DNA of 64,000 nt from Parasporobacterium sp. (GTDB lineage Bacteria > Bacillota > Clostridia > Lachnospirales > Lachnospiraceae): positions 535 to 64,534 of the forward strand of contig JAFUBX010000014.1 of NCBI GenBank assembly GCA_017459985.1. Direction: 5' to 3'. Shown here one piece after another: positions 1 to 64,000 of the stretch (position 1 is the first letter of the stretch; each line of letters starts with the position of its first letter). The notes below the pieces were generated by a model. It was not told where the DNA came from and ran no database searches. It saw only the letters and a list, made by a program, of their open reading frames with translations. A program made the position numbers and the translations under genes.

Positions 1-520
1 TAATATAAACAGGAAGCTTTTTAATTATTTTTTTATATATGTGTGCTATTCCATCAAACATAAATTCCGGAGCGATACATACGTCACAGGTCTTGTCTGC
101 AAAAGCTTTCCTTATATCGTTTATTTCTATAATATTGAACGAAAACGTATAATGTGGAAATTCATTCTTAAAACGGAGAATATTCTGCATAAGAAACGGT
201 TCGGTCTGAAATGTATTCAGACAGTACACAGATAAGATTTTTTTATTATTCCCCCACGTCGTTTGAATATTTTTGATGTTTTTACAAAGCTCATCAATAA
301 TAGGAAGGCATGCGTTATATAAATGGCTGCCGGCATCTGTGAGAACAACTCCATGGTAAACTCTGTTAAATAGTTTCACTCCAAGGGACTTTTCAAGCTT
401 TGAGATCTGTTTGCTGAGTACTGGCTGAGCAATATACATATGATCAGCAGCCTGTGAGAAATTAGAAAATTCGGCAACAGTAATAAAATAGATCAGCTGC
501 TGAATGGAGATATCATACAT
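1..520 (-). CDS. LysR-family transcriptional regulator (N-terminal ~173 aa; the C-terminus lies beyond the left window edge)
   Basis: Absent from the ORF track because it is open at the edge. The reverse complement from the ATG at 520-518 reads MYDISIQQLIYFITVAEFSNFSQAADHMYIAQPVLSKQISKLEKSLGVKLFNR..., a canonical LysR wHTH. It is divergent to the TRAP operon. Confidence 0.8.
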   Translation of the reverse strand, partial: MYDISIQQLIYFITVAEFSNFSQAADHMYIAQPVLSKQISKLEKSLGVKLFNRVYHGVVLTDAGSHLYNACLPIIDELCKNIKNIQTTWGNNKKILSVYCLNTFQTEPFLMQNILRFKNEFPHYTFSFNIIEINDIRKAFADKTCDVCIAPEFMFDGIAHIYKKIIKKLPVYI

Positions 521-545
521 TTCGATTCCTCTAAACGGTTAAGTC

Positions 546-640
546 ATAATCCATATTATAGCTATCTTACTTTTTCTACAGAATTATATCATGAAAATCA
601 GAGATAGAAGAATTATTATCCATTATAGTTTTTGTCTATA
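546..640. promoter_or_regulatory. Candidate LysR-type boxes in the divergent promoter region
   Basis: Two small AT-rich dyads of the T-N11-A class: ATAATccatATTAT (546-559) and TATAG-N7-CTATA (624-640). They lie between the LysR gene and the TRAP operon. Confidence 0.25.
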
Positions 641-755
641 GTGACAAGAAATTATAACTATTTCCAAAGAAAAAAAACAGGAATTATAATGAAATCAACG
701 ATGAGTGTAGTGTGTATTGCTATTCAATTTTATTGTGAATGAAAGGAGTTTTATC

Positions 756-1805
756 ATGAAGAAATTTATTGCAATTCTTCTTGCAGCAGTCTTCGCATTC
801 AGCGTAACTGCATTCGCAGGGGAAGCACCCGCTGAGCAGGCTCCGGTGTCGATCGTGTTTGCCAATTCCAATAACGAAACGACCACCACAGGACAGGCTC
901 TGGTTCAGATGTTGGATTATATTGAAGAGCAGACAGGTGGAAAAGTAACTTTCCAACGTTATTTTGGAGGTTCTATTTGCTCCGCAGCTGAGGAATACGG
1001 CTATCTGAAGGACGGATCCATCCAGATGGCAGCTCCGAAGCCGGCAGACTTCGCAAGTGAAAATCCTTATGTATATGGAGTTTCCATTAATTCCAGCTGG
1101 GATGATGTTTATGAATATTGGCAGTATATCTTTAAAGAGAATGCTGAGACTGCTGACATTATTAATAAACATACGGAAGCAGATGGTATTGAAATCGTTG
1201 GTGCGTTAACTTCCGGCCAGGGCTGTGTCATCAGCGCAAAGCCTTTTGAGACTCTGGATGACCTGAAGGGCCTGAAGATGGGCTGTGTACAGTCTGCTGA
1301 CGTATGGGCAGCCATGGGCCTGAATGTTGTCAATACCATTCCGCCTGAAATGTATGAATCCCTTTCCCGTGGTGTTTATGACTGCGCAGGATTCGCCCTC
1401 AGCTATTATCTTCCGATGTCTCTGAACGAAGTGGCTCCGTATGTCATGAATGCCAGCGAGTATCAGACCTCCCTGACCGTTATGGTCCGCAGCGATGTCT
1501 GGGATCAGCTGACCGACGAGACAAAGCAGATCTTCTATGATGCCGCTAAGCTGGGATTTGATTTTGCAGTTGAGGATGCCAATACCACAGAAGAGCGCGT
1601 CAGCGAAGCAGCAGAAGGTTATGTGATTCTTGATGCAGAGAATGCACAGAAGATGACAGGCCTGATGGAGAAAACCAATATGACAATGCTCTGCGGACTG
1701 GCACAGGAAAAAGATGGTGAAGAAGGTCTCAATGACATGATCACGATCACAAAGGCAAGAACTGAATACTCCGGACTGGATCAGGTTCCGGATGAATACA
1801 AATAA
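756..1805 (+). CDS. TRAP transporter substrate-binding protein (DctP family)
   Basis: ORF 717..1805. Preferred start is ATG 756 (MKKFIAILLAAVFAFSVTAFA signal peptide) behind the GAAAGGAG RBS. Immediately followed by TRAP small and large permeases. Confidence 0.85.
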   Translation: MKKFIAILLAAVFAFSVTAFAGEAPAEQAPVSIVFANSNNETTTTGQALVQMLDYIEEQTGGKVTFQRYFGGSICSAAEEYGYLKDGSIQMAAPKPADFASENPYVYGVSINSSWDDVYEYWQYIFKENAETADIINKHTEADGIEIVGALTSGQGCVISAKPFETLDDLKGLKMGCVQSADVWAAMGLNVVNTIPPEMYESLSRGVYDCAGFALSYYLPMSLNEVAPYVMNASEYQTSLTVMVRSDVWDQLTDETKQIFYDAAKLGFDFAVEDANTTEERVSEAAEGYVILDAENAQKMTGLMEKTNMTMLCGLAQEKDGEEGLNDMITITKARTEYSGLDQVPDEYK

Positions 1806-1819
1806 GTCGTTTGTATCTG

Positions 1820-1857
1820 AGTCCTGTCATTTCCGAAGAAATGACAGGACTTTTTCA
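1820..1857 (+). terminator. Intercistronic rho-independent terminator/attenuator after the TRAP binding-protein gene
   Basis: Perfect 14-bp stem AGTCCTGTCATTTC / GAAATGACAGGACT (1820-1833 / 1838-1851), loop CGAA, followed by TTTTTCATT. Confidence 0.75.
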
Positions 1858-1874
1858 TTCAAGGGGTAGAACGT

Positions 1875-2414
1875 ATGAAATCAAATTCAGCAATTGGAAA
1901 AATCGACAAAATCATGCAGAAAGCAGCAAAGATCTTTTCCTACCTGGGCGTTATCGCTATCGTGATCATGGCGCTTCTGTGCGTAGGCGATATCCTGGCT
2001 GCCAAGCTGTTTTCCGGCGCGATCCCGAACCAGACCCAGTGGGTCCAGTATGGTCTGATCGCCGTTGTATATTGTTTTCTGGCATCTATTGTCCTGGGAA
2101 GAGGACTGATGTCCGTGGATATCTTAACCAGAAAATTCCCAAAATCCGTATTGCGGGGAATCGAAGCCGTTTCCTATTTCTGCGGAATCGTGATCTTCGG
2201 TTTCATCGGAATCAGAGGTTTTGTTCTGATGGCCAAGCATATTAAGGAAGGAACCCGTTCCGCAACCCAGACCGGCGCCTTTCATATCTGGCCGTTTACA
2301 TTGATCTATGCCGTGGGCCTTACGCTCCTGGCGATCGCCTGCCTGTGGAGAGTGATCCGGATGTTCGCCCTTCCGGCTCCGGACCCGAAAAAAGAAGTGA
2401 AGGAGGGAAAATAA
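1875..2414 (+). CDS. TRAP transporter small permease (DctQ family)
   Basis: 179 aa, four hydrophobic segments, located between the DctP-like and DctM-like genes. Confidence 0.85.
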   Translation: MKSNSAIGKIDKIMQKAAKIFSYLGVIAIVIMALLCVGDILAAKLFSGAIPNQTQWVQYGLIAVVYCFLASIVLGRGLMSVDILTRKFPKSVLRGIEAVSYFCGIVIFGFIGIRGFVLMAKHIKEGTRSATQTGAFHIWPFTLIYAVGLTLLAIACLWRVIRMFALPAPDPKKEVKEGK

Positions 2415-2415
2415 T

Positions 2416-3723
2416 ATGCCTATCTGGATTATCGGTATCCTGGCTTTCGTAGTCATGATCGTTTTAACATTGATCGGGGTTCCTCTGGGAATCGCCATCT
2501 TCGGGTGTGCCGGACTCGGCCTTCTGGCGGCAGCAGGCCCGGCCATGTTCCTGAATCAGATGACCACCGGTATTTTTTCTCTGAGCGCATCCTATAATTT
2601 CGCCGTGATCCCCATGTTCATGGTTATGGGAACCCTGTGTTCCATGACGGGAATCGCGGAAGGCGCCTTCAAGGCAGCCAGGAAATGGCTGGGAGGAACC
2701 AGAGGAGGACTTCTGGACACCGTCGTCATCGCCAATATGATTTTCGGCGCCTGCTCCGGTGTATCTTCCGCTGCCAACGTGGTATTCTCCCGGATCGCCC
2801 TTCCGGAACTGGAGAAGGCCAAATACGACCGGGGACTGTCCCTGTCTGTGATCTGTGCTTCCAGCTCCCTGTCCGTACTGATTCCGCCCAGCGTTCTGAT
2901 CCTTTCCTTCTGTATGCTGGTGGAGGTGTCCGCAGGAGCGGCACTGATGGCCGGATTCGGCGCAGGCATCCTGTTCGCGGTGGCTTATCTGATCTTCATC
3001 AATATTTATAAGCGGATTTATCCGGATAAGATTCCGCCGAAGTCCACGGAAAAAATTCCGATGAACGAGAAGCTGAGGACTCTGACCCTGCTGATTCCGA
3101 TCCTGCTGCTGTTTGCCCTGATCGTGGGCGGAAGCTTCCTGGGATGGTTCCCGGCCACCGTCGGCGGTGCCGTGGCCATGGTGGTGGTGCTCATCTACGC
3201 CATTGCCAAACGGACTCCCTTCAAGTCCATAACCAAGGCAATCTGGGATTCCCTGCTGCAGTTCGGCAATATCTATCTGATTATTATCGGCGGACAGCTG
3301 TTCAGCCGTCTGATTGCCTTCACAGGCCTTACAAAGACCATCGGAAACGCCATTGCCTCCGCCAATGTGCCGCCCATCATTATTTTCGCACTGGTGGTGA
3401 TCTTCTACCTGTTCTGCGGAATGTTTATGGACTGCGCTTCTATCATCGTAATTACCGCGCCGATCGTATTCCCGGTTCTGACAGGTCTGGGATATAATGA
3501 GCTGGTGCTGGTGGCAATGATGGTTATTTCCATGGAGGTTGCTTCCCTGACGCCTCCGGTAGGTCTGGGCGTCTTCTATGTAGCCAATGCGGTCAATGAA
3601 TCGCCGGCGTTCATTTTCAAGAACGTGGTGAAATTCTTCGTTCTGGATCTGGCGCTGATCTTCGCGATGGCAATCATTCCGGATCTGGTTCTGTGGATGC
3701 CGAAACTGATGGGGTATATGTAG
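2416..3723 (+). CDS. TRAP transporter large permease (DctM family)
   Basis: 435 aa polytopic membrane protein. Starts 2 nt after the DctQ-like stop. Confidence 0.9.
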   Translation: MPIWIIGILAFVVMIVLTLIGVPLGIAIFGCAGLGLLAAAGPAMFLNQMTTGIFSLSASYNFAVIPMFMVMGTLCSMTGIAEGAFKAARKWLGGTRGGLLDTVVIANMIFGACSGVSSAANVVFSRIALPELEKAKYDRGLSLSVICASSSLSVLIPPSVLILSFCMLVEVSAGAALMAGFGAGILFAVAYLIFINIYKRIYPDKIPPKSTEKIPMNEKLRTLTLLIPILLLFALIVGGSFLGWFPATVGGAVAMVVVLIYAIAKRTPFKSITKAIWDSLLQFGNIYLIIIGGQLFSRLIAFTGLTKTIGNAIASANVPPIIIFALVVIFYLFCGMFMDCASIIVITAPIVFPVLTGLGYNELVLVAMMVISMEVASLTPPVGLGVFYVANAVNESPAFIFKNVVKFFVLDLALIFAMAIIPDLVLWMPKLMGYM

Positions 3724-3739
3724 AAGAACAGGAGAAGTT

Positions 3740-5200
3740 ATGCAGAACTATCAATGTAATATCGCGGTGGTTGCCGCAGGTCCCTCCGGCCTGGCAGCAG
3801 CCGTAACCGCAGCGGAGAACGGCATGGATGTGGTCATCCTGGAGAAATCCTCCGTGACCGGCGGCGCCGCCAATATGGGCATGGGCCCCTTCGGTGTGGA
3901 GAGCCGGATCCAGAAAGCCAACATGATCGCGATCCGGAAAGAGGATGTGTTCCGGGAAATGATGGAATATACCCACTGGCAGACAGATGCCAGAAAACTC
4001 CGGGAATATATCTGGAAATCCGGCAGCACCATCGACTGGCTGGAGGATATGGGAGTGGAATTTGCAGGTCCCTGTAAATATTTCCCTTCCGCATATCCCA
4101 CCTGGCATGCAGTGAAGCCGGAAGGCGGCGGGGCGCCGGGACCGAGATGCGCCGGGACCATGAATAAGGTCCTGACGAACCGGGCGACCCAGCTGGGAGC
4201 GAAGCTCCTGTTAAATACAAAAGCCGTCTCCCTGATCAAAGAAGACGGCCGGATCCGGGGGGTCCGGGCGCTGGATACCCAGACGGGAGAAGAGGTGGAG
4301 GTACGTTCCGATGCCGTCATTGTTGCCACCGGCGGATTCGGGGACAATCCGGAAATGATCGACCGGTATGCCGGCTGCACTTACGGAAAGGATATGTTCA
4401 ATATCCGGATCCCGGGAGTGACCGGGGACGGCATGCGGATGGTCTGGGAGGCCGGCGGCCGGAAAGGCAGGATCACGATGGAGAAAATCATCTGGTCCCG
4501 TATTCCCCATAACCCCATGGAAACCTCGTTCCGCCAGCCCTGTGCCCTGATGGTGAATTCCCTGGGAGACCGGGTGATGGATGAGAGCGTAGTGGAGAAT
4601 GCTTCCGTATCCGCCAATATCATCAGCCGTCAGCCCGGCGCCAGACTCTATTCCATCATTGACAGCAGGCTGGTCAATTATTACCGGAAGAAGGGCGTGG
4701 ATTATCCCAGCGGAATCGGGATCGGCAATGACCTGACCCATTTCGAGGAAGAATTCGAATCTCTTATGGCGGAATATCCCGACTGCGTCTGGGAAGCGCA
4801 GACTCCGGAAGAACTGGCACGGAAGATCGGTATCGACGAGGATACCTTCTGTGAGACCATGGAGGAATATAACCTGTGTTGTGAAGAGCATGTGGACGAT
4901 ATTTTCTGCAAGAGCTACCATTACCTGAGACCCCTGACCGGAAAACTGTATGCGATGGAATTCTGCCCCGGAGCCTACGGTTCCCTGGGTGGAATCCAGG
5001 TGAATTACAAGTTCCAGGTACAGGATGAAGAGTACCGTCCGATCCCGGGGCTGTATGCCTCCGGAACGGATACCTGTGACATTTACGGGGATACGTATCT
5101 GTTTGTGTTTCCCGGAAATACCATGGGATATGCCGTCAATTCCGGACGGCTGGCCGCGGAGCACGCGGTGGAATATATTGAGGATTTGGCCGAGGAATAA
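3740..5200 (+). CDS. FAD-dependent oxidoreductase, soluble fumarate reductase / KstD-like flavoprotein family
   Basis: N-terminal dinucleotide fold VVAAGPSGLAAAVTAAENGMDVVILEK and the GGAANMGMGP motif. No signal peptide. Clear paralogue of the CDS at 50795-52258. Confidence 0.8.
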   Translation: MQNYQCNIAVVAAGPSGLAAAVTAAENGMDVVILEKSSVTGGAANMGMGPFGVESRIQKANMIAIRKEDVFREMMEYTHWQTDARKLREYIWKSGSTIDWLEDMGVEFAGPCKYFPSAYPTWHAVKPEGGGAPGPRCAGTMNKVLTNRATQLGAKLLLNTKAVSLIKEDGRIRGVRALDTQTGEEVEVRSDAVIVATGGFGDNPEMIDRYAGCTYGKDMFNIRIPGVTGDGMRMVWEAGGRKGRITMEKIIWSRIPHNPMETSFRQPCALMVNSLGDRVMDESVVENASVSANIISRQPGARLYSIIDSRLVNYYRKKGVDYPSGIGIGNDLTHFEEEFESLMAEYPDCVWEAQTPEELARKIGIDEDTFCETMEEYNLCCEEHVDDIFCKSYHYLRPLTGKLYAMEFCPGAYGSLGGIQVNYKFQVQDEEYRPIPGLYASGTDTCDIYGDTYLFVFPGNTMGYAVNSGRLAAEHAVEYIEDLAEE

Positions 5201-5224
5201 AGGACTGAATATAGGAGAAGAAAA

Positions 5225-6172
5225 ATGAAGGTTGTATGTATCTTTTCCGGCAGAAGAAACGGCAAGGGGATCAGTTTTGCGAGACTGGCCCTCAGGGCGT
5301 GTAAAGAAGCCGGTGCTGACGAAACTGTATTGATCAATCTGAATGATCTGAATATCAAACCCTGTATCGACTGCAAAGCCTGTGTAAGGCGCCTGTCGGA
5401 TCCCACCTTTGACGGCACCTGTCCGTTAAAGGACGATATGGACTGGCTGGATGAGCAGTATCTGGAAAGCGACGCCATGATCTATCTGTCGCCGATGTAC
5501 GAGAATTCCGCGCCGGGACCTTATAAGATCATGTGCGACCGTCTGGGACCCTCCCATGATGTGACGTTCCAGAAGGAAGCCTATGACAATCAGCTGGCAA
5601 GGGGAATGAAACCCAAGGTGGATGAACGGTTTTTCCGTACCCGGCCGGTACTGTACATCGGACACGGAGGCAGTGAATGGAACTATCTGAGCTATCCGAC
5701 CATCGCCATTCCGTCGATCCCTCTGGGGCTGCAGGTGGTGGATTATATTTCCATCCCCTGGAGCAACGGCGCTCTGCAGGATGAACGGGCGGATGAGATC
5801 CGCAAAGCCGGAAAGCATCTGGTAGAGATGGCAAAGCTTCCGCCGGAAGAACGTTCCTATATCGGGGATCCGGGAATCTGTCCGGTGTGCCATTCCAGAG
5901 TCATGTATCTTTCTGATCAGGCAGACGGACTGACCTGCGCTTTGTGCGGCGCGATCGGCACTCTGGTCGTGGAGGACGGGAAGGTCAGGGCTTCCTTTAC
6001 GCCGGAGGCCATGGCATTGTCCCATGTGCTGGAAGGCGGCCGGGAACAGCATATGAAGGATCTGAAGGAAATCGGCAGAAAGAACGCCACGGTGGATTAT
6101 TCCAGAGAAAAGGAACTGGCCAGGGAGCTGGCGGAAGAATTCCCGTGCACGAAGCCGGTGAAAGGGGTATAA
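5225..6172 (+). CDS. Flavodoxin-fold NAD(P)H-dependent FMN reductase / iron-sulfur flavoprotein (Isf)-like protein with a C-terminal Cys4 extension
   Basis: N-terminus MKVVCIFSGRRNGKG..., compact Cys cluster CIDCKACV...C, and C-terminal CPVCHS...CALCG (zinc-ribbon-like). Confidence 0.6.
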   Translation: MKVVCIFSGRRNGKGISFARLALRACKEAGADETVLINLNDLNIKPCIDCKACVRRLSDPTFDGTCPLKDDMDWLDEQYLESDAMIYLSPMYENSAPGPYKIMCDRLGPSHDVTFQKEAYDNQLARGMKPKVDERFFRTRPVLYIGHGGSEWNYLSYPTIAIPSIPLGLQVVDYISIPWSNGALQDERADEIRKAGKHLVEMAKLPPEERSYIGDPGICPVCHSRVMYLSDQADGLTCALCGAIGTLVVEDGKVRASFTPEAMALSHVLEGGREQHMKDLKEIGRKNATVDYSREKELARELAEEFPCTKPVKGV

Positions 6173-6173
6173 G

Positions 6174-7973
6174 ATGAAGAAATACGATTCTTTTCCGCAT
6201 ATTCTCCCATATAATGAGGAGAATCAGGATAAATTTAAATTTGAGACCCAGGAGCTCTGCGGGGAGCAGGTAGAAGTTCTGTTCCGGAAAGGGCATCCGG
6301 GCAAAACCAAGGAAGAATGCGATGCCATCCGGGCACAGGGCGGAGAGGTACGGAAGTTTTCCATCTGCGGCCCCTTCAATCCCCGTGTTTATGACTGCGG
6401 CGACGGGATCTTCTGCATGCAGGATGTCTGTGTGGTGTTAAGGGATGGGACCAAGATGTATGCGGATATTTATCGTCCGGATACGAAAGAGCCGGTTCCG
6501 GTCATCGTTTCCTGGGGCCCCTTCGGAAAACGTCCGTCGGAGGGCATGGATGAGTGGAAACTCATGGGAGTTCCGCCGAAGACCGTATCCACGATGGCAA
6601 AATTCGAATCGGCGGATCCGGCCTACTGGTGCCGCTACGGCTACGCGGTGGCCAACTGTGATCCCCGGGGAGTGGGACATTCCGAGGGGGATGTGTCCAA
6701 TTTCGGGGTACAGGACGGAAAGGACGGGGCCGATTTCATTGAGTGGGTCGCAGCCCAGAGCTGGTGCAACGGCAGAGTCGGTATGTTCGGCAATTCCGGC
6801 GTCGGTATGGTTCAGTGGAAAGTGGCGCAGGAACAGCCGGAGCATCTGGCCTGTATCGCTGTCTGGGAAGGCACCGGGGATATTTACCGGGAGAGCTTCT
6901 GTATGGGCGGGATCCCGAACCCGATCTTCAATGACGCAATCACCGAAACGGTTGCCGCCACCAATTATGTGGAAGACGGCTGCAATATGCTGACCCTGCA
7001 TCCGTATATGGATGCCTACTGGGAGAGCAAGATCCCCCGCTGGAAGGACATCCGGATCCCGGCTTATATCTGCGGCGGATGGTGTCATTTCCATCTGAGA
7101 GGGTCCCTGGAAGGATATCGGAGGATCCGGACCAGCCGGAAATGGCTGCGGATCCACCGGGATATGGAGTGGCCGGATACCTACAGCCCGGAGAATCTGG
7201 AGGATCTGCGCCGGTTCTTCGACCGGTATCTCCGCAATATCCGGAATGGATGGGAATTCACACCGAAGGTCCGCTATGATCTGATGGATGCCTATGGATA
7301 CGACCTGATCCACAATAAAGAAGAAAACGAATTTCCGCTGAAAAGAACGGAATATAAGAAGCTCTATCTGGACGCGGCTTCCCATTCCCTGTTTGACGAA
7401 GAGGTCAGCGCAGAAAGCGAACTGGCCTATGACCAGAAGACTGACACGGCGGTCTTTGAATATACCTTTACCGAAGATACCGAGATCACCGGTTATTCCA
7501 AGCTCCATACGAATATCGAAGTACGGGGTTATGACAACATGGATATGTTTATCTGGATCAAAAAGATGAAAGCTGACGGCGAATACGTCCCGGTCTCCTG
7601 CATGAAGGAGCCCTACCGGGGTGCCTGGGGCTATTTCCGGGGATCCCGAAGAGAGCTGGATGAAACCTGGAGCTCTGATTTTCAGCCGGTACAGGCACAC
7701 CGCAGGGACGAGCCCATGGAAGAGGGCATGATCTATCCGGTGGATATCGAGATCTGGCCAACAAGCCGGATCTGGCATAAGGGAGAGAAGCTCCGTATCG
7801 AGATCACGGGCCATTTCGTAAAATCCGAATGGTATGAAGACGGGCATATGGACTTCCTGGACGATAACGGAGACGGAATCCATGTGATCCACACCGGCGG
7901 TCAGTATCAGTCCTACCTGCAGATCCCGGTCATTCCGCCGAAATACACCTCCGGAGATTATATTGTCCGGTAA
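6174..7973 (+). CDS. CocE/NonD family alpha/beta hydrolase (X-Pro dipeptidyl-peptidase S15-like)
   Basis: 599 aa. Contains CDPRGVGHSEGD and a nucleophile-elbow-like MFGNSGVG, with a long C-terminal beta domain. Starts 1 nt after the preceding stop. Confidence 0.75.
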   Translation: MKKYDSFPHILPYNEENQDKFKFETQELCGEQVEVLFRKGHPGKTKEECDAIRAQGGEVRKFSICGPFNPRVYDCGDGIFCMQDVCVVLRDGTKMYADIYRPDTKEPVPVIVSWGPFGKRPSEGMDEWKLMGVPPKTVSTMAKFESADPAYWCRYGYAVANCDPRGVGHSEGDVSNFGVQDGKDGADFIEWVAAQSWCNGRVGMFGNSGVGMVQWKVAQEQPEHLACIAVWEGTGDIYRESFCMGGIPNPIFNDAITETVAATNYVEDGCNMLTLHPYMDAYWESKIPRWKDIRIPAYICGGWCHFHLRGSLEGYRRIRTSRKWLRIHRDMEWPDTYSPENLEDLRRFFDRYLRNIRNGWEFTPKVRYDLMDAYGYDLIHNKEENEFPLKRTEYKKLYLDAASHSLFDEEVSAESELAYDQKTDTAVFEYTFTEDTEITGYSKLHTNIEVRGYDNMDMFIWIKKMKADGEYVPVSCMKEPYRGAWGYFRGSRRELDETWSSDFQPVQAHRRDEPMEEGMIYPVDIEIWPTSRIWHKGEKLRIEITGHFVKSEWYEDGHMDFLDDNGDGIHVIHTGGQYQSYLQIPVIPPKYTSGDYIVR

Positions 7974-8027
7974 ACGCTTCTGCGATTGCCCATAATAACC
8001 CCATGTGTTTTCTTATTCTCTGAGAAA

Positions 8028-8081
8028 CAGCGGCAAGCCGTTCAGGACCTTATTTGCGAGGAACTGAACGGCTTACTGCTG
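8028..8081 (-). terminator. Possible terminator hairpin between convergent genes
   Basis: Imperfect 18-bp inverted repeat CAGCGGCAAGCCGTTCAG / CTGAACGGCTTACTGCTG with an 18-nt loop. A T-rich run is only weakly present on the minus strand. Confidence 0.3.
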
Positions 8082-8126
8082 TCAGAGAGATTCGCGGCTC
8101 CGGCACCATCTGCGGTCCGGGAGACG

Positions 8127-9302
8127 TTACAGACGTTCCCGACAGAAGCGGCCGAGCCGGTCTATAAAACGGTCAATGGTCTCATCATCCTGGGCGAAGC
8201 AGAACCGTACCATACAGTCTTCTTCCACGCCAAAAGCGGAGCCGGGGATCCCGCCGATGCCGGCTTTCTCCAGCAATTGTTCGCACAGTTGTTCCGATCC
8301 CATTGCGGTGTCAAAGCAAACCCACAGATAGAAAGATCCCCTCGGAGCTTTAAACTGCAGATGAGGGACATCCCGGAGTCCTTCGCAGATCCGGTTCCGT
8401 CTTCGTTCATAAGCGGAGCGCATCCGCTCGGTCTCCTCCGGCAATTGGAGCGCTTTGATGGCGCCTTTCTGGATAAATGCGCTGGTGCAGCTCATGGAGT
8501 GCTGGAATATTTTCTGGATCCGTCCGTACAGTTCTGCGCAGCATGCGAGATATCCGATGCGCCATCCGGTCATGGCATAAGCCTTGGAGAATCCGTTGAT
8601 CGTAATGATCCGGTCAAAAAGCTCCGGATCTCCGGCAGGGCTCAGGAAGCGGGCGTTGTCGTACAGGATCTTTTCGTAGATCTCATCGGAAATGCAATAA
8701 ATTCCTGGATGAGCAGACAGATAGGACTTCAGCTCCGCAAGCTCCGGCTCTGACAGAATCTGCCCGGTGGGATTGTTCGGATAGTTGATGATCAGAAGCC
8801 TGGTCTTTTCTGTGGTTTTTGCTTCCAGCTGCGCTTTCGTGATCCGATAGTCTGTATTCCGATCCAGCCGGACGGGCACCGGAACGCCGCCGCACAGGGT
8901 GATGATGGCCGGATAGGACACCCAGCCGGGAGTCAGCCACAACGCCTCATCACCGGGATTCAGAAGCGCCTGGACCGCCAGATAAACCGCATATTTTCCG
9001 CCGGGAGTGATCAGGATCTGATCCGGCGGATAGGGGGCCTTGTTTTCTTCCTTCAGCTTCCGTGCAAGGGCCTGCCTCAGTCCAGGATCTCCCTTGGAAT
9101 CTGAATAATGGGTGCAGCCCGAAAGGAGCTGCCGGTACACCTCATCGCAGATTGGTTTCGGCGTATCGAAATCCGGCTCTCCGCCGGTCAGATTACAAAT
9201 GGTCGGATCCGTCTCCTGCAGCTTTCTGACCTTCGCCAGAAGCATGACAGAGCGGGAGGGCTCCACAAGATCCAGTAAGTGATTGAAGTCGGTTTGTTTC
9301 AT
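8127..9302 (-). CDS. Pyridoxal-phosphate-dependent aminotransferase, class I/II (aspartate aminotransferase-like)
   Basis: ORF 8127..9356. Preferred start is 9302 (MKQTDFNHLL) behind AGGAGGAG. Contains the PLP-lysine motif NGFSKAYAMTGWRIGY. Confidence 0.85.
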   Translation of the reverse strand: MKQTDFNHLLDLVEPSRSVMLLAKVRKLQETDPTICNLTGGEPDFDTPKPICDEVYRQLLSGCTHYSDSKGDPGLRQALARKLKEENKAPYPPDQILITPGGKYAVYLAVQALLNPGDEALWLTPGWVSYPAIITLCGGVPVPVRLDRNTDYRITKAQLEAKTTEKTRLLIINYPNNPTGQILSEPELAELKSYLSAHPGIYCISDEIYEKILYDNARFLSPAGDPELFDRIITINGFSKAYAMTGWRIGYLACCAELYGRIQKIFQHSMSCTSAFIQKGAIKALQLPEETERMRSAYERRRNRICEGLRDVPHLQFKAPRGSFYLWVCFDTAMGSEQLCEQLLEKAGIGGIPGSAFGVEEDCMVRFCFAQDDETIDRFIDRLGRFCRERL

Positions 9303-9482
9303 CTGCTGTCTCCTCCTGTATCCGTATCCCTTCGAAAAACGGATTCCCGAATACATTTTCTGTTTGAAATCATAGATTTATGGATTATACTTTATCAGAG
9401 TAAAAAGTGCGAGTGTTTCTTTTCTGCCTGGGACACGCCCGCCGGGAATCTTCTTCGAATCACGAAAGAAAAGGATGTTTAT

Positions 9483-10514
9483 ATGAGAAGCAAACAAAAT
9501 GGAAATCATTCTATGAACAGGAAACGGGTCCTGGCAGCTGTTATGCTGATCACCATGCTGATCGGGCTGCTGCCCCGGGAGACCTTTGCCCAGTCCGGGA
9601 TCTCACCTGCCATTGCATCCACAGACGCAGGGATCGAACTAAGTTGGGAGAAGCTGGAAAGCGCCGGTCTTTACGGGATTTTCCGGAGAAGCGGCGAAGA
9701 GAAGTGGGAATGCATCGCGATCCTGGATAATGAGACGGAAGATATGAAAACCTATACGGATTCTCTGGTGGTTCCGGGGACGGACTATCTGTATGCGGTC
9801 CGGTATTTTGACCGGAATCTGCAGGGATGGAGCAGTGAAGCGGCCGTACAGACAGTACAGGGTACCTGGAATGTCACGGCGGATCAGATCCGGGCAGGGA
9901 CGGTGCTGACGGAAGCGGCAGTGGAGGCGCTGGGGACCGACACCTTCTTTTCTGTGGAAGAGATCTCAGATGCGGTCTTTGCCAGAATGTGGCTGAAATC
10001 CTTCAAGGAATACTGTACGACGCCCCGGGAGGATCTGCGCTATATAAGGTGCCTGCACAAAGATATTGACGGCAGGATCAAGGTCGGAGAACTGGTGATG
10101 AATGTGGTCGTCGCGGACAAGGTGTGTGAGATCTTCCGGAAGCTGTATGACGCCGCGTTTCCCATTGAGAGCATGATCCTGGTGGATGAGTTTGACGCGG
10201 ACGATGAGACCTCGATCATGTCCAATAACACGTCTGCCTTCAATTTCCGTATGGTGGACAATACCAATCAGATCTCCAATCATGCCTATGGACTAGCGAT
10301 CGATATCAACCCCTATTACAACGTCTATTATATTCCTTCGGAAAACTATATCTTTCCCTACGAGGGAATCCAGTATCTGGACCGGGACGCGGACTTTCCC
10401 TATAAAGTCGAACCGGGGGATCTGTGCTATCAGCTGTTTACAGAAGCGGGATTTGAATGGGGAGGCTGGTGGACCTATAATACCGACTACCAGCATTTTC
10501 AGTATGTTTACTGA
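9483..10514 (+). CDS. Secreted M15-family (VanY/D-Ala-D-Ala carboxypeptidase-like) metallopeptidase with an N-terminal Fn3-like module
   Basis: ORF 9279..10514. Plausible start at 9483, followed by the hydrophobic segment VLAAVMLITMLIGLL. Carries the SNHAYGLAIDINP and DYQHFQY metal-ligand motifs. Confidence 0.7.
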   Translation: MRSKQNGNHSMNRKRVLAAVMLITMLIGLLPRETFAQSGISPAIASTDAGIELSWEKLESAGLYGIFRRSGEEKWECIAILDNETEDMKTYTDSLVVPGTDYLYAVRYFDRNLQGWSSEAAVQTVQGTWNVTADQIRAGTVLTEAAVEALGTDTFFSVEEISDAVFARMWLKSFKEYCTTPREDLRYIRCLHKDIDGRIKVGELVMNVVVADKVCEIFRKLYDAAFPIESMILVDEFDADDETSIMSNNTSAFNFRMVDNTNQISNHAYGLAIDINPYYNVYYIPSENYIFPYEGIQYLDRDADFPYKVEPGDLCYQLFTEAGFEWGGWWTYNTDYQHFQYVY

Positions 10515-10519
10515 TTTGC

Positions 10520-11467
10520 TTATCGCTGACAGATCAGGGTGTCATCCCGGCGGATCATGGTCTGATCTCCGGGAATCAGGATCTCGTTCTCTCTCTTGAC
10601 TGCCAGGATCCGGATATTCTGGGAACGTTCGATCGCCTGAACAGACTGGCCAGCCAGAGGACTGCCGGAGCGGACCGTTTCACAGAACGTGGAAACCGAG
10701 CGATTCTCATGGGGCTTTTGGGCCAGCTGGGTATATTCTTCCACAAATCCGGCGGAAATAATACCGGTGGGAATGGCCACGGCACCGACTCCCAGAAATG
10801 TGATCAGGACAGTCATCACACGTCCCAGGATTGTGATGGGATAGATGTCGCCGTATCCGACGGTAAAGATGGTGGACAGACTCCACCAGATGCCGGAGAA
10901 CCCGTTCTGGAAGATTCCGGGCTGCGCCTCATGCTCCGCACTGTACATGCACAGGGAAGATACCAGCATCAGAAGAAAGATGATAAATACCGAGGATATG
11001 ATCTGATTCCACTTCTTCCGGAAAACGCTGGAAATGACATGGAAGGAATCATAGGTGGCATTGACTTTAAAAAGACGGAAGATCCGGACGATCCGCAGGA
11101 TCCGGAGCGCGACAAACCCGGACAGGAAAAAGAAGGGAAGGATCGTCAGCAGATCAATCACTCCGTAAAAGGATACCACGAACCGGAGAGCCGCTTTGAC
11201 GTTCCCCATGCCCGGATAGAGGTACTGCGCTGTCCACAGCCTGAGAAGATATTCCACAATAAAAATACCGATGGTGGCGGCCTCAATCCCCTCCAGAAGA
11301 GGATAATAGGGCGAGAACACATCGAAGGTTTCCATGAACAGAACGGAGATATTCAGGGCAATGCAGATCACGATGAAATAATCAAACAGCCTGCTGGGCA
11401 GGTCGTTGCGGTTTCCGATCTGAATGATCTCGAAGATTCGTTTTTTCAAAGGCTCTTTCTGCTTCAT
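10520..11467 (-). CDS. Voltage-sensor-type K+ channel with a C-terminal RCK_C (TrkA-C) domain
   Basis: S4-like LRILRIVRIFRLFK, selectivity filter TVGYGD, and a TrkA-C-like C-terminal ~70 aa. Confidence 0.8.
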   Translation of the reverse strand: MKQKEPLKKRIFEIIQIGNRNDLPSRLFDYFIVICIALNISVLFMETFDVFSPYYPLLEGIEAATIGIFIVEYLLRLWTAQYLYPGMGNVKAALRFVVSFYGVIDLLTILPFFFLSGFVALRILRIVRIFRLFKVNATYDSFHVISSVFRKKWNQIISSVFIIFLLMLVSSLCMYSAEHEAQPGIFQNGFSGIWWSLSTIFTVGYGDIYPITILGRVMTVLITFLGVGAVAIPTGIISAGFVEEYTQLAQKPHENRSVSTFCETVRSGSPLAGQSVQAIERSQNIRILAVKRENEILIPGDQTMIRRDDTLICQR

Positions 11468-11569
11468 GATCCCTTTCCTGCTGCCGGAACGCTTTGTCGG
11501 ACCGGTTCCGGACTGCTATCTGAATTTTATATAAATGAGCCCCGGATTACAAGTCATCAGAGGGAAATA

Positions 11570-11598
11570 TTGCAATCTGAATCCCATAACTTTATAAT
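11570..11598 (+). promoter_or_regulatory. Sigma-A-type promoter for the XRE-family gene
   Basis: TTGCAA (11570-11575), 17-nt spacer, TATAAT (11593-11598). Confidence 0.45.
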
Positions 11599-11630
11599 CA
11601 GTCAAAAAGGATCCGTGAGGGGAGAGCGTC

Positions 11631-12128
11631 ATGGGAAGAAAATCAATCAGAGAAAATAAATCGGTCTACATGCTGACCAGAGAACAAAACGGACTGACCC
11701 GGGAGAAAGCCAGCGAATTGATTGACGGCATTACGCCGAGCCGTCTGGAAAAGCTGGAATCCGGAAGAACCGTCGTTCAGCCGGAGGATGTGGTCATGAT
11801 GGCAAGAGCCTACAAGGAACCGGGGCTCTGTAATTATTACTGTACCCATGAATGCGCCATCGGGAAAAAGAGCACGCCGGTGCTGGAGGAAAAGGACCTT
11901 CCCCAGATCGCGATTGAAATGGTCAACCGGATCTCGGAACTGTATCAGCAGAAGGAACTGCTGCTGCATATCGCGGAGGACGGAACGGTCTCCGAGGACG
12001 AATATGCGGAGTTCTCCGGACTGAAACAGATGATCGACAAACTGACTGTTTCTGCTCAGACCCTGCAGCTGTGGCTGGAAAAAGCCGCTGCCACCGGAGA
12101 AGTGGATCAGGATCTGATCTCCGGCTGA
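11631..12128 (+). CDS. XRE-family helix-turn-helix protein with a Cys-rich segment
   Basis: N-terminal HTH region (LTREKASELIDGITPSRLEKLESG) followed by CNYYCTHEC. RBS GAGGGGAG. Confidence 0.6.
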   Translation: MGRKSIRENKSVYMLTREQNGLTREKASELIDGITPSRLEKLESGRTVVQPEDVVMMARAYKEPGLCNYYCTHECAIGKKSTPVLEEKDLPQIAIEMVNRISELYQQKELLLHIAEDGTVSEDEYAEFSGLKQMIDKLTVSAQTLQLWLEKAAATGEVDQDLISG

Positions 12129-12139
12129 GCGCTTCGTAT

Positions 12140-13444
12140 TTACATGGAAGAACGATTGTCCTGAATCTCTTTCAGGACTTTTTCTCTTCGTTTCAGAACT
12201 TCTTCGCTCTTCGGCTGGATATCTCCGGATTTTGTGAGGGCGATCTTCGTGATGGTAGGTCCGATCAGCTCATAGACAAGGACCGCGAACAGCGTCAGGG
12301 AGCGGACCAGTGTGCCGGTTTCTCCCAGGATCTGGGAGGCGGTCAGAGACATACCCAGTGCGACCCCTGCCTGGGGGAATAGAGTGAAGCCCAGATATTT
12401 GTTGACCTGGGGCCTGCAGTGGACCAGACGGGCACTGACCGATGCGCCGACATATTTCCCCAGAGCCCGGAATACAATATAGATCACTCCGATGATCACC
12501 ACGAACACATCGGAGAACATATCAAATCTCAATGACGCCCCGCTCAGCACAAAAAACAGGCAGTACAGCGGGGAAGTCCATTTATCAGCCCGCTCCATCA
12601 TCTCTTCCGCCACCGGGCAGGCATTGCAGAAGATCGTGCCGAGCATCATACAGACCAGTAGGGAAGAAAATCCGATCTTCACAGGACCGACCGGGATCTC
12701 CAGCATGGACAGGGCTGTAGTGACCATGACTCCGCTGACGATGAAGATCATACGGTTCTTATTGGAGTTGAACCACCGCTCCAGTCCCGCAAGAATGAAT
12801 CCGAAAACGGCTCCCAGTACCAGGGACATGAAGATCTGGATAATGGGATTGATCACGATGGAATAGATATCGATCTCTCCGCCCAGCAAGCCCTTGACGA
12901 TTCCGGAGGCGATGGCAAAGCAGACCAGGGCAATGGCGTCATCCAGAGCGACCACGGGAAGCAGGATCTCCGTGACGGCGCCCTTGGCCTTGAACTGACG
13001 TACCACCAGCAAGGTGGCGGCGGGGGCTGTCGCGGAAGCAATGGCGCCCATCAGGATCGCCATGGGCAGAGACACCTTTCCGGGAAGGATGAAATACAGG
13101 ATCAGCAGGATCCCGGTGACGAATACCACAGCAGTCAGGGCTTCGGAAAGACCGATGATCACCGCCTGTTTTCCCACCTTACGGAGCTTCGGCAGCATGA
13201 ATTCGGTACCGATCGCAAAGGCGATGAATCCAAGGGCCAGGGATGAGATCAGGTCCAGGTTGGAGATTGCTTCATAGGAAGTGAATCCCAGTCCTTCAAT
13301 CCCGATCCGGCCTAAAAAACAGGGACCGATCAGGATCCCTGCGATCAGATATGCGGTAACATCCGGCATGTTGAACAATTTGGTTACACGGGTCATCATG
13401 ACCCCGGCAAACATTGCAATCGCAATTGAAATAAATAAAGCCAT
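12140..13444 (-). CDS. Cation:proton antiporter (CPA2 / Na+/H+ exchanger family)
   Basis: 434 aa with about 12 TM segments and a typical N-terminus (...VTAYLIAGILIGP...). Lies 5 nt downstream of the DHHW gene on the same strand. Confidence 0.85.
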   Translation of the reverse strand: MALFISIAIAMFAGVMMTRVTKLFNMPDVTAYLIAGILIGPCFLGRIGIEGLGFTSYEAISNLDLISSLALGFIAFAIGTEFMLPKLRKVGKQAVIIGLSEALTAVVFVTGILLILYFILPGKVSLPMAILMGAIASATAPAATLLVVRQFKAKGAVTEILLPVVALDDAIALVCFAIASGIVKGLLGGEIDIYSIVINPIIQIFMSLVLGAVFGFILAGLERWFNSNKNRMIFIVSGVMVTTALSMLEIPVGPVKIGFSSLLVCMMLGTIFCNACPVAEEMMERADKWTSPLYCLFFVLSGASLRFDMFSDVFVVIIGVIYIVFRALGKYVGASVSARLVHCRPQVNKYLGFTLFPQAGVALGMSLTASQILGETGTLVRSLTLFAVLVYELIGPTITKIALTKSGDIQPKSEEVLKRREKVLKEIQDNRSSM

Positions 13445-13449
13445 AATTA

Positions 13450-15342
13450 CTATTCGTCCTCGTAATAACTGTTATCTTCGTAATCGGAATCTTCGCTGTA
13501 CCAGCCGGCATCTTCCCCTGCGGGATCCTCCCAGTCCATGCCGTCTCCCGCGGGATTTTCCCAGCCAGTGTCCTCCCAACCGGCGTCCTGCCAGTCCGTC
13601 TCCTCCCAGCCGGGGGTATCTTCTGAGATGTCCTCTTCTGCGGCAGGATCCCAGTCCGTGCCGTCTCCGGCAGCATCTTCCCAATCGATGTCCTCCCAGC
13701 CAGCGTCCTGCCAGTCCATGTCCTCCCAACCGGTATTATCCCAGCTTTCGTAATCCTGCGCCGGAGGATCATAATTCCATCCGCTGTCCACCGTCTCCTC
13801 TGTCGGAATCTCCGGGGACTTAATTTCCTGGATCTCCGGATAATTCCCCGAATCTTCTTCCAGATCCGGATTCTCTCCGGCGGCCGGATGAGCGGGCGGC
13901 GCCTGGTCCAGAACTGCAGCCTCCAGGTTGGAGTAAGTAATGTATTCCAGGAGTTCCGCATTCGTATCGGAAAGGGTGCCGTAACTTTGTGCAAACAGAA
14001 GGTCTGTGATCTGCAGCTCGTTGATGAAATTGATCAGGTTCAGCTCAAAGTAACGCAGATCCACGACATAAATCTCTTCATAGGAGCTGGTCAGGAACGG
14101 GACCAGAGCATTTCCGAAACTGTCCTTTACCAGAAGAAGCTTCCGGTGATTGTCCACATCCGTAGTGATCCGGATGATCTGGTCGTCTTTTCCGAAAAGC
14201 ACGTTGTAGGAATCCGAGACAGAGGTATTGAAATACAGCCCGTCTGTAAACAGATACTGAAAATTCCTGTCGTAATAATCCACGGTATACCCGTTTGATG
14301 GGATATAATACACGAAATTCTCCGCATCATCAAGAAGTTTAGTATCCCCGGTCAGCGCATACATGGACCCGGTGTAGTCTGCCCGGACTTTCCGGCGGTA
14401 AGCCTCCATCCCCGCGAAGGGCACGCCGGCAATCCGCGTGAAATCCCGGGCGGCATAATAGGCCGCCAGACTGGTCCAGTGACTGTCTGTCCGCAGATAG
14501 ATGGTTTCCGCATTGTGGTTGTTCAGAGTATCGATGAGATCGATGTCCTTCACCCGGCTGATCAGTTTGATCGACAGACTCCGGAAGGTGTCCTTCATGT
14601 CCGTATTCTGACTCTCATAATTGGAAGGCGTATAGAACTGAGAGGCGAGAGGAATCGGCATCACGAAGATATTGACATCGGTATTGACCATCTGCCGGAT
14701 ATAATTGATGGTTTCCGCATACAGCGAAGGATCTTCCGCAGTATACAGAGAAAAGGCCCGCCAGTGGTTGTCCTGCTGTACCATGAGGAAGCCGTTCTGC
14801 ATGTAGGCAGTCCGGTTCTCCACATGATAATTTTTACTTTTCACCACATCCAGATAGGAGTCTTCCGCCTGGTCTGCGGATCCATCCTGAGAAGCGGAAC
14901 GGCGGATCCGTCCGGAGGCTTCTCCTGCTTCCTCCACGGGAAGGGCATCCATCCCGAGCAGGGAGCCGGCGGTGATCCCGGCAGTCTCAAATCCTTTGAG
15001 AGAGGCTGTCCGGGCAGTGTAATACCCGGCAATCTCCTTGGCATAATCTCCGGAAAAATATTCATCAAAAGATAATATCGGCCAGGAAGGTTCCGAAGCG
15101 TCCGCCTCTTTCAGGGAACTGAAGGCGGGCAGAACCAGGAGAAGGACCGCGCAGGCGAGTAAAACAGCAAAGAAAACCAGAACCATACCGGTGGTCAGAG
15201 CATGGAACTTCTTTTGCCGGATACGGTTTTGGGAGGACCTGTCAGGCAGGTCCGTCAGCGGAAACGTCAGATCAGGCTGACTGACAGGTTCCGTGATCTC
15301 TTCCATATTTGAAGGTTTCAGGTTTTTTGCATGTCGAATCAT
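13450..15342 (-). CDS. DHHW-family (AlgX/AlgJ-like) extracytoplasmic O-acyltransferase partner with a long acidic Trp-rich C-terminal tail
   Basis: N-terminal TM anchor, RTDSHWTSLAAYYAA (DHHW-type motif), directly downstream of an MBOAT gene. Confidence 0.75.
   Translation of the reverse strand: MIRHAKNLKPSNMEEITEPVSQPDLTFPLTDLPDRSSQNRIRQKKFHALTTGMVLVFFAVLLACAVLLLVLPAFSSLKEADASEPSWPILSFDEYFSGDYAKEIAGYYTARTASLKGFETAGITAGSLLGMDALPVEEAGEASGRIRRSASQDGSADQAEDSYLDVVKSKNYHVENRTAYMQNGFLMVQQDNHWRAFSLYTAEDPSLYAETINYIRQMVNTDVNIFVMPIPLASQFYTPSNYESQNTDMKDTFRSLSIKLISRVKDIDLIDTLNNHNAETIYLRTDSHWTSLAAYYAARDFTRIAGVPFAGMEAYRRKVRADYTGSMYALTGDTKLLDDAENFVYYIPSNGYTVDYYDRNFQYLFTDGLYFNTSVSDSYNVLFGKDDQIIRITTDVDNHRKLLLVKDSFGNALVPFLTSSYEEIYVVDLRYFELNLINFINELQITDLLFAQSYGTLSDTNAELLEYITYSNLEAAVLDQAPPAHPAAGENPDLEEDSGNYPEIQEIKSPEIPTEETVDSGWNYDPPAQDYESWDNTGWEDMDWQDAGWEDIDWEDAAGDGTDWDPAAEEDISEDTPGWEETDWQDAGWEDTGWENPAGDGMDWEDPAGEDAGWYSEDSDYEDNSYYEDE
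13510..13716 (-). repeat. In-frame tandem repeat inside the DHHW gene (two 29-aa units separated by 11 aa)
   Basis: DWQDAGWEDIDWEDAAGDGTDWDPAAEED and DWQDAGWEDTGWENPAGDGMDWEDPAGED, embedded in a wider W/D/E-rich tail (about 13453-13790). Confidence 0.85.
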
Positions 15343-15351
15343 GAGTCTGTC

Positions 15352-16722
15352 CTATAATTTCCAATAAAGTAAGGAGCCTGCGCTGCCGTCTGCAAGAAAA
15401 AGGGTGCAGACCGCCAGAAGCAGGATACAGCCTGCCATCTGCAGGATCAGGGTCCGTTTGTACACGGCATCATTTTTGCTGTTTAAAAAGGGCTCTGTGA
15501 TCCGTTTTCTGACCGGGGCACAAAGGATAATTGCCGGGATGAGCAGGATGAGACTGCCCGTCAGGGACTGAAGGGCAGCCGGATCTGTCAGGCCGGCACT
15601 GCCTGTGAACAGGCTGATTCCGAAGAGATTCCGGAAGAAACCGCCGAGCTTTCGCATATCGTCAAAATAGAGAATTCCGAATCCGATCAGAATCACAAGC
15701 TTTGTATAGATATGTTTGATCCATACCGGGATTCTCCGGATCCGTTCCTCCCCGAGCAACTGCTCCAGCAGGAGGAACAGACCGTGAAACAAGCCCCACA
15801 AAAGGCCATTCCAGGCGGCTGTATGCCAGAGTCCCATGAGGACCCAGACCAGGCACAAAGCAAGAGATTTATGAAACCGCCGGGCGACCGACGGAAACAG
15901 GTAGTCTCCGAAAAAGGTTCCCAGGGATACATACCATCTCTGCCAGAATTCCGTAATGGTCCGGCACATATACGGATGATCAAAATTTTCCTTCAGATGG
16001 AATCCGAAGAGCCGGGACAGGCCGATGGCAATATCGGAAAATCCGCTGAGCTCAAAATAAAGATACAGGGTAAAGCAGAGCAGAGCATACCAGGCGCCGA
16101 GAACGGACAGGCCGGAAAACGAGCTGTCGAAAAAGGTATCGGCGATCGGCAGCAGATGCCCAGCAAACACGATGATCTTGGTCAGACCCGTAACAAGACG
16201 AAGGATCCCCTCATAAATATCGGAAGCGGATATGGTCCGGCTTTCCAGACGGGATTCCATGTCCCGATATCGTTCGACAGGACCGCCCATGATCCGGGGA
16301 AACATGCAGAAATACAGCAGGAAAAGATAGAACCGGTCCTGCGGTTCGATCCGGTCCCGGTAACAGTCAATTACATAGGAGATGGCCTGAAGGGTGTAAA
16401 TACTGATACCCAAAGGGAAGGGATTGACGACCCCGGTGTATTTGAAGACAACCAGCAGAAGAATATCCACGGCTACTGCGAAGATCATCAGGATCCTGCC
16501 CAGGGATTCCATACGGAAGCGGTGGGCGTTGACTCCCAGAAACCAGTTAAATACAGCGCTGAACAAAAGGATCAGGATCCACAGGGGTTCTCCCCAGGCA
16601 TAAAAGATCAGGGAGAACAGGATCAGGATAAGATTCCTGATAAAAATCGAATTGAAAAAATAATAGAGAATCAGGCAGAGGGGCAGAAAACCGTATAAGA
16701 ATATAAGATTCGCATAACCCAT
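15352..16722 (-). CDS. MBOAT-family membrane O-acyltransferase (AlgI/DltB/PatA-like)
   Basis: 456 aa polytopic protein with the typical MBOAT C-terminal half (ITEFWQRWYVSLGTFF...WHTAAWN). Confidence 0.9.
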   Translation of the reverse strand: MGYANLIFLYGFLPLCLILYYFFNSIFIRNLILILFSLIFYAWGEPLWILILLFSAVFNWFLGVNAHRFRMESLGRILMIFAVAVDILLLVVFKYTGVVNPFPLGISIYTLQAISYVIDCYRDRIEPQDRFYLFLLYFCMFPRIMGGPVERYRDMESRLESRTISASDIYEGILRLVTGLTKIIVFAGHLLPIADTFFDSSFSGLSVLGAWYALLCFTLYLYFELSGFSDIAIGLSRLFGFHLKENFDHPYMCRTITEFWQRWYVSLGTFFGDYLFPSVARRFHKSLALCLVWVLMGLWHTAAWNGLLWGLFHGLFLLLEQLLGEERIRRIPVWIKHIYTKLVILIGFGILYFDDMRKLGGFFRNLFGISLFTGSAGLTDPAALQSLTGSLILLIPAIILCAPVRKRITEPFLNSKNDAVYKRTLILQMAGCILLLAVCTLFLADGSAGSLLYWKL

Positions 16723-16786
16723 TACATGTACCTCTGTCTTTTAGCAGTAAAAAACAGCAATCATGCTGTTATAGTTAAGTCCTATA

Positions 16787-16815
16787 ATTATAAAATTTTC
16801 CTATGCATACGTCAA
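16787..16815 (-). promoter_or_regulatory. Sigma-A-type promoter for the MBOAT-DHHW-antiporter unit
   Basis: On the minus strand: TTGACG (16815-16810), 17-nt spacer, TATAAT (16792-16787). Confidence 0.5.
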
Positions 16816-16816
16816 G

Positions 16817-16851
16817 GCAAAGAAACAGGTGCCGCCTTCCGGCAGCACCTG
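16817..16851 (-). terminator. Rho-independent terminator after the secreted-protein gene
   Basis: GC-rich hairpin 16826-16851 (10 of 11 positions paired, 4-nt loop), followed on the minus strand by TTTCTTT. Confidence 0.6.
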
Positions 16852-16938
16852 AATAATTACTGAAACTGAGATTTCCGGGCCAAATCCTTATTAATCGGCA
16901 GTTCCCTTAAATAACAGCCCCCTTAGTTGGTAGTTGCC

Positions 16939-18726
16939 TTATGCGGCAGTTACCAGGATCTCGCCCTCCCAGGTACCGCCGGCTGCAGGATCAATTTCCT
17001 CGCCGTTGACCGTAACGGTTCCGTTGATCGTGCCGCCTTCTTCCACCGTCAGGATGTCGATGCAGGAGTCGCCGGTCACATTCCATACGGAATCCGCATC
17101 GATAACCAGGGCTGCGGTCATCCCTTCGCCGGTGAAATAAGTCTCCGGATCCAGGATCCAGTAGCAGTAGGAATCTTCCTTGCATTCCTCTGACCAGAGC
17201 GCATCCCATGCGTCCTTGTCCATGGTGACATAGGCGCCGCTCCAGGTGGAATGATCCAGTGTCACAACGCAGTTTCTCTGGTAATCAAAATGTTTGACAT
17301 CTCCCTGAATCTCCGAATCGGCAATGGTCAGTTCTGTGCCTTTGCCGGTCATGTCGTTATCGGCATGGGCATAGCGGCTCATGCTGTCGGAATTGAGTAC
17401 TGTCTGCAGCAGGGTATCCGAGTAGCTTTCTGCCGTGACATTGTGCAGGGTGATATAGGAACTGGTGGATTTCACCAGGAAATTGGCTCCCTTTACGAAA
17501 TCAATGTATTCTCCCAATGCGGGACCGTAGTCTTCATACCAGTCGACGAGAGTTGCATTTGCATCCAGCTCCTCGCTGGTCACGATTCTGGTATCATACA
17601 GATCCACGACTGCATGATAATCACTGCCGGCTCCGGAACCCATCATATCCGGGGAGTGGAGCTGGAAATCATTACTGCCGGCTTCCACCAGGTTGCCGCC
17701 GTCCCGCTCCAGGTATCCTTCTGATACTTCATAGTCCTCAGGCAGGAATTCCAGAGCTTCCTCACTGGCATCCGCACCGTTCAGCATATGGATCTCGCCA
17801 TTGTTGGACAGGATCGCCCCGATCTCCGCGCCGGACAGAACAGAAGCATAGAACCAGTCTACGATTGACGTATCCGCATAGGTACCGTAGCCGCCCTTCA
17901 GTCCTTTGCCAATGGAGTCATAGCTGTAGAAGGAAAATCCGTTGTTTGCGGAGTCTGTGGACATTGCTGCCCATCCTTCGGTCTCAACATAGGAACCATA
18001 ATAATAGGTATGGGATCTTCCGTAGGACATATTTGCCCTGGCGTATCCGGAGATGGAAAGTGCGGCATTGGACGGAGGGTCTGCGATGTCGGCGGTATAT
18101 CCTTCCGGATCACCGGTCAGCCCGGTCTGGATAATATTGGAATTGATTACGACCAGAGTTCCTTCGGATTCTGCATCAACGGTATAATTGCCGGCACGAC
18201 CGCCCTTTCCGTTGTTGGTAAAATCACAGTTGATCAGTGTCAGCATTCCGCCGGAAACACCGGCGCAGTAGCCGCCGGTGGCATTCGGATCCACATCTTC
18301 CGTTACGTTGGCGGTAATCACGCTGTCCCTGATCGTATAGTCTCCGCCGGTCACCTTGAATCCGTTTGCGGAGAAGCTGTTGATCGTAAGGTTGATCCCT
18401 GCAGCTTCCTTGTCGCCGACCTCTCCGGTCAGTACATAATCTCCGGCCTCCTCATCGATGGTCAGGCCATCTTCGGAAATGGTGAAGATCGTTGTGGCAG
18501 CAGCTCCTTCTGAATCTCCCGGGCCCCCGCCGGAACCGCCGCCGGGACCTCCCGGACCGCCAGTGTTCATGGACATGGAAGCATCTCCTGCGGATTCCTC
18601 TACCGGAGATTCCCCTGCCGGCGACTCGCCCTCCGGCGAATCCCCCTCAGGGCCCGCAAATGCGGTCAGTGCAAAGACCATGCACAACGCCAGAAGCAGT
18701 GCAAGAAATTTCAGTGCTTTCTTCAT
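16939..18726 (-). CDS. Secreted protein of unknown function (signal peptide, G/P/E/S-rich linker, possibly beta-helix-like body)
   Basis: ORF 16939..18975. Preferred start is 18726 (MKKALKFLALLLALCMVFALTAFA) behind AGGGAGAAACC. I recognise no catalytic motif. Confidence 0.6.
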   Translation of the reverse strand: MKKALKFLALLLALCMVFALTAFAGPEGDSPEGESPAGESPVEESAGDASMSMNTGGPGGPGGGSGGGPGDSEGAAATTIFTISEDGLTIDEEAGDYVLTGEVGDKEAAGINLTINSFSANGFKVTGGDYTIRDSVITANVTEDVDPNATGGYCAGVSGGMLTLINCDFTNNGKGGRAGNYTVDAESEGTLVVINSNIIQTGLTGDPEGYTADIADPPSNAALSISGYARANMSYGRSHTYYYGSYVETEGWAAMSTDSANNGFSFYSYDSIGKGLKGGYGTYADTSIVDWFYASVLSGAEIGAILSNNGEIHMLNGADASEEALEFLPEDYEVSEGYLERDGGNLVEAGSNDFQLHSPDMMGSGAGSDYHAVVDLYDTRIVTSEELDANATLVDWYEDYGPALGEYIDFVKGANFLVKSTSSYITLHNVTAESYSDTLLQTVLNSDSMSRYAHADNDMTGKGTELTIADSEIQGDVKHFDYQRNCVVTLDHSTWSGAYVTMDKDAWDALWSEECKEDSYCYWILDPETYFTGEGMTAALVIDADSVWNVTGDSCIDILTVEEGGTINGTVTVNGEEIDPAAGGTWEGEILVTAA

Positions 18727-19157
18727 TGGTTTCTCCCTTCTGAAAATAATATAATGTGAAAATGCCCGCGGAGTAAACCTCCGCTGCCCTCTTATTATAA
18801 CAGACGAAAGCCTGTATGGGCAGTCGAAATTTATATTTATAACAGCGATATGAGAAACCATGCGGAAGTTTCTCGGCGAAAGAACCCTGGATCTGCGTTG
18901 TCTGCCTTCCACAGTACTGGATTTAAGATACATTTTAAATGTTCTTATACTGACGCTTCCACAAGATTTTTTCATATATAAAAAGTCATGCGCTTTTCGA
19001 AGTTTTCATTTTCTGCTCTATTATGTAGTCTAAAGCATGAAAATATTTAGAAGCCCCTGTTTCAGGTATGGGAAGTTTTAGATATTTATGAAAAAGGCAA
19101 TATCTGATATTATAATATAATATGGAATGCAGATTTTAATAAGACCAGGAGTACAAC

Positions 19158-20336
19158 ATGAATTATTCCATCGACAAGAGCAGGAGGATTCCTGCATATA
19201 TGCAGCTGTATGAGCAGATACGGCGGGATATTGTCAGCGGAATCTTTCCCTATGGAACCAGACTTCCTTCCAAACGGATCATTGCCGAAGAAACGGGAAT
19301 CAGTATCATCACGGCGGAGCATACGCTGAACATCCTGAATGAAGAAGGATATGTGGAGACGAGGCCAAGAAGCGGAGTTTATGTAATCTACCGGAAAGCG
19401 GATTTTCCGGCGGACCTGAGAAACGAAGTGCTGCAGGAAGAAAAATCGGACAGAACCAACGGAAAAGCCTCTGGGGAACCGGGCAGACCCGATGAGGATA
19501 CTCCCCGCGAGCCGGGAAGAGCCGATGAGCAGGCTCCCGGCAGACAGGAGCAGCTCCGGTTCCCCTTCACGGTTCTGGCCAGGACTATGCGGAAGGTACT
19601 GGCGGATCTGGGGGAAGAGATATTTCTCAAATCTCCGGGGACCGGATGCGAGACGCTCCGGCAGGAGATCTGTGCCTATCTGGGGAGGAGCCGGGGAATC
19701 CGGGTACAGCCGTCCAGGATCGTTGTCGGTTCGGGAGCGGAATATCTGTATGGGCTGATAGCCCAGCTGTTTCGGGATAATCCGGTATTTGCACTGGAAG
19801 ATCCTTCCTATCCCATGATCCGCAGCGTGTATGAATCCTTCGGGATCCGATGCGATATGCTGAAAATGACAGACAATGGGATCAGCTCCCGGGAGCTGCT
19901 TCGGACGCAGGCCCGGATCCTTCATGTGACTCCCTTTCATTCCTTCCCCAGCCATGTGACTGCAGATGTATCCAAGAAAAATGAATATCTGGAGTGGGCG
20001 GTCCGGAGGGAGGGGGTTATCATTGAGGATAACTATGATTCCGAGCTGACCGTTTCAAAGAAGCAGGAAGATCCGTTGTTTTCCATGTCAAAGGGAAAAC
20101 GGGTAATCTATCTGAACACTTTTTCACAAACCATCGCGCCATCCATGAGGGCCGGGTATCTGGTGCTGCCGGAGGAACTGACTGAAACATTTTATCAGCG
20201 GCTGGGGTTTTACTCCTGTACCGTGCCGGTATTCGAACAGTATGTCCTGGCGGAACTGCTGCGGAACGGAGATTATGAACGGCACATTAACCGGGTCCGG
20301 AGGGCCCGGAGAAAGCAGCTGCAGGAAAAGCAGTGA
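19158..20336 (+). CDS. GntR/MocR-family regulator (wHTH fused to a degenerate, C-terminally short fold-type-I aminotransferase domain)
   Basis: N-terminus IPAYMQLYEQIRRDIVSGIFPYGTRLPSKRIIAEETGISIITAEHTLNILNEEGYVETRPRSGVYV (GntR wHTH). Aminotransferase-like body with NTFSQTIAPSMRAGYLVLP. Confidence 0.75.
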   Translation: MNYSIDKSRRIPAYMQLYEQIRRDIVSGIFPYGTRLPSKRIIAEETGISIITAEHTLNILNEEGYVETRPRSGVYVIYRKADFPADLRNEVLQEEKSDRTNGKASGEPGRPDEDTPREPGRADEQAPGRQEQLRFPFTVLARTMRKVLADLGEEIFLKSPGTGCETLRQEICAYLGRSRGIRVQPSRIVVGSGAEYLYGLIAQLFRDNPVFALEDPSYPMIRSVYESFGIRCDMLKMTDNGISSRELLRTQARILHVTPFHSFPSHVTADVSKKNEYLEWAVRREGVIIEDNYDSELTVSKKQEDPLFSMSKGKRVIYLNTFSQTIAPSMRAGYLVLPEELTETFYQRLGFYSCTVPVFEQYVLAELLRNGDYERHINRVRRARRKQLQEKQ

Positions 20337-20424
20337 TTGACAAAACGAGAATTATCAATAGTATTAAAGGTGTCAGAAAACAGACATTAATAATCACAAG
20401 TGAATGGAGAAGGAGACAGATCCA

Positions 20425-20814
20425 ATGCTGGAGACGGGAATCAGGAACAGGAAAGAAGAGATGGCGGTAAAGGAAAACAGCGCAGCTGCAGTGGGAAGTG
20501 GTCTGCTGGAGGTGTACGCGACGCCTTCCATGATCGCTATGATGGAGGGATGCTGCCATGAAAGCGTCGCTCCGTATCTGGAAGAGGGATGCGGAACCGT
20601 CGGTATTTCTCTGAATGTCCGCCATGTTGCCGCCACGCCTGTGGGAATGAGGGTGTTCTGTGAAAGCGAACTGGTGAATGTAAACGGCAGAGTCCTGACC
20701 TTTGAGGTAAAAGCGTATGATGAGAAAGGCCTGATCGGAGAGGGCACCCATGAAAGATGCATCATTTTTAATGAGAAATTTATCAGAAAAACCTATGACA
20801 AGCTGAGTAAGTAA
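20425..20814 (+). CDS. Hotdog-fold thioesterase family protein (FlK-like)
   Basis: ORF 20404..20814. ATG 20425 is preferred because it has an AAGGAG RBS. Typical sequence: ...VGSGLLEVYATPSMIAMMEG...GISLNVRHVAATPVGM... Confidence 0.65.
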   Translation: MLETGIRNRKEEMAVKENSAAAVGSGLLEVYATPSMIAMMEGCCHESVAPYLEEGCGTVGISLNVRHVAATPVGMRVFCESELVNVNGRVLTFEVKAYDEKGLIGEGTHERCIIFNEKFIRKTYDKLSK

Positions 20815-20898
20815 CAGGCTGATCTGACAGAATACCTGGTTGATGACAGGCCTGGAAGAGGAAGGCCTGGTCAATCGGAGAAAGAACAGGGAAAGAAC

Positions 20899-21783
20899 GT
20901 GAATTTTGCAGATAACTATTATCAGAAAACACTGGTTGCAAAACTTTTCGGGAAGGACGATCTGCTGACCGTGTTCTGTGCGGCGACCAATATGCCTCTT
21001 GTGGAATGCAGTGAAGAGGAATGTGCCGACCGGGTCTTTGTGTTTGAAAAGGAAGAGAATCTGAAGGAGTTTTCCAAAAAATACGCCCAGCGAAAGCTGC
21101 CGCTGAAGGGAATCCTGTTTCCGGTCAAGGACAAGATGAAATTCTTTGCGTCCATTGCATGCATCGGTGTGGATGAGCTGGTATACATGGATTCCCGGGG
21201 AGAACATGTGATCCCGCTGAATCAGTTTATCCGGAAGAAAGATTTTTCCAATCTGCCCCGGGAGCAGCAGCCCATCGAAAATCCCGCTCTTCAGCTGTCA
21301 GGCATCTATTTTCTTCAGGAAGCCTGCCGGATGGTTCCGATGGAGGAAAAGAAGAATCTGAAGGAGCTGGAAGAGGAGATGGCGGCCAATATCCTGAAGG
21401 CCACCTTTATTCTGGCGGTCGAGCCCCAGACGGGAGCGGAATCAGAAGAACCGTCAAAGACGCAACAGCCGGGCCGGGAATTGTCAGAACTGGGAACTGA
21501 ACCGCCGGAGCAGGCGCTGTCACAGCCTAAGCCTCAGCAGCAGGCCCTTCGGATCCCTCTGGTTAAGGCTAAAAACGGAGATCTGCTGCAGCCCCTTTTC
21601 ACAGACCATATCGAGTTCACAAAATATAATAAAGACAATAAGTACAAAGCTCTGGCGGTCCCCTTTGCCACACTGGATAAGATTCTGGCGAAGGAGGCAA
21701 AGGGATATATGATGAATCCGAACGGATTTCATCTGATTCTGACAAGAGAGCAGGTCAAAGCCCTGCCGGCCAGATTTTCGTAA
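20899..21783 (+). CDS. Hypothetical protein, SseB-like (two SseB-like halves joined by a P/Q/E-rich linker)
   Basis: GTG start. The C-terminal half (LQPLFTDHIEFTKY...GYMMNPNGFHLILTREQVKAL) resembles the SseB domain pattern. Called from memory only. Confidence 0.4.
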   Translation: MNFADNYYQKTLVAKLFGKDDLLTVFCAATNMPLVECSEEECADRVFVFEKEENLKEFSKKYAQRKLPLKGILFPVKDKMKFFASIACIGVDELVYMDSRGEHVIPLNQFIRKKDFSNLPREQQPIENPALQLSGIYFLQEACRMVPMEEKKNLKELEEEMAANILKATFILAVEPQTGAESEEPSKTQQPGRELSELGTEPPEQALSQPKPQQQALRIPLVKAKNGDLLQPLFTDHIEFTKYNKDNKYKALAVPFATLDKILAKEAKGYMMNPNGFHLILTREQVKALPARFS

Positions 21784-21805
21784 ACGATCAATCAGGAGAC
21801 GCATT

Positions 21806-22456
21806 ATGTTCACAGTACAGGATTTTCGGGATACATTTACAGGAAGGCCTCATGGCATTCAGGGAGTCAAAGGCCGGTTTGCCGTTCTGGTTCCTCTGGT
21901 GGAGATCGAAGGACAAGCCCACCTTCTGTATGAACTGCGCTCCGCCCATATTGACCGGCAGCCCGGCGAGGTGTGTTTTCCCGGCGGGGAGATCGAACCG
22001 GGAGAAACCCCTCTGCAGGCAGCCATCCGGGAAACCTGGGAAGAAACGGGAATCCCTGCGGACAGGATTGACGTCATCAGCGAGCTGGACACCCTGCATC
22101 CGCCTTCCAATATCGTCATTTATCCGTTTCTTGCGGAGATCAGCCGGGACGCTCTTGATGACCTGAAACTGAGTGAATGCGAAGTCGCGGAATGTTTTCT
22201 GGTGCCGGTGTCCTTTCTGGAGACTGCGCCGTATATCTATAATTATTCCATCGACAACCGGCTGGGATCCGATTTTCAGTATCAGAAAATCGGGCTTTCA
22301 GGCCCGGAATATAACTGGCGTCCGATGAAACATCAGATCATCAGCTGGCAGTTTGAAAACAAATATATCTGGGGCCTGACTGCACAGATCACAAAATGGA
22401 CCCTGGATATTCTGAAAGAGGGACATAAAGCCCTCGGCAATCCCCTGAAAAATTGA
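21806..22456 (+). CDS. NUDIX hydrolase (CoA pyrophosphatase-like)
   Basis: Nudix box GGEIEPGETPLQAAIRETWEETGI. Confidence 0.85.
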   Translation: MFTVQDFRDTFTGRPHGIQGVKGRFAVLVPLVEIEGQAHLLYELRSAHIDRQPGEVCFPGGEIEPGETPLQAAIRETWEETGIPADRIDVISELDTLHPPSNIVIYPFLAEISRDALDDLKLSECEVAECFLVPVSFLETAPYIYNYSIDNRLGSDFQYQKIGLSGPEYNWRPMKHQIISWQFENKYIWGLTAQITKWTLDILKEGHKALGNPLKN

Positions 22457-22475
22457 ATAAAATTGCCCTTGTTTC

Positions 22476-22504
22476 TTGACAAATTAGCGCAAGGTAACTA
22501 CAAT
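22476..22504 (+). promoter_or_regulatory. Consensus sigma-A promoter of the AdaA-like/DUF4418/FtsX/ABC operon
   Basis: TTGACA (22476-22481), 17-nt spacer, TACAAT (22499-22504). Confidence 0.6.
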
Positions 22505-22508
22505 ACTG

Positions 22509-22534
22509 CAAAGGTTAGCAAAAGCTAACCTTTG
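22509..22534. promoter_or_regulatory. Perfect 26-bp palindrome (candidate operator), 5 nt downstream of the -10 box
   Basis: CAAAGGTTAGC-AAAA-GCTAACCTTTG, 11-bp arms. A related copy lies at 25603-25620. Confidence 0.5.
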
Positions 22535-22583
22535 CTCTGCAGCTTGCAGCCGGTTGAATCTATGGCAGGAAAGGAAGGCGTCT

Positions 22584-23150
22584 GTGAACGAGGAACAGTG
22601 GATGGCAATCAGAAACAAGGATGCCTCATATGACGGAAAATTCGTGTATGTGCTGAAAACCACAGGCACGATCTGCAGACCGTCCTGTGAGAAAAAGGTG
22701 GCAGCGCCAAATAATATCATCGTGTTTGATTCGACAGAAGAGGCATTAGCTGCGGGTTACCACCTGTGCAAGCGATGCCGCCCGGATCAGGTGGGATGGA
22801 AAGGCGCACGGCAGGAGTTAACAGACGATGTCCTGAAACTGATACATGAGAATTATGCCCGGGACTTTTCTCTGGAGGTGTTGGCGGAAGAGCTGCATAT
22901 CAACAAGTTCCATCTGCTGCGGACGTTCAAACTGGTAACGGGGCAGACGCCGCTTCAGTACCATAACTGGTACCGGTGTGAAAAAGCGAAGGAACTGCTG
23001 CGCCAGCCGGAACTGTCCATCTCCTATATTGCTTATGAGACAGGGTTCAATTCCGCCTCTCATTTTTCCCGGGTGTTCAACCGGGTCACCTCTATGACTC
23101 CCTCGGAATACCGGAAAGAAGATTTGAAAAATCAGAAAGAAAAAGGATAA
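22584..23150 (+). CDS. AdaA-like regulator: Ada-type Zn(Cys)4 methyl-acceptor domain fused to an AraC-family HTH
   Basis: ORF 22554..23150. GTG 22584 is preferred because of the AAGGAAGG RBS. Has C-x3-C-x26-C-x2-C (CRPSC...CKRC) and a C-terminal AraC HTH (FNSASHFSRVFNRVTSMTPSEYR). Confidence 0.7.
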   Translation: MNEEQWMAIRNKDASYDGKFVYVLKTTGTICRPSCEKKVAAPNNIIVFDSTEEALAAGYHLCKRCRPDQVGWKGARQELTDDVLKLIHENYARDFSLEVLAEELHINKFHLLRTFKLVTGQTPLQYHNWYRCEKAKELLRQPELSISYIAYETGFNSASHFSRVFNRVTSMTPSEYRKEDLKNQKEKG

Positions 23151-23153
23151 GCC

Positions 23154-23573
23154 ATGATGCAAAGTGTTAAGACGAAGAAAAGTCTGATCACCGGGATCGT
23201 CCTTCTGGGGATCTCGGTTTTCCTGACAATCGGGGTAAAACTGATCTTTCATGCCTGTGTTCATGAAGACGGCTCCAAAGGATCCTGCTTCTGGGCAGAG
23301 CAGGCGGTGCAGGCGGCGGGAATCCTGCTGATCCTTGAATGCCTGATTCTGGTTTTCGCAAAGGAGCGTTCCGCCCAGAGAGCCCTTTCCCTGGTGATCT
23401 GCGGAACCGGCATTGTGACGGCATTGCTTCCGCAGGTCTTTATCAGCCTGTGCATGATGCCCTCCATGAGGTGCAATGCTCTCATGCGTCCCTGCACGAT
23501 TGCCTGCAGTGCGGCGCTGGTGATCGGCGGGATCCTGAATCTGTTTCTGAACCGGAGGACGCAGACATCATGA
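23154..23573 (+). CDS. DUF4418-like Cys-rich small membrane protein
   Basis: 139 aa, four hydrophobic segments, HAC motif (FHACVHEDGSKGSC). Its stop overlaps the next start (ATGA). Confidence 0.55.
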   Translation: MMQSVKTKKSLITGIVLLGISVFLTIGVKLIFHACVHEDGSKGSCFWAEQAVQAAGILLILECLILVFAKERSAQRALSLVICGTGIVTALLPQVFISLCMMPSMRCNALMRPCTIACSAALVIGGILNLFLNRRTQTS

Positions 23574-24778
23574 CAGAGAGCCTGTCTTTCAAAAATCTGA
23601 CAAAACGGCCCGGCAGAGCACTGGCACTGGCTTTGCTGTGCGCGTTCTTATGTTTTGCGGCGCTGGCGGGATCCTTGTTTGTGACCGGCCTGAGACAGGG
23701 CCTGTCCTCCCTGGAAACCCGGCTGGGTGCGGATATCATGGTGGTTCCCTACGAGGCAACCAGCAAAAGCAGGCTGTCGGATATGATCCTCCAGGGCAAC
23801 CCCGGGTATTTTTATATGGACAGCGCCGTGATGGACAAGCTGCGTTCCATGGAGGGAGTGGGAGAGATTTCCGCCCAGTTTTTCCTTGCCACCGCCAGCT
23901 CCAGCTGCTGCAGCGCAGCGGTCCAGATCATCGGATTTGATCCTGCTACAGACTTTACCATTCAGCCCTGGGTGAAGCATTCTTATCAGGGAGAACTGGG
24001 AAACATGCAGGTCCTGGTGGGAAACGATCTGAATGCGTTTCCCGGGGATGTTCTGACATTTTACGGTTCCGATGTAACGGTAGCAGCGAAGCTGGATCGG
24101 ACAGGCACCTATCTGGATACCGCAGTCTATGCGAATCCGGAGACTATCCGGACGCTGATCGCACAGGCGATGGAAAAGAAAATCTATGATTTCGGCGACA
24201 TCGATCCCTACGAAGTGGTTTCCTGCGTACTGATCAATGCGGCGGACGGATACGTGACAGAGGATGTCCTGAACGAGATCAACATTCATGTCAGAAAGGT
24301 GGAAGCGGTCCAGACCTCTGCGCTGCTTTCCGATGTCTCATCCAAACTCACGGGACTTTCTTCTCTGATCGGATGGCTGATCGCGGCGATCTGGATCCTG
24401 GCCATCGGAATCCTGATCCTGGCGTTTGTGATGATCTCCAATGAACGGAAGAAAGAGTTCGCCGTCCTGCGAACCCTGGGAGCATCCAGGGGGAAACTGG
24501 CAGGACTCATTATGAAGGAATCCCTTCTGGTGAGCTGCTTCGGAAGTCTGCTGGGAGCTGCCCTGGCTCTACTGGCAGTCTGGCTTTTCGGAGGAGCCGC
24601 GGAAAATGCCATGGGTCTTCCGTTTCTGCTTCCGAAGGCGGGAGGACTGATCCTTCTGAGTGCTGTATCCATTGCCGCGACGATCCTGGCAGGATCCCTG
24701 GCGGCAGCCGTCAGCGCCTTCCGGATCAGTGGGATCGATACGGCGTTTATATTACGGGGAGATGACGGAAGATCATGA
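23570..24778 (+). CDS. ABC transporter permease, FtsX/MacB type
   Basis: ORF 23339..24778. Preferred start is 23570 (MTESLSFKNLTKRPGRAL). N-terminal TM, large extracytoplasmic domain, C-terminal FtsX 3-TM bundle (ERKKEFAVLRTLGAS). Confidence 0.8.
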   Translation: MTESLSFKNLTKRPGRALALALLCAFLCFAALAGSLFVTGLRQGLSSLETRLGADIMVVPYEATSKSRLSDMILQGNPGYFYMDSAVMDKLRSMEGVGEISAQFFLATASSSCCSAAVQIIGFDPATDFTIQPWVKHSYQGELGNMQVLVGNDLNAFPGDVLTFYGSDVTVAAKLDRTGTYLDTAVYANPETIRTLIAQAMEKKIYDFGDIDPYEVVSCVLINAADGYVTEDVLNEINIHVRKVEAVQTSALLSDVSSKLTGLSSLIGWLIAAIWILAIGILILAFVMISNERKKEFAVLRTLGASRGKLAGLIMKESLLVSCFGSLLGAALALLAVWLFGGAAENAMGLPFLLPKAGGLILLSAVSIAATILAGSLAAAVSAFRISGIDTAFILRGDDGRS

Positions 24779-25464
24779 AACTGACAGCTCTTCAGGCAAC
24801 GAGAAATTATATCAGAAAGCGGGAAGGATCCAATCTCTTCTGCGCGGTGGAAGAGACCAGTGTGACTCTGGAACCGGGGACCCTTACGGTTCTTTCCGGC
24901 CCTTCGGGAAGCGGAAAGAGCACCCTGCTCAATATGTTTGCGGGACTTCTGCCGCCCAGCAGCGGACAGATCCTGCTGGACGATACGGATCTTTACCATC
25001 TTGAAGACCGGGAATTGTCCCGGCTGCGCAATCTCCATATCGGGATCATTCCTCAGGGCCAGACGGCACTGGCGGCTTTCAATGTGCAGGACAATATCCT
25101 GATGCCCTGGCTGCTGTATGGCAGCAGAAAGAACGAAGCCTTTTCGGAAAAAAGAAAACGTGCGGAAGAATTGATGGAAGCGGCCGGGATCCTGGAACTT
25201 CGGCGGGAGATGCCCTCCGGACTGTCCGGCGGAGAGATCCGGAGAATGGCGGTGTGCCGGGCAATGCTTCAGAAACCGGAGATCATCCTGGCCGATGAGC
25301 CCACCGGGGATCTGGATGAGGAAAATACAGCCGTGGTGATGGATCTTCTGAAGGAGCATGCGGCATCCGGCGGGACGGTTTTTGTGGTCACTCACGACAT
25401 ACAGGTCCGAACCTATGCGGACCGGATGCTGTCTATGCGAAAAGGCGTCGTTACTGAAGAGTGA
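24775..25464 (+). CDS. ABC transporter ATP-binding protein
   Basis: Walker A GPSGSGKST, signature LSGGE, Walker B ILADEPTGDLD. ATGA overlap with the permease gene. Confidence 0.9.
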   Translation: MKLTALQATRNYIRKREGSNLFCAVEETSVTLEPGTLTVLSGPSGSGKSTLLNMFAGLLPPSSGQILLDDTDLYHLEDRELSRLRNLHIGIIPQGQTALAAFNVQDNILMPWLLYGSRKNEAFSEKRKRAEELMEAAGILELRREMPSGLSGGEIRRMAVCRAMLQKPEIILADEPTGDLDEENTAVVMDLLKEHAASGGTVFVVTHDIQVRTYADRMLSMRKGVVTEE

Positions 25465-25504
25465 CGGATCGTGAAGGAGGATGCCGGAGGATTTCGGTTA
25501 GCAT

Positions 25505-25552
25505 CTGCAAACAAGTCAATTTCTGTATAAAAATACTGCAATAGAAGTCAAT
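25505..25552 (+). promoter_or_regulatory. Direct repeat pair upstream of the iron-operon promoter (candidate activator site)
   Basis: CTGCAAacAAGTCAAT (25505-25520) and CTGCAAtagAAGTCAAT (25536-25552), starts 31 bp apart, ending just upstream of the expected -35 position. Confidence 0.3.
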
Positions 25553-25581
25553 AATGTGAAACACAATCCTCCTGCAGAGTG

Positions 25582-25620
25582 TATAATTAAACTCGTTCTT
25601 TTGGTTAGCAAAAACTAACC
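25582..25620 (+). promoter_or_regulatory. -10 box plus second copy of the GGTTAGC palindrome ahead of the iron operon
   Basis: TATAAT at 25582-25587. GGTTAGC-AAAA-ACTAACC at 25603-25620 (perfect 6-bp arms GGTTAG/CTAACC). An isolated GGTTAGC half-site lies at 25496-25502. Confidence 0.45.
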
Positions 25621-25640
25621 GACTGATACGAAGAGGTAGA

Positions 25641-27236
25641 ATGATGACGATCAAAAGGAATGATTTTTCAAAAAGAATAAAGGCGGCCGGAGTTCTTGCA
25701 CTGATCTTTCTCGTATTAGCGATGACTAATATTTCAGTTTTCGCCGAGGAGGAATATGTTTATTATGAGACTTGGGCGCAGTATCAGGAAGCCGGCGGAA
25801 CCGCTGCAACCTGGAACGAGAAAGCCGATGTGCTGGAAGGGGTTCTGAGCTATGCAGTTACCCTGTTCGAACAGGGGATCCTGACAAAGGATGACGGTTC
25901 TCCGAACGCCTACGATGTGGTCAATAAGGGAGGCTACTACGGCTACTATGAGACCACCGGATTTGAACGGGCCACCAATGGTTTTTCCGGAGCCCGGGTA
26001 TCGCAGATCGAGCTGCAGTTCAAGACCTGCCGGCAGATTGCGAAAAAAGGAGGATCTCTGGAAGATTTCCGGACGGAGATCACCACGTTGATTCAGTGGC
26101 TGCATGAAGACGCCAATACACTGGACGGAGTCAGCGGCGAAACCGCGGATACTGCTTCCGGCAGCGAAGGAACCTCTGCTTCCGCAGCGGCTCTGGTATG
26201 GACCTCCAGCTTTACAATCATTCTCCGGGAAGGATTTGAAGCGATTCTGATCGTCGGTGCCATTGTTGCCTACCTGAAGGTGTCCGCCGGAGAAGATAAG
26301 AAGGAAAAGAGCAAAAAGGCCCGTCCTGTTTATCTCGGCGCTGTGATCGGTATCGCGGCAAGCTTCGGCCTTGCATGGCTTTTGAATGCTGTGAAACTGG
26401 CCAACACCGCTTCCCAGGAAATCATCGAAGGCGTGACCGCACTTCTGGCGGTGTGTGTGCTGTATTACGTCAGCAACTGGATGCTGTCAAAGTCGGAAAC
26501 CGACGCCTGGACCAGCTACATTAAGAAGAAAGCGACGGCATCCTCCGGAAAAGGAAGCATGTTCGCACTGGCCTTTACCGCATTTCTGGCGGTGTTCCGG
26601 GAAGGAGCGGAGGTGGTGCTGTTCTATCAGCCGCTTCTGAATCAGGGCAATGATGCCAGCGTGTGGTCCGGGTTTATCATTGGCTGTGTCTGCCTGATCA
26701 TTGTATGGCTGATCATCCATTTCCTGAGTATCCGGATCCCGATCAAGCCCTTCTTTACCGCAACCAGTGTTCTCATGTTTATCATGTCGATTTCTTTCCT
26801 GGGCGGAGGCATCAAGGAACTGATCGAGGGCGATGTGATCGGAGCTACTTCACCGGCCTGGCTGCAGTGGATCCCCTACACGGATTTCCTGGATATGCTG
26901 GGCATCTATCCGGTACTGGAGACGCTGATCCCGCAGCTTCTGCTGCTGATCATTACAGTGATCATCTTCGTTGTTGTTACAAAGAAGAACCGGAGAATTC
27001 ATGCGGAGGCCGAGGCAAAACGCGCGGCAGAACAGGCGGTCAGAGAGGCGGAAGAAAAAGCCGCCAGGGAAAAAGCCCTTACAGGATATATTACGAACGT
27101 AGTAAACCAGATCCTTCTGTCCAATGGCCTGATCGATAAACTGCCGGAGCCGGAAGCGGCCAAAACCGTGCAGGAAATTACACAACAGGCGGGAGATGTG
27201 ATCCGGAATGCGGGACAGACCGCGCTGGACGCCTGA
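25641..27236 (+). CDS. FTR1/EfeU-family iron permease with a large N-terminal extracytoplasmic domain
   Basis: Two REXXE motifs (REGFEAIL, REGAEVVL) in a 7-TM-like body, plus a signal/anchor segment at the N-terminus. Confidence 0.85.
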   Translation: MMTIKRNDFSKRIKAAGVLALIFLVLAMTNISVFAEEEYVYYETWAQYQEAGGTAATWNEKADVLEGVLSYAVTLFEQGILTKDDGSPNAYDVVNKGGYYGYYETTGFERATNGFSGARVSQIELQFKTCRQIAKKGGSLEDFRTEITTLIQWLHEDANTLDGVSGETADTASGSEGTSASAAALVWTSSFTIILREGFEAILIVGAIVAYLKVSAGEDKKEKSKKARPVYLGAVIGIAASFGLAWLLNAVKLANTASQEIIEGVTALLAVCVLYYVSNWMLSKSETDAWTSYIKKKATASSGKGSMFALAFTAFLAVFREGAEVVLFYQPLLNQGNDASVWSGFIIGCVCLIIVWLIIHFLSIRIPIKPFFTATSVLMFIMSISFLGGGIKELIEGDVIGATSPAWLQWIPYTDFLDMLGIYPVLETLIPQLLLLIITVIIFVVVTKKNRRIHAEAEAKRAAEQAVREAEEKAAREKALTGYITNVVNQILLSNGLIDKLPEPEAAKTVQEITQQAGDVIRNAGQTALDA

Positions 27237-27302
27237 GAGTTAGTTAATTTACTGGGCTTCGGGCCCAGAAGTTATAAAAAAATAAGAAATATGGAGGAAA
27301 AC

Positions 27303-27869
27303 ATGAAAAAGAGAATTTTATCAATCGTTCTTGCTGCTGCAGTCAGCATGTTCTGCTTCGCAGGCTTTGCTATGGCGGCCGATGATCAGGCTGCAGGATT
27401 CACAGAGATCCCGATCTTCGAAGACGAAGAGCTGGCATTCATCAACCTGAGCGCAGTTTACTTCCAGCCGGTTCCGATGGCTCCCGGCCAGGAAAGCATT
27501 GAAGACTTTGATCTTCATCTGGAAGCAGATATCGCTGCTCTCGAAAACGACCTTGGCTACGGCGTTGGTGACTGGGTTCCGTATCTTACCGTTGATTACA
27601 AGGTAGTCGGCTCCAACGGCGAAGTTGCAGCAGAAGGTTCTTTCATGCCCATGGCAGCATCTGACGGCCCGCACTATGGCGCCAACATCAAGCTTCCGGA
27701 AGCTGATACCTATTCCATCACCTTCACGATCCACAGCCCGGCAGAGAACGGATACCTGATCCACTCTGACGCTGAGACAGGCCCGGGAGGAGTCCTGGAA
27801 GATGTCTTCGGTGACGGCAACCTGGAATACACCTTTGAAGGATGGGATTACATTCCGCAGGAGTGGTAA
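27303..27869 (+). CDS. P19/Tp34-type extracytoplasmic iron-transport protein
   Basis: ORF 27291..27869. ATG 27303 (MKKRILSIVLAAAV...) follows GGAGGA. Contains the HLEADIAA, FMPMAASDGPHYGANI motifs typical of the P19/FtrA/Tp34 family. Confidence 0.8.
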   Translation: MKKRILSIVLAAAVSMFCFAGFAMAADDQAAGFTEIPIFEDEELAFINLSAVYFQPVPMAPGQESIEDFDLHLEADIAALENDLGYGVGDWVPYLTVDYKVVGSNGEVAAEGSFMPMAASDGPHYGANIKLPEADTYSITFTIHSPAENGYLIHSDAETGPGGVLEDVFGDGNLEYTFEGWDYIPQEW

Positions 27870-27994
27870 GATCCCGGCGTGCTTGCTGAAAGCACGGAAC
27901 GTTCAAAAAGAAATAGTTTAAAAACATATTACGCTGTGGCGGCGCGTTCTGCAACGCCACAGCATAATGTGCGTTTAGAGGAAAGAGGAAAATC

Positions 27995-29242
27995 GTGCTT
28001 AAATATCTGGTAGATGCAACCTTACAACTTGTCGCAATGATGATCATTGTGGGAATGATCCTTGGGTTTGTAAGAAACTATTTCGGTGATAAGCCCGGAA
28101 AACTGATTCAGATCGCAGTCCTTGCGGGAGTTCTCTGCGCGGCAGCCATGGCGGTGATGAAAACAGTAACCAATAAGATCGATACCGGCGGATGGAACCT
28201 GTGGTTTTATTATATTTCTCTGGGATGCTTTCTGCTGTTTCTGGTCAGTACGGTGCTGTTTTGCCGGAAAAAGGTTCTGCATTCTCTCATTCCCTGCATT
28301 TTCCTGGGTGTGATCATTGTGATCCAGATGGTGTATGCACTGGCCGACTTCTTCGTTTATCCCCATACGATCATGCTGACAGAGGATTCTTTGCTGTCCA
28401 CTAATTTCCTGACTAAGATGTCAGGAGCTCTTGTGGGACTGATCGTGACTCTGATCGTCGGATTTTCCGCCAACGCGGTTGCAAAAGCCCTGAAAAGAGG
28501 CGAATCCCTGTTCTTTCTCTGCCTGATCCTGATCACGGTATCCTGCCGGCAGGTTGCGGCTTCCTTCAGTACGCTGCTCACCCGCAGGATCATCCCGAAT
28601 AATCATACGCTGTTTCAGATTGCCAAGTTTTCTTCCAACCACAGCAGTTTATTTAAATACATTTGTCTGGGCATTTTGATGGCAGCGGCCATTCTGCTTC
28701 TGATCAGGAGCCTGCGTGAAAATGAGCCCTACAGCAATCCTGCGCAGCGCCGTAAGATTATCTTCAAATACCGGATGATCCGGAGGTGGAGCACAACCGC
28801 ACTGATCTTCTCCGTGATCTGTATCCTGATGATGACGGTCATTTACGGGATTGCCAACAGGGAAGTGGAGCTGTCCCCAATCGAGGACTGTGAGATCGAA
28901 AACGGTGCGCTAGTCATTCCCTTTGAAATGGTGGATGACGGACATCTCCACCGCTTTGGGTATGAGACGGACAATGGAGTTGTGATCCGGGTGATCGTGA
29001 TCCAGAAACCCAATTCCTCCTCCTATGGCATCGGTCTGGATGCCTGCGATATCTGCGGAGAAACGGGTTATTACGAAAAGGATGGCCAAGTTGTATGCAA
29101 TCTGTGCGATGTGGTTATGAACATCAATACCATCGGTTTTAAAGGAGGATGCAATCCGATCGTGATCGATTACACAATTGAAAACGGCAGGATCCTGATT
29201 CCGGTTGAAGGACTGATGGAATACGAAAGTGAGTTCAAATAA
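27995..29242 (+). CDS. DUF2318-type membrane protein with a C-terminal Cys-rich domain
   Basis: GTG start behind AGAGGAAAGAGGAAAA. Multi-TM N-terminal half; C-terminal LDACDICGETGYYEKDGQVVCNLCDVVMN...GGCNP. Confidence 0.7.
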   Translation: MLKYLVDATLQLVAMMIIVGMILGFVRNYFGDKPGKLIQIAVLAGVLCAAAMAVMKTVTNKIDTGGWNLWFYYISLGCFLLFLVSTVLFCRKKVLHSLIPCIFLGVIIVIQMVYALADFFVYPHTIMLTEDSLLSTNFLTKMSGALVGLIVTLIVGFSANAVAKALKRGESLFFLCLILITVSCRQVAASFSTLLTRRIIPNNHTLFQIAKFSSNHSSLFKYICLGILMAAAILLLIRSLRENEPYSNPAQRRKIIFKYRMIRRWSTTALIFSVICILMMTVIYGIANREVELSPIEDCEIENGALVIPFEMVDDGHLHRFGYETDNGVVIRVIVIQKPNSSSYGIGLDACDICGETGYYEKDGQVVCNLCDVVMNINTIGFKGGCNPIVIDYTIENGRILIPVEGLMEYESEFK

Positions 29243-29244
29243 AC

Positions 29245-30531
29245 ATGTTTTTGAGAATGGTTCGCGGAACGCTGTTCCGCCAATGGAAAAAAATGCTGAT
29301 GATCGCTTTTACGATCGCCCTGGGAGCCTCCCTGTGCACTGCCATGCTCAGTGTGGTTCTGGACGTGAAGGACAAAGTGAATCAGGAACTGAAGGCCTAT
29401 GGCGCCAATATTACCGTGGTTCCCAAGCAGGCTTCCATTCTGAATGATCTTTATGAAGTGGAAGGACAGAGCGCGGGAACGGTGTATCTGAAGGAAGACG
29501 AACTGGGAAATATCAAGACGATCTTCTGGGCCTTCAACATTGTGGATTTTGCGCCGTTTGTGAATACAGAGGCGATCCTCGATGACGGATCTTCCGTGGC
29601 AGTGACCGGCAGCTGGTTCCATCATCATCTGTCTCTTCCCACCGGGGAGGAACTGGATGCGGGCATGAACAGCCTGAGAAGCTGGTGGGATATTACTGCG
29701 GGGGAATGGATCGATGAGGCTTCCATGGAAGAAACGGCTGTGATGATCGGTGATGCGCTGGCAGAACGGACAGGACTTTCCGCCGGAGATACGATCCACC
29801 TGAAGGGGACTGAGAAAGAGGGCAATTACTGGATTGCCGGCGTCTTCAATGCCGGCGGAGACGAGGATCAGCAGATTTTTATGCAGCTGAATGAAGCCCA
29901 GGCCCTTTCCGGGCTGGATGGCTGTGTAAACAGTATTGAGGTCAGTGCTCTGACAACGCCGGACAATGAACTGGCGGTCAAAGCAGCCCGGGATCCGAGT
30001 TCCCTGACTATCGCCCAGTATGAGACCTGGTACTGCACCGCTTACGTAAGCTCCATCTGTTATCAGATCCAGGAGGTGATCACCGATTCAGTGGCCAGCG
30101 CAGTACGGCAGGTGGCGGATTCGGAAGGAGCGATCCTTGATAAGACACAGCTTCTGATGATCCTGATCACAATTCTGGCCCTGGTGGGATCCGCCCTTGG
30201 TATCTGCAACCTCGTGACCGCCAGCGTCATGGAGAGGAGCCGGGAACTGGGACTGGTAAAGGCACTGGGTGCCTATAACCGCTCCGTGATGTCACCGGTA
30301 CTGACTGAGATCCTGATTACGGCTGTCGTAGGCGGGGTGGCAGGATTTTTTGCCGGGATCGGATTTGCCCAGATTATCGGACATTCTGTTTTCAATTCTT
30401 CGATTGCGATCCGGCCGATGCTGATCCCGATTGTAACGATCCTGGTATTGCTGGTGACATTCGCAGGATGCATTCCTGCTTTCCGGACAATATTGAAACT
30501 GGAGCCCACAGTAGTTCTGCACGGAGGTTGA
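29245..30531 (+). CDS. ABC transporter permease, FtsX/MacB type
   Basis: 428 aa: N-terminal TM, extracytoplasmic domain, C-terminal FtsX bundle (ERSRELGLVKALGA). Confidence 0.85.
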   Translation: MFLRMVRGTLFRQWKKMLMIAFTIALGASLCTAMLSVVLDVKDKVNQELKAYGANITVVPKQASILNDLYEVEGQSAGTVYLKEDELGNIKTIFWAFNIVDFAPFVNTEAILDDGSSVAVTGSWFHHHLSLPTGEELDAGMNSLRSWWDITAGEWIDEASMEETAVMIGDALAERTGLSAGDTIHLKGTEKEGNYWIAGVFNAGGDEDQQIFMQLNEAQALSGLDGCVNSIEVSALTTPDNELAVKAARDPSSLTIAQYETWYCTAYVSSICYQIQEVITDSVASAVRQVADSEGAILDKTQLLMILITILALVGSALGICNLVTASVMERSRELGLVKALGAYNRSVMSPVLTEILITAVVGGVAGFFAGIGFAQIIGHSVFNSSIAIRPMLIPIVTILVLLVTFAGCIPAFRTILKLEPTVVLHGG

Positions 30532-30541
30532 GAAAGATACG

Positions 30542-31684
30542 ATGAAGAAAAGAAAAATGTTTTACCGTATGGTCACAGCCTCGCTGATGAGAAGACGGTC
30601 CCGGATGCTGATCGCTCTTCTGGCAGTGGCCATTGGGGCAACGATTCTGTCGGGGCTGATGACGATCTATTTTGATGTGCCGCGGCAGATGGGGGCCCAG
30701 TTCAGAAATTACGGAGCCAATATGATATTCACTCCGGCGCAGGAGGAGTTTCAGCAGGCGGACCTGGAGCAGGGAATCTCTCTGATCGATCCGAAGGAAC
30801 TGGTGGGAGCAACCCCGTTCCGTTATGAGTCGGTCCGGATCCATGAACAGCCTCTGATGGCGGCGGCCACGGATATGGAAAGTGTCGGAAAGACCAGCCC
30901 CTACTGGTCTGTGGACGGAGAATGGCCCTCGGTTTCCCGTCAGGCAATGGTGGGAAAAACAATCGCCGAGAATCTGAATCTCTCCATCGGAGATCAGATG
31001 ACGATCAATTATACTCCGGAGGACGCGGATGAGGAAACGCCGGATAACTGGATCGACTGCAAGGTGACGGCGATCCTGAATACCGGCGGTTCGGAAGAAG
31101 AGTATGTATATCTTTCCATGGAGGATATGGAGGATCTCACCGGCGTTCCGGGGGTGATCGATCTGGCGGAGATCAGCGTTTCCGCCACGTCTGAAAAACT
31201 GTCTTCCTATGTGGAAACGATCAATGCTTCGGTGGATTCGGTCCGGGCGGAACTGGTTAAGAGAGTCACGGCTTCGGAGACCTCGGTCCTTTCCAAACTG
31301 CAGGCGCTGGTCCTGCTGGTAACGATCATTGTGCTGGCTTTGACAATGATCTGCGTTGCAACCACCATGACTGCCGTTGTCACCGAACGCCGCCAGGAGA
31401 TCGGTCTCAGAAAGGCGATCGGAGCTTCGGACGCCAGCATCATGAAGGAGTTTATGGGAGAAAGTCTTCTGCTGGGAGCCATCGGAGGAATCCTTGGAGC
31501 CATCGTAGGATTTGTATTTGCCCAGGTGGTCAGCGTGAATGTGTTCGGAAGTTCGATTTCCTTCCGCCCTCTGCTGGCAATCATAACCATCATTGTTTCT
31601 GTATTGATCACGGCGCTGACCTGTGTGCTGCCGATCCGGAGCGCAACCAGGGTGGACCCTGCATTAGTATTAAAAGGAGAATAA
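30542..31684 (+). CDS. ABC transporter permease, FtsX/MacB type
   Basis: 380 aa with the same architecture (ERRQEIGLRKAIGAS). Confidence 0.85.
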   Translation: MKKRKMFYRMVTASLMRRRSRMLIALLAVAIGATILSGLMTIYFDVPRQMGAQFRNYGANMIFTPAQEEFQQADLEQGISLIDPKELVGATPFRYESVRIHEQPLMAAATDMESVGKTSPYWSVDGEWPSVSRQAMVGKTIAENLNLSIGDQMTINYTPEDADEETPDNWIDCKVTAILNTGGSEEEYVYLSMEDMEDLTGVPGVIDLAEISVSATSEKLSSYVETINASVDSVRAELVKRVTASETSVLSKLQALVLLVTIIVLALTMICVATTMTAVVTERRQEIGLRKAIGASDASIMKEFMGESLLLGAIGGILGAIVGFVFAQVVSVNVFGSSISFRPLLAIITIIVSVLITALTCVLPIRSATRVDPALVLKGE

Positions 31685-31687
31685 ATC

Positions 31688-32374
31688 ATGAGTCTGTTGG
31701 AACTGAAACATGTATATAAAATCTACGGAGATCTGCATGCGCTGGACGATGTGAATCTGAAGGTGGAAAAGGGAGAATGGGTTTCCATTATGGGACCTTC
31801 CGGTTCCGGCAAAAGCACCATGATGAATATCATCGGCTGCATGGATAAGCCTTCCAAAGGAGAGGTCCTTCTGGACGGCGTGGATATCGCGAAGGAAAGC
31901 TCGAAGAATCTGACGCTGATCCGCAGGGACAAGATCGGACTGATTTTCCAGCAGTTTCATCTGGTGAATTATCTGAGTGCGCTGGAAAATGTCATGCTGG
32001 CGCAGTACTATCACAGTGTTCCGGACAAGGAGGAAGCGATGCAGGCCCTGGAACGGGTAGGCCTCGCAGACCGGGCCCGGCATCTTCCGTCCCAGCTTTC
32101 CGGCGGAGAACAGCAGAGAGTCTGTGTTGCCAGGGCACTGATTAATTATCCGGAGATTATTCTGGCGGATGAGCCCACGGGAAATCTGGATGATAAAAAT
32201 GAAGAGATCGTCGTGGATCTGTTCCATAAACTTCATGCAGAGGGGACAACCCTGATTGTGGTCACCCATGATCCGGAGGTGGCAGAAGTTGCCCAGAGAA
32301 CGGTGGTTCTGCGTCACGGAAAACTGGAACGGGAAGTGATCAACGAGAATTTTACCGGGACATTTCAGCACTGA
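31688..32374 (+). CDS. ABC transporter ATP-binding protein (MacB/LolD-like)
   Basis: Walker A GPSGSGKST, signature LSGGEQQR, Walker B ILADEPTGNLD. Confidence 0.9.
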   Translation: MSLLELKHVYKIYGDLHALDDVNLKVEKGEWVSIMGPSGSGKSTMMNIIGCMDKPSKGEVLLDGVDIAKESSKNLTLIRRDKIGLIFQQFHLVNYLSALENVMLAQYYHSVPDKEEAMQALERVGLADRARHLPSQLSGGEQQRVCVARALINYPEIILADEPTGNLDDKNEEIVVDLFHKLHAEGTTLIVVTHDPEVAEVAQRTVVLRHGKLEREVINENFTGTFQH

Positions 32375-32389
32375 GAAGGAAGGAAGCCA

Positions 32390-32848
32390 ATGAGAACAAA
32401 GTGGATCATTTTAGGAATTACAGGCATTTTGTGCACAATATTACTTGCCGGCTGCGGGGAGTCTTCCAAAAAGGCAGCCTGGAAGGATGGAACCTATACA
32501 GCCCAGAGCAGCGTGTTTACCAACGATGACGGATCAGAGGACGGCAATGGCTATGGCGTTGTTACCCTGACAATTAAAGACGGGGCAATTGCGGAGTGTA
32601 CGTATCAGACCTTTGAGGTGGACGGAACCCTGAAGGATGAGGAGTACGGAAAGCAGAATGGCTCCATTGCCAACCGGGATTATTACAGCAAAGCCCAGAA
32701 AGCGGTTGCAGCCTGCGATGAATATGCTAAAATGCTGATCGCCAATGAAGGGCTGGACGGGATCGACGCCATCAGCGGCGCCACTGTCAACTATAATGAA
32801 TTTGTGGAAGCGGTCAATCTGGCATTGAAGGAGGCGGCACAGGAATAG
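32390..32848 (+). CDS. FMN-binding-domain lipoprotein
   Basis: Lipobox LLAGC (Cys22). C-terminal DAISGATVNY matches the Dxx[ST]GA[ST] FMN-attachment motif of FMN_bind domains. Confidence 0.75.
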   Translation: MRTKWIILGITGILCTILLAGCGESSKKAAWKDGTYTAQSSVFTNDDGSEDGNGYGVVTLTIKDGAIAECTYQTFEVDGTLKDEEYGKQNGSIANRDYYSKAQKAVAACDEYAKMLIANEGLDGIDAISGATVNYNEFVEAVNLALKEAAQE

Positions 32849-32851
32849 CGC

Positions 32852-33361
32852 ATGAAGATCCTTTCCGCGGTCAGGCATACGGGAATCATACTCGCAGGAG
32901 TATTCTTGCTCCTGGGAGTTCCTTTGCTGTGCAGCGGCGGTTGGAACCGTCTGTTCTCCGGGGATCCGGATGCGGTTTCCAGTGCTTCGGTGATTCTGGA
33001 CAAGCCCTCGGGCCGTTATGTGATGCTGATCAACAGAGATTTTCATCCGGATACGGCGACGCTGGATGACTGGATCACGTTTTTTGAAGGCGGGGAGATC
33101 CTTTATATCTTCGAGGATATCGCTGTCTCGGTGGCGGAGATTGACGCCGGAGGGATCGAACTGGCAAACAGTTTCAGGTCCAAGCTTCCGGAGAACCAGA
33201 TGCAGGTGAAAAAGGAAGACATTACGCTTCTTCTGTCCCGGGCGGATCACGGCCTGTATGATATGATCCTTCTGTCGGAGGAGATCGCCCGGGCTTATCA
33301 TGCGGAAACGGCATATCTGCCTTTCTGCGAAGTCGTTTATATCAGCACGGAGGAAACATGA
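32852..33361 (+). CDS. Membrane-anchored hypothetical protein
   Basis: 169 aa with one N-terminal hydrophobic segment. No motif recognised. 3 nt after the previous stop, and ATGA overlap with the next gene. Confidence 0.5.
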   Translation: MKILSAVRHTGIILAGVFLLLGVPLLCSGGWNRLFSGDPDAVSSASVILDKPSGRYVMLINRDFHPDTATLDDWITFFEGGEILYIFEDIAVSVAEIDAGGIELANSFRSKLPENQMQVKKEDITLLLSRADHGLYDMILLSEEIARAYHAETAYLPFCEVVYISTEET

Positions 33362-33918
33362 GAAAGATAAACGCGATACTTGGCCCGGCGATGATCCTGC
33401 TGCTCCTGATTCATGTGATCACAGGGGTTTTTCAGCTGACTTCTGTGATACCCGGCGGTTCAATGATCCGGAAGGTGCTGGCGATCATTCTGACGGTGCT
33501 GGTGGGGATCCATATGGTGATCGGGATCCTTCTTACGGTTCAGACCCTTACAGCCTGCAGAAAAACCGGAGTATCGTATTTTAAGAATAACGAGCTGTTC
33601 TGGCTCCGCCGGATCAGCGGATTTGCCATGCTGTTTCTGATTATCGCGCATATTCTGATCTTTTCCGGCGAATCGGGGGAGGCGTTCCGTCTGCACAGCT
33701 TCGGATCGCTCCCTCTGATTTTAAGTCTGCTGCTGGTGCTGGCGCTGGCGATTCATCTGATCACGAATATCAGACCCCTGTTTATCGCCCTTGGCATTGA
33801 GAACCGGGTCTTCCTGAAGGACATTATGGTGATCCTCAGTATTCTTCTTCTGGTCAGTGCAGCGGCATTTTTGTTTTATTATCTCAGATGGAATGTGCTT
33901 TGGAGTTACAGCAGGTGA
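33358..33918 (+). CDS. Putative di-haem cytochrome b membrane anchor of an Sdh/Frd-type complex
   Basis: 186 aa, five hydrophobic helices, one His in each of helices 1-4 (LLIHVITG, LVGIHMVIG, IIAHILIF, LAIHLITN). Directly upstream of the flavoprotein and Fe-S subunit genes. Confidence 0.55.
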   Translation: MRKINAILGPAMILLLLIHVITGVFQLTSVIPGGSMIRKVLAIILTVLVGIHMVIGILLTVQTLTACRKTGVSYFKNNELFWLRRISGFAMLFLIIAHILIFSGESGEAFRLHSFGSLPLILSLLLVLALAIHLITNIRPLFIALGIENRVFLKDIMVILSILLLVSAAAFLFYYLRWNVLWSYSR

Positions 33919-33940
33919 GAGCGGATCGGGAGGATGTTCT

Positions 33941-35605
33941 ATGAAGGTCAACATTATCGGGGCCGGGCTGGCGGGACTGTCGGCAGCGATCACTCTCGCA
34001 AAGAAGGGGATCCCCTGTAATCTGGTATCGCTTCTTCCTTCGGAACGGGCCCAGTCGGTTCTGGCGGAGGGCGGAATCAACGGCGCTCTGAATACCATGG
34101 GCGAAGGGGATACCCCGGCGGAGCATTTTGAGGATACGATCCGGGCGGGGGTTTATCTGGCGGATGAGAACGCGGTCCGTAACCTGACGGAACAGGCTCC
34201 GGAAATCCTGCGGGAACTGCGGGATCTGGGAGTCCCGTTTCATCTGGAGAACGAGAGGATCATCCAGAGAAATTTCGGCGGTCAGAAGAAAAAAAGAACC
34301 GCGTACGCAAGGAGCAGTACCGGAAAGGTTCTGATGACGGCCCTGATTGATGAGACCCGGAAATATGAGGTCCGGGGACTGGTGACCCGGTATCCTCATC
34401 ATGAGCTGGAGGATCTGCTGACGGAGGAGCTTTCGGCCAATTCAAAGAGCAGCTGCTGCGGGGCGCTGATCCGGGATCACTATACCGAAGAGGCGATCGT
34501 ACTTCAGGGCCCGGTGATCCTGGCGACCGGCGGAATGAATGGACTTTTTCCGGGGGAGACCACGGGGACTGTGACCAATTCCTCCGATGCGGCAGCGCTT
34601 GTTTTTTCCAAAGGTGTCCGCTTCAGCAATCTGGAGATGATCCAGTACCATCCGACTACGATCCGGATTCCGGGGAAACGATGTCTGATCAGCGAGGCGG
34701 CCCGGGGTGAGGGCGGAAGATTATTTACTTTGCGAGGCGGGAATCCCTGGTATTTTATGGAAGAGAAGTATCCGGAACTGGGGAATCTGATGCCGCGGGA
34801 TGTGGTTTCCCGGGAAATGTATTTTGTGGCCCATGATCCAAACTGCTGCGGACAGGTATGGCTCGATCTGCGTCATCTGGCGGGAGAGACCTGGCGGAAG
34901 AAACTGCCGGATCTTCGGGAAGAAGTGATTCATTATCTTGGGATTGATCCTGCGAAGACTCCGGTCCCGGTTGAACCGGGCATCCATTATTTCATGGGCG
35001 GGATCGATGTGGACATCAGTCACCGCACCAGCTTCCGGAATCTGTTTGCTGCAGGGGAGTGCTGCAGCCAGTATCACGGAGCCAACCGTCTGGGAGGAAA
35101 TTCCACGATGGGGGCAATCTATGGCGGGAAAGTGGCAGCGCAAAGCGCGGCAAAGGCTCTTGCAGAATGTTCCGGGAAAATCTCCGGAATGCAGGCGCAG
35201 CAGACAGTCAAGGAAGGAAAGGGATTGGTTCCGGTTTCCGAAGAAGCCGCGCAGCAGATCAGCAAACTCCTGCTGGGCGCCCTGGGAATTGTCAGAACGG
35301 AAGCAGATCTGGAAGCCGCGATCGGAGAGATTGACAGAATGCTGTCAGGCAGGAAGGATCGTTCCGGAGATTGCACGGACTTCCGGGAACTTCCGGCAGC
35401 ACATTCGTCGAATCCCAAGGAACTGCGAAGACTCCTGCTGGCAAAAGCCCTGCTGCTGTCTGCCTCCTGCAGAAAAGAAAGCCGCGGCGCCCATTACCGC
35501 AGCGATTATCCCGAAACAGAGGATGACTTCCGGACAAAGATGATCAGTTATGCCGCCGGGGCAGAAGTATTTGCCGCTCCGGAGCAGGAACTTCCGCCCG
35601 GCTGA
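33941..35605 (+). CDS. Succinate dehydrogenase/fumarate reductase-family flavoprotein subunit
   Basis: ORF 33857..35605. Preferred start is 33941 (MKVNIIGAGLAGLSAAI). Carries QRNFGGQ, QYHPTT, ARGEGG, HYFMGGI, SRGAHYRSDYPE motifs. Confidence 0.85.
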   Translation: MKVNIIGAGLAGLSAAITLAKKGIPCNLVSLLPSERAQSVLAEGGINGALNTMGEGDTPAEHFEDTIRAGVYLADENAVRNLTEQAPEILRELRDLGVPFHLENERIIQRNFGGQKKKRTAYARSSTGKVLMTALIDETRKYEVRGLVTRYPHHELEDLLTEELSANSKSSCCGALIRDHYTEEAIVLQGPVILATGGMNGLFPGETTGTVTNSSDAAALVFSKGVRFSNLEMIQYHPTTIRIPGKRCLISEAARGEGGRLFTLRGGNPWYFMEEKYPELGNLMPRDVVSREMYFVAHDPNCCGQVWLDLRHLAGETWRKKLPDLREEVIHYLGIDPAKTPVPVEPGIHYFMGGIDVDISHRTSFRNLFAAGECCSQYHGANRLGGNSTMGAIYGGKVAAQSAAKALAECSGKISGMQAQQTVKEGKGLVPVSEEAAQQISKLLLGALGIVRTEADLEAAIGEIDRMLSGRKDRSGDCTDFRELPAAHSSNPKELRRLLLAKALLLSASCRKESRGAHYRSDYPETEDDFRTKMISYAAGAEVFAAPEQELPPG

Positions 35606-35687
35606 AAGGGCCGTCTTTGGCAGGCAGGAAAAGTGCTCAGGCGGGAAACTTGCTAATAATAAACAGAACCTTTTGCCTTGATGATTT

Positions 35688-36392
35688 ATGATGAACTATC
35701 AGTTTGACATATTACGAAGAGAACATGCAGATGCGGAGCCATGGCATCAGATCATTGCGTTTGAGACGGAAGATGCAAACGAGACGGTCGCCACTGCACT
35801 TCAGAAGATCGGAACCGGCCATTCTCGGGATGTCGCGGGAAGAGAAGTGGCTCCGATTGCCTGGGAGGCAGGCTGCCTGCAGAAAAAATGCGGAGCCTGC
35901 GCCATGCTGATCAACGGCCTGCCCAGGCTTGCCTGCGACACCTTCCTGAGGCAGCTGAAGAGTAAAAAAATCACTCTCGCTCCCCTCCGGAAATTCCCGG
36001 TGATCCGGGATCTGGTCACAGACCGTTCGGTCATGTTTGAAAATCTGAAAACCCTTGAAGTGTGGAGCGAAACCACCTCTCCGGTAAAGGAGAAGGATCT
36101 TGACCGGGCCTATGACGCCTCCCGGTGTCTTCAGTGCGGATGCTGTCTGGAGGCCTGTCCGAACTTCGAGCCGGGCGGATCCTTCTTCAGCGCAGCCGGA
36201 TTTGCGCCGCAGGCCCGCCTTCTTACTTCCTGCGCTTCTTCCATGCAGGATAACATCAGAAAATTATATCAGCTCCATATCTATGATGGCTGCGGGAAAG
36301 CCCTGGCCTGCGAGAAAGTCTGTCCGGCCGGAATCAATCTGGACCGGCTGCTCAGCCGCTCCAATGCGGTGAAGATCTGGCACCGGAAGTGA
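35688..36392 (+). CDS. Succinate dehydrogenase/fumarate reductase-family iron-sulfur subunit
   Basis: Three cluster motifs: C-x4-C-x2-C-x11-C (CLQKKCGACAMLINGLPRLAC), CLQCGCCLEACP, CGKALACEKVCP. Confidence 0.85.
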   Translation: MMNYQFDILRREHADAEPWHQIIAFETEDANETVATALQKIGTGHSRDVAGREVAPIAWEAGCLQKKCGACAMLINGLPRLACDTFLRQLKSKKITLAPLRKFPVIRDLVTDRSVMFENLKTLEVWSETTSPVKEKDLDRAYDASRCLQCGCCLEACPNFEPGGSFFSAAGFAPQARLLTSCASSMQDNIRKLYQLHIYDGCGKALACEKVCPAGINLDRLLSRSNAVKIWHRK

Positions 36393-36432
36393 AATCACTG
36401 CCGGTAATCTCATATATTCCAAATGCATCATT

Positions 36433-36490
36433 CGGAAGGTAAATTCTGAAAAAGCCTGGAACCTACATACTATACCTTCCATTTTCCGGG
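36433..36490. repeat. Left arm of a ~58-bp imperfect inverted repeat
   Basis: The reverse complement of 36433-36490 matches 37097-37153 at roughly 52 of 58 positions (hand alignment). The arm itself contains GGAAGGTA...TACCTTCC. Confidence 0.6.
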
Positions 36491-36539
36491 TCTTCTGTAC
36501 CTTGGGTGGGTACCTTTCTGATGTCGAATGTGCCGTAAA

Positions 36540-37012
36540 GTCTATGCCGCCGTTGCCTTCATTCATACTTGCTTCCATCCTGCCATTTGGGCCATCCAGG
36601 AAATAATTGCCATTCACTATCCCTGCCATTTTTGCGAAAACAGGGATAAGACTTTCCAATAATTTCATATATAGTCCAGTTCAGGCTCTCTCAGGACCTT
36701 CATTTTGGACCATATTTTGAAAAATCGTCACCTCATATCCCTGTTTTCAAAATCGAAACAGGGATATGATTTATCAATAATTTCAAATCTGGTCCAGTCC
36801 GGGCCCTCTTCTACCTCGCAATTCGGACTGTATATAAAAAACTGCCAATTACTATCCCTGTTTTCCGGATCAGCGCAGGGATAGTAATTGGCAATTATTT
36901 CGCTGATCACCCAAAGACCAACAGATAAGAACAGCTTTCTCCGCAACTTGCGGCTCTCAGAAAATAACGGATAATAAGCCATTAGCGAACAGCTCAAGTT
37001 GTACTCACTCAA
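36540..37012 (-). pseudogene. Decayed repeat-protein gene (about 39-aa units) interrupted by stops and a frameshift
   Basis: Minus-strand units read ...YYPCADPENRDSNWQFFIYSPNCEVEEGPDWTRFEIIDK / SYPCFDFENRDMR* / (shifted frame) SYPCFRKNGRDSEWQLF.... One TGG->TGA change sits at the conserved Trp position. Confidence 0.35.
36618..36891. repeat. Three hairpin-containing tandem units with a 117-118 bp period
   Basis: Core TATCCCTG...CAGGGATA at 36618-36625/36641-36648, 36735-36746/36756-36767 (12-bp stem) and 36845-36860/36876-36891 (16-bp stem). Confidence 0.65.
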
Positions 37013-37032
37013 GGTTCACTTCAGTAGATGGC

Positions 37033-37153
37033 GGAAGGCCTGGTATGGAGTTTACAGGCTTTCTTAGAATTTACCTTCCGGATTTCCGGTGATTTGCCCG
37101 GAAAACGGTAGGTATAGTATGGAGGTTCCAGGATTTTTCTGAATTTACCTTCC
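37033..37153. repeat. Right arm of the inverted repeat, present as two tandem degenerate copies
   Basis: About 37033-37080 and 37097-37153 share ...GGTATGGAG.TT.CAGG.TTT.T..GAATTTACCTTCC. Confidence 0.55.
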
Positions 37154-37237
37154 ACTGTCTGCGGAAATAACTTTCAAAACCGGAAAAATGAGCTGATACA
37201 ATTCAGAAAACAGAGGCTACAGCGGAAAGGAGGACGT

Positions 37238-37429
37238 ATGCAAATCAGTTATAAACCGGATGTAAATATAGAATTAAAGGAATTAGAGACGCCAGAAGGA
37301 TATAAACCCATTTATTATAATCAGATCCGATTTTTTTGCCGGAAAGAAAATGTAACGGTGAGATGTACCTATGGCATGGAGGTTCTGAAAAATCTTAACC
37401 TGGGACAGCTGGTCAGCATACTGGTTTGA
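37238..37429 (+). CDS. Small hypothetical protein (63 aa)
   Basis: Strong RBS GGAAAGGAGGAcgtATG. No recognisable motif. Lies in the AT-richer islet. Confidence 0.4.
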   Translation: MQISYKPDVNIELKELETPEGYKPIYYNQIRFFCRKENVTVRCTYGMEVLKNLNLGQLVSILV

Positions 37430-37504
37430 TAAAGTGTGGAAACCATTTTCAAAAAACTTAACCCCCTTTTTGTAAACTGATAAAAAAGGAAACGGAGAAA
37501 GAAC

Positions 37505-38062
37505 ATGAGTAAAAAAGATCTGATCACATTCAAACATTATCGAAACCCCATGAAAATGCAGAAGACCATGAATCAGAGGACCTGTTATGAAGCATCCATT
37601 TCCGTTGGCAGTATGTCCCTTTTACGTGTAAAAACAGGACATATTCTGACGAAGGATGATTGCATGGAAATCTATTCGGGGGCTCCGTTCAAAATCGTTG
37701 CCGATGGGATTCTCGGCCCCATATTGAATTCCGGGAAACCATTCGGGAAGCCTGATATGGTATTCCGATATTCCAACATAAAGACGATAGAAAAGGGAAC
37801 GTTTATAAAAAATAACACAATCGTCTTTACCCTGTTTGATGATACCGTCTATACCGTTGGCCTGGGGAAATACAGAGATATTATAGTGAACAGATCACTG
37901 AAATTCTGCAGAGACTGGACCTGCTGCAGGACAGGCAGCAGGTGTGAACTATTATCCATAGGAAGCCGGCAGACAGCTGCCGGTCTTCATTCGGCAAATT
38001 CAGGGGGTGGGAGCTGCTGCTTGCATCCCTTTTTTCACAATTATTTCATAGATTACAGTTGA
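37505..38062 (+). CDS. Hypothetical protein, possibly frameshifted near 37864 (alternative end at 37947)
   Basis: RBS AAAGGAAACGGAGA. The first ~120 aa look protein-like (possibly bacterial PH-like). After the GGGG run the annotated frame turns Cys/Gly-rich, whereas the +1 frame reads ...PGEIQRYYSEQITEILQRLDLLQDRQQV* and is followed by a hairpin at 37962-37988. Confidence 0.45.
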   Translation: MSKKDLITFKHYRNPMKMQKTMNQRTCYEASISVGSMSLLRVKTGHILTKDDCMEIYSGAPFKIVADGILGPILNSGKPFGKPDMVFRYSNIKTIEKGTFIKNNTIVFTLFDDTVYTVGLGKYRDIIVNRSLKFCRDWTCCRTGSRCELLSIGSRQTAAGLHSANSGGGSCCLHPFFHNYFIDYS

Positions 38063-38087
38063 CTTTGAAAAGGGCGGGTGGTAATAT
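38059..38087 (+). promoter_or_regulatory. Sigma-A promoter of the hrcA operon
   Basis: TTGACT (38059-38064), 17-nt spacer, TAATAT (38082-38087). Confidence 0.6.
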
Positions 38088-38098
38088 AACCACAGATG

Positions 38099-38125
38099 TT
38101 AGCACTCCACTAACACGAGTGCTAA
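38099..38125 (+). promoter_or_regulatory. CIRCE operator (HrcA binding site)
   Basis: Perfect TTAGCACTC-N9-GAGTGCTAA immediately downstream of the -10 box. Confidence 0.92.
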
Positions 38126-38158
38126 CAGGGAAGAGAAACAGGACGTAAGGGGCTTCTT

Positions 38159-39280
38159 ATGGAACTGGACATCAGGAAGAAGAAAATACTTCAGGCGATC
38201 ATAAAGAACTATCTGGAGACCGGGGAACCGGTGGGCTCCCGTACGATCTCCAAATATACGGATCTGGAATTAAGCGCGGCAACGATCCGGAACGAAATGG
38301 CAGATCTGGAGGAGATGGGGTATATCTTTCAGCCCCATACCTCGGCGGGAAGGATCCCGACGGACGCGGGTTACCGGCTGTATGTGGACGATATGCTGCA
38401 GTCCCGGACGGAAGAACTGAATGAAATGTCCGCGGATCTGAAAAACAGATCGGAACTTCTGGAAAGCAGATCCGAACTGCTGGAGAGAAGAGAAGAAGAA
38501 CTGGACACGGCACAAAGCAATGTGGCGGACCGGGTGGAACGGATCGAAAGCGTACTGAAGGATGTCGTGAAGATGCTGGCCAATAACACGAATTACACCT
38601 CTGTGATCAGCATGCCGCAGGCCAACAGAAACAAACTGAAGTTTGTGCAGCTCACCCAGATCGATGAGAAGAAGCTTCTCTGCACCGTGGTTCTGGAAGG
38701 CAACATTGTAAAGAATGAAATGATCCGGATTGACACGGACATGGATCAGCAGATCCTTCTGAGACTGAATCTTCTGCTGAACAATACATTGAATGGCCTG
38801 ACTCTTCAGGAGATCAATTTTGATATGGCTGCCAGGATCGCGGAACAGGCTGAGCAGTACGGACCGCTGGTATCCGATATCATTAACCATATTGCGGCGA
38901 CCATCGGTTCGGCGGACGGGATCGAGATCTTCACCAGCGGAGCAAGGAACATCTTCCGTTATCCGGAACTGTCGGACTCCATGAGGGCCGGAGAGCTGAT
39001 CTCCACTCTGGAAGAGAAGGAACTGCTGACGGAGCTGATGACAGACACCGGAGAGGAAAGTCCGGATGCAGGAACCGGGATCCAGGTTTATATCGGTCAG
39101 GAGACCTCCGTCAGCTCCATGAAGGACTGCTCCATGATCACAGCAACCTACGAGTTTGAGAAAGGGGTTTACGGAAAGATCGGAATCATCGGTCCGAAGC
39201 GGATGGATTATGAAAAGGTCGTGGACGCACTGAATGATGTGACCGACAGTCTGGACAGAAAGTTCAGCAAAAAGAGATAG
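38159..39280 (+). CDS. hrcA: Heat-inducible transcription repressor HrcA
   Basis: N-terminus ...ILQAIIKNYLETGEPVGSRTISK.... Preceded by CIRCE and followed by grpE-dnaK-dnaJ. Confidence 0.95.
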   Translation: MELDIRKKKILQAIIKNYLETGEPVGSRTISKYTDLELSAATIRNEMADLEEMGYIFQPHTSAGRIPTDAGYRLYVDDMLQSRTEELNEMSADLKNRSELLESRSELLERREEELDTAQSNVADRVERIESVLKDVVKMLANNTNYTSVISMPQANRNKLKFVQLTQIDEKKLLCTVVLEGNIVKNEMIRIDTDMDQQILLRLNLLLNNTLNGLTLQEINFDMAARIAEQAEQYGPLVSDIINHIAATIGSADGIEIFTSGARNIFRYPELSDSMRAGELISTLEEKELLTELMTDTGEESPDAGTGIQVYIGQETSVSSMKDCSMITATYEFEKGVYGKIGIIGPKRMDYEKVVDALNDVTDSLDRKFSKKR

Positions 39281-39292
39281 AAAGGCAGGTGC

Positions 39293-40057
39293 ATGAACTT
39301 GTCAAGGAAGAAACGGAAAAACACTCGTGTGCAGGAAACTGCAGAACAGAAAGAAGAACGTATGACAGAGCAGGAAGAAAAGAAAGAAACGCAGATGCCG
39401 GAAACGGATCCGGAGACGATGACAGCGAACAGCGCACAGGCAGAGGATGCCACTGAAGCCGAAGACATGACAGAGAAGGACGCAGGACAGGCAAAGGCGC
39501 AGGGATCACCGGAAAATGCTCCGGAAGCGGAAGAAGCGGAAGGAAATGGAGAACCGGATTCCGAAAGCCCGGAAGAGCAGCCCGCGAAAAAGGAACGGAA
39601 GCTGAAATGGGCGAAACCGGATCCCCTGGAGGAGAAGATCAAAGAGGCGAATGACAAATATGCGAGATTATTTGCCGAATTTGATAATTTCCGCAAGAGG
39701 ACGGAGAAGGAAAAGAGCCAGAGATATGATTTCGGCGTCCGGGATATTGTGGAGAAGATCCTTCCCGTGATCGACAATTTCGAGCGGGGGCTGGCCGCGG
39801 TACCGGAGGAGAAGGCAGAGGATTCCTTTGTAACCGGCATGCAGATGACCTACAAGCAGCTGATGAAGACCCTGGAGGATGCGGGCGTGAAGCCCATCGA
39901 AGCAGTGGGACAGGAGTTCAACCCCGATTTCCACAATGCGGTTATGCATGTGGAGGATCCGGAAGCCGGTACCAACATCATCGTGGAGGAATTCCAGAAA
40001 GGATACATCTACAAGGATCACGTGGTACGGTACAGCATGGTAAAGGTAGCTAATTAA
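39293..40057 (+). CDS. grpE: Nucleotide exchange factor GrpE (with a long acidic N-terminal extension)
   Basis: C-terminal core ...FAEFDNFRKRTEKE...ILPVIDNFERG...FNPDFHNAVMHVE.... Confidence 0.95.
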   Translation: MNLSRKKRKNTRVQETAEQKEERMTEQEEKKETQMPETDPETMTANSAQAEDATEAEDMTEKDAGQAKAQGSPENAPEAEEAEGNGEPDSESPEEQPAKKERKLKWAKPDPLEEKIKEANDKYARLFAEFDNFRKRTEKEKSQRYDFGVRDIVEKILPVIDNFERGLAAVPEEKAEDSFVTGMQMTYKQLMKTLEDAGVKPIEAVGQEFNPDFHNAVMHVEDPEAGTNIIVEEFQKGYIYKDHVVRYSMVKVAN

Positions 40058-40099
40058 GACAGGCGCGGGACCTGCCGAAGGCAAGGTCCGGACCTTTGA

Positions 40100-42025
<1,926 letters not shown>

Positions 42026-42139
42026 TCTGCAAAGGAGCTAAGCTCACTGAATATTCGGATATATAAGGTGCTTTTGCGGAACCCGTTCTGCTCGGACAGT
42101 TCTCAAAAGCACCTGTCCGTATGATAAAGAGGAAATAAT

Positions 42140-43267
42140 ATGGCTGATAAAAGAGATTATTATGAGGTTCTTGGAATATCCAAGACGGCAACTCAGGATG
42201 AGATCAAAAAGGCATATCGGCAAATGGCGAAGAAATATCATCCGGACGCCAATCCGGGCGATAAGGAAGCGGAGACCAAGTTCAAGGAAGCAGCGGAAGC
42301 TTACGGAATCCTGAGCGATCCCGAAAAGAAGAAGCTGTACGATCAGTATGGCCACGCCGCATTTGAAGCCGGAGGTGCCGGAGCCGGCGGATATAATTAC
42401 CAGAATATGAATATGAACGACATATTCAGCAATTTCGGTGATATATTCGAAGATCTGTTCGGAGGCGGATTTGGCGGATTCGGAGGCGGATTCGGAAGCC
42501 GGGGCAGAAGAAGCTACAGCGGGCCTCAGCAGGGGGCCAGCCTCAGAGCCCGGATCCGGATCTCTTTTGAAGAGGCTGTATTTGGATGTACAAAACCGAT
42601 CGAGATTAATTATAAGGAAGAATGTGAGTCCTGCCACGGCAGCGGAGCCAAGGCCGGGACATCGCCGGAAAAATGTACCAAATGCAACGGAACCGGTCAG
42701 GTGACCGTGACCAGACAGTCCCTGTTCGGGATGATGCGGTCCACGGAGGTTTGTCCGGACTGCCAGGGCCGGGGAGAGATCATCAAGGAGAAATGCCCGG
42801 ACTGCAAAGGAAACGGTTATAAACAGACGAAGAAAAAGATCGATGTCAAGATCCCCGCAGGAATCGACGCCGGTCAGAGCATCCGGATCGCCGGAATGGG
42901 AGAACCGGGAGTGAAGGGCGGCAGCCGGGGAGACCTGCTGGTGGAGGTCGTAGTCACCGGACACAGTGAGTTTCAGCGGGATGGCGTGAATCTGTATTCC
43001 GAGATGGATATCACATTTCCGGAGGCAGCTCTGGGCGGACAGATTAAGGTGCACACCATTGACGGAGATGTCCTGTTCCCGATTAAGGCAGGAACCCAGA
43101 CCGGAACCACGATCCGCCTGAAGGGCAAAGGAGTCCCGTATCTGCGGGACAGCAATAAGCGCGGTGACCAGTACACGATCCTGAATATCGTGGTCCCGAA
43201 ATCCATGAACGGAAAACAGAAGAAAGCCCTGGAAGAATTCAATGAGATCATGTATAAAAAGAAATAA
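42140..43267 (+). CDS. dnaJ: Molecular chaperone DnaJ
   Basis: J domain with HPD ([11 protein letters not shown]), G/F region, four CxxCxGxG zinc-finger repeats. Confidence 0.97.
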
Positions 43268-43297
43268 AGCGGCGCTGCCGCACAGGCGTGGTTTTCA

Positions 43298-43326
43298 TTG
43301 ACAAACAGATTGGGGAATCGTATAGT
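43298..43326 (+). promoter_or_regulatory. Sigma-A promoter of the SGNH/DUF4358/MBOAT/DHHW cluster
   Basis: TTGACA (43298-43303), 17-nt spacer, TATAGT (43321-43326). The leader contains a 9-bp stem (43347-43355 / 43374-43382). Confidence 0.5.
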
Positions 43327-43388
43327 TAATAACGGTTATCAGATGATCAGAACCTTGAGAGTCGATTCAACACAGGTTCTGATTATTT

Positions 43389-44204
43389 ATGAAATGGGAA
43401 TCATTCAGAATGAGACAGCGCAATTCCGGAAATCCGTTTTTTACAATCCTGATAATGCTTGCATCGGTCGTTATGATCGTCGTAGGCATTATTGTTTTTA
43501 TTCCCTTTTCCCAAAGGACCGGCAGCACGCAGCAGACTGCGCAGGGGATTGCCTCTGTCCGGGATATGGAGGCAAGGGATATCTCCGCCGTGGACTCAGA
43601 ACTTCGGAAGCAGATGGCATCGGAAGAAACGCAGGACATGGATCTGTGGGAGAAGCTGAATTTCTATGATACCTATATTTTCGGGGATTCCCGTTGTGAA
43701 CCGTTTTTCTGGAGCGGACTGCAGGTGGAACATGTCTTTGCGGAGAAAAGCGCGACGGTCAAATACGTCGGCGAGCATATCGATGAGATCGCCGCAGCCC
43801 GTCCGGGGAATCTGGTGCTGTCCTTCGGCATGAATGACATGGGAATGTATGCCTATGACCCGGCCAATTACTGGGAAACCGGGGATGATTATGTTGTGGC
43901 GGTGGATGAATATATCCGGATGATCCATGAAGTGTCGCCGGATACCAATGTGTATGTCAATTCCATTATTCCTGTTCTTGATTTCGCGCTGGACAGCCAG
44001 CCGAGATGGGCGGCCGTGGATGAGTGGAATGCGGCATTGAAAGCATACTGTGATGAGAGCGGCAATGGGTATATTGATACCACATTTATTGCATACGACT
44101 ATGCGGATCTGTTCGATGACGACGGGGTTCATTTCTATTCCCAGACGATCCTGGATGAGTGGGGAGAAGCGATCTTAAAAGCCGTGGAAGCGAAACTTTA
44201 TTGA
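43389..44204 (+). CDS. Membrane-anchored SGNH/GDSL-family hydrolase/acyltransferase
   Basis: N-terminal TM. Block I IFGDSR, block III GMNDMG, block V DDDGVHF. Start uncertain (43389 or 43407). Confidence 0.7.
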   Translation: MKWESFRMRQRNSGNPFFTILIMLASVVMIVVGIIVFIPFSQRTGSTQQTAQGIASVRDMEARDISAVDSELRKQMASEETQDMDLWEKLNFYDTYIFGDSRCEPFFWSGLQVEHVFAEKSATVKYVGEHIDEIAAARPGNLVLSFGMNDMGMYAYDPANYWETGDDYVVAVDEYIRMIHEVSPDTNVYVNSIIPVLDFALDSQPRWAAVDEWNAALKAYCDESGNGYIDTTFIAYDYADLFDDDGVHFYSQTILDEWGEAILKAVEAKLY

Positions 44205-44208
44205 CCGG

Positions 44209-44736
44209 ATGAAAGGGCAGGAGATACCAATGGCGGGAGTCACAAAATCACAGCTCAATCTGAAAATTAATATTTACCGGATCATCCGGTACGGACTGAT
44301 CGCCCTGCTGGTTGTGATCGTGATCATCATGCTGTCCGGAAAGAAGGAGAGTTCCGCATCCTTTGAGAGTGTATCCGCCGCTGTGTCGGGCAGTATCACG
44401 ACCCAGAAGGCGGTGCTGAATTCGGACCGGTATCTGAAGAAATATTTCGGTCTGAATGCGGAGGAGTATGACGGAGTACTGATCTATACTCCTGCCACCA
44501 ATATGTACGCCAACGAAGTGCTCCTGATCAAACTGAAGGACCGATCCCAGGCTGATGCAGCTGCCGCCGCAATCGAGGAGCGGATCGAATCCCAGAGAAC
44601 GATTTTTTCGGGTTATGCGCCGGATGCTGTCGGCCTTCTGGAGAATGCCGTTCTGGACGTACAGGGCAATTACATTTTATATATTACCGATGATCAGGCC
44701 GACAGGGTCGACGAGGTGTTCAGGAACAGCTTATGA
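44209..44736 (+). CDS. DUF4358-like membrane-anchored protein
   Basis: N-terminal TM. The pattern LKKYFGLNAEEYDGVLIYTP...NEVLLIKLKD...IFSGYAPD matches DUF4358 as I remember it. Overlaps the MBOAT start. Confidence 0.55.
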   Translation: MKGQEIPMAGVTKSQLNLKINIYRIIRYGLIALLVVIVIIMLSGKKESSASFESVSAAVSGSITTQKAVLNSDRYLKKYFGLNAEEYDGVLIYTPATNMYANEVLLIKLKDRSQADAAAAAIEERIESQRTIFSGYAPDAVGLLENAVLDVQGNYILYITDDQADRVDEVFRNSL

Positions 44737-46145
44737 TATTCAGCAGCCTTTTCTTTATCTTCATATTTCTTCCGGTCACGCTTCTGCTTTACTATCTCGT
44801 TCCGTGGAAGCTGAAGAATTTCGTTCTGCTGATCATGAGCCTGATCTTTTATGCCTGGGGCGAGCCGGTGTATATCCTGCTTATGATGTTTTCCATCGTA
44901 TTCAATTATGTGTCGGCGCTGCAGATGGACGCATACGGGAAGGCGCGGAGAAAACGGGAACGCAGGACCAGCTTTGTGGTCACCATTGTGGTGAACATCG
45001 CCATGCTGGGAGTTTTCAAATACTACGGATTCTTCGTGAATAATCTGAACTCTCTGTTCGGTTCTTCCCTGAAGGCCGCAAATATCGCGCTTCCCATCGG
45101 GATCTCCTTTTATACCTTTCAGGCCATGTCCTATATCATTGATGTCTACTGGGGAAATGTCGCGGTTCAGAGAAACCTCATTGATTTCGGGGCTTATATT
45201 ACCATGTTCCCGCAGCTGATTGCGGGGCCGATCGTCCGGTATAAGGACATTGCCAGACAGCTGAAGCACAGAACTCTCAGCTTCGCAGGCATTTCCGACG
45301 GTGTTTCCTGGTTTATCCGGGGATTGGCCAAAAAGGTGCTGCTGGCCAATAATATCGGAATGCTGTATGACTCCGTATTTGCCATCGCTTCCGCTGACCG
45401 GGCGGCGCTGACGACCTGGCTGGGGATCATCGCCTACACCTTCCAGATCTATTTTGATTTTTCCGGATACTCCGATATGGCCATCGGACTGGGAAAGATG
45501 CTGGGATTTGAGTTCGTAAAGAACTTTGATTATCCCTATACTTCCCGCAGTGCTACGGAGTTCTGGCGGAGATGGCATATTTCTCTGGGAACCTGGTTCC
45601 GGGAGTATGTCTATATTCCCCTCGGGGGCAACCGGGTCGGTGTTCCGAAGCATATCTTTAATATTCTGGTGGTCTGGCTGCTGACGGGGCTTTGGCACGG
45701 AGCTTCCTGGGCCTTTGTCCTGTGGGGATTATTCTGGGCAGTTCTTCTGCTGCTGGAAAAATATATCTACGGAAGATTCCTGGAAAAAGCCCCTTCTGTG
45801 ATCGGGCATCTCTATACGATCTTCGCGTTTATTTTCGGATGGCTGATCTTTACTTCTTCTTCTGTAAAGGGATTCAGTAATGATCTGTCCTCCATGTTCG
45901 GCGGTCTGCAGAATGGATTTGCAGATGCCACCACCTGGTATTTCTTTACAAGTAATCTGATCCTGCTGATTCTGTGCGGATTCTGCAGTACGCCGGCGGT
46001 GTGGCGGGTATTCCGGAACAATGCCAGGAGCAGACATCCGGCTCTCCGGATCCTGTCTGCCCTGAGTTACCTTGTGATCCTGGCGGCCTGTATCGCCAGC
46101 CTTGTAAATGCCAGCTATAATCCGTTCCTGTATTTCAGATTCTGA
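44733..46145 (+). CDS. MBOAT-family membrane O-acyltransferase (AlgI/DltB/PatA-like)
   Basis: 470 aa with FYTFQAMSYIIDVY, SATEFWRRWHISLGTWFREYVYIPLGGNR and LWHGASW motifs. Confidence 0.9.
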   Translation: MIFSSLFFIFIFLPVTLLLYYLVPWKLKNFVLLIMSLIFYAWGEPVYILLMMFSIVFNYVSALQMDAYGKARRKRERRTSFVVTIVVNIAMLGVFKYYGFFVNNLNSLFGSSLKAANIALPIGISFYTFQAMSYIIDVYWGNVAVQRNLIDFGAYITMFPQLIAGPIVRYKDIARQLKHRTLSFAGISDGVSWFIRGLAKKVLLANNIGMLYDSVFAIASADRAALTTWLGIIAYTFQIYFDFSGYSDMAIGLGKMLGFEFVKNFDYPYTSRSATEFWRRWHISLGTWFREYVYIPLGGNRVGVPKHIFNILVVWLLTGLWHGASWAFVLWGLFWAVLLLLEKYIYGRFLEKAPSVIGHLYTIFAFIFGWLIFTSSSVKGFSNDLSSMFGGLQNGFADATTWYFFTSNLILLILCGFCSTPAVWRVFRNNARSRHPALRILSALSYLVILAACIASLVNASYNPFLYFRF

Positions 46146-46172
46146 CAGACCGGGAAGAAGGACAATTGATTC

Positions 46173-47351
46173 ATGGACAGAAGAGAAGAACAGAAAAAGA
46201 GAAGAAAGAAAAACCTGGATACCCATAAAAGGGTCTCCGTATTCAATGCGATCATTTTCTTCGGAGTCATCCTTGCTGCGGACGTGATACTGCTGTTCAG
46301 CCACGGAAGGGTGTTTTCGGAGAATGAGAACCGGACCCTTCAGCAGGCTCCGGTGCTGACTTCTTCCAGTCTGACCTCCGGAAAATTCATGAAACAGTTT
46401 GAATCCTTCGTGGCGGATCAGTTCTTTTACCGGGACGGCTGGATCTATACGAAATTGAAGATGGATAAGGTTCTTGGGAGAAAGGTGTCGAACGGAGTCT
46501 ATCTGGGCGAGCAGGGATATCTGTTCGAGGATGCGGCCGTACCGGCGCAGCAGAGTCTGGACCGCAATCTGGATGCCATTAACCAGTTCAGCAACAGTCA
46601 TTCCGGGATACGTCAGGTCATGATGATCGTACCGAATGCTTCGGAAGTGATCTCGGATCTGCTTCCTTCCGGAGCACCGGTCCGCAGCCAGGCAGAGGAT
46701 CTGACCGCCATCAGCAGCCGTCTGGGACCACAGCTCCAATTTGTGGATCTGCTTCCGGTACTGAAGGAGCACAAAAACGAAGAACTGTATTACAAAAGTG
46801 ATCATCACTGGACCAGTCTCGCCGCCATGTATGCCTTTGATGTGGTCGCCGGGGAGTTTGATCTGTCCCCATCGAATCAGTACCGGGTCCTGACCGTGAC
46901 CGATGATTTTTCCGGAACCATGGCAGCGACTTCCGGGGATTTCGATGTCAGAGACCGGATTGATCTGTATCTGACAGAGCCGGAAGTGGATTACTATGTG
47001 GAGTATTCCGGAGACCCGGTCAAATACAGTTCCATCTACAGCAGCAGTGCTCTGGAACAGAAAAACAAATATGAAGTTTTTTTCGGCGGGAATTTCCCGA
47101 AGATCACCATCACTACGGTCAATCACTTCGGCAGAAATCTGCTGCTGCTGAAGGATTCCTATGCAAACTGCTTTGTCCAGTTCCTGCTCCCGTATTTCGA
47201 CAGAATTCTGATTATTGATCCGCGCTATTACAGCGATGATCTGGAGGCGGACATCGCAGCCGCAGGGATCACCGATCTTCTGATCCTGTATAATGAAAAC
47301 ACCTTTGTGCAGGATAATTCCCTGTCCGGTGTGCTGGATCCCCAGGCCTGA
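46173..47351 (+). CDS. DHHW-family (AlgX/AlgJ-like) protein
   Basis: N-terminal TM and a literal YKSDHHWTSLAAMYA motif. Downstream of the MBOAT gene. Confidence 0.8.
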   Translation: MDRREEQKKRRKKNLDTHKRVSVFNAIIFFGVILAADVILLFSHGRVFSENENRTLQQAPVLTSSSLTSGKFMKQFESFVADQFFYRDGWIYTKLKMDKVLGRKVSNGVYLGEQGYLFEDAAVPAQQSLDRNLDAINQFSNSHSGIRQVMMIVPNASEVISDLLPSGAPVRSQAEDLTAISSRLGPQLQFVDLLPVLKEHKNEELYYKSDHHWTSLAAMYAFDVVAGEFDLSPSNQYRVLTVTDDFSGTMAATSGDFDVRDRIDLYLTEPEVDYYVEYSGDPVKYSSIYSSSALEQKNKYEVFFGGNFPKITITTVNHFGRNLLLLKDSYANCFVQFLLPYFDRILIIDPRYYSDDLEADIAAAGITDLLILYNENTFVQDNSLSGVLDPQA

Positions 47352-47362
47352 GCGTAAAAAAC

Positions 47363-47387
47363 AGGGCTGTCACGATGTGACAGCCCT
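47363..47387. terminator. Bidirectional terminator between convergent genes
   Basis: Perfect 11-bp stem AGGGCTGTCAC/GTGACAGCCCT with a 3-nt loop. An A-run upstream gives the U-run for the minus strand. Confidence 0.6.
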
Positions 47388-47418
47388 ATCCATATAAATG
47401 CTTGTAAAACCCGCCGGC

Positions 47419-48528
47419 TTAGAACTTGCCGACTTTGGTCAGTTTCTTCGGAAGCTTCGGCAGCTTGCCGCCTTCCCACTTCACGATGGCTTCTTCCTCG
47501 CAGGAACTTACGCATTCTCCGCAGTGTTCGCACATATCCTGATCGATCATATGGATGAATTTCTTCTTTCCTTCGATCGCTGTGTAATCGCAGGCATCTA
47601 CGCAGTCGCCGCAGCCGGTACATTTATCCGGAAGGATAATGTAGGTCGCGCCGGCCTGGAAGCAGACTCCTGCAGGACAGGATTTCTTCTTGGTATGGGC
47701 GTCGAATTCTCCGGCAAACAGCTCCAGTGCAGAGAGCAGAGTGTTCGGCCAGTTCTGTCCGTAGGGGCAGTAGGCACCGATCTTGATCAGCGGAGCAATG
47801 TCCTTCAGAAGATCAATATCACCGGCTTTGCTCTTGCCAACCGGCATATCATCCATGATCGTCTTAACCTGGAACGTGCCATCCCGGCACAGAACACACT
47901 TGTTGCAGCTGTTCATCCAGGTCTTGGTCATCAGATCTGCGGTCACCACCACCATACAGGCCTCGGGACCGAAAACGGTGATGGAAGAGGAGAGGATATC
48001 ATCTCCGGCTGCATAGTCCGCCAGAGAGGCCGGAAGGATAAATTTACCACGGAGTCCGCCGAGCAGGACAGCCTTAGCGCCGGCAGCATCTTCCACTTCA
48101 TTTAATTTTGTTCCAAAGGGAACCGCCTTGATCTCAGAGCTTCCGCCCTTTGTTACGGTAATAAAAGCGGTTTTCTGGGAAGCAGCCAGATTGTAGGCGA
48201 CTTCCGGAGTGATTACAGCCACTTCCTTGCCTTCATATTCAGCGACATAATCGTCCTGAATCATCGGGCGGGGAAGGTTGCCCTTCAGCTGCTGAACGAT
48301 GGCATAGGGATTATCCATGACAGGAGAAGCCTGTCCGTATGCCACATTCTCCAGACCGAAATCCTTGCTTCCTTCCGGAAGGAAGTATATGATCTCAGAG
48401 GCGCCCAGCATGCCGGCGTATTTCTTAATCCCCGCTTTCACGGTATCAAGTTCATTTTCCAGCAGATATGCGGAGCTAATTGTATACGGATCATTTACAG
48501 CACAGCTGCATACTAACAATTTTTCCAT
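47419..48528 (-). CDS. NuoF-like Fe-S protein lacking the N-terminal FMN/NADH-binding segment, with a C-terminal 2x[4Fe-4S] ferredoxin domain
   Basis: Begins at the region equivalent to NuoF ...VCNADE.EPG... (here LVCSCAVNDPY). Has an SLBB-like segment, SCNKCVLCRDGT, then CTGCGDCVDACD and CEHCGECVSSCE. Confidence 0.55.
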   Translation of the reverse strand: MEKLLVCSCAVNDPYTISSAYLLENELDTVKAGIKKYAGMLGASEIIYFLPEGSKDFGLENVAYGQASPVMDNPYAIVQQLKGNLPRPMIQDDYVAEYEGKEVAVITPEVAYNLAASQKTAFITVTKGGSSEIKAVPFGTKLNEVEDAAGAKAVLLGGLRGKFILPASLADYAAGDDILSSSITVFGPEACMVVVTADLMTKTWMNSCNKCVLCRDGTFQVKTIMDDMPVGKSKAGDIDLLKDIAPLIKIGAYCPYGQNWPNTLLSALELFAGEFDAHTKKKSCPAGVCFQAGATYIILPDKCTGCGDCVDACDYTAIEGKKKFIHMIDQDMCEHCGECVSSCEEEAIVKWEGGKLPKLPKKLTKVGKF

Positions 48529-50669
48529 TATGCGTTTACCTCCTCATCTTCTGCTTTTACATAGTCGTTCCAGAACTTCGGACCGGCGATCTGAAGTCTC
48601 AGATCACACTGCAGACATCTGCTGGCTTCACAGTTACCCTGCTCGCAGGTAAATCCTGTGGAAACCGGAGCAAAATCTTCCCGGCGCTCCTCTGCCGGAC
48701 GGACATCCATCTCGTGGCGTGCGATCTCAGCAAACTGATCGATGGTTCCGATATACGGATCCGCCTTGCGTTCCACAAGCTGCTCATCGATCACACCGTC
48801 TCCGCCCAGATACTTATCCATGAGTTCCGCAACTTCACGGCCGCCTGCAATGGCATCAATCAGGAACCGGGTGCCGGTGATTACGTCACCTGCTGCGAAG
48901 ACGCCTTCGACCGAGGTGGTGTATTCGCTCTTGCCGGTCTTCGGATCGATCGGATAGCCGAACTTGTTCAGTTCGATACCGAAGTCTTCTGTCAGGCCGG
49001 TGACCTGTCCTGCTGCAAATACGATACTGTCGCAGGGGATAATATAGGTGCTGTCAGGGATGGCATCCTCCACCAGTGCCCTGGTTTCCGGATGGAAATA
49101 GAAGCTGTTGATCTTATGGACCTGAAGTCCGGTCACATGTCCGTTTTCCCCGACGATCGCTTCATTGGAGTGGGAATCAAACAGGTTGGCGCCTTCCTCC
49201 AGCGCGGTATCCCGCTCTTCCGGAGAAGCCTGGGATGCATCCTTCTCAAGGCAGACCACATTGACGGTCTTTTTCATACGGAGCAGTGTACCTGCCGCGT
49301 CAAAGGCAACATTGCCGCCGCCGATGATGCAGACGGTATCACCCAGATCGATCTCCTGGTTCAGACGCTGTGCCTGCAGCAGTTCCAGAGCGGAGAATAC
49401 CTGAGGCAGATTGTCCTTGTTCAGATATCCCAGCTTCTTGCCGACGGAAGTACCGATGGCAACCAGGACGGCATCGTAATCCTTTTTTAATTCAGCGGCA
49501 TTGGTGATCGGGGAATTGCATACGATCTTAACACCGGAATCCTCGATGACCTTTACTTCGTCCAGGACTGCCTGGGTCGGGATCCTGTACTCCGGCATAC
49601 CGGATGTCATATGACCGCCCGGGATCTTCTTGGATTCGAATACGGTCACATCGTGCCCCTTCTTATTCAGATAATAGCCGGCTGTCAGACCGCAGGCTCC
49701 GCCGCCGATCACGGCAACCTTCTTGCCGGTTCTCGGAGCGACCTTCAGATAATTGTCAAGCCAGATCTTATCTTCGTCATGCTCAGCGGCAAATCTCTTC
49801 AGATTCCGGATGGACAGGGAACTGTTCAGATGTTTATGCTTGCAGTTGTTCTCGCAGCGGTTGTTGCAGACCAGACCCAGAGCGTGCGGGAACGGAACCT
49901 TCTCACGGATGATTCCGACGGAGGTGGAGTACTCGCCGTCGTAAATCGCGCGGATATATTCCGGAATGCTGATATGGGCAGGACATTCGGCGCTGCAGGG
50001 GATCAGAGCCTGCTCACGCGGGATATCGTCACGGAATACGCCCACTTTGTCCCGGATGGAACCGGTCGGACAGACCTCCACGCAGGCTCCGCAGAAGCGG
50101 CAGTCTGCATCAGCCAGGGAATCGCCGTCAATGACAACCCGCATTCTTCCGTCCACTTTGGCAAATTTCAGGGCGCCGACACCTCTTAATTCGCCGCAGG
50201 CACGGACGCAGCGTCCGCAGAGGATACAGCGGTACATCTCATGGAGCATCAGCGGATTGGTCTCATCTGCAGTGACACGCAGCTTCAGCTCTCTCAGTGC
50301 CCGGCCGGTATCGCCGACATACTGGGAAATGGAAGCCAGCAGACATCTGCCGTATTTCGGACATCCGGTACACTCACTCGGATGGGTCTTGAACATAAAG
50401 TCGCAGGATAATTTTCTGACCTTCTCAGCCAGGTCATCCTTGGTGTTGATCACCATGCCTTCCTGCACCTTGGTGGAACAGGAAGTAATTACTCCATCAA
50501 CGCCTTCCTGCTTGACGACGCAGAGGCGGCAGCCGCCGTTGGGATGGAGATCTTCGTGGTAGCACAGATGGGGAATATAGATCCCGTTTTCCAGAGCAGC
50601 TTCCAGAACTGTCTTGGATTCATCTGCCACGATCTGGCGGCCATCGATTGTTAATTTTACTTCAGCCAT
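48528..50669 (-). CDS. Multidomain Fe-S flavoprotein: NuoG-like 2Fe-2S/4Fe-4S N-terminus fused to a GltD-like NAD(P)H-dependent FAD oxidoreductase
   Basis: MAEVKLTIDGRQI...HLCYHEDLHPNGGCRLCVV, CILCGRCVRAC, CRFCGACVEVCPTG, then VAVIGGGACGLTAGYYL and CIIGGGNVAFDAA dinucleotide folds. Confidence 0.75.
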   Translation of the reverse strand: MAEVKLTIDGRQIVADESKTVLEAALENGIYIPHLCYHEDLHPNGGCRLCVVKQEGVDGVITSCSTKVQEGMVINTKDDLAEKVRKLSCDFMFKTHPSECTGCPKYGRCLLASISQYVGDTGRALRELKLRVTADETNPLMLHEMYRCILCGRCVRACGELRGVGALKFAKVDGRMRVVIDGDSLADADCRFCGACVEVCPTGSIRDKVGVFRDDIPREQALIPCSAECPAHISIPEYIRAIYDGEYSTSVGIIREKVPFPHALGLVCNNRCENNCKHKHLNSSLSIRNLKRFAAEHDEDKIWLDNYLKVAPRTGKKVAVIGGGACGLTAGYYLNKKGHDVTVFESKKIPGGHMTSGMPEYRIPTQAVLDEVKVIEDSGVKIVCNSPITNAAELKKDYDAVLVAIGTSVGKKLGYLNKDNLPQVFSALELLQAQRLNQEIDLGDTVCIIGGGNVAFDAAGTLLRMKKTVNVVCLEKDASQASPEERDTALEEGANLFDSHSNEAIVGENGHVTGLQVHKINSFYFHPETRALVEDAIPDSTYIIPCDSIVFAAGQVTGLTEDFGIELNKFGYPIDPKTGKSEYTTSVEGVFAAGDVITGTRFLIDAIAGGREVAELMDKYLGGDGVIDEQLVERKADPYIGTIDQFAEIARHEMDVRPAEERREDFAPVSTGFTCEQGNCEASRCLQCDLRLQIAGPKFWNDYVKAEDEEVNA

Positions 50670-50740
50670 GTTTCCCTCACTAAAGAATCAAAGGCAGGGA
50701 AAGAACGATCTCACACTGCCTGTACAATGTTACCAGTCAT

Positions 50741-50779
50741 ATAAAAGGTCTGTGCATAAACGGATGCTATGCACAGACC
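50741..50779 (-). terminator. Rho-independent terminator/attenuator between the FAD reductase gene and the Fe-S genes
   Basis: Perfect 12-bp stem GGTCTGTGCATA/TATGCACAGACC (50747-50758 / 50768-50779), followed on the minus strand by TTTTAT. Confidence 0.6.
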
Positions 50780-50794
50780 ATAAAAACGTACGGA

Positions 50795-52258
50795 TCAGTC
50801 GTCTAATTCGTCTACGTAGTCAGCAGCGGCTTCACCGGCGAAACGTCCGGTGTTGACGCAGTATCCCATGGTGTTGCCCGGAAGCAGGAACATGTAGGAG
50901 TCGCCGTAGATGGTACAGGTGTCAGTACCGCAGGCGAAGAATCCCGGAATTGCATTCCAGTCATCATCCAGAACCTGGCACTTGTCATCGATCTTGATGC
51001 CGCCCAGTGTGCCGTATCCTGACGGATGGAAAATGCCGGCATAGAACGGAGCCTTTTCGATCGGTTTCATGAACTTACTAGGTTTGTAGAACAGAGTATC
51101 CTGGCTCTCGCACATATCATTGTATTCCTCAACGGTCTCCAGGAAGGTATCCACATCTTCGATGCCCAGCTTCTCCGCCAGTTCCTCCAGAGTGTCAGCC
51201 TTAACAACATCCGGGTTGTTCGGGTCATTGATGATATCATCGCAGGCCTGCTCGAAATCGTCGATGTTGTCTACATGGTGTACGAAGTTGACAACGTCGA
51301 GACCTTTCTTCTTGTAACCGTTGACGATCTTCTGATCCAGGATGGAGAATCCTACAGCACCCTTCTGGATCTGGATTGCATTGCCTGTGAAGGTGGTGTT
51401 CTGCATCATTTCCTCATTGATGAAACGACGGCCCTGAACATTGACCATCAGGTTCGGCTGCATAAAGGTAACAGGAACGCTCTGCGGTCCGAAATCAGAG
51501 AACGGAAGAATGTAGATCTTCTCAACGGTCATCTCTGTGGTTGCTGCACCGGCTTCGATTGCCATCTTGATGCCTTCGCCCTTCAGACCCGGGATTACGA
51601 TGTTGAACAGATCCTTGCCGTAGGTGTAGCCCATACGCTCTTTCATGTATTCCGGTGAATCTCCGGCACCGCCGGTACCGACGATGACAGCCTTGCAGTC
51701 AATGTGGATCTCTTCGCCGTCTTTGTCAACAGCGTCAACACCGCAGATCTTGCCTTCGTCGTCTCTCAGGATCTTCTTGGCGGGAGTCTCGTACATCACT
51801 TCCACACCGTTCTCCTGTGCTCTGTCCAGCATATGCTTGTTCATGATGGCACCGCCGTTACGGCCGATTCCGCCGTTGACAGCAACGATGTGCCAGGTAG
51901 CTTCCGACTTCGGGAAATACTTGTAGGCACCTGCGAACTCTACACCCAGGCTCTCCAGCCATTCGATCGTTCCTGCGGATGCTTCGAAATACCTCTTGAC
52001 CATGTTGGCATCTACTCTCCAGTGTGTGTACTCCATGAACATCTTGAATGCTCTTTCCACATCGATGTCAACCATCTGATCCTGCTGATGTCTGGTTCCG
52101 ATTCCCAGAGGTCCCATACCCATGTTGGCAGCACCGCCGGATACATTCTGCTTCTCCAGAGCGATAACGCTCATGCCGGCTTCGGATGCTTCCACGCAGG
52201 CGGCAAGGCCGGACGGACCGGTTCCGATAACAACAACATCTGCCTTTAAGTTTTTCAT
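50795..52258 (-). CDS. FAD-dependent oxidoreductase, soluble fumarate reductase / KstD-like family (paralogue of 3740-5200)
   Basis: ORF 50795..52285. Preferred start is 52258 (MKNLKADVVVIGTGPSGLAAC) behind GAGGAGG. Shares GGAANMGMGP, FMEYTHW and GVEFAG blocks with the 3740 gene. Confidence 0.8.
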   Translation of the reverse strand: MKNLKADVVVIGTGPSGLAACVEASEAGMSVIALEKQNVSGGAANMGMGPLGIGTRHQQDQMVDIDVERAFKMFMEYTHWRVDANMVKRYFEASAGTIEWLESLGVEFAGAYKYFPKSEATWHIVAVNGGIGRNGGAIMNKHMLDRAQENGVEVMYETPAKKILRDDEGKICGVDAVDKDGEEIHIDCKAVIVGTGGAGDSPEYMKERMGYTYGKDLFNIVIPGLKGEGIKMAIEAGAATTEMTVEKIYILPFSDFGPQSVPVTFMQPNLMVNVQGRRFINEEMMQNTTFTGNAIQIQKGAVGFSILDQKIVNGYKKKGLDVVNFVHHVDNIDDFEQACDDIINDPNNPDVVKADTLEELAEKLGIEDVDTFLETVEEYNDMCESQDTLFYKPSKFMKPIEKAPFYAGIFHPSGYGTLGGIKIDDKCQVLDDDWNAIPGFFACGTDTCTIYGDSYMFLLPGNTMGYCVNTGRFAGEAAADYVDELDD

Positions 52259-52476
52259 GTAAATAACCCTCCTCAAAAAATACATTTGATCATGCGTTTA
52301 CGTATTACGCACGATCCGGTTCAGATCCTGTGCATCTCATGATAACGCATAGAATAACAAAAATATTATATTAATAAAGGGTGCGTATGTCAAATAAGAA
52401 TACAGGGATGAAGCTTGAAAAATTATGGAATTTTCTGTAGCATATTAACCAAATTGTTTGCAGGAGTTTAAATAAG

Positions 52477-53499
52477 ATGATCTGGAACCAGTATGTGATT
52501 AAAACGACCACGGCGGACTGTGATCTGGTGTGCGCGGTACTTACGGATTACGGCATCACCGACGTGCGGATCGAGAACAATATTCAGCTGACTGATGAAG
52601 AGCTGAATCAGATGTATGCGGATTTTGTCAAGGAACTGCCGGAGGATGACGGCAGCTGTACGGTGACCTTCTATCTGGATGAGAAGGGGTATATCCCCGA
52701 AGGCGTAGGAACCGGAGACAGTCCCTCGGCGGCCAACGAGGCGGAAGGATACGAGGGGATCCATGTGGATATCCGGGAAGTGGAGCAGGGCCTTAAAGAG
52801 GCCCGGGAGCTGTTCGGAATCGCGCCGGTAACAATGGAAGAAAGCCGTGTGGATACCGAAGACTGGGATCACAAATGGAAAGAGTATTTTAAGCCCTTTA
52901 CGGTCGGGCGGATCCTGATCAAACCGACCTGGGAGGAGGTCCCGGAGGGAACACAGGCGGATGCGGTCATCAGCATTGATCCGGGGATGGCCTTCGGCAC
53001 CGGGATCCATGAAACCACAAGACTGTGCCTGTCTGCACTGCAGGATGTGATCCGGCCCGGCATGACCGTCCTGGATCTGGGCACCGGTTCCGGAATTCTG
53101 GGAATTGCCGCCCTATTGCTGGGCGCAGACTCTGTGACCGCGGTGGACATTGATGAACAGGCGGTCCGGGTTGCCGGGGAGAATTTCAGTCTGAATGTTC
53201 CCGGAAAGAAGAGCCGTCTGATCACGGCCAATATCCTGCAGGATTCTTCGCTGCAGGATCAGTTCGCGCAGGAAGGGTATGATCTGGTGCTGGCCAATAT
53301 TCTGGCGGAGGTGATCATTCCCCTGTCCGGAACGGTCCACCGGTTTCTGAAGCCGGGAGGCGTCTTCATCGCATCGGGAATCATTGACGGGAAAGAAGAG
53401 GATGTTGTAAGAGCCGTCCGGTCCAATCAGGAGCTTTCCCTTCTGAAAACCGGGGCGGACGGGGACTGGAGATCCGTCATTGCAGAAAAACGCAGGTAA
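52477..53499 (+). CDS. prmA: Ribosomal protein L11 methyltransferase
   Basis: PrmA-like N-terminus (W..Y.I.T...) and SAM motif VLDLGTGSGILGIAA. Conserved position relative to dnaJ and mtaB. Confidence 0.85.
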   Translation: MIWNQYVIKTTTADCDLVCAVLTDYGITDVRIENNIQLTDEELNQMYADFVKELPEDDGSCTVTFYLDEKGYIPEGVGTGDSPSAANEAEGYEGIHVDIREVEQGLKEARELFGIAPVTMEESRVDTEDWDHKWKEYFKPFTVGRILIKPTWEEVPEGTQADAVISIDPGMAFGTGIHETTRLCLSALQDVIRPGMTVLDLGTGSGILGIAALLLGADSVTAVDIDEQAVRVAGENFSLNVPGKKSRLITANILQDSSLQDQFAQEGYDLVLANILAEVIIPLSGTVHRFLKPGGVFIASGIIDGKEEDVVRAVRSNQELSLLKTGADGDWRSVIAEKRR

Positions 53500-53511
53500 A
53501 GGAGCCGAATC

Positions 53512-54729
53512 TTGGAAATCTATTTTGATAATTCTGCAACCACACAGGTGGATGAACGGGTGATCCGGATCGTGGAGGAAGTGATGCGCAGGGATTACGG
53601 CAATCCCTCCTCCAGACACAGAAAAGGCGTCGAATCCGAAAAATATCTGAAGGAAGCGGCAGGCATTCTGGCAGGGATCCTCAAGGTGCCGGAGAAGGAA
53701 CTGATATTCACCTCCGGAGGGACCGAGTCCAACAACCTGGCCCTGATCGGAAGCGCCATGGCAAATCACCGGAAGGGCCGGCATATCCTTGCAACCTGTT
53801 TTGAACATCCTTCCGTCCTGGAACCTCTGAAATATCTGGAATCCCTGGCCCTTCCCGACGGAGGATCCTTCGAGGTCCAGTATCTTCCGGTGAACCGGGA
53901 AGGCCACATCAGCCTGGAAGAACTGGAACGTTCCATCCGTCCGGATACGATCCTGGTCAGCTGTATGTTTGTAAATAACGAGATCGGAGCTGTGCAGGAG
54001 ATTGCGTCCATCGGAAAAATTATTAAGGAGAAGAATCCCGGCACCCTGTTCCATGTCGACGCCATTCAGGCCTTCGGAAAGTATGAGATCCGACCGAAGA
54101 AAATGAAAATCGACCTGATGAGTGTTTCGGGCCACAAGTTTCATGGACCGAAGGGAACCGGATTTCTGTATAAGAATGAAAAGGTCCGGCTGGTCCCTCA
54201 GATCCTGGGCGGAGGACAGCAGAAGGGAATGCGCAGCGGAACGGACAATGTTCCCGGAGTGGCGGGCCTGTCCGAGGCCGCCCGGCTGGCCTATGAAAAC
54301 CTGGAACAAAACGTGCTTCATATGACCGCCCTGAAGGACCGGATGACCGACGGCCTGCTGGCCATGGAAGAGGAGCTCCGCTTACGTGACCCTTCGGGGA
54401 ACCGGAACGGGGAGTATGTGAAGATCAACAGCCGGAAAGGAACGGAAAGCGCGCCGCATATCGTCAGCGCCACCTTCTTCCCGGTCAAAAGCGAGGTCAT
54501 GCTGCATGCCCTGGAAGATAAGGGGCTGTATGTATCCTCCGGTTCCGCCTGCTCCTCCAACAAGCCGGGACTTTCCGGGACACTGCAGTCTATCGGGCTG
54601 ACGGCGAAGGAGGCGGACTGTACGATCCGGTTCAGTTTCTGTGAAACGAATACGGAGGCGGAAGTGGAGGAAGCACTGAAAATCGTCCGGGAGACCTATG
54701 AAATACTGAGAAAATTCACCGCTCACTGA
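53512..54729 (+). CDS. Cysteine desulfurase (NifS/IscS/NifZ-like, class V aminotransferase)
   Basis: TTG start behind AAGGAG. Contains SGHKFHGPKG (PLP lysine) and a SSGSACSS active-site Cys loop. Adjacent to thiI. Confidence 0.85.
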   Translation: MEIYFDNSATTQVDERVIRIVEEVMRRDYGNPSSRHRKGVESEKYLKEAAGILAGILKVPEKELIFTSGGTESNNLALIGSAMANHRKGRHILATCFEHPSVLEPLKYLESLALPDGGSFEVQYLPVNREGHISLEELERSIRPDTILVSCMFVNNEIGAVQEIASIGKIIKEKNPGTLFHVDAIQAFGKYEIRPKKMKIDLMSVSGHKFHGPKGTGFLYKNEKVRLVPQILGGGQQKGMRSGTDNVPGVAGLSEAARLAYENLEQNVLHMTALKDRMTDGLLAMEEELRLRDPSGNRNGEYVKINSRKGTESAPHIVSATFFPVKSEVMLHALEDKGLYVSSGSACSSNKPGLSGTLQSIGLTAKEADCTIRFSFCETNTEAEVEEALKIVRETYEILRKFTAH

Positions 54730-54770
54730 CAAAAGCGGATTCAACGGAAAGAAAACGAGGAGGATGGCTT

Positions 54771-55958
54771 ATGGCCGGTATGTTACTGATCAAATATTCC
54801 GAGATCGGAGTGAAGGGCAAAAACCGCTATGTATTCGAAGATATGCTGGTGCGGAATATCAAAAGCGCCCTGAAACCCCTGGATCATCCCTGCGATGTGC
54901 GCAAGGCGGACGGAAGAGTATATATTTCTTATGAGGAAGAGGATTATGAAGAGGCGTTGGAAGCGCTGTCCAAAGTCTTCGGCATCGCCTGGATCTGTCC
55001 GGTAACCCAGATCCGGCCGGTGGGGATCGAAGAGCTGAAGGAACAGGTCGTTCAGTTTGTCCGGGACACCTATTTTTCCAAAGGGGAACCGGAGCCTTTT
55101 TCCTTCAAAGTGAACTGCCGGCGGGCGGAGAAAAGCTATCCGCTGAATTCCATGGAGGTCAATATGCTGGCGGGAGAGGCTGTGCTGGAAGCATTTCCGC
55201 AGCTTACGGTGGATGTCCATCATCCGGACGTGATGCTGAATATCGAGATCCGCCCGAAGGACATCAATCTGTATTCTGTCTCCATCGAGGGACTGAACGG
55301 AATGCCGGTGGGGTCCTCGGGGAAAGCCATGCTTCTGCTTTCCGGCGGAATCGACAGCCCGGTGGCGGGGTATCTGATCTCCAAACGGGGCGTCAGCCTG
55401 GACGCGGTGTATTTTCATGCTCCGCCCTATACCTCGGAACGGGCAAAACAAAAAGTCGTTGATCTGGCGAAGATCATTTCCGCCTATACAGGACCTGTAA
55501 AGCTTCATATTGTGAATTTTACAGAGATCCAGATGAAGATCTATGAGGTCTGCCCCCATGATGAGCTGACGATCATCATGCGCCGGTACATGATGAAGAT
55601 CGCCCAGGAACTGGCGGAAAAAGAAGGCTGTCTGGGGCTGGTCACCGGAGAGAGTATCGGCCAGGTCGCCAGCCAGACCATGCAGAGCATGCTGGTGACC
55701 AATGAAGTATGCCATCTTCCGGTTTACCGTCCGCTGTGCGCCTTTGACAAGCTGGATATCGTGGCGATCTCGGAAAAGATCGGGGCCTATGAGACTTCGA
55801 TCCTTCCCTATGAGGACTGCTGCACGATCTTTGTGGCCAAACATCCGGTGACCAAACCGAAGCTCGACCGGATCCTCCGGTCCGAACGGAAACTGGAAGG
55901 TGTGATGAAGGAACTCTATCAGAAAGCGATGGAGACCGTTGAAGTGATCGAGATCTGA
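54771..55958 (+). CDS. thiI: tRNA 4-thiouridine(8) synthase ThiI (no rhodanese domain)
   Basis: LLIKYSEIGVKGKNR (THUMP region) and PP-loop LLSGGIDSPVA. Confidence 0.9.
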   Translation: MAGMLLIKYSEIGVKGKNRYVFEDMLVRNIKSALKPLDHPCDVRKADGRVYISYEEEDYEEALEALSKVFGIAWICPVTQIRPVGIEELKEQVVQFVRDTYFSKGEPEPFSFKVNCRRAEKSYPLNSMEVNMLAGEAVLEAFPQLTVDVHHPDVMLNIEIRPKDINLYSVSIEGLNGMPVGSSGKAMLLLSGGIDSPVAGYLISKRGVSLDAVYFHAPPYTSERAKQKVVDLAKIISAYTGPVKLHIVNFTEIQMKIYEVCPHDELTIIMRRYMMKIAQELAEKEGCLGLVTGESIGQVASQTMQSMLVTNEVCHLPVYRPLCAFDKLDIVAISEKIGAYETSILPYEDCCTIFVAKHPVTKPKLDRILRSERKLEGVMKELYQKAMETVEVIEI

Positions 55959-55965
55959 GAACAGG

Positions 55966-57291
55966 ATGAAAGCAGCGTTTCACACCTTAGGGTGCAAGAC
56001 AAATGCATATGAGACCCAGGCGGTAAAGGAACAGTTCCTGAAGGCCGGATATGAGATCGGGGATTTCTCGGAATCCTGCGATGTCTATGTGATCAATACC
56101 TGCGCCGTGACAAAGGAAGCTGCCCGCAAGTCCCGGCAGATGGCCGGGCGCTGTAAAAGAAAGAATCCGGACGCTTTCGTCGTGGTCACAGGCTGCTATG
56201 CCCAGGAGGCCGGGGAGGAACTGCTGTCAGAGACCATGGCGGATCTGGTGGTGGGAAACAGTGAAAAGAGCCGGATCGTCTCTCTGGTCCAGGAGAACCT
56301 TCCCGGGGGGCTTTATGTCCGGGATCTGAGGAACAGCCGGGACTATGAAACCCAGGAAATTTCGGAGCAGGAGGGGCACGTGCGGGCCTATGTCAAGATC
56401 CAGGACGGATGCGACCGGTTCTGTACCTACTGCCTGATCCCGTATCTTCGGGGCCGGTCCCGAAGCAGAGGATATGCACAGATCCTGAAGGAGTGCCAAA
56501 GACTTGCCTCTGCCGGTTATCAGGAGATCGTTCTGACCGGGATCGATATCAGCAGTTTCCGGATCACTGATCCGGAAGAATCCCTTCCGGGGCCGGGGCG
56601 GGATCTTGCCCGGCTGATTTCACAGATTGAAAGAATCGGAGGGATCCGGAGGATCCGCCTGGGCTCCCTGGAAGCCGGGATCATTTCCGAAGAGCTGATT
56701 CAGAGCCTGAAGGAGGCAGAGAAATTCTGTCCGCAGTTTCATCTCTCTTTACAGAGCGGATGCGACAGTGTCCTTCGCCGGATGAACCGGCATTATACCA
56801 CGAAGGAGTATGAACAAACGGTCGGGAAGATCCGGGAGATTTTCCCGGAGGCGGCAGTCACGACGGATATCATCACCGGATTTCCCGGAGAGAGCGAAGA
56901 AGAGTTCGCAGAGACGGTGGCATTTGCGGAGCGGATCGGGTTTTCCCGGCTTCACGTATTTCCCTATTCCCGGCGGGAAGGAACCCGGGCAGACCGGATG
57001 CCGGATCAGCTTTCGAAGGCCGTGAAGGAAGACCGGGCCGCACGGCTGATCGCAGTCGGCGAGGTTCTTCGAAAACGGTATGAAACCCGTCTGATCGGAA
57101 AGAAATGCGAGATCCTTGCGGAAGAATGCATCTGCCGGGACGAAGGCTGTTTTATTGCCGGCTATACCCCGGAATATGTGCGGGTGCTGATCCCGGCAGA
57201 GCAGGAGCATCCGGAGCGCCTGGTCAATCAGATTCTTGAGGTGATTCCGACAGATTACCGGGACGGAACCCTTTTTGGCCGAAAACCCTGA
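55966..57291 (+). CDS. mtaB: tRNA methylthiotransferase, MtaB-like radical SAM enzyme
   Basis: HTLGCKTNAYE N-terminal domain, radical SAM CDRFCTYC, C-terminal TRAM-like region. Synteny with prmA. Confidence 0.85.
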   Translation: MKAAFHTLGCKTNAYETQAVKEQFLKAGYEIGDFSESCDVYVINTCAVTKEAARKSRQMAGRCKRKNPDAFVVVTGCYAQEAGEELLSETMADLVVGNSEKSRIVSLVQENLPGGLYVRDLRNSRDYETQEISEQEGHVRAYVKIQDGCDRFCTYCLIPYLRGRSRSRGYAQILKECQRLASAGYQEIVLTGIDISSFRITDPEESLPGPGRDLARLISQIERIGGIRRIRLGSLEAGIISEELIQSLKEAEKFCPQFHLSLQSGCDSVLRRMNRHYTTKEYEQTVGKIREIFPEAAVTTDIITGFPGESEEEFAETVAFAERIGFSRLHVFPYSRREGTRADRMPDQLSKAVKEDRAARLIAVGEVLRKRYETRLIGKKCEILAEECICRDEGCFIAGYTPEYVRVLIPAEQEHPERLVNQILEVIPTDYRDGTLFGRKP

Positions 57292-57329
57292 CGGATCCCT
57301 GAAAAAAAGCGACTTTTCATGCAGATTGC

Positions 57330-57358
57330 TTGCAACAACAGGGAATTTGGGGTAAAAT
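57330..57358 (+). promoter_or_regulatory. Sigma-A promoter positioned to start transcription at or next to the ireB start codon
   Basis: TTGCAA (57330-57335), 17-nt spacer, TAAAAT (57353-57358). The ATG is at 57365, with no SD sequence in between. Confidence 0.45.
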
Positions 57359-57364
57359 CACCGC

Positions 57365-57631
57365 ATGGCCAATAATAATTTACATTTAACACAACATTAT
57401 AGTATTCCAAAGGAAGAACTTCTCACCACGGAGAAGATCTTTGCCCGTGTTTATGATGCCCTTGCGGAGAAGGGGTATGATCCGGTCAATCAGATCGTCG
57501 GTTATATCATGTCCGGAGATCCCACCTATATCACCAGCCATAATAATGCAAGAGGAATCATTGCCAAGGTGGAACGGGATGAGCTGATCGAGGAGGCTGT
57601 CCGGTTTTATATTGAACATAAGCTGAAATAG
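57365..57631 (+). CDS. ireB: IreB-family regulatory phosphoprotein (UPF0297 / YrzL)
   Basis: [35 protein letters not shown] is the family signature. Followed by ruvX. Confidence 0.8.
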
Positions 57632-57635
57632 GTGC

Positions 57636-58079
57636 ATGCTCATGAGAGTCATGGGACTTGATTACGGGTCAAAGACCGTGGGGGTGGCCCTGACCGACCC
57701 CCTCGGACTGACTGTTCAGCCTTTGGAAACCATCACCAGAGATTCTGAAAATAAGCTTCGGAGAACGCTTGCCCGTCTGGAAGAGATCGTAACAGAATAC
57801 CAGGTGGGCAGTATCATTTTGGGTTATCCTCTGAACATGGATGACTCTGTCGGCGAACGCGCACAAAAAACGCAGGAATTTAAGATCAAACTTGAAAAAA
57901 GACTGGGCCGGCCTGTCATTTTGCAGGACGAAAGGCTCACCACTGCTGCTGCGGATGAAAATCTGCAGGAGATGAACGTGCCGAAATCGGAGCGGAAGAA
58001 ATACATTGATCAGCTGGCGGCAGCCTTTATTCTGGAGGATTATCTGGCCGGCGGACGGACCCCCGGGAAGGAGAAATGA
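57636..58079 (+). CDS. ruvX: Putative pre-16S rRNA nuclease / Holliday junction resolvase-like YqgF (RuvX)
   Basis: MRVMGLDYGSKTVGVALTD.... The start could be 57642. Confidence 0.85.
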   Translation: MLMRVMGLDYGSKTVGVALTDPLGLTVQPLETITRDSENKLRRTLARLEEIVTEYQVGSIILGYPLNMDDSVGERAQKTQEFKIKLEKRLGRPVILQDERLTTAAADENLQEMNVPKSERKKYIDQLAAAFILEDYLAGGRTPGKEK

Positions 58080-58080
58080 C

Positions 58081-58350
58081 ATGGAAGAGAACGGTAAAAT
58101 TGTATTAAAGGATGAGAACGGACAGGAAGATGTCTATTATATCGTGGAAGAAACAAAACTCGGAAATACCCAGTACATCATGGTGACGGATACTCCGGAC
58201 GGAGAGGAAGACGCGGACGCCTATATCCTGAAGGATGTGTCGGAACCGGAAGCCGAAGAGGCGGTGTACGAATTTGTGGAGGACGACAGGGAACTGGAAG
58301 CGATCGCAGGCGTATTTGCGGAGCTTTTAGAGGATGTTGATCTCCGGTAA
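58081..58350 (+). CDS. DUF1292 (UPF0473 / YrzB-like) protein
   Basis: ORF 58006..58350. Preferred start is 58081 (MEENGKIVLKDENGQEDVYYIVEE...), 1 nt after the ruvX stop. Confidence 0.75.
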   Translation: MEENGKIVLKDENGQEDVYYIVEETKLGNTQYIMVTDTPDGEEDADAYILKDVSEPEAEEAVYEFVEDDRELEAIAGVFAELLEDVDLR

Positions 58351-58370
58351 GGAAGTAATACAGGAGACAT

Positions 58371-60080
58371 ATGACAGAGAAGAAGACAAAGAAGACAACA
58401 AAGAAAGAAACAAAAAAAGTAACAAAGAAGCCGGACCAGGTCCGGATCATTCCTCTCGGAGGAATGGATTATATCGGAATGAACATGACCGCCATTGAAT
58501 ATGGGGATTCCATTATCGTGGTGGACTGCGGAATGGCATTCGCGGATGATTCCCTGCTGGGGATCGATCTGATCATCCCGGATGTTTCCTATCTGAAACA
58601 GAACAAACAGAAGGTCAAAGGATTTTATATTACCCACGGCCATGAAGATCATATCGGGGCCGTTCCCTATATTCTGAAGGAGGTGAATGCCCCGATCTAC
58701 GGGACCAAGCTGTCCATCGCGTTGATCCGGAAGAAACTGGCGGAACACAAAATGGAACAGACGGTCAGGATGAAAGTGGTGGATTACGGCGAGAAGCTGA
58801 AGGCCGGCCAGTTCAGCATTGAATTCATCCGGACCAATCACAGCATTTCCGATGCGGCCGCCCTTGCCATCAGCTGTCCGGCGGGGATTATCGTTCATAC
58901 CGGAGATTTCAAGGTGGACTATACCCCGGTTTACGGAGACGCCATTGATCTGTGGAGACTGGCGGAACTGGGAAGGAAAGGGATCCTGGCGGTCATGAGC
59001 GATTCCACCAACGCCATGCGGCAGGGTTATACCATGTCGGAGAAGACGGTGGGTGAGACCTTTGACATGCTGTTCGCCAAACACAGCAAAAGCCGGATCA
59101 TCGTTGCGACCTTCGCGTCCAATGTGGACCGGGTGCAGCAGGTGATCAATACCGCATGCAAATACAAACGCAAGGTGATCCTGGAGGGACGTTCCATGGT
59201 CAATGTCATTGAGACAGCCCAGGAACTCGGTTATATCTCCGTACCCGCCAATACGCTGATCTCAGTGGATGAAATGAAAAATTACCCGGACAATAAGCTT
59301 ACGATCATCACCACCGGCAGCCAGGGAGAACCGATGGCAGCCCTGTCCAGGATGGCCTATAAAAACCACAAAAAGATCGAGATCCAGCAGGGAGACGCCA
59401 TTATTTTCTCTTCCTCCGCGATCCCGGGAAATGAGAAAGCGATTTCCAATATCATGAATGAGATCGCCCAGATGGGGGCCAAGGTCATTTTCCAGCAGAC
59501 CCATGTGTCCGGACATGCCTGTTCGGAGGAGATCAAGCTGATCTATTCCCTCCTGAAGCCCCGGTATGTTATTCCGTCCCACGGAGAGTTCCGGCAGCGG
59601 GCCGCCAACCGGTCCATCGCCCTGGATATGGGGTACAACAGCAAGGACGTCATTATGGCGGAGACCGGCGACATCATTGAACTGTCGGAAAAGTCTGCCC
59701 GGAAGGTGGGAACGGTACAGGCCGGCGGTATCTATGTGGACAATTCCGGCGTGGAAGATGTGGGAAGAACGGTGATCCAGGACAGAAAGGATCTGTCGGA
59801 GAGAGGCGTTCTGATCGTGTCTGTCTGTATTGATAAGGAGAACAACTTCATCGTTTCCGGTCCGGAGGTATTTACCCGGGGCTGGGTCTACGACGGGGAT
59901 CTGGATATTATCCTTGATGAAATAAAGAAAATCATCTATAATAACCTGATAGACTATCTTGATAAGAATCGTTACAGCAGAGGCAAAGCCAAAATGGTGA
60001 TCGGAGATTCCGTACGCAGATATACCCGGGTACAGGATCGGAAAGGTCCTATGGTTCTGCCGTTTATTTTGGAAGTGTAA
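58371..60080 (+). CDS. rnj: Ribonuclease J
   Basis: Metallo-beta-lactamase/beta-CASP with ITHGHEDHIGA, 569 aa, Lys-rich N-terminal tag. Confidence 0.92.
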   Translation: MTEKKTKKTTKKETKKVTKKPDQVRIIPLGGMDYIGMNMTAIEYGDSIIVVDCGMAFADDSLLGIDLIIPDVSYLKQNKQKVKGFYITHGHEDHIGAVPYILKEVNAPIYGTKLSIALIRKKLAEHKMEQTVRMKVVDYGEKLKAGQFSIEFIRTNHSISDAAALAISCPAGIIVHTGDFKVDYTPVYGDAIDLWRLAELGRKGILAVMSDSTNAMRQGYTMSEKTVGETFDMLFAKHSKSRIIVATFASNVDRVQQVINTACKYKRKVILEGRSMVNVIETAQELGYISVPANTLISVDEMKNYPDNKLTIITTGSQGEPMAALSRMAYKNHKKIEIQQGDAIIFSSSAIPGNEKAISNIMNEIAQMGAKVIFQQTHVSGHACSEEIKLIYSLLKPRYVIPSHGEFRQRAANRSIALDMGYNSKDVIMAETGDIIELSEKSARKVGTVQAGGIYVDNSGVEDVGRTVIQDRKDLSERGVLIVSVCIDKENNFIVSGPEVFTRGWVYDGDLDIILDEIKKIIYNNLIDYLDKNRYSRGKAKMVIGDSVRRYTRVQDRKGPMVLPFILEV

Positions 60081-60117
60081 CCTTAAGATCCGGAGGATCT
60101 TCGGGTCAGGATTGCTT

Positions 60118-61425
60118 ATGGAAGAAACCAGGAATCACGCAGACAGGAAAAGCCAGGGGACAGGAAGATCCCGGATCGTGGATATGAGCTGGGCAGCAAA
60201 GTATCTGGACGATGATTGGGAGAACCGCTACGCAGCCGAGGGAATCTATGATACCCGGGTAGCGCTTCCGTCCGCCGGCAAAAAAGACAGAAATAAGGAA
60301 CCGGAGGGGACAAAAACCAGGTTTTTGTCTGATACTCAGAGATTCCGGCTCCTGGGAGAGAACGGGGAAACGGAGGATCCGTCGGACGGGGATGTCAAGA
60401 TCCGGGACGCGGTGACAGACGAGACCATCGCAACTCCCAAGTCCATCCGTTCCATGCGAAGCGCCATGTTTACCATTGGCGGGATGGAGGAGGATCTGGA
60501 CGAACTGTCCCGTATCCGGGATGCCAGGAATTTTATTCCGGCTGCACCATCCCGGGAAACGAAAGAACCGGAGCCCGTCAAGACGGAGCCGGAGGCTGCC
60601 GCGAAGGCCGTTTCTTCATCAGGAACACCGGACGCTTCGGCGTCCCCGTCACCGGAGAGTACGATCATACGGCCACGGGAACTGTTTCAGATCGACGAAG
60701 AGTTTGAGCATGCCGGGATGACGCCTGCCGCGAATCCGGGCAAAACCATTGTTGCTTCCGAGGATGTCCGGGGCATCCGGAAGGCGGTCTCTAAGATCGA
60801 ACCGAAGGCAGAACCGGAGATAGAACCTGAGATAGAGCCGGAGATCGAACTTCAGATTGAGACCGGCAGGGAATCCAAAAGCCGGCAGTCCTCCCGAGCG
60901 AGGCGTTCGGCCACGAAGAGAAGCTCCGACGCAGCGTCTGTCCGCGCTTCCCGTCAGAGCCGCAGGAAGCAGGCGGAGCCCCGGAGAAAACCGGAACGCT
61001 CTTCCGGAAAACGGGGGCACCGGGCGGATTATTATGAAGCGCAGTATGAAAGCCGCGGCCGCAGCGAGAGGTATTATGAAGGCTATCTGCCCACCAAGAG
61101 TCCTCTGCGGTTTATCCCCCTGGTACTGGTAATCGCGATCTGTGTGTTCGGATTTATCGCGGCGAAGGAGATCTGCTATGATGTGCCGGTGAATGCCAGC
61201 GATTATTCCAAGGTGAAATACACCGTGACCGCGGGGCTGACGGACGAACAGCTGGCCCAGGATCTGGAAAGCCTGGGGCTGATCAATAACCCTCTGATCT
61301 TCCGGCTGAGATGCAAATTCTATTCTGCGGATTATGTGGAGGGAACCTATGAACTGAGCCCCTGTTACAGCACGGAAAAGATGATTAACATTCTGTCGGG
61401 CTACACCTACGGAAGCGAGGACTGA
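60118..61425 (+). CDS. Membrane protein with a long disordered cytoplasmic N-terminus and only the N-terminal lobe of a YceG/MltG-like domain
   Basis: Single TM (FIPLVLVIAICVFGFIAA), then ...VTAGLTDEQLAQDLESLGLINNPLIFRL...GTYELSP...MINIL, and the protein ends there. Occupies the mltG (yrrL) position before the O-methyltransferase/U32 genes. Confidence 0.5.
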   Translation: MEETRNHADRKSQGTGRSRIVDMSWAAKYLDDDWENRYAAEGIYDTRVALPSAGKKDRNKEPEGTKTRFLSDTQRFRLLGENGETEDPSDGDVKIRDAVTDETIATPKSIRSMRSAMFTIGGMEEDLDELSRIRDARNFIPAAPSRETKEPEPVKTEPEAAAKAVSSSGTPDASASPSPESTIIRPRELFQIDEEFEHAGMTPAANPGKTIVASEDVRGIRKAVSKIEPKAEPEIEPEIEPEIELQIETGRESKSRQSSRARRSATKRSSDAASVRASRQSRRKQAEPRRKPERSSGKRGHRADYYEAQYESRGRSERYYEGYLPTKSPLRFIPLVLVIAICVFGFIAAKEICYDVPVNASDYSKVKYTVTAGLTDEQLAQDLESLGLINNPLIFRLRCKFYSADYVEGTYELSPCYSTEKMINILSGYTYGSED

Positions 61426-61443
61426 CAGAAACAGGGAACCAGA

Positions 61444-62148
61444 ATGACACAAAGGATTGCATCCCGCAGCTTTAGAGCTGCCATGCAATCCTTCTTTATA
61501 GAAATGATTGTTGAACCCAATATTACAACCTATCTGTATTCCATTGAACCGGACGGACCGGAGGATCTGGAACAGCTGCGCAGCTATGCGCTCAGCCGGG
61601 GAGTGCCGATCATCCGACGGGAGATGGAACCGTTTCTGAAGGTGCTGCTGAAGAGCAGCTGCCCCGGGACGATCCTGGAGATCGGGACCGGGATCGGATA
61701 CTCCGCGCTGTTTATGAACCGCATTGTGCCGAAAGCCCGGATCACGACCATTGAGAATTATGAGCCCCGGCTGGAGGAAGCCCGGAAGGTTCTTCATCCG
61801 GAACCGAATATCGAACTGCTGGAAGGGGACGGGGTACAGATCCTGACCAGGCTTACGGGTCCCTATGACCTGATCTTCCTGGACAGCGCCAAGGGACAGT
61901 ATCTGACCATGCTGCCGGATCTGATCCGGGTGCTTTCCGAAGGAGGGATCCTGCTGGCGGACAATGTGCTGCAGGACGGGGAACTGGTTAAATCAAGATA
62001 TCTCATTCCCCGCAGACAGCGGACGATTCATTCCCGGATGCGTCAGTTCGTCTGGGAGGTCAAGCATCATCCGGAGCTGGACAGTGCCTTGCTTACGGTG
62101 GGGGATGGGGTGATGCTGTGCAGGAAGAAGGGAAAGGAAGAACGTTGA
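61444..62148 (+). CDS. Class I SAM-dependent O-methyltransferase (YrrM/TrmR-like)
   Basis: ILEIGTGIGYSALF SAM motif and DLIFLDSAK. Followed by a U32 peptidase-family gene. Start uncertain (61444, 61483 or 61504). Confidence 0.8.
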   Translation: MTQRIASRSFRAAMQSFFIEMIVEPNITTYLYSIEPDGPEDLEQLRSYALSRGVPIIRREMEPFLKVLLKSSCPGTILEIGTGIGYSALFMNRIVPKARITTIENYEPRLEEARKVLHPEPNIELLEGDGVQILTRLTGPYDLIFLDSAKGQYLTMLPDLIRVLSEGGILLADNVLQDGELVKSRYLIPRRQRTIHSRMRQFVWEVKHHPELDSALLTVGDGVMLCRKKGKEER

Positions 62149-62153
62149 AATCC

Positions 62154-63404
62154 ATGATAAGAAAGAAACCGGAGCTTCTGATGCCGGCGGGATCTCTGGC
62201 GGTGCTGAAGGTCGCCGTGATCTATGGCGCGGATGCGGTCTATATCGGCGGGGAAGCATTTTCCCTCCGGGCGAATGCCCATAATTTCTCCCTTCCGGAG
62301 ATGAAGGAGGGGATCCGGTTCGCCCATGAGCATAATGTCAGGGTCTATGTGACCGCCAATATCATCGCCCATAACCGGGATCTTCAGGAGGCGGAGGCTT
62401 ATTTTGAGGAGCTGAAGGAGATCGGACCGGATGCGCTGATCATATCGGATCCGGGGATTTTTGATCTGGCAAGGCGGATCCTTCCGGATACAGACATCCA
62501 CATCAGCACCCAGGCCAACAGTACCAATTACGGGGATTTTAATTTCTGGCACCGTCTGGGAGCATCCCGGGCGGTAAGCTCCCGGGAACTGTCCCTTGCA
62601 GAGCTCCGGGAACTGCGGGAGCGGATCCCGGAAGAGATGGAACTGGAAACCTTTGTTCACGGGGCCATGTGCATTTCTTATTCCGGGAGGTGTCTGATGT
62701 CTGCCTACATGACCGGGAGAAGCGCCAATATGGGGGACTGCACCCATCCCTGCAGATGGAAATATACTGTGATGGAGGAGACCCGGCCGGGCCAGTATAT
62801 GCCGGTGGAGGAGAACGAACGGGGGACCTTCCTGTTCAATTCCAAAGATCTGTGCATGATCGAACATATTCCGGAGCTTCTGGAGGCCGGGATTGACAGC
62901 TTCAAGGTGGAAGGCCGGATGAAAAGCGCTCTGTATGTCGCCACCGTGGCCCGGACCTACCGGATGGCCATCGACGATTGCCTGCGGGATCCGCAGCAGT
63001 ACCGGGAGCGGCTGGATTTTTACCGGGAAGAGATCTCCAAATGCACCTACCGGGAATACACTACCGCGTTTTTCTTCGGAAAACCGGACGAAACCTCCCA
63101 GATTTATAACGCCTCGACCTATGTGAAGGAATGGGTCTATCTGGGAATGGCGGACGAAGACCGGATTTATCGGGATCCTGACGGCACCGTCTTTTACCAG
63201 CTGGAACAGAAAAATAAATTCTCCGTAGGGGAGACGGTGGAGATCATGAAGCCGGACGGAAGAAACATTCATGCCCGGGTACTTCAGATGCTGGACGAAA
63301 ATCTGGAACCCATCGATTCCTGTCCTCATCCGAAGCAGCGCTTCTTCGTGGATCTCGGGGAAGAATTACATACCTATGATATTCTCCGGATCAACCGGAT
63401 TTAA
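62154..63404 (+). CDS. Peptidase U32 family protein (YrrN/YrrO, TrhP-like)
   Basis: ORF 62118..63404. Preferred start is 62154 (MIRKKPELLMPAGSL...). Typical U32 N-terminus and an E..VHGAMCISYSGRC motif. Confidence 0.85.
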   Translation: MIRKKPELLMPAGSLAVLKVAVIYGADAVYIGGEAFSLRANAHNFSLPEMKEGIRFAHEHNVRVYVTANIIAHNRDLQEAEAYFEELKEIGPDALIISDPGIFDLARRILPDTDIHISTQANSTNYGDFNFWHRLGASRAVSSRELSLAELRELRERIPEEMELETFVHGAMCISYSGRCLMSAYMTGRSANMGDCTHPCRWKYTVMEETRPGQYMPVEENERGTFLFNSKDLCMIEHIPELLEAGIDSFKVEGRMKSALYVATVARTYRMAIDDCLRDPQQYRERLDFYREEISKCTYREYTTAFFFGKPDETSQIYNASTYVKEWVYLGMADEDRIYRDPDGTVFYQLEQKNKFSVGETVEIMKPDGRNIHARVLQMLDENLEPIDSCPHPKQRFFVDLGEELHTYDILRINRI

Positions 63405-63456
63405 GGATCCCCCGCAGACACAGGAAAATTGCCGGGATCCGGAAAGGAACTATAAA

Positions 63457-64000
63457 GTGATCAAGCTTGACTGCAGTTTTCAATCAATCATTCTCAGAAC
63501 TCAGGTAAATGTCAAGGTTTACCTGCCCAATCCGGAGGATTTCATGCATCCGGTGACGGATTTTCGGGAGCGGTACACCTTCAAGCCTTTTAAAACTTTA
63601 TTTCTGCTTCACGGGATGATGGACAGCGCCGAACAGTGGGTGGAGAATACCAGTATTACCCGGCTGGCCCAGGAGGAGGGAATCGCGCTGGTGATCCCCT
63701 CCTGCGGGAATAATTTTTATGTAAATACCATCTACGGAGCCCGGTATTCCGATTTTATCACGGAGGAACTGATCGGATTCGTAAGAGGGCTGTTTCCGCT
63801 GTCGGACAAACGAGAGGACAATTATATCTGGGGCATCAGCATGGGAGGTTACGGAGCCCTCAGGCAGGGATTTGTGAACAATTCCCTGTTCTCCAGGGTG
63901 ATCGCCATGTCCCCCACGACGGACATTGAGTTTACCGCAAGATTCGCCCATGCCATGGGGGTGGATCCGTTCCATGTCATCGGTTCCTGGAAGGATCTGC
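63457..64000 (+). CDS. Alpha/beta-hydrolase esterase (esterase D/'putative esterase' family), 3' end beyond the window
   Basis: Absent from the ORF track because it is open at the right edge. GTG 63457 follows GGAAAGGAA. Frame reads ...FKTLFLLHGMMDSAEQW...NYIWGISMGGYGAL... (GxSxG elbow). Confidence 0.7.
   Translation, partial: MIKLDCSFQSIILRTQVNVKVYLPNPEDFMHPVTDFRERYTFKPFKTLFLLHGMMDSAEQWVENTSITRLAQEEGIALVIPSCGNNFYVNTIYGARYSDFITEELIGFVRGLFPLSDKREDNYIWGISMGGYGALRQGFVNNSLFSRVIAMSPTTDIEFTARFAHAMGVDPFHVIGSWKDL

Follow-up and report, generated by a model that had tools for sequence, protein, structure and literature searches.

The origin of the redox power used by the FetMP-FetABCD (P19) iron importer has been left open (PMC10783030). 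In a Parasporobacterium sp. MAG, the genes of such an importer are followed on the same strand by genes for two flavin-type surface proteins and for a complex resembling succinate dehydrogenase or fumarate reductase (Sdh/Frd). Is this region one redox-coupled unit, and if so, in which direction would the electrons run? We hold it very probable that the region is a single redox-coupled functional unit; the joint claim that it is such a unit and that electrons flow inwards is tentative and close to an even call. The window, that is, the whole stretch of DNA analysed, is 64,000 nt long, and the following eleven genes were found in it.

25641..27236, + strand: FTR1/FetM-type permease with an N-terminal extracytoplasmic extension (PF03239, E 2.9e-25)
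27291..27869, + strand: P19/FetP secreted metal-binding protein (PF10634, Iron_transport, E 7e-44)
27995..29242, + strand: FetA-like polytopic membrane protein with a C-terminal DUF2318/FtrD-like Cys domain (PF10080, E 3.6e-28)
29245..30531, + strand: FetB-like FtsX/MacB-type permease (PF02687 and PF12704, MacB_PCD)
30542..31684, + strand: FetC-like FtsX/MacB-type permease (PF02687 and PF12704, MacB_PCD)
31688..32374, + strand: FetD-like ABC ATPase (ABC_tran, PF00005, E 5e-35)
32390..32848, + strand: FMN_bind lipoprotein with lipobox LLAGC (PF04205, 27.8 bits, cutoff 22)
32852..33361, + strand: membrane-anchored 169-aa protein with a TM helix, a flexible linker and an alpha/beta ectodomain (no reliable Pfam family)
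33358..33918, + strand: 186-aa five-helix, four-His cytochrome b-like membrane anchor (weak Sdh_cyt, E 2e-4)
33941..35605, + strand: cytoplasmic SdhA/FrdA-like flavoprotein (PF00890, FAD_binding_2, E 3e-77, and PF02910, Succ_DH_flav_C)
35688..36392, + strand: SdhB/FrdB-like iron-sulfur subunit (PF13085, Fer2_3, and PF13183, Fer4_8)

The coordinates of these co-directional ORFs (25641-36392) agreed with the first-pass annotation when they were re-checked. The gaps from gene 1 to gene 11 are 54, 125, 2, 10, 3, 15, 3, -4, 22 and 82 nt; one junction had earlier been given as 3 nt and is 2 nt. An identical eleven-gene array was present on two independent metagenome contigs. The earlier impression that the larger gaps hold no convincing terminator was borne out by a consensus scan, which found no terminator-like site in any intergenic gap of the array, and the total number of consensus sites was not above the shuffled-sequence level. 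The two largest gaps inside the known importer can fold into stable hairpins (z -3.1 and -4.0), neither of which has a U-tract; the structure test gave no significant fold between importer and trio, nor for the SdhA/SdhB gap.

The first seven genes make up the known FetMP-FetABCD (P19) importer, the seventh being that of the FMN_bind lipoprotein. The Campylobacter jejuni system FetMP-FetABCDEF is encoded by cj1658-1665 and has homologues in 33 species, and an FMN-binding seventh gene is known from Firmicutes, Actinobacteria, Spirochaetes and Synergistetes (PMC6083913, PMC10783030). The P19-type layout proposed for genes 1-6 was confirmed, as both the gene order and the sequence motifs match Campylobacter fetMP-fetABCD. 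FTR1 carries two REXXE motifs (REGFE196 and REGAE320), and the FetA-like protein contains CDIC-x13-CNLC-x14-C at residues 351-386, the same CxxC-x13-CxxC-x14-C motif as in PMC6083913. The P19 gene product matched E. coli FetP (3NRP, E 6e-33) as well as Tp34, FtrA and C. jejuni P19, and the FetD-like ATPase is 74-89% identical in all related loci. A larger P19-FetA gap, with possible regulation, is also found in the Campylobacter-type system (PMC6083913, PMC10783030). Unlike in C. jejuni, the thioredoxins FetE/F are missing here, four more genes follow the FMN protein (anchored protein, cytochrome b-like, SdhA-like and SdhB-like), an extra DUF4418-FtsX-ABC module is present, and the operator upstream is of a type other than the Fur box.

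How well this arrangement is conserved was examined in a census of 80 genomes, each representing a species, with the 186-aa cytochrome b-like protein as anchor; the search pattern targeted its C-terminal YY[LI]RW motif, so the census describes that subfamily only. All 11 genes occurred in order in 43 of the 45 loci having enough flank. The ABC ATPase, FMN_bind and anchored protein genes lay 5' of cytochrome b in 69/74 loci, and SdhA plus SdhB lay 3' of it in every case (68/68). The hosts spanned Bacillota families, with Lachnospiraceae, Oscillospiraceae, Ruminococcus and Catonella, plus Sphaerochaeta, Flexilinea/Leptolinea and Acholeplasmatales, from anoxic rumen, gut and oral sites according to the record titles. 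Since protein identities across the linked loci are only 38-60%, the array has persisted through long divergence and has moved as a block. Estimated median junctions in the related loci were -1, 1, -1.5 and -1.5 nt along FMN_bind/anchored protein/cytochrome b/SdhA/SdhB and 35 nt for ABC/FMN_bind, all shorter than the importer's own FTR1/P19 (116 nt) and P19/FetA (175 nt) gaps. The linkage of importer and trio thus recurs at species level in several phyla, and we found no prior description of it in the literature. Five loci of the subfamily (L055, L061, L073, L079 and L080) have no importer beside the trio. We also noticed that the trio is not exclusive to iron operons: more distant versions, with Gln at the position of the FAD-linking His, stand alone without an importer in Clostridium felsineum, Aminipila and three other contigs, so that the trio can play an independent role.

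Upstream of the array, the following features were identified.

25603..25620, + strand: operator-like palindrome GGTTAGCAAAAACTAACC, 20 nt 5' of the FTR1 ORF start
22476..22530, + strand: strong sigma-70-like promoter TTGACA-17-TACAAT, then a second operator copy (22513-22530)
22554..25464, + strand: accessory operon, putatively co-regulated (Pfam and gene calls), with the four genes below
22554-23150, + strand: Ada_Zn/AraC regulator
23154-23573, + strand: DUF4418
23570-24778, + strand: FtsX permease
24775-25464, + strand: ABC ATPase

Exactly two copies of the palindrome occur in the window (0.09 expected), and TATAAT (25582-25587) lies just 5' of the one before FTR1. In 42 of 53 related loci the core GTTAG-N6-CTAAC (at most one mismatch) was found within -250..+40 of FTR1, at 124 times its density in the remaining locus sequence, and no recurrent copy was seen inside the operon in these loci. 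The half-sites resemble DtxR/IdeR boxes, and in one of the related loci, L078, a Fur box without mismatches lies at -114; the unit may be regulated by iron. In about 56 related loci the DUF4418-FtsX-ABC module flanks the core cluster on its up- or downstream side; in L055 and L061, both of which lack the importer, it sits directly 5' of the genes for the anchored protein and the trio. The unit is therefore larger than the eleven genes first delimited, since this module, with the same operator, travels with it. A transglutaminase-like lipoprotein or ApbE likewise accompanies the unit in other genomes. Taken together, the synteny (43/45), the translational coupling of the distal genes and the single conserved operator before FTR1 bear out the suspicion of the first-pass annotation that an Sdh/Frd-like trio is wired into the operon.

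The FMN_bind lipoprotein is a predicted ApbE substrate on account of its motif D126-A-I-S-G-A-T132 (motif definition in PMC8238504), whose D, G, A and T did not vary among 71 homologues. The first-pass remark that FMN_bind proteins occur near iron importers proved correct, this lipoprotein being documented as the seventh gene in Firmicutes (PMC6083913, PMC8238504). The 169-aa anchored protein had been regarded as an orphan, a description that no longer holds: it accompanies cytochrome b even where the importer is missing, and its linker carries a motif of the ApbE flavinylation type, D40-A-V-S-S-A-S46 (consensus D-A-V-[ST]-[SG]-A-[ST]; D40 72/73, A45 64/73, S/T46 73/73). In its AF2 model (pLDDT 88.8), residues 39-45 are disordered and the motif lies within an otherwise disordered linker. 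Foldseek gave 3NOH (R. gnavus RUMGNA_00914, E 2.8e-6) as the top match, besides weak similarity to individual lobes of periplasmic binding proteins. The gene overlaps the downstream cytochrome b-like gene by 4 nt, and its product is predicted to be a second FMN carrier beside the membrane. ApbE itself adjoins five related loci (L071, L066, L023, L046 and L063); none is encoded within the window. The FMN_bind lipoprotein with [S/T]GA[S/T], the adjoining ApbE in some genomes and the link to iron assimilation are shared with ApbE-flavinylated systems such as Listeria Ndh2-EetAB-PplA (Meheust et al. 2021, PMC8238504). The transmembrane apparatus here, however, fits none of the five classes described there (NapH-like, MsrQ-like, PepSY-like, DsbD, NQR/RNF-like), P19+FMN_bind clusters having been filed as lacking such an apparatus, and at 28 bits the lipoprotein falls far short of the PplA cutoff (325). 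Liu et al. (PMC6083913) read the FMN protein as a supplier of reducing power, which speaks against inward electron flow.

The cytochrome b-like protein was modelled with five long helices (AF2, pLDDT 84.6), and H19, H52, H98 and H133 are invariant in 26 homologues, in agreement with the five-helix, four-His anchor first proposed. Foldseek returned no informative match. The pattern is that of type-B complex II, and the anchor is predicted to be di-haem. As in Bacillus subtilis SdhCAB and Wolinella succinogenes FrdCAB (2BS2/1E7P), the genes run C-A-B, the Fe-S subunit is of the three-cluster type, the dicarboxylate site is complete, and one five-helix protein serves as anchor, its four His lying on helices 1, 2, 3 and 4 (Wolinella I, II, IV and V). 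Unlike in these complexes, the anchor is 186 rather than 202-256 aa, with marginal similarity to W. succinogenes FrdC (profile E about 1e-3; H52 aligned with H93 and H98 with H143), and its homologue alignment contains no conserved acidic residue like the Wolinella E-pathway Glu. The predicted partner on the outer face is a flavinylated protein, instead of or besides menaquinone. The Fe-S subunit retains 11/11 Cys ligands for 2Fe-2S, 4Fe-4S and 3Fe-4S, invariant in 72 homologues, and scored 97.7 bits against TIGR00384 (cutoff 88).

A further difference lies in the flavoprotein, which has no signal peptide. Its Gln38 aligns with the FAD-linking His of 6LUM and 1E7P; Q38, H237, R255, R286, H349 and R383 are invariant in 76/76 homologues, and Gln occupies this position in all representatives down to ~41% identity. 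Loss of the covalent FAD bond lowers the Em by 90-150 mV (cited literature). The missing His and the same catalytic His/Arg set are shared with soluble non-covalent-FAD fumarate reductases, L-aspartate oxidase NadB and methanogen TfrAB, which reduce fumarate and do not oxidise succinate (PMC9557727). In contrast to these, the enzyme here would be membrane-bound via its SdhB-like subunit and the anchor. The flavoprotein is under every NCBIfam cutoff, including NadB (307 vs 453) and TfrA (307 vs 718), as is the Fe-S subunit for TfrB (87 vs 385); the flavoprotein's closest His-bearing relatives are Bacillus-type SdhA.

We propose that the thioredoxins of the Campylobacter-type system are replaced here by a complete, dedicated transmembrane electron path. 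If the cofactors are occupied as the motifs suggest and the proteins make contact, it would begin at non-covalent FAD at the cytoplasmic fumarate/succinate site and lead through 2Fe-2S, 4Fe-4S and 3Fe-4S to the proximal and distal haem b of the anchor, then to FMN on the 169-aa protein and FMN on the lipoprotein, and end outside the cell at the proteins that handle the metal (P19, FTR1 and DUF2318). Such a path would link the redox step that the importer carries out on the extracytoplasmic side to the cytoplasmic fumarate/succinate couple. Because Gln38 is invariant and all characterised non-covalent-FAD relatives only reduce fumarate, the favoured direction is from outside to inside, with Fe(II), the P19 copper site or the DUF2318 thiols as electron source and fumarate as anaerobic sink. 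With such a sink, an 'oxidase-dependent' FTR1 permease could work without O2 or H2O2. Bordetella/Brucella FtrABCD likewise combines a P19-type protein, an FTR1 permease and a membrane redox protein, which, Brickman and Armstrong (2012) reportedly thought, removes the electron of Fe(II) oxidation; the FtrB cupredoxin and FtrD polyferredoxin are absent here, and the sink would be a complete fumarate reductase-like complex reached via FMN proteins. Several points count against this explanation, among them the lone trios, the five subfamily loci with no importer beside the trio and the lack of ApbE in the window. The hosts are Clostridia-type fermenters that may make neither haem nor quinone, and flavinylated FMN domains are usually low-potential Fe(III) reductants. 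Passing electrons from Fe(II) via FMN to fumarate (+30 mV) against the membrane potential leaves little thermodynamic margin unless something stabilises Fe(III) strongly, and the anchor has no conserved acidic residue of the E-pathway kind.

The last point fits electrogenic, potential-assisted transfer in the opposite direction, which was the first reading of the locus and which we regard as possible, though the less probable direction. A cytoplasmic substrate would be oxidised and its electrons passed through the Fe-S clusters, two haems and two FMN proteins, either to reduce Fe(III) or to keep the P19 copper or DUF2318 cysteines reduced, with P19 taking Fe(II) for import. Outward transfer would gain from the membrane potential, as in Bacillus succinate:menaquinone reductase, and in the Bacillus-type SdhA relatives electrons pass from the cytoplasmic site to the outer-face distal haem. 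Reduction of Fe(III) by reduced flavin is thermodynamically easy, FMN_bind lipoproteins carry electrons to Fe(III) in Listeria-type extracellular electron transfer, and FMN_bind proteins of P19, MsrQ-like and PepSY-like clusters have been proposed as assimilatory iron reductases (PMC8238504, PMC6083913). The outward reading is weakened by the Gln in every member, as such enzymes do not oxidise succinate (PMC9557727), and no better low-potential donor is evident, since apart from the Gln the active site is of the usual fumarate/succinate kind and the protein scores under the NadB cutoff. In addition, most of the soluble iron in the rumen and gut should be Fe(II) from the outset.

A fumarate-respiring module made up of the trio and the anchored flavoprotein, lying outside the transport mechanism and fed by scavenged quinol or an extracellular reductant, is a rather improbable alternative. 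Such a module might share the importer's operon because the complex needs about 9 Fe-S irons and 2 haems. The lone Gln-type trios would agree with this, as would L055 and L061, where the anchored protein and trio are paired with DUF4418-FtsX-ABC only; haem exporters such as HrtBA are among the FtsX-type ABC systems, so that an accessory cofactor-handling role is conceivable. Iron-rich respiratory enzymes are, however, normally repressed and not induced alongside high-affinity iron importers. The FMN_bind seventh gene goes with the importer in trio-less genomes (PMC6083913); in the present array it shows translational coupling to the genes for the anchored protein and cytochrome b, and a gene order fixed across phyla argues for physical or mechanistic partnership. 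Finally, that an ordinary sdhCAB/frdCAB operon merely abuts an independent importer operon is very improbable and is rejected for this subfamily: ordinary type-B complex II does have this C-A-B order and these cofactor motifs, but the colinearity in several phyla, the start/stop codon overlaps, the single operator with no internal operator, promoter or terminator signal, the wide margin by which every NCBIfam Sdh/Frd equivalog cutoff is missed and the loss of the covalent-FAD His all speak against it.

Under the favoured explanation of one redox-coupled unit, the linkage points to the source or the destination of the importer's long-unexplained redox power in strict anaerobes.

All eleven plus-strand open reading frames of the cluster were found where the first-pass annotation had placed them, and the same array was present in identical form on two ENA contigs. 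The genes are as follows:

25641-27236, plus strand, FTR1-family permease
27291-27869, plus strand, P19 protein
27995-29242, plus strand, FetA/DUF2318 protein
29245-30531, plus strand, first FtsX permease
30542-31684, plus strand, second FtsX permease
31688-32374, plus strand, ABC ATPase
32390-32848, plus strand, FMN_bind lipoprotein
32852-33361, plus strand, 169-aa anchored protein
33358-33918, plus strand, 186-aa cytochrome b-like anchor
33941-35605, plus strand, SdhA-like flavoprotein
35688-36392, plus strand, SdhB-like Fe-S subunit

Pfam recognised FTR1, Iron_transport (P19), FtrD-like/DUF2318, FtsX with MacB_PCD (twice), ABC_tran, FMN_bind, a weak Sdh_cyt, FAD_binding_2 with Succ_DH_flav_C, and Fer2_3 with Fer4_8, and gave no reliable family for the 169-aa protein. 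The successive junctions of the array measure 54, 125, 2, 10, 3, 15, 3, -4, 22 and 82 nt. It had been claimed that the larger gaps contain no convincing terminator, and a consensus scan of all its intergenic gaps likewise found no terminator-like sites and no excess over shuffled sequence; neither an intrinsic terminator nor a promoter was found between the importer and the trio of cytochrome b-like anchor, flavoprotein and Fe-S subunit. Stable RNA hairpins without U-tracts are present in the FTR1/P19 gap (27245-27276, z -3.1) and the P19/FetA gap (27917-27978, z -4.0), and the SdhA/SdhB gap is without significant structure, so that any attenuation would fall between P19 and FetA and not between the importer and the trio. 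In Campylobacter, attenuation is likewise suspected between P19 and FetA (PMC10783030). The two hairpins might act in RNA processing, stability or attenuation and so fix how much P19 is made relative to the downstream proteins.

An Rfam scan of 22000-38200 gave no hits. Beginning 42 nt past the SdhB stop there is a 57-nt inverted repeat, 91% complementary, whose arms (36434-36490 and 37097-37153) enclose 606 nt of GC-poor DNA with three CAGGGAT-type hairpin repeats. This segment (36434-37153) has no Rfam match and looks like a MITE-like insertion or an invertible segment.

The first-pass annotation had described the trio as wired into the importer operon and had proposed a census of gene neighbourhoods. 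The 186-aa protein has about 148 detectable relatives among 5.8 billion proteins. A profile built from 26 of its relatives led to 113 species-representative genomes, of which the best 80 were taken with 10-kb flanks, and the eleven proteins of the window were mapped onto these loci. Genomes were scanned for the C-terminal motif [AG]F[VIL][IVF]Y[YF][LI]RW[NQI], so that the census describes only the subfamily with this tail. Among these best 80 of 113 loci, which are anchored on cytochrome b, all eleven genes were colinear in 43 of the 45 with enough room, or in 44 if the 43%-identical FtsX of locus L071 is accepted. The ABC ATPase, the FMN_bind lipoprotein and the 169-aa protein lay directly upstream of cytochrome b in 69 of 74 of these loci, and SdhA and SdhB followed it in every one of 68. 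In addition, the estimated median junctions were -1 to 1 nt in the distal half and 35 nt between ABC ATPase and FMN_bind, both tighter than the first two junctions of the importer. The linkage thus recurs in other genomes, and this colinearity, together with the distal junctions, bears out the claim of a trio built into the importer operon.

The hosts are labelled Ruminococcus, Oscillospiraceae, Lachnospiraceae, Catonella, Oscillibacter, Sphaerochaeta, Flexilinea/Leptolinea and Acholeplasmatales, and cultured ones include C. morbi ATCC 51271 and Oscillibacter GMB15532. Most proteins of the cluster are only 38-60% identical between loci, which argues that the array has stayed together through long divergence and been transferred en bloc. 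We also noticed the entire cluster in metagenome-assembled genomes labelled Sphaerochaeta, Leptolinea/Flexilinea, Acholeplasmatales and Alistipes (L019, L056, L058, L066, L071, L032); these cases reflect cross-phylum transfer in rumen communities or, for short contigs, binning error.

A palindrome, GGTTAGCAAAA[A/G]CTAACC, occurs exactly twice in the 64 kb, where 0.09 copies are expected:

25603-25620, operator copy 1, between TATAAT and the FTR1 start
22513-22530, operator copy 2, directly past the strongest promoter match of the region, TTGACA-17-TACAAT

This promoter precedes an operon of an Ada_Zn/AraC regulator, a DUF4418 protein, an FtsX permease and an ABC ATPase (window 22476-25464). 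In 42 of 53 related loci the core GTTAG-N6-CTAAC precedes FTR1 (124-fold enrichment), and no recurrent copy precedes the FMN_bind or cytochrome b gene in these loci. One related locus has six tandem copies upstream of FTR1 (L044:1457-1810), the five proximal ones about 34 nt apart. No Fur box was found upstream of FTR1 in the window within 3 mismatches, the palindrome standing there instead; a perfect Fur box precedes FTR1 in L078. The palindrome operator may be responsive to iron. The DUF4418-FtsX-ABC module travels with the cluster, upstream or downstream of it, in about 56 related loci, and the unit is larger than eleven genes. A transglutaminase-like lipoprotein (PF01841) was also seen after SdhB or before FTR1 in about 40 related loci (e.g., L016:12827-13714, L010:12844-13797); it is absent from the window.

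Genes 1-7 satisfy the sequence-level definitions of a FetMP-FetABCD system, and the P19-type layout claimed for the first six was confirmed at each point. The FTR1-family permease (PF03239) carries two REXXE motifs, REGFE196 and REGAE320. The P19/FetP protein (PF10634, E 7e-44) aligns with the structures of E. coli FetP, Tp34, FtrA and C. jejuni P19 at E 1e-23 to 6e-33, including the blocks HLEADI, MPM..DGPHYG and H.D.ETG. The DUF2318 protein (PF10080) contains CDIC-x13-CNLC-x14-C at residues 351-386, in keeping with the published definition CxxC-x13-CxxC-x14,15-C (PMC6083913). The two FtsX permeases, the ABC ATPase and, as the seventh gene, the FMN_bind lipoprotein follow in the order of the P19 importer definition. 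This last protein has a lipobox (LLAGC) and a flavinylation motif, D-A-I-S-G-A-T, that does not vary among 71 homologues. An FMN-binding seventh gene was reported earlier in Firmicutes, Actinobacteria, Spirochaetes and Synergistetes (Liu et al., PMC6083913), and 260 clusters with P19 and FMN-binding proteins were counted by Meheust et al. (PMC8238504); the importer, lipoprotein included, is already known. As a separate observation, the FetD-like ABC ATPase (31688-32374) is 74-89% identical across phyla, compared with 38-60% for its operon neighbours, an unusually strong constraint.

The trio has features of a complex II relative. In the Fe-S subunit, all 11 Cys ligands for the 2Fe-2S, 4Fe-4S and 3Fe-4S clusters are invariant, and TIGR00384 scores above its cutoff. 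The 186-aa anchor has five long helices with four invariant His on helices 1-4, whose depth suggests a distal pair, H19/H98, and a proximal pair, H52/H133. This is the pattern of a type-B di-haem anchor, to which the protein putatively belongs, with haem binding predicted; the profile match to W. succinogenes FrdC, which pairs H52 with His93 and H98 with His143, reaches only E about 1e-3. A Foldseek comparison of its AF2 model with the PDB, a method that resolves helical bundles poorly, gave no significant match. Several four-His members of the 186-aa family are named 'pilus assembly protein PilX' by NCBI, which looks like a propagated misannotation.

The flavoprotein (FAD_binding_2 and Succ_DH_flav_C) begins directly with the Rossmann motif, has no export signal and retains the dicarboxylate-site residues H237, E/R255, R286, H349 and R383. 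Its Gln38 aligns with the FAD-linking His of 6LUM_A and 1E7P_A. This position, that of 8-alpha-N3-histidyl FAD, is Gln in 76 of 76 loci and in clade representatives, and when 1.84 billion representatives were searched exhaustively with HMMER, none of the relatives down to about 41% identity had the His. The His-less proteins share the signature ER[AS]QSV[ML]A.GGI; the nearest His-bearing ones (36-42% identity) have the Bacillus-type KRSHSVCAQGGI. Glu43 lies five residues beyond Gln38 and is reportedly the FrdA-type residue (Maklashina et al. 2006); we give it little weight, since it is variable in the stand-alone clade described below. All NCBIfam equivalog cutoffs for Sdh, Frd, NadB and Tfr were missed, the best SdhA model reaching 420 bits vs 855 and the best SdhB equivalog 169 vs 244. 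Identity with NadB was rejected (307 vs a cutoff of 453; the flavoprotein is partnered with SdhB-like and cytochrome b-like subunits), as was identity with TfrAB (TfrA 307 vs 718, TfrB 87 vs 385).

Two further FAD_binding_2 proteins were seen in the window. One resembles fumarate reductase (FAD_binding_2, 3740-5200) and lies between a DctM TRAP gene (2416-3723) and an FMN_red gene (5225-6172); these genes (2416-6172) may form a soluble dicarboxylate reductase cluster. The other FAD_binding_2 protein (50795-52285, minus strand) adjoins NADH_4Fe-4S/polyferredoxin oxidoreductase genes (47419-50669) within 47419-52285.

The 169-aa protein had been called an orphan, a status that did not hold. Its AF2 model (pLDDT 88.8) has a TM helix at residues 2-27, a low-confidence linker and an alpha/beta ectodomain at residues 55-165, which resembles the uncharacterised R. 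gnavus protein 3NOH (E 2.8e-6) and, weakly, single lobes of periplasmic binding proteins. The linker contains a conserved heptad, D40-A-V-[ST]-[SG]-A-[ST]46, with D in 72/73 and S/T46 in all 73 proteins. Judged by its residues, the heptad is the ApbE target motif, [S/T]GA[S/T] (PMC8238504), preceded by Asp. It is conserved within an otherwise variable, disordered segment, and a second FMN, held near the membrane surface, is therefore predicted. Both predicted flavinylation sites are maintained, SGAT being invariant in the lipoprotein and [ST][SG]A[ST] conserved in the anchored protein, which is probably a new ApbE substrate family with a minimal, linker-borne motif. Divergent family members (about 30% identity) precede cytochrome b in four related loci (L055, L061, L070, L073) where the importer is absent or displaced, which argues that the anchored protein is the primary partner of the trio. 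ApbE itself was not found in the annotated 3.4-64 kb span of the window; among related loci, ApbE (PF02424) follows SdhB in L071, lies divergently upstream of FTR1 in L066, and has homologues adjoining the cluster in L023, L046 and L063.

Distant flavoproteins of the Gln type, 43-47% identical to each other, were found in stand-alone three-gene units, each with a 178-191-aa membrane protein and an Fe-S protein, in unrelated contexts with no importer nearby. They occur in Clostridium felsineum, Aminipila and three metagenomic contigs:

L085:8431-11419, stand-alone unit
L087:2900-5819, stand-alone unit
L088:6443-9422, stand-alone unit
L089:6411-9369, stand-alone unit
L090:6411-9383, stand-alone unit

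The two anchors that were aligned (L085, L087) keep the four His and are without the YY[LI]RW tail and the FRL loop. Importer-free units with such anchors indicate that strict anaerobes had the trio earlier, as a module that is still uncharacterised. A single branch of it gained the tail and the anchored flavinylation-motif protein and became fixed in the importer operon. We infer that the tail is a docking surface. A 179-aa gene preceding a Methanosphaera SdhA-like gene was considered as an anchor and rejected as not homologous, so the archaeal case consists of A and B only.

Five apparatus classes have been described for ApbE-flavinylated systems, NapH-like, MsrQ-like, PepSY-like, DsbD and NQR/RNF-like. 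None of their Pfam families is present in the cluster, where the apparatus is complex II-like instead. PplA of Listeria-type extracellular electron transfer was also rejected (28.4 bits vs a cutoff of 325). P19 clusters were previously placed among those without a transmembrane electron-transfer apparatus (PMC8238504), and full-text literature searches found no description of an Sdh/Frd-like complex inside a P19/FTR1/DUF2318 cluster. New here, as read from sequence, are two things: a complex II-like module built into a Fet/P19 importer, and a relative of complex II that has predicted non-covalent FAD and putative flavoprotein partners.

Given the gene content, motifs and linkage, a cofactor chain would lead from FAD through 2Fe-2S, 4Fe-4S and 3Fe-4S to haem bP and haem bD, and from there by way of two FMN groups, the first on the anchored protein and the second on the lipoprotein, to P19/FTR1/DUF2318. 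Electrons could leave the extracytoplasmic metal-handling step and end on fumarate. Without its covalent bond, FAD has a potential 90-150 mV lower (PMC9557727), and FetM is classed as an oxidase-dependent iron transporter, with FetE/F acting as oxidases in vivo (PMC10783030). Together with the O2-free hosts, this favours inward flow, from the metal step to fumarate. Against this direction, the normal role of flavinylated FMN domains is to reduce Fe(III), and electrons moving inward have the membrane potential against them. The anchor conserves no acidic residue like that of the E-pathway, and Liu et al. take the FMN protein to be a reductant (PMC6083913). For these reasons the outward model of the first-pass annotation, a ferric reductase passing electrons from the cytoplasmic flavoprotein to Fe(III), stays a serious rival, if a less likely one; the linkage and the transmembrane wire of that interpretation stand, and its direction is doubtful. 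Keeping to inward flow, we tentatively propose a sixth, complex II-derived flavinylation-linked apparatus, in which a di-haem, non-covalent-FAD fumarate reductase would talk not to quinone but to two ApbE-flavinylated outer-face proteins. It would be an O2-independent 'ferroxidase partner', with fumarate as the terminal oxidant that lets oxidase-dependent FTR1/P19 import iron in strictly anoxic habitats.

Many bacteria, pathogens among them, carry the P19/FetMP-FetABCDEF importer, whose need for redox chemistry is recognised without having been explained; the 2023 Campylobacter study offers the guess that its reducing power is 'sourced from FetBCD and through FetA' (PMC10783030). The cluster offers a candidate route that is complete from end to end, with fumarate/succinate as its defined cytoplasmic couple, and the redox question of the importer can now be put to a direct test in two cultured strains, Catonella morbi ATCC 51271 and Oscillibacter sp. 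GMB15532. Strict anaerobes are also seen to have a complex II-like lineage, so far uncharacterised, with predicted non-covalent FAD and a four-His anchor. For the ecology of rumen and gut, the cluster points to a link between fumarate/succinate metabolism and the way in which abundant fibre-degrading Clostridia acquire iron.
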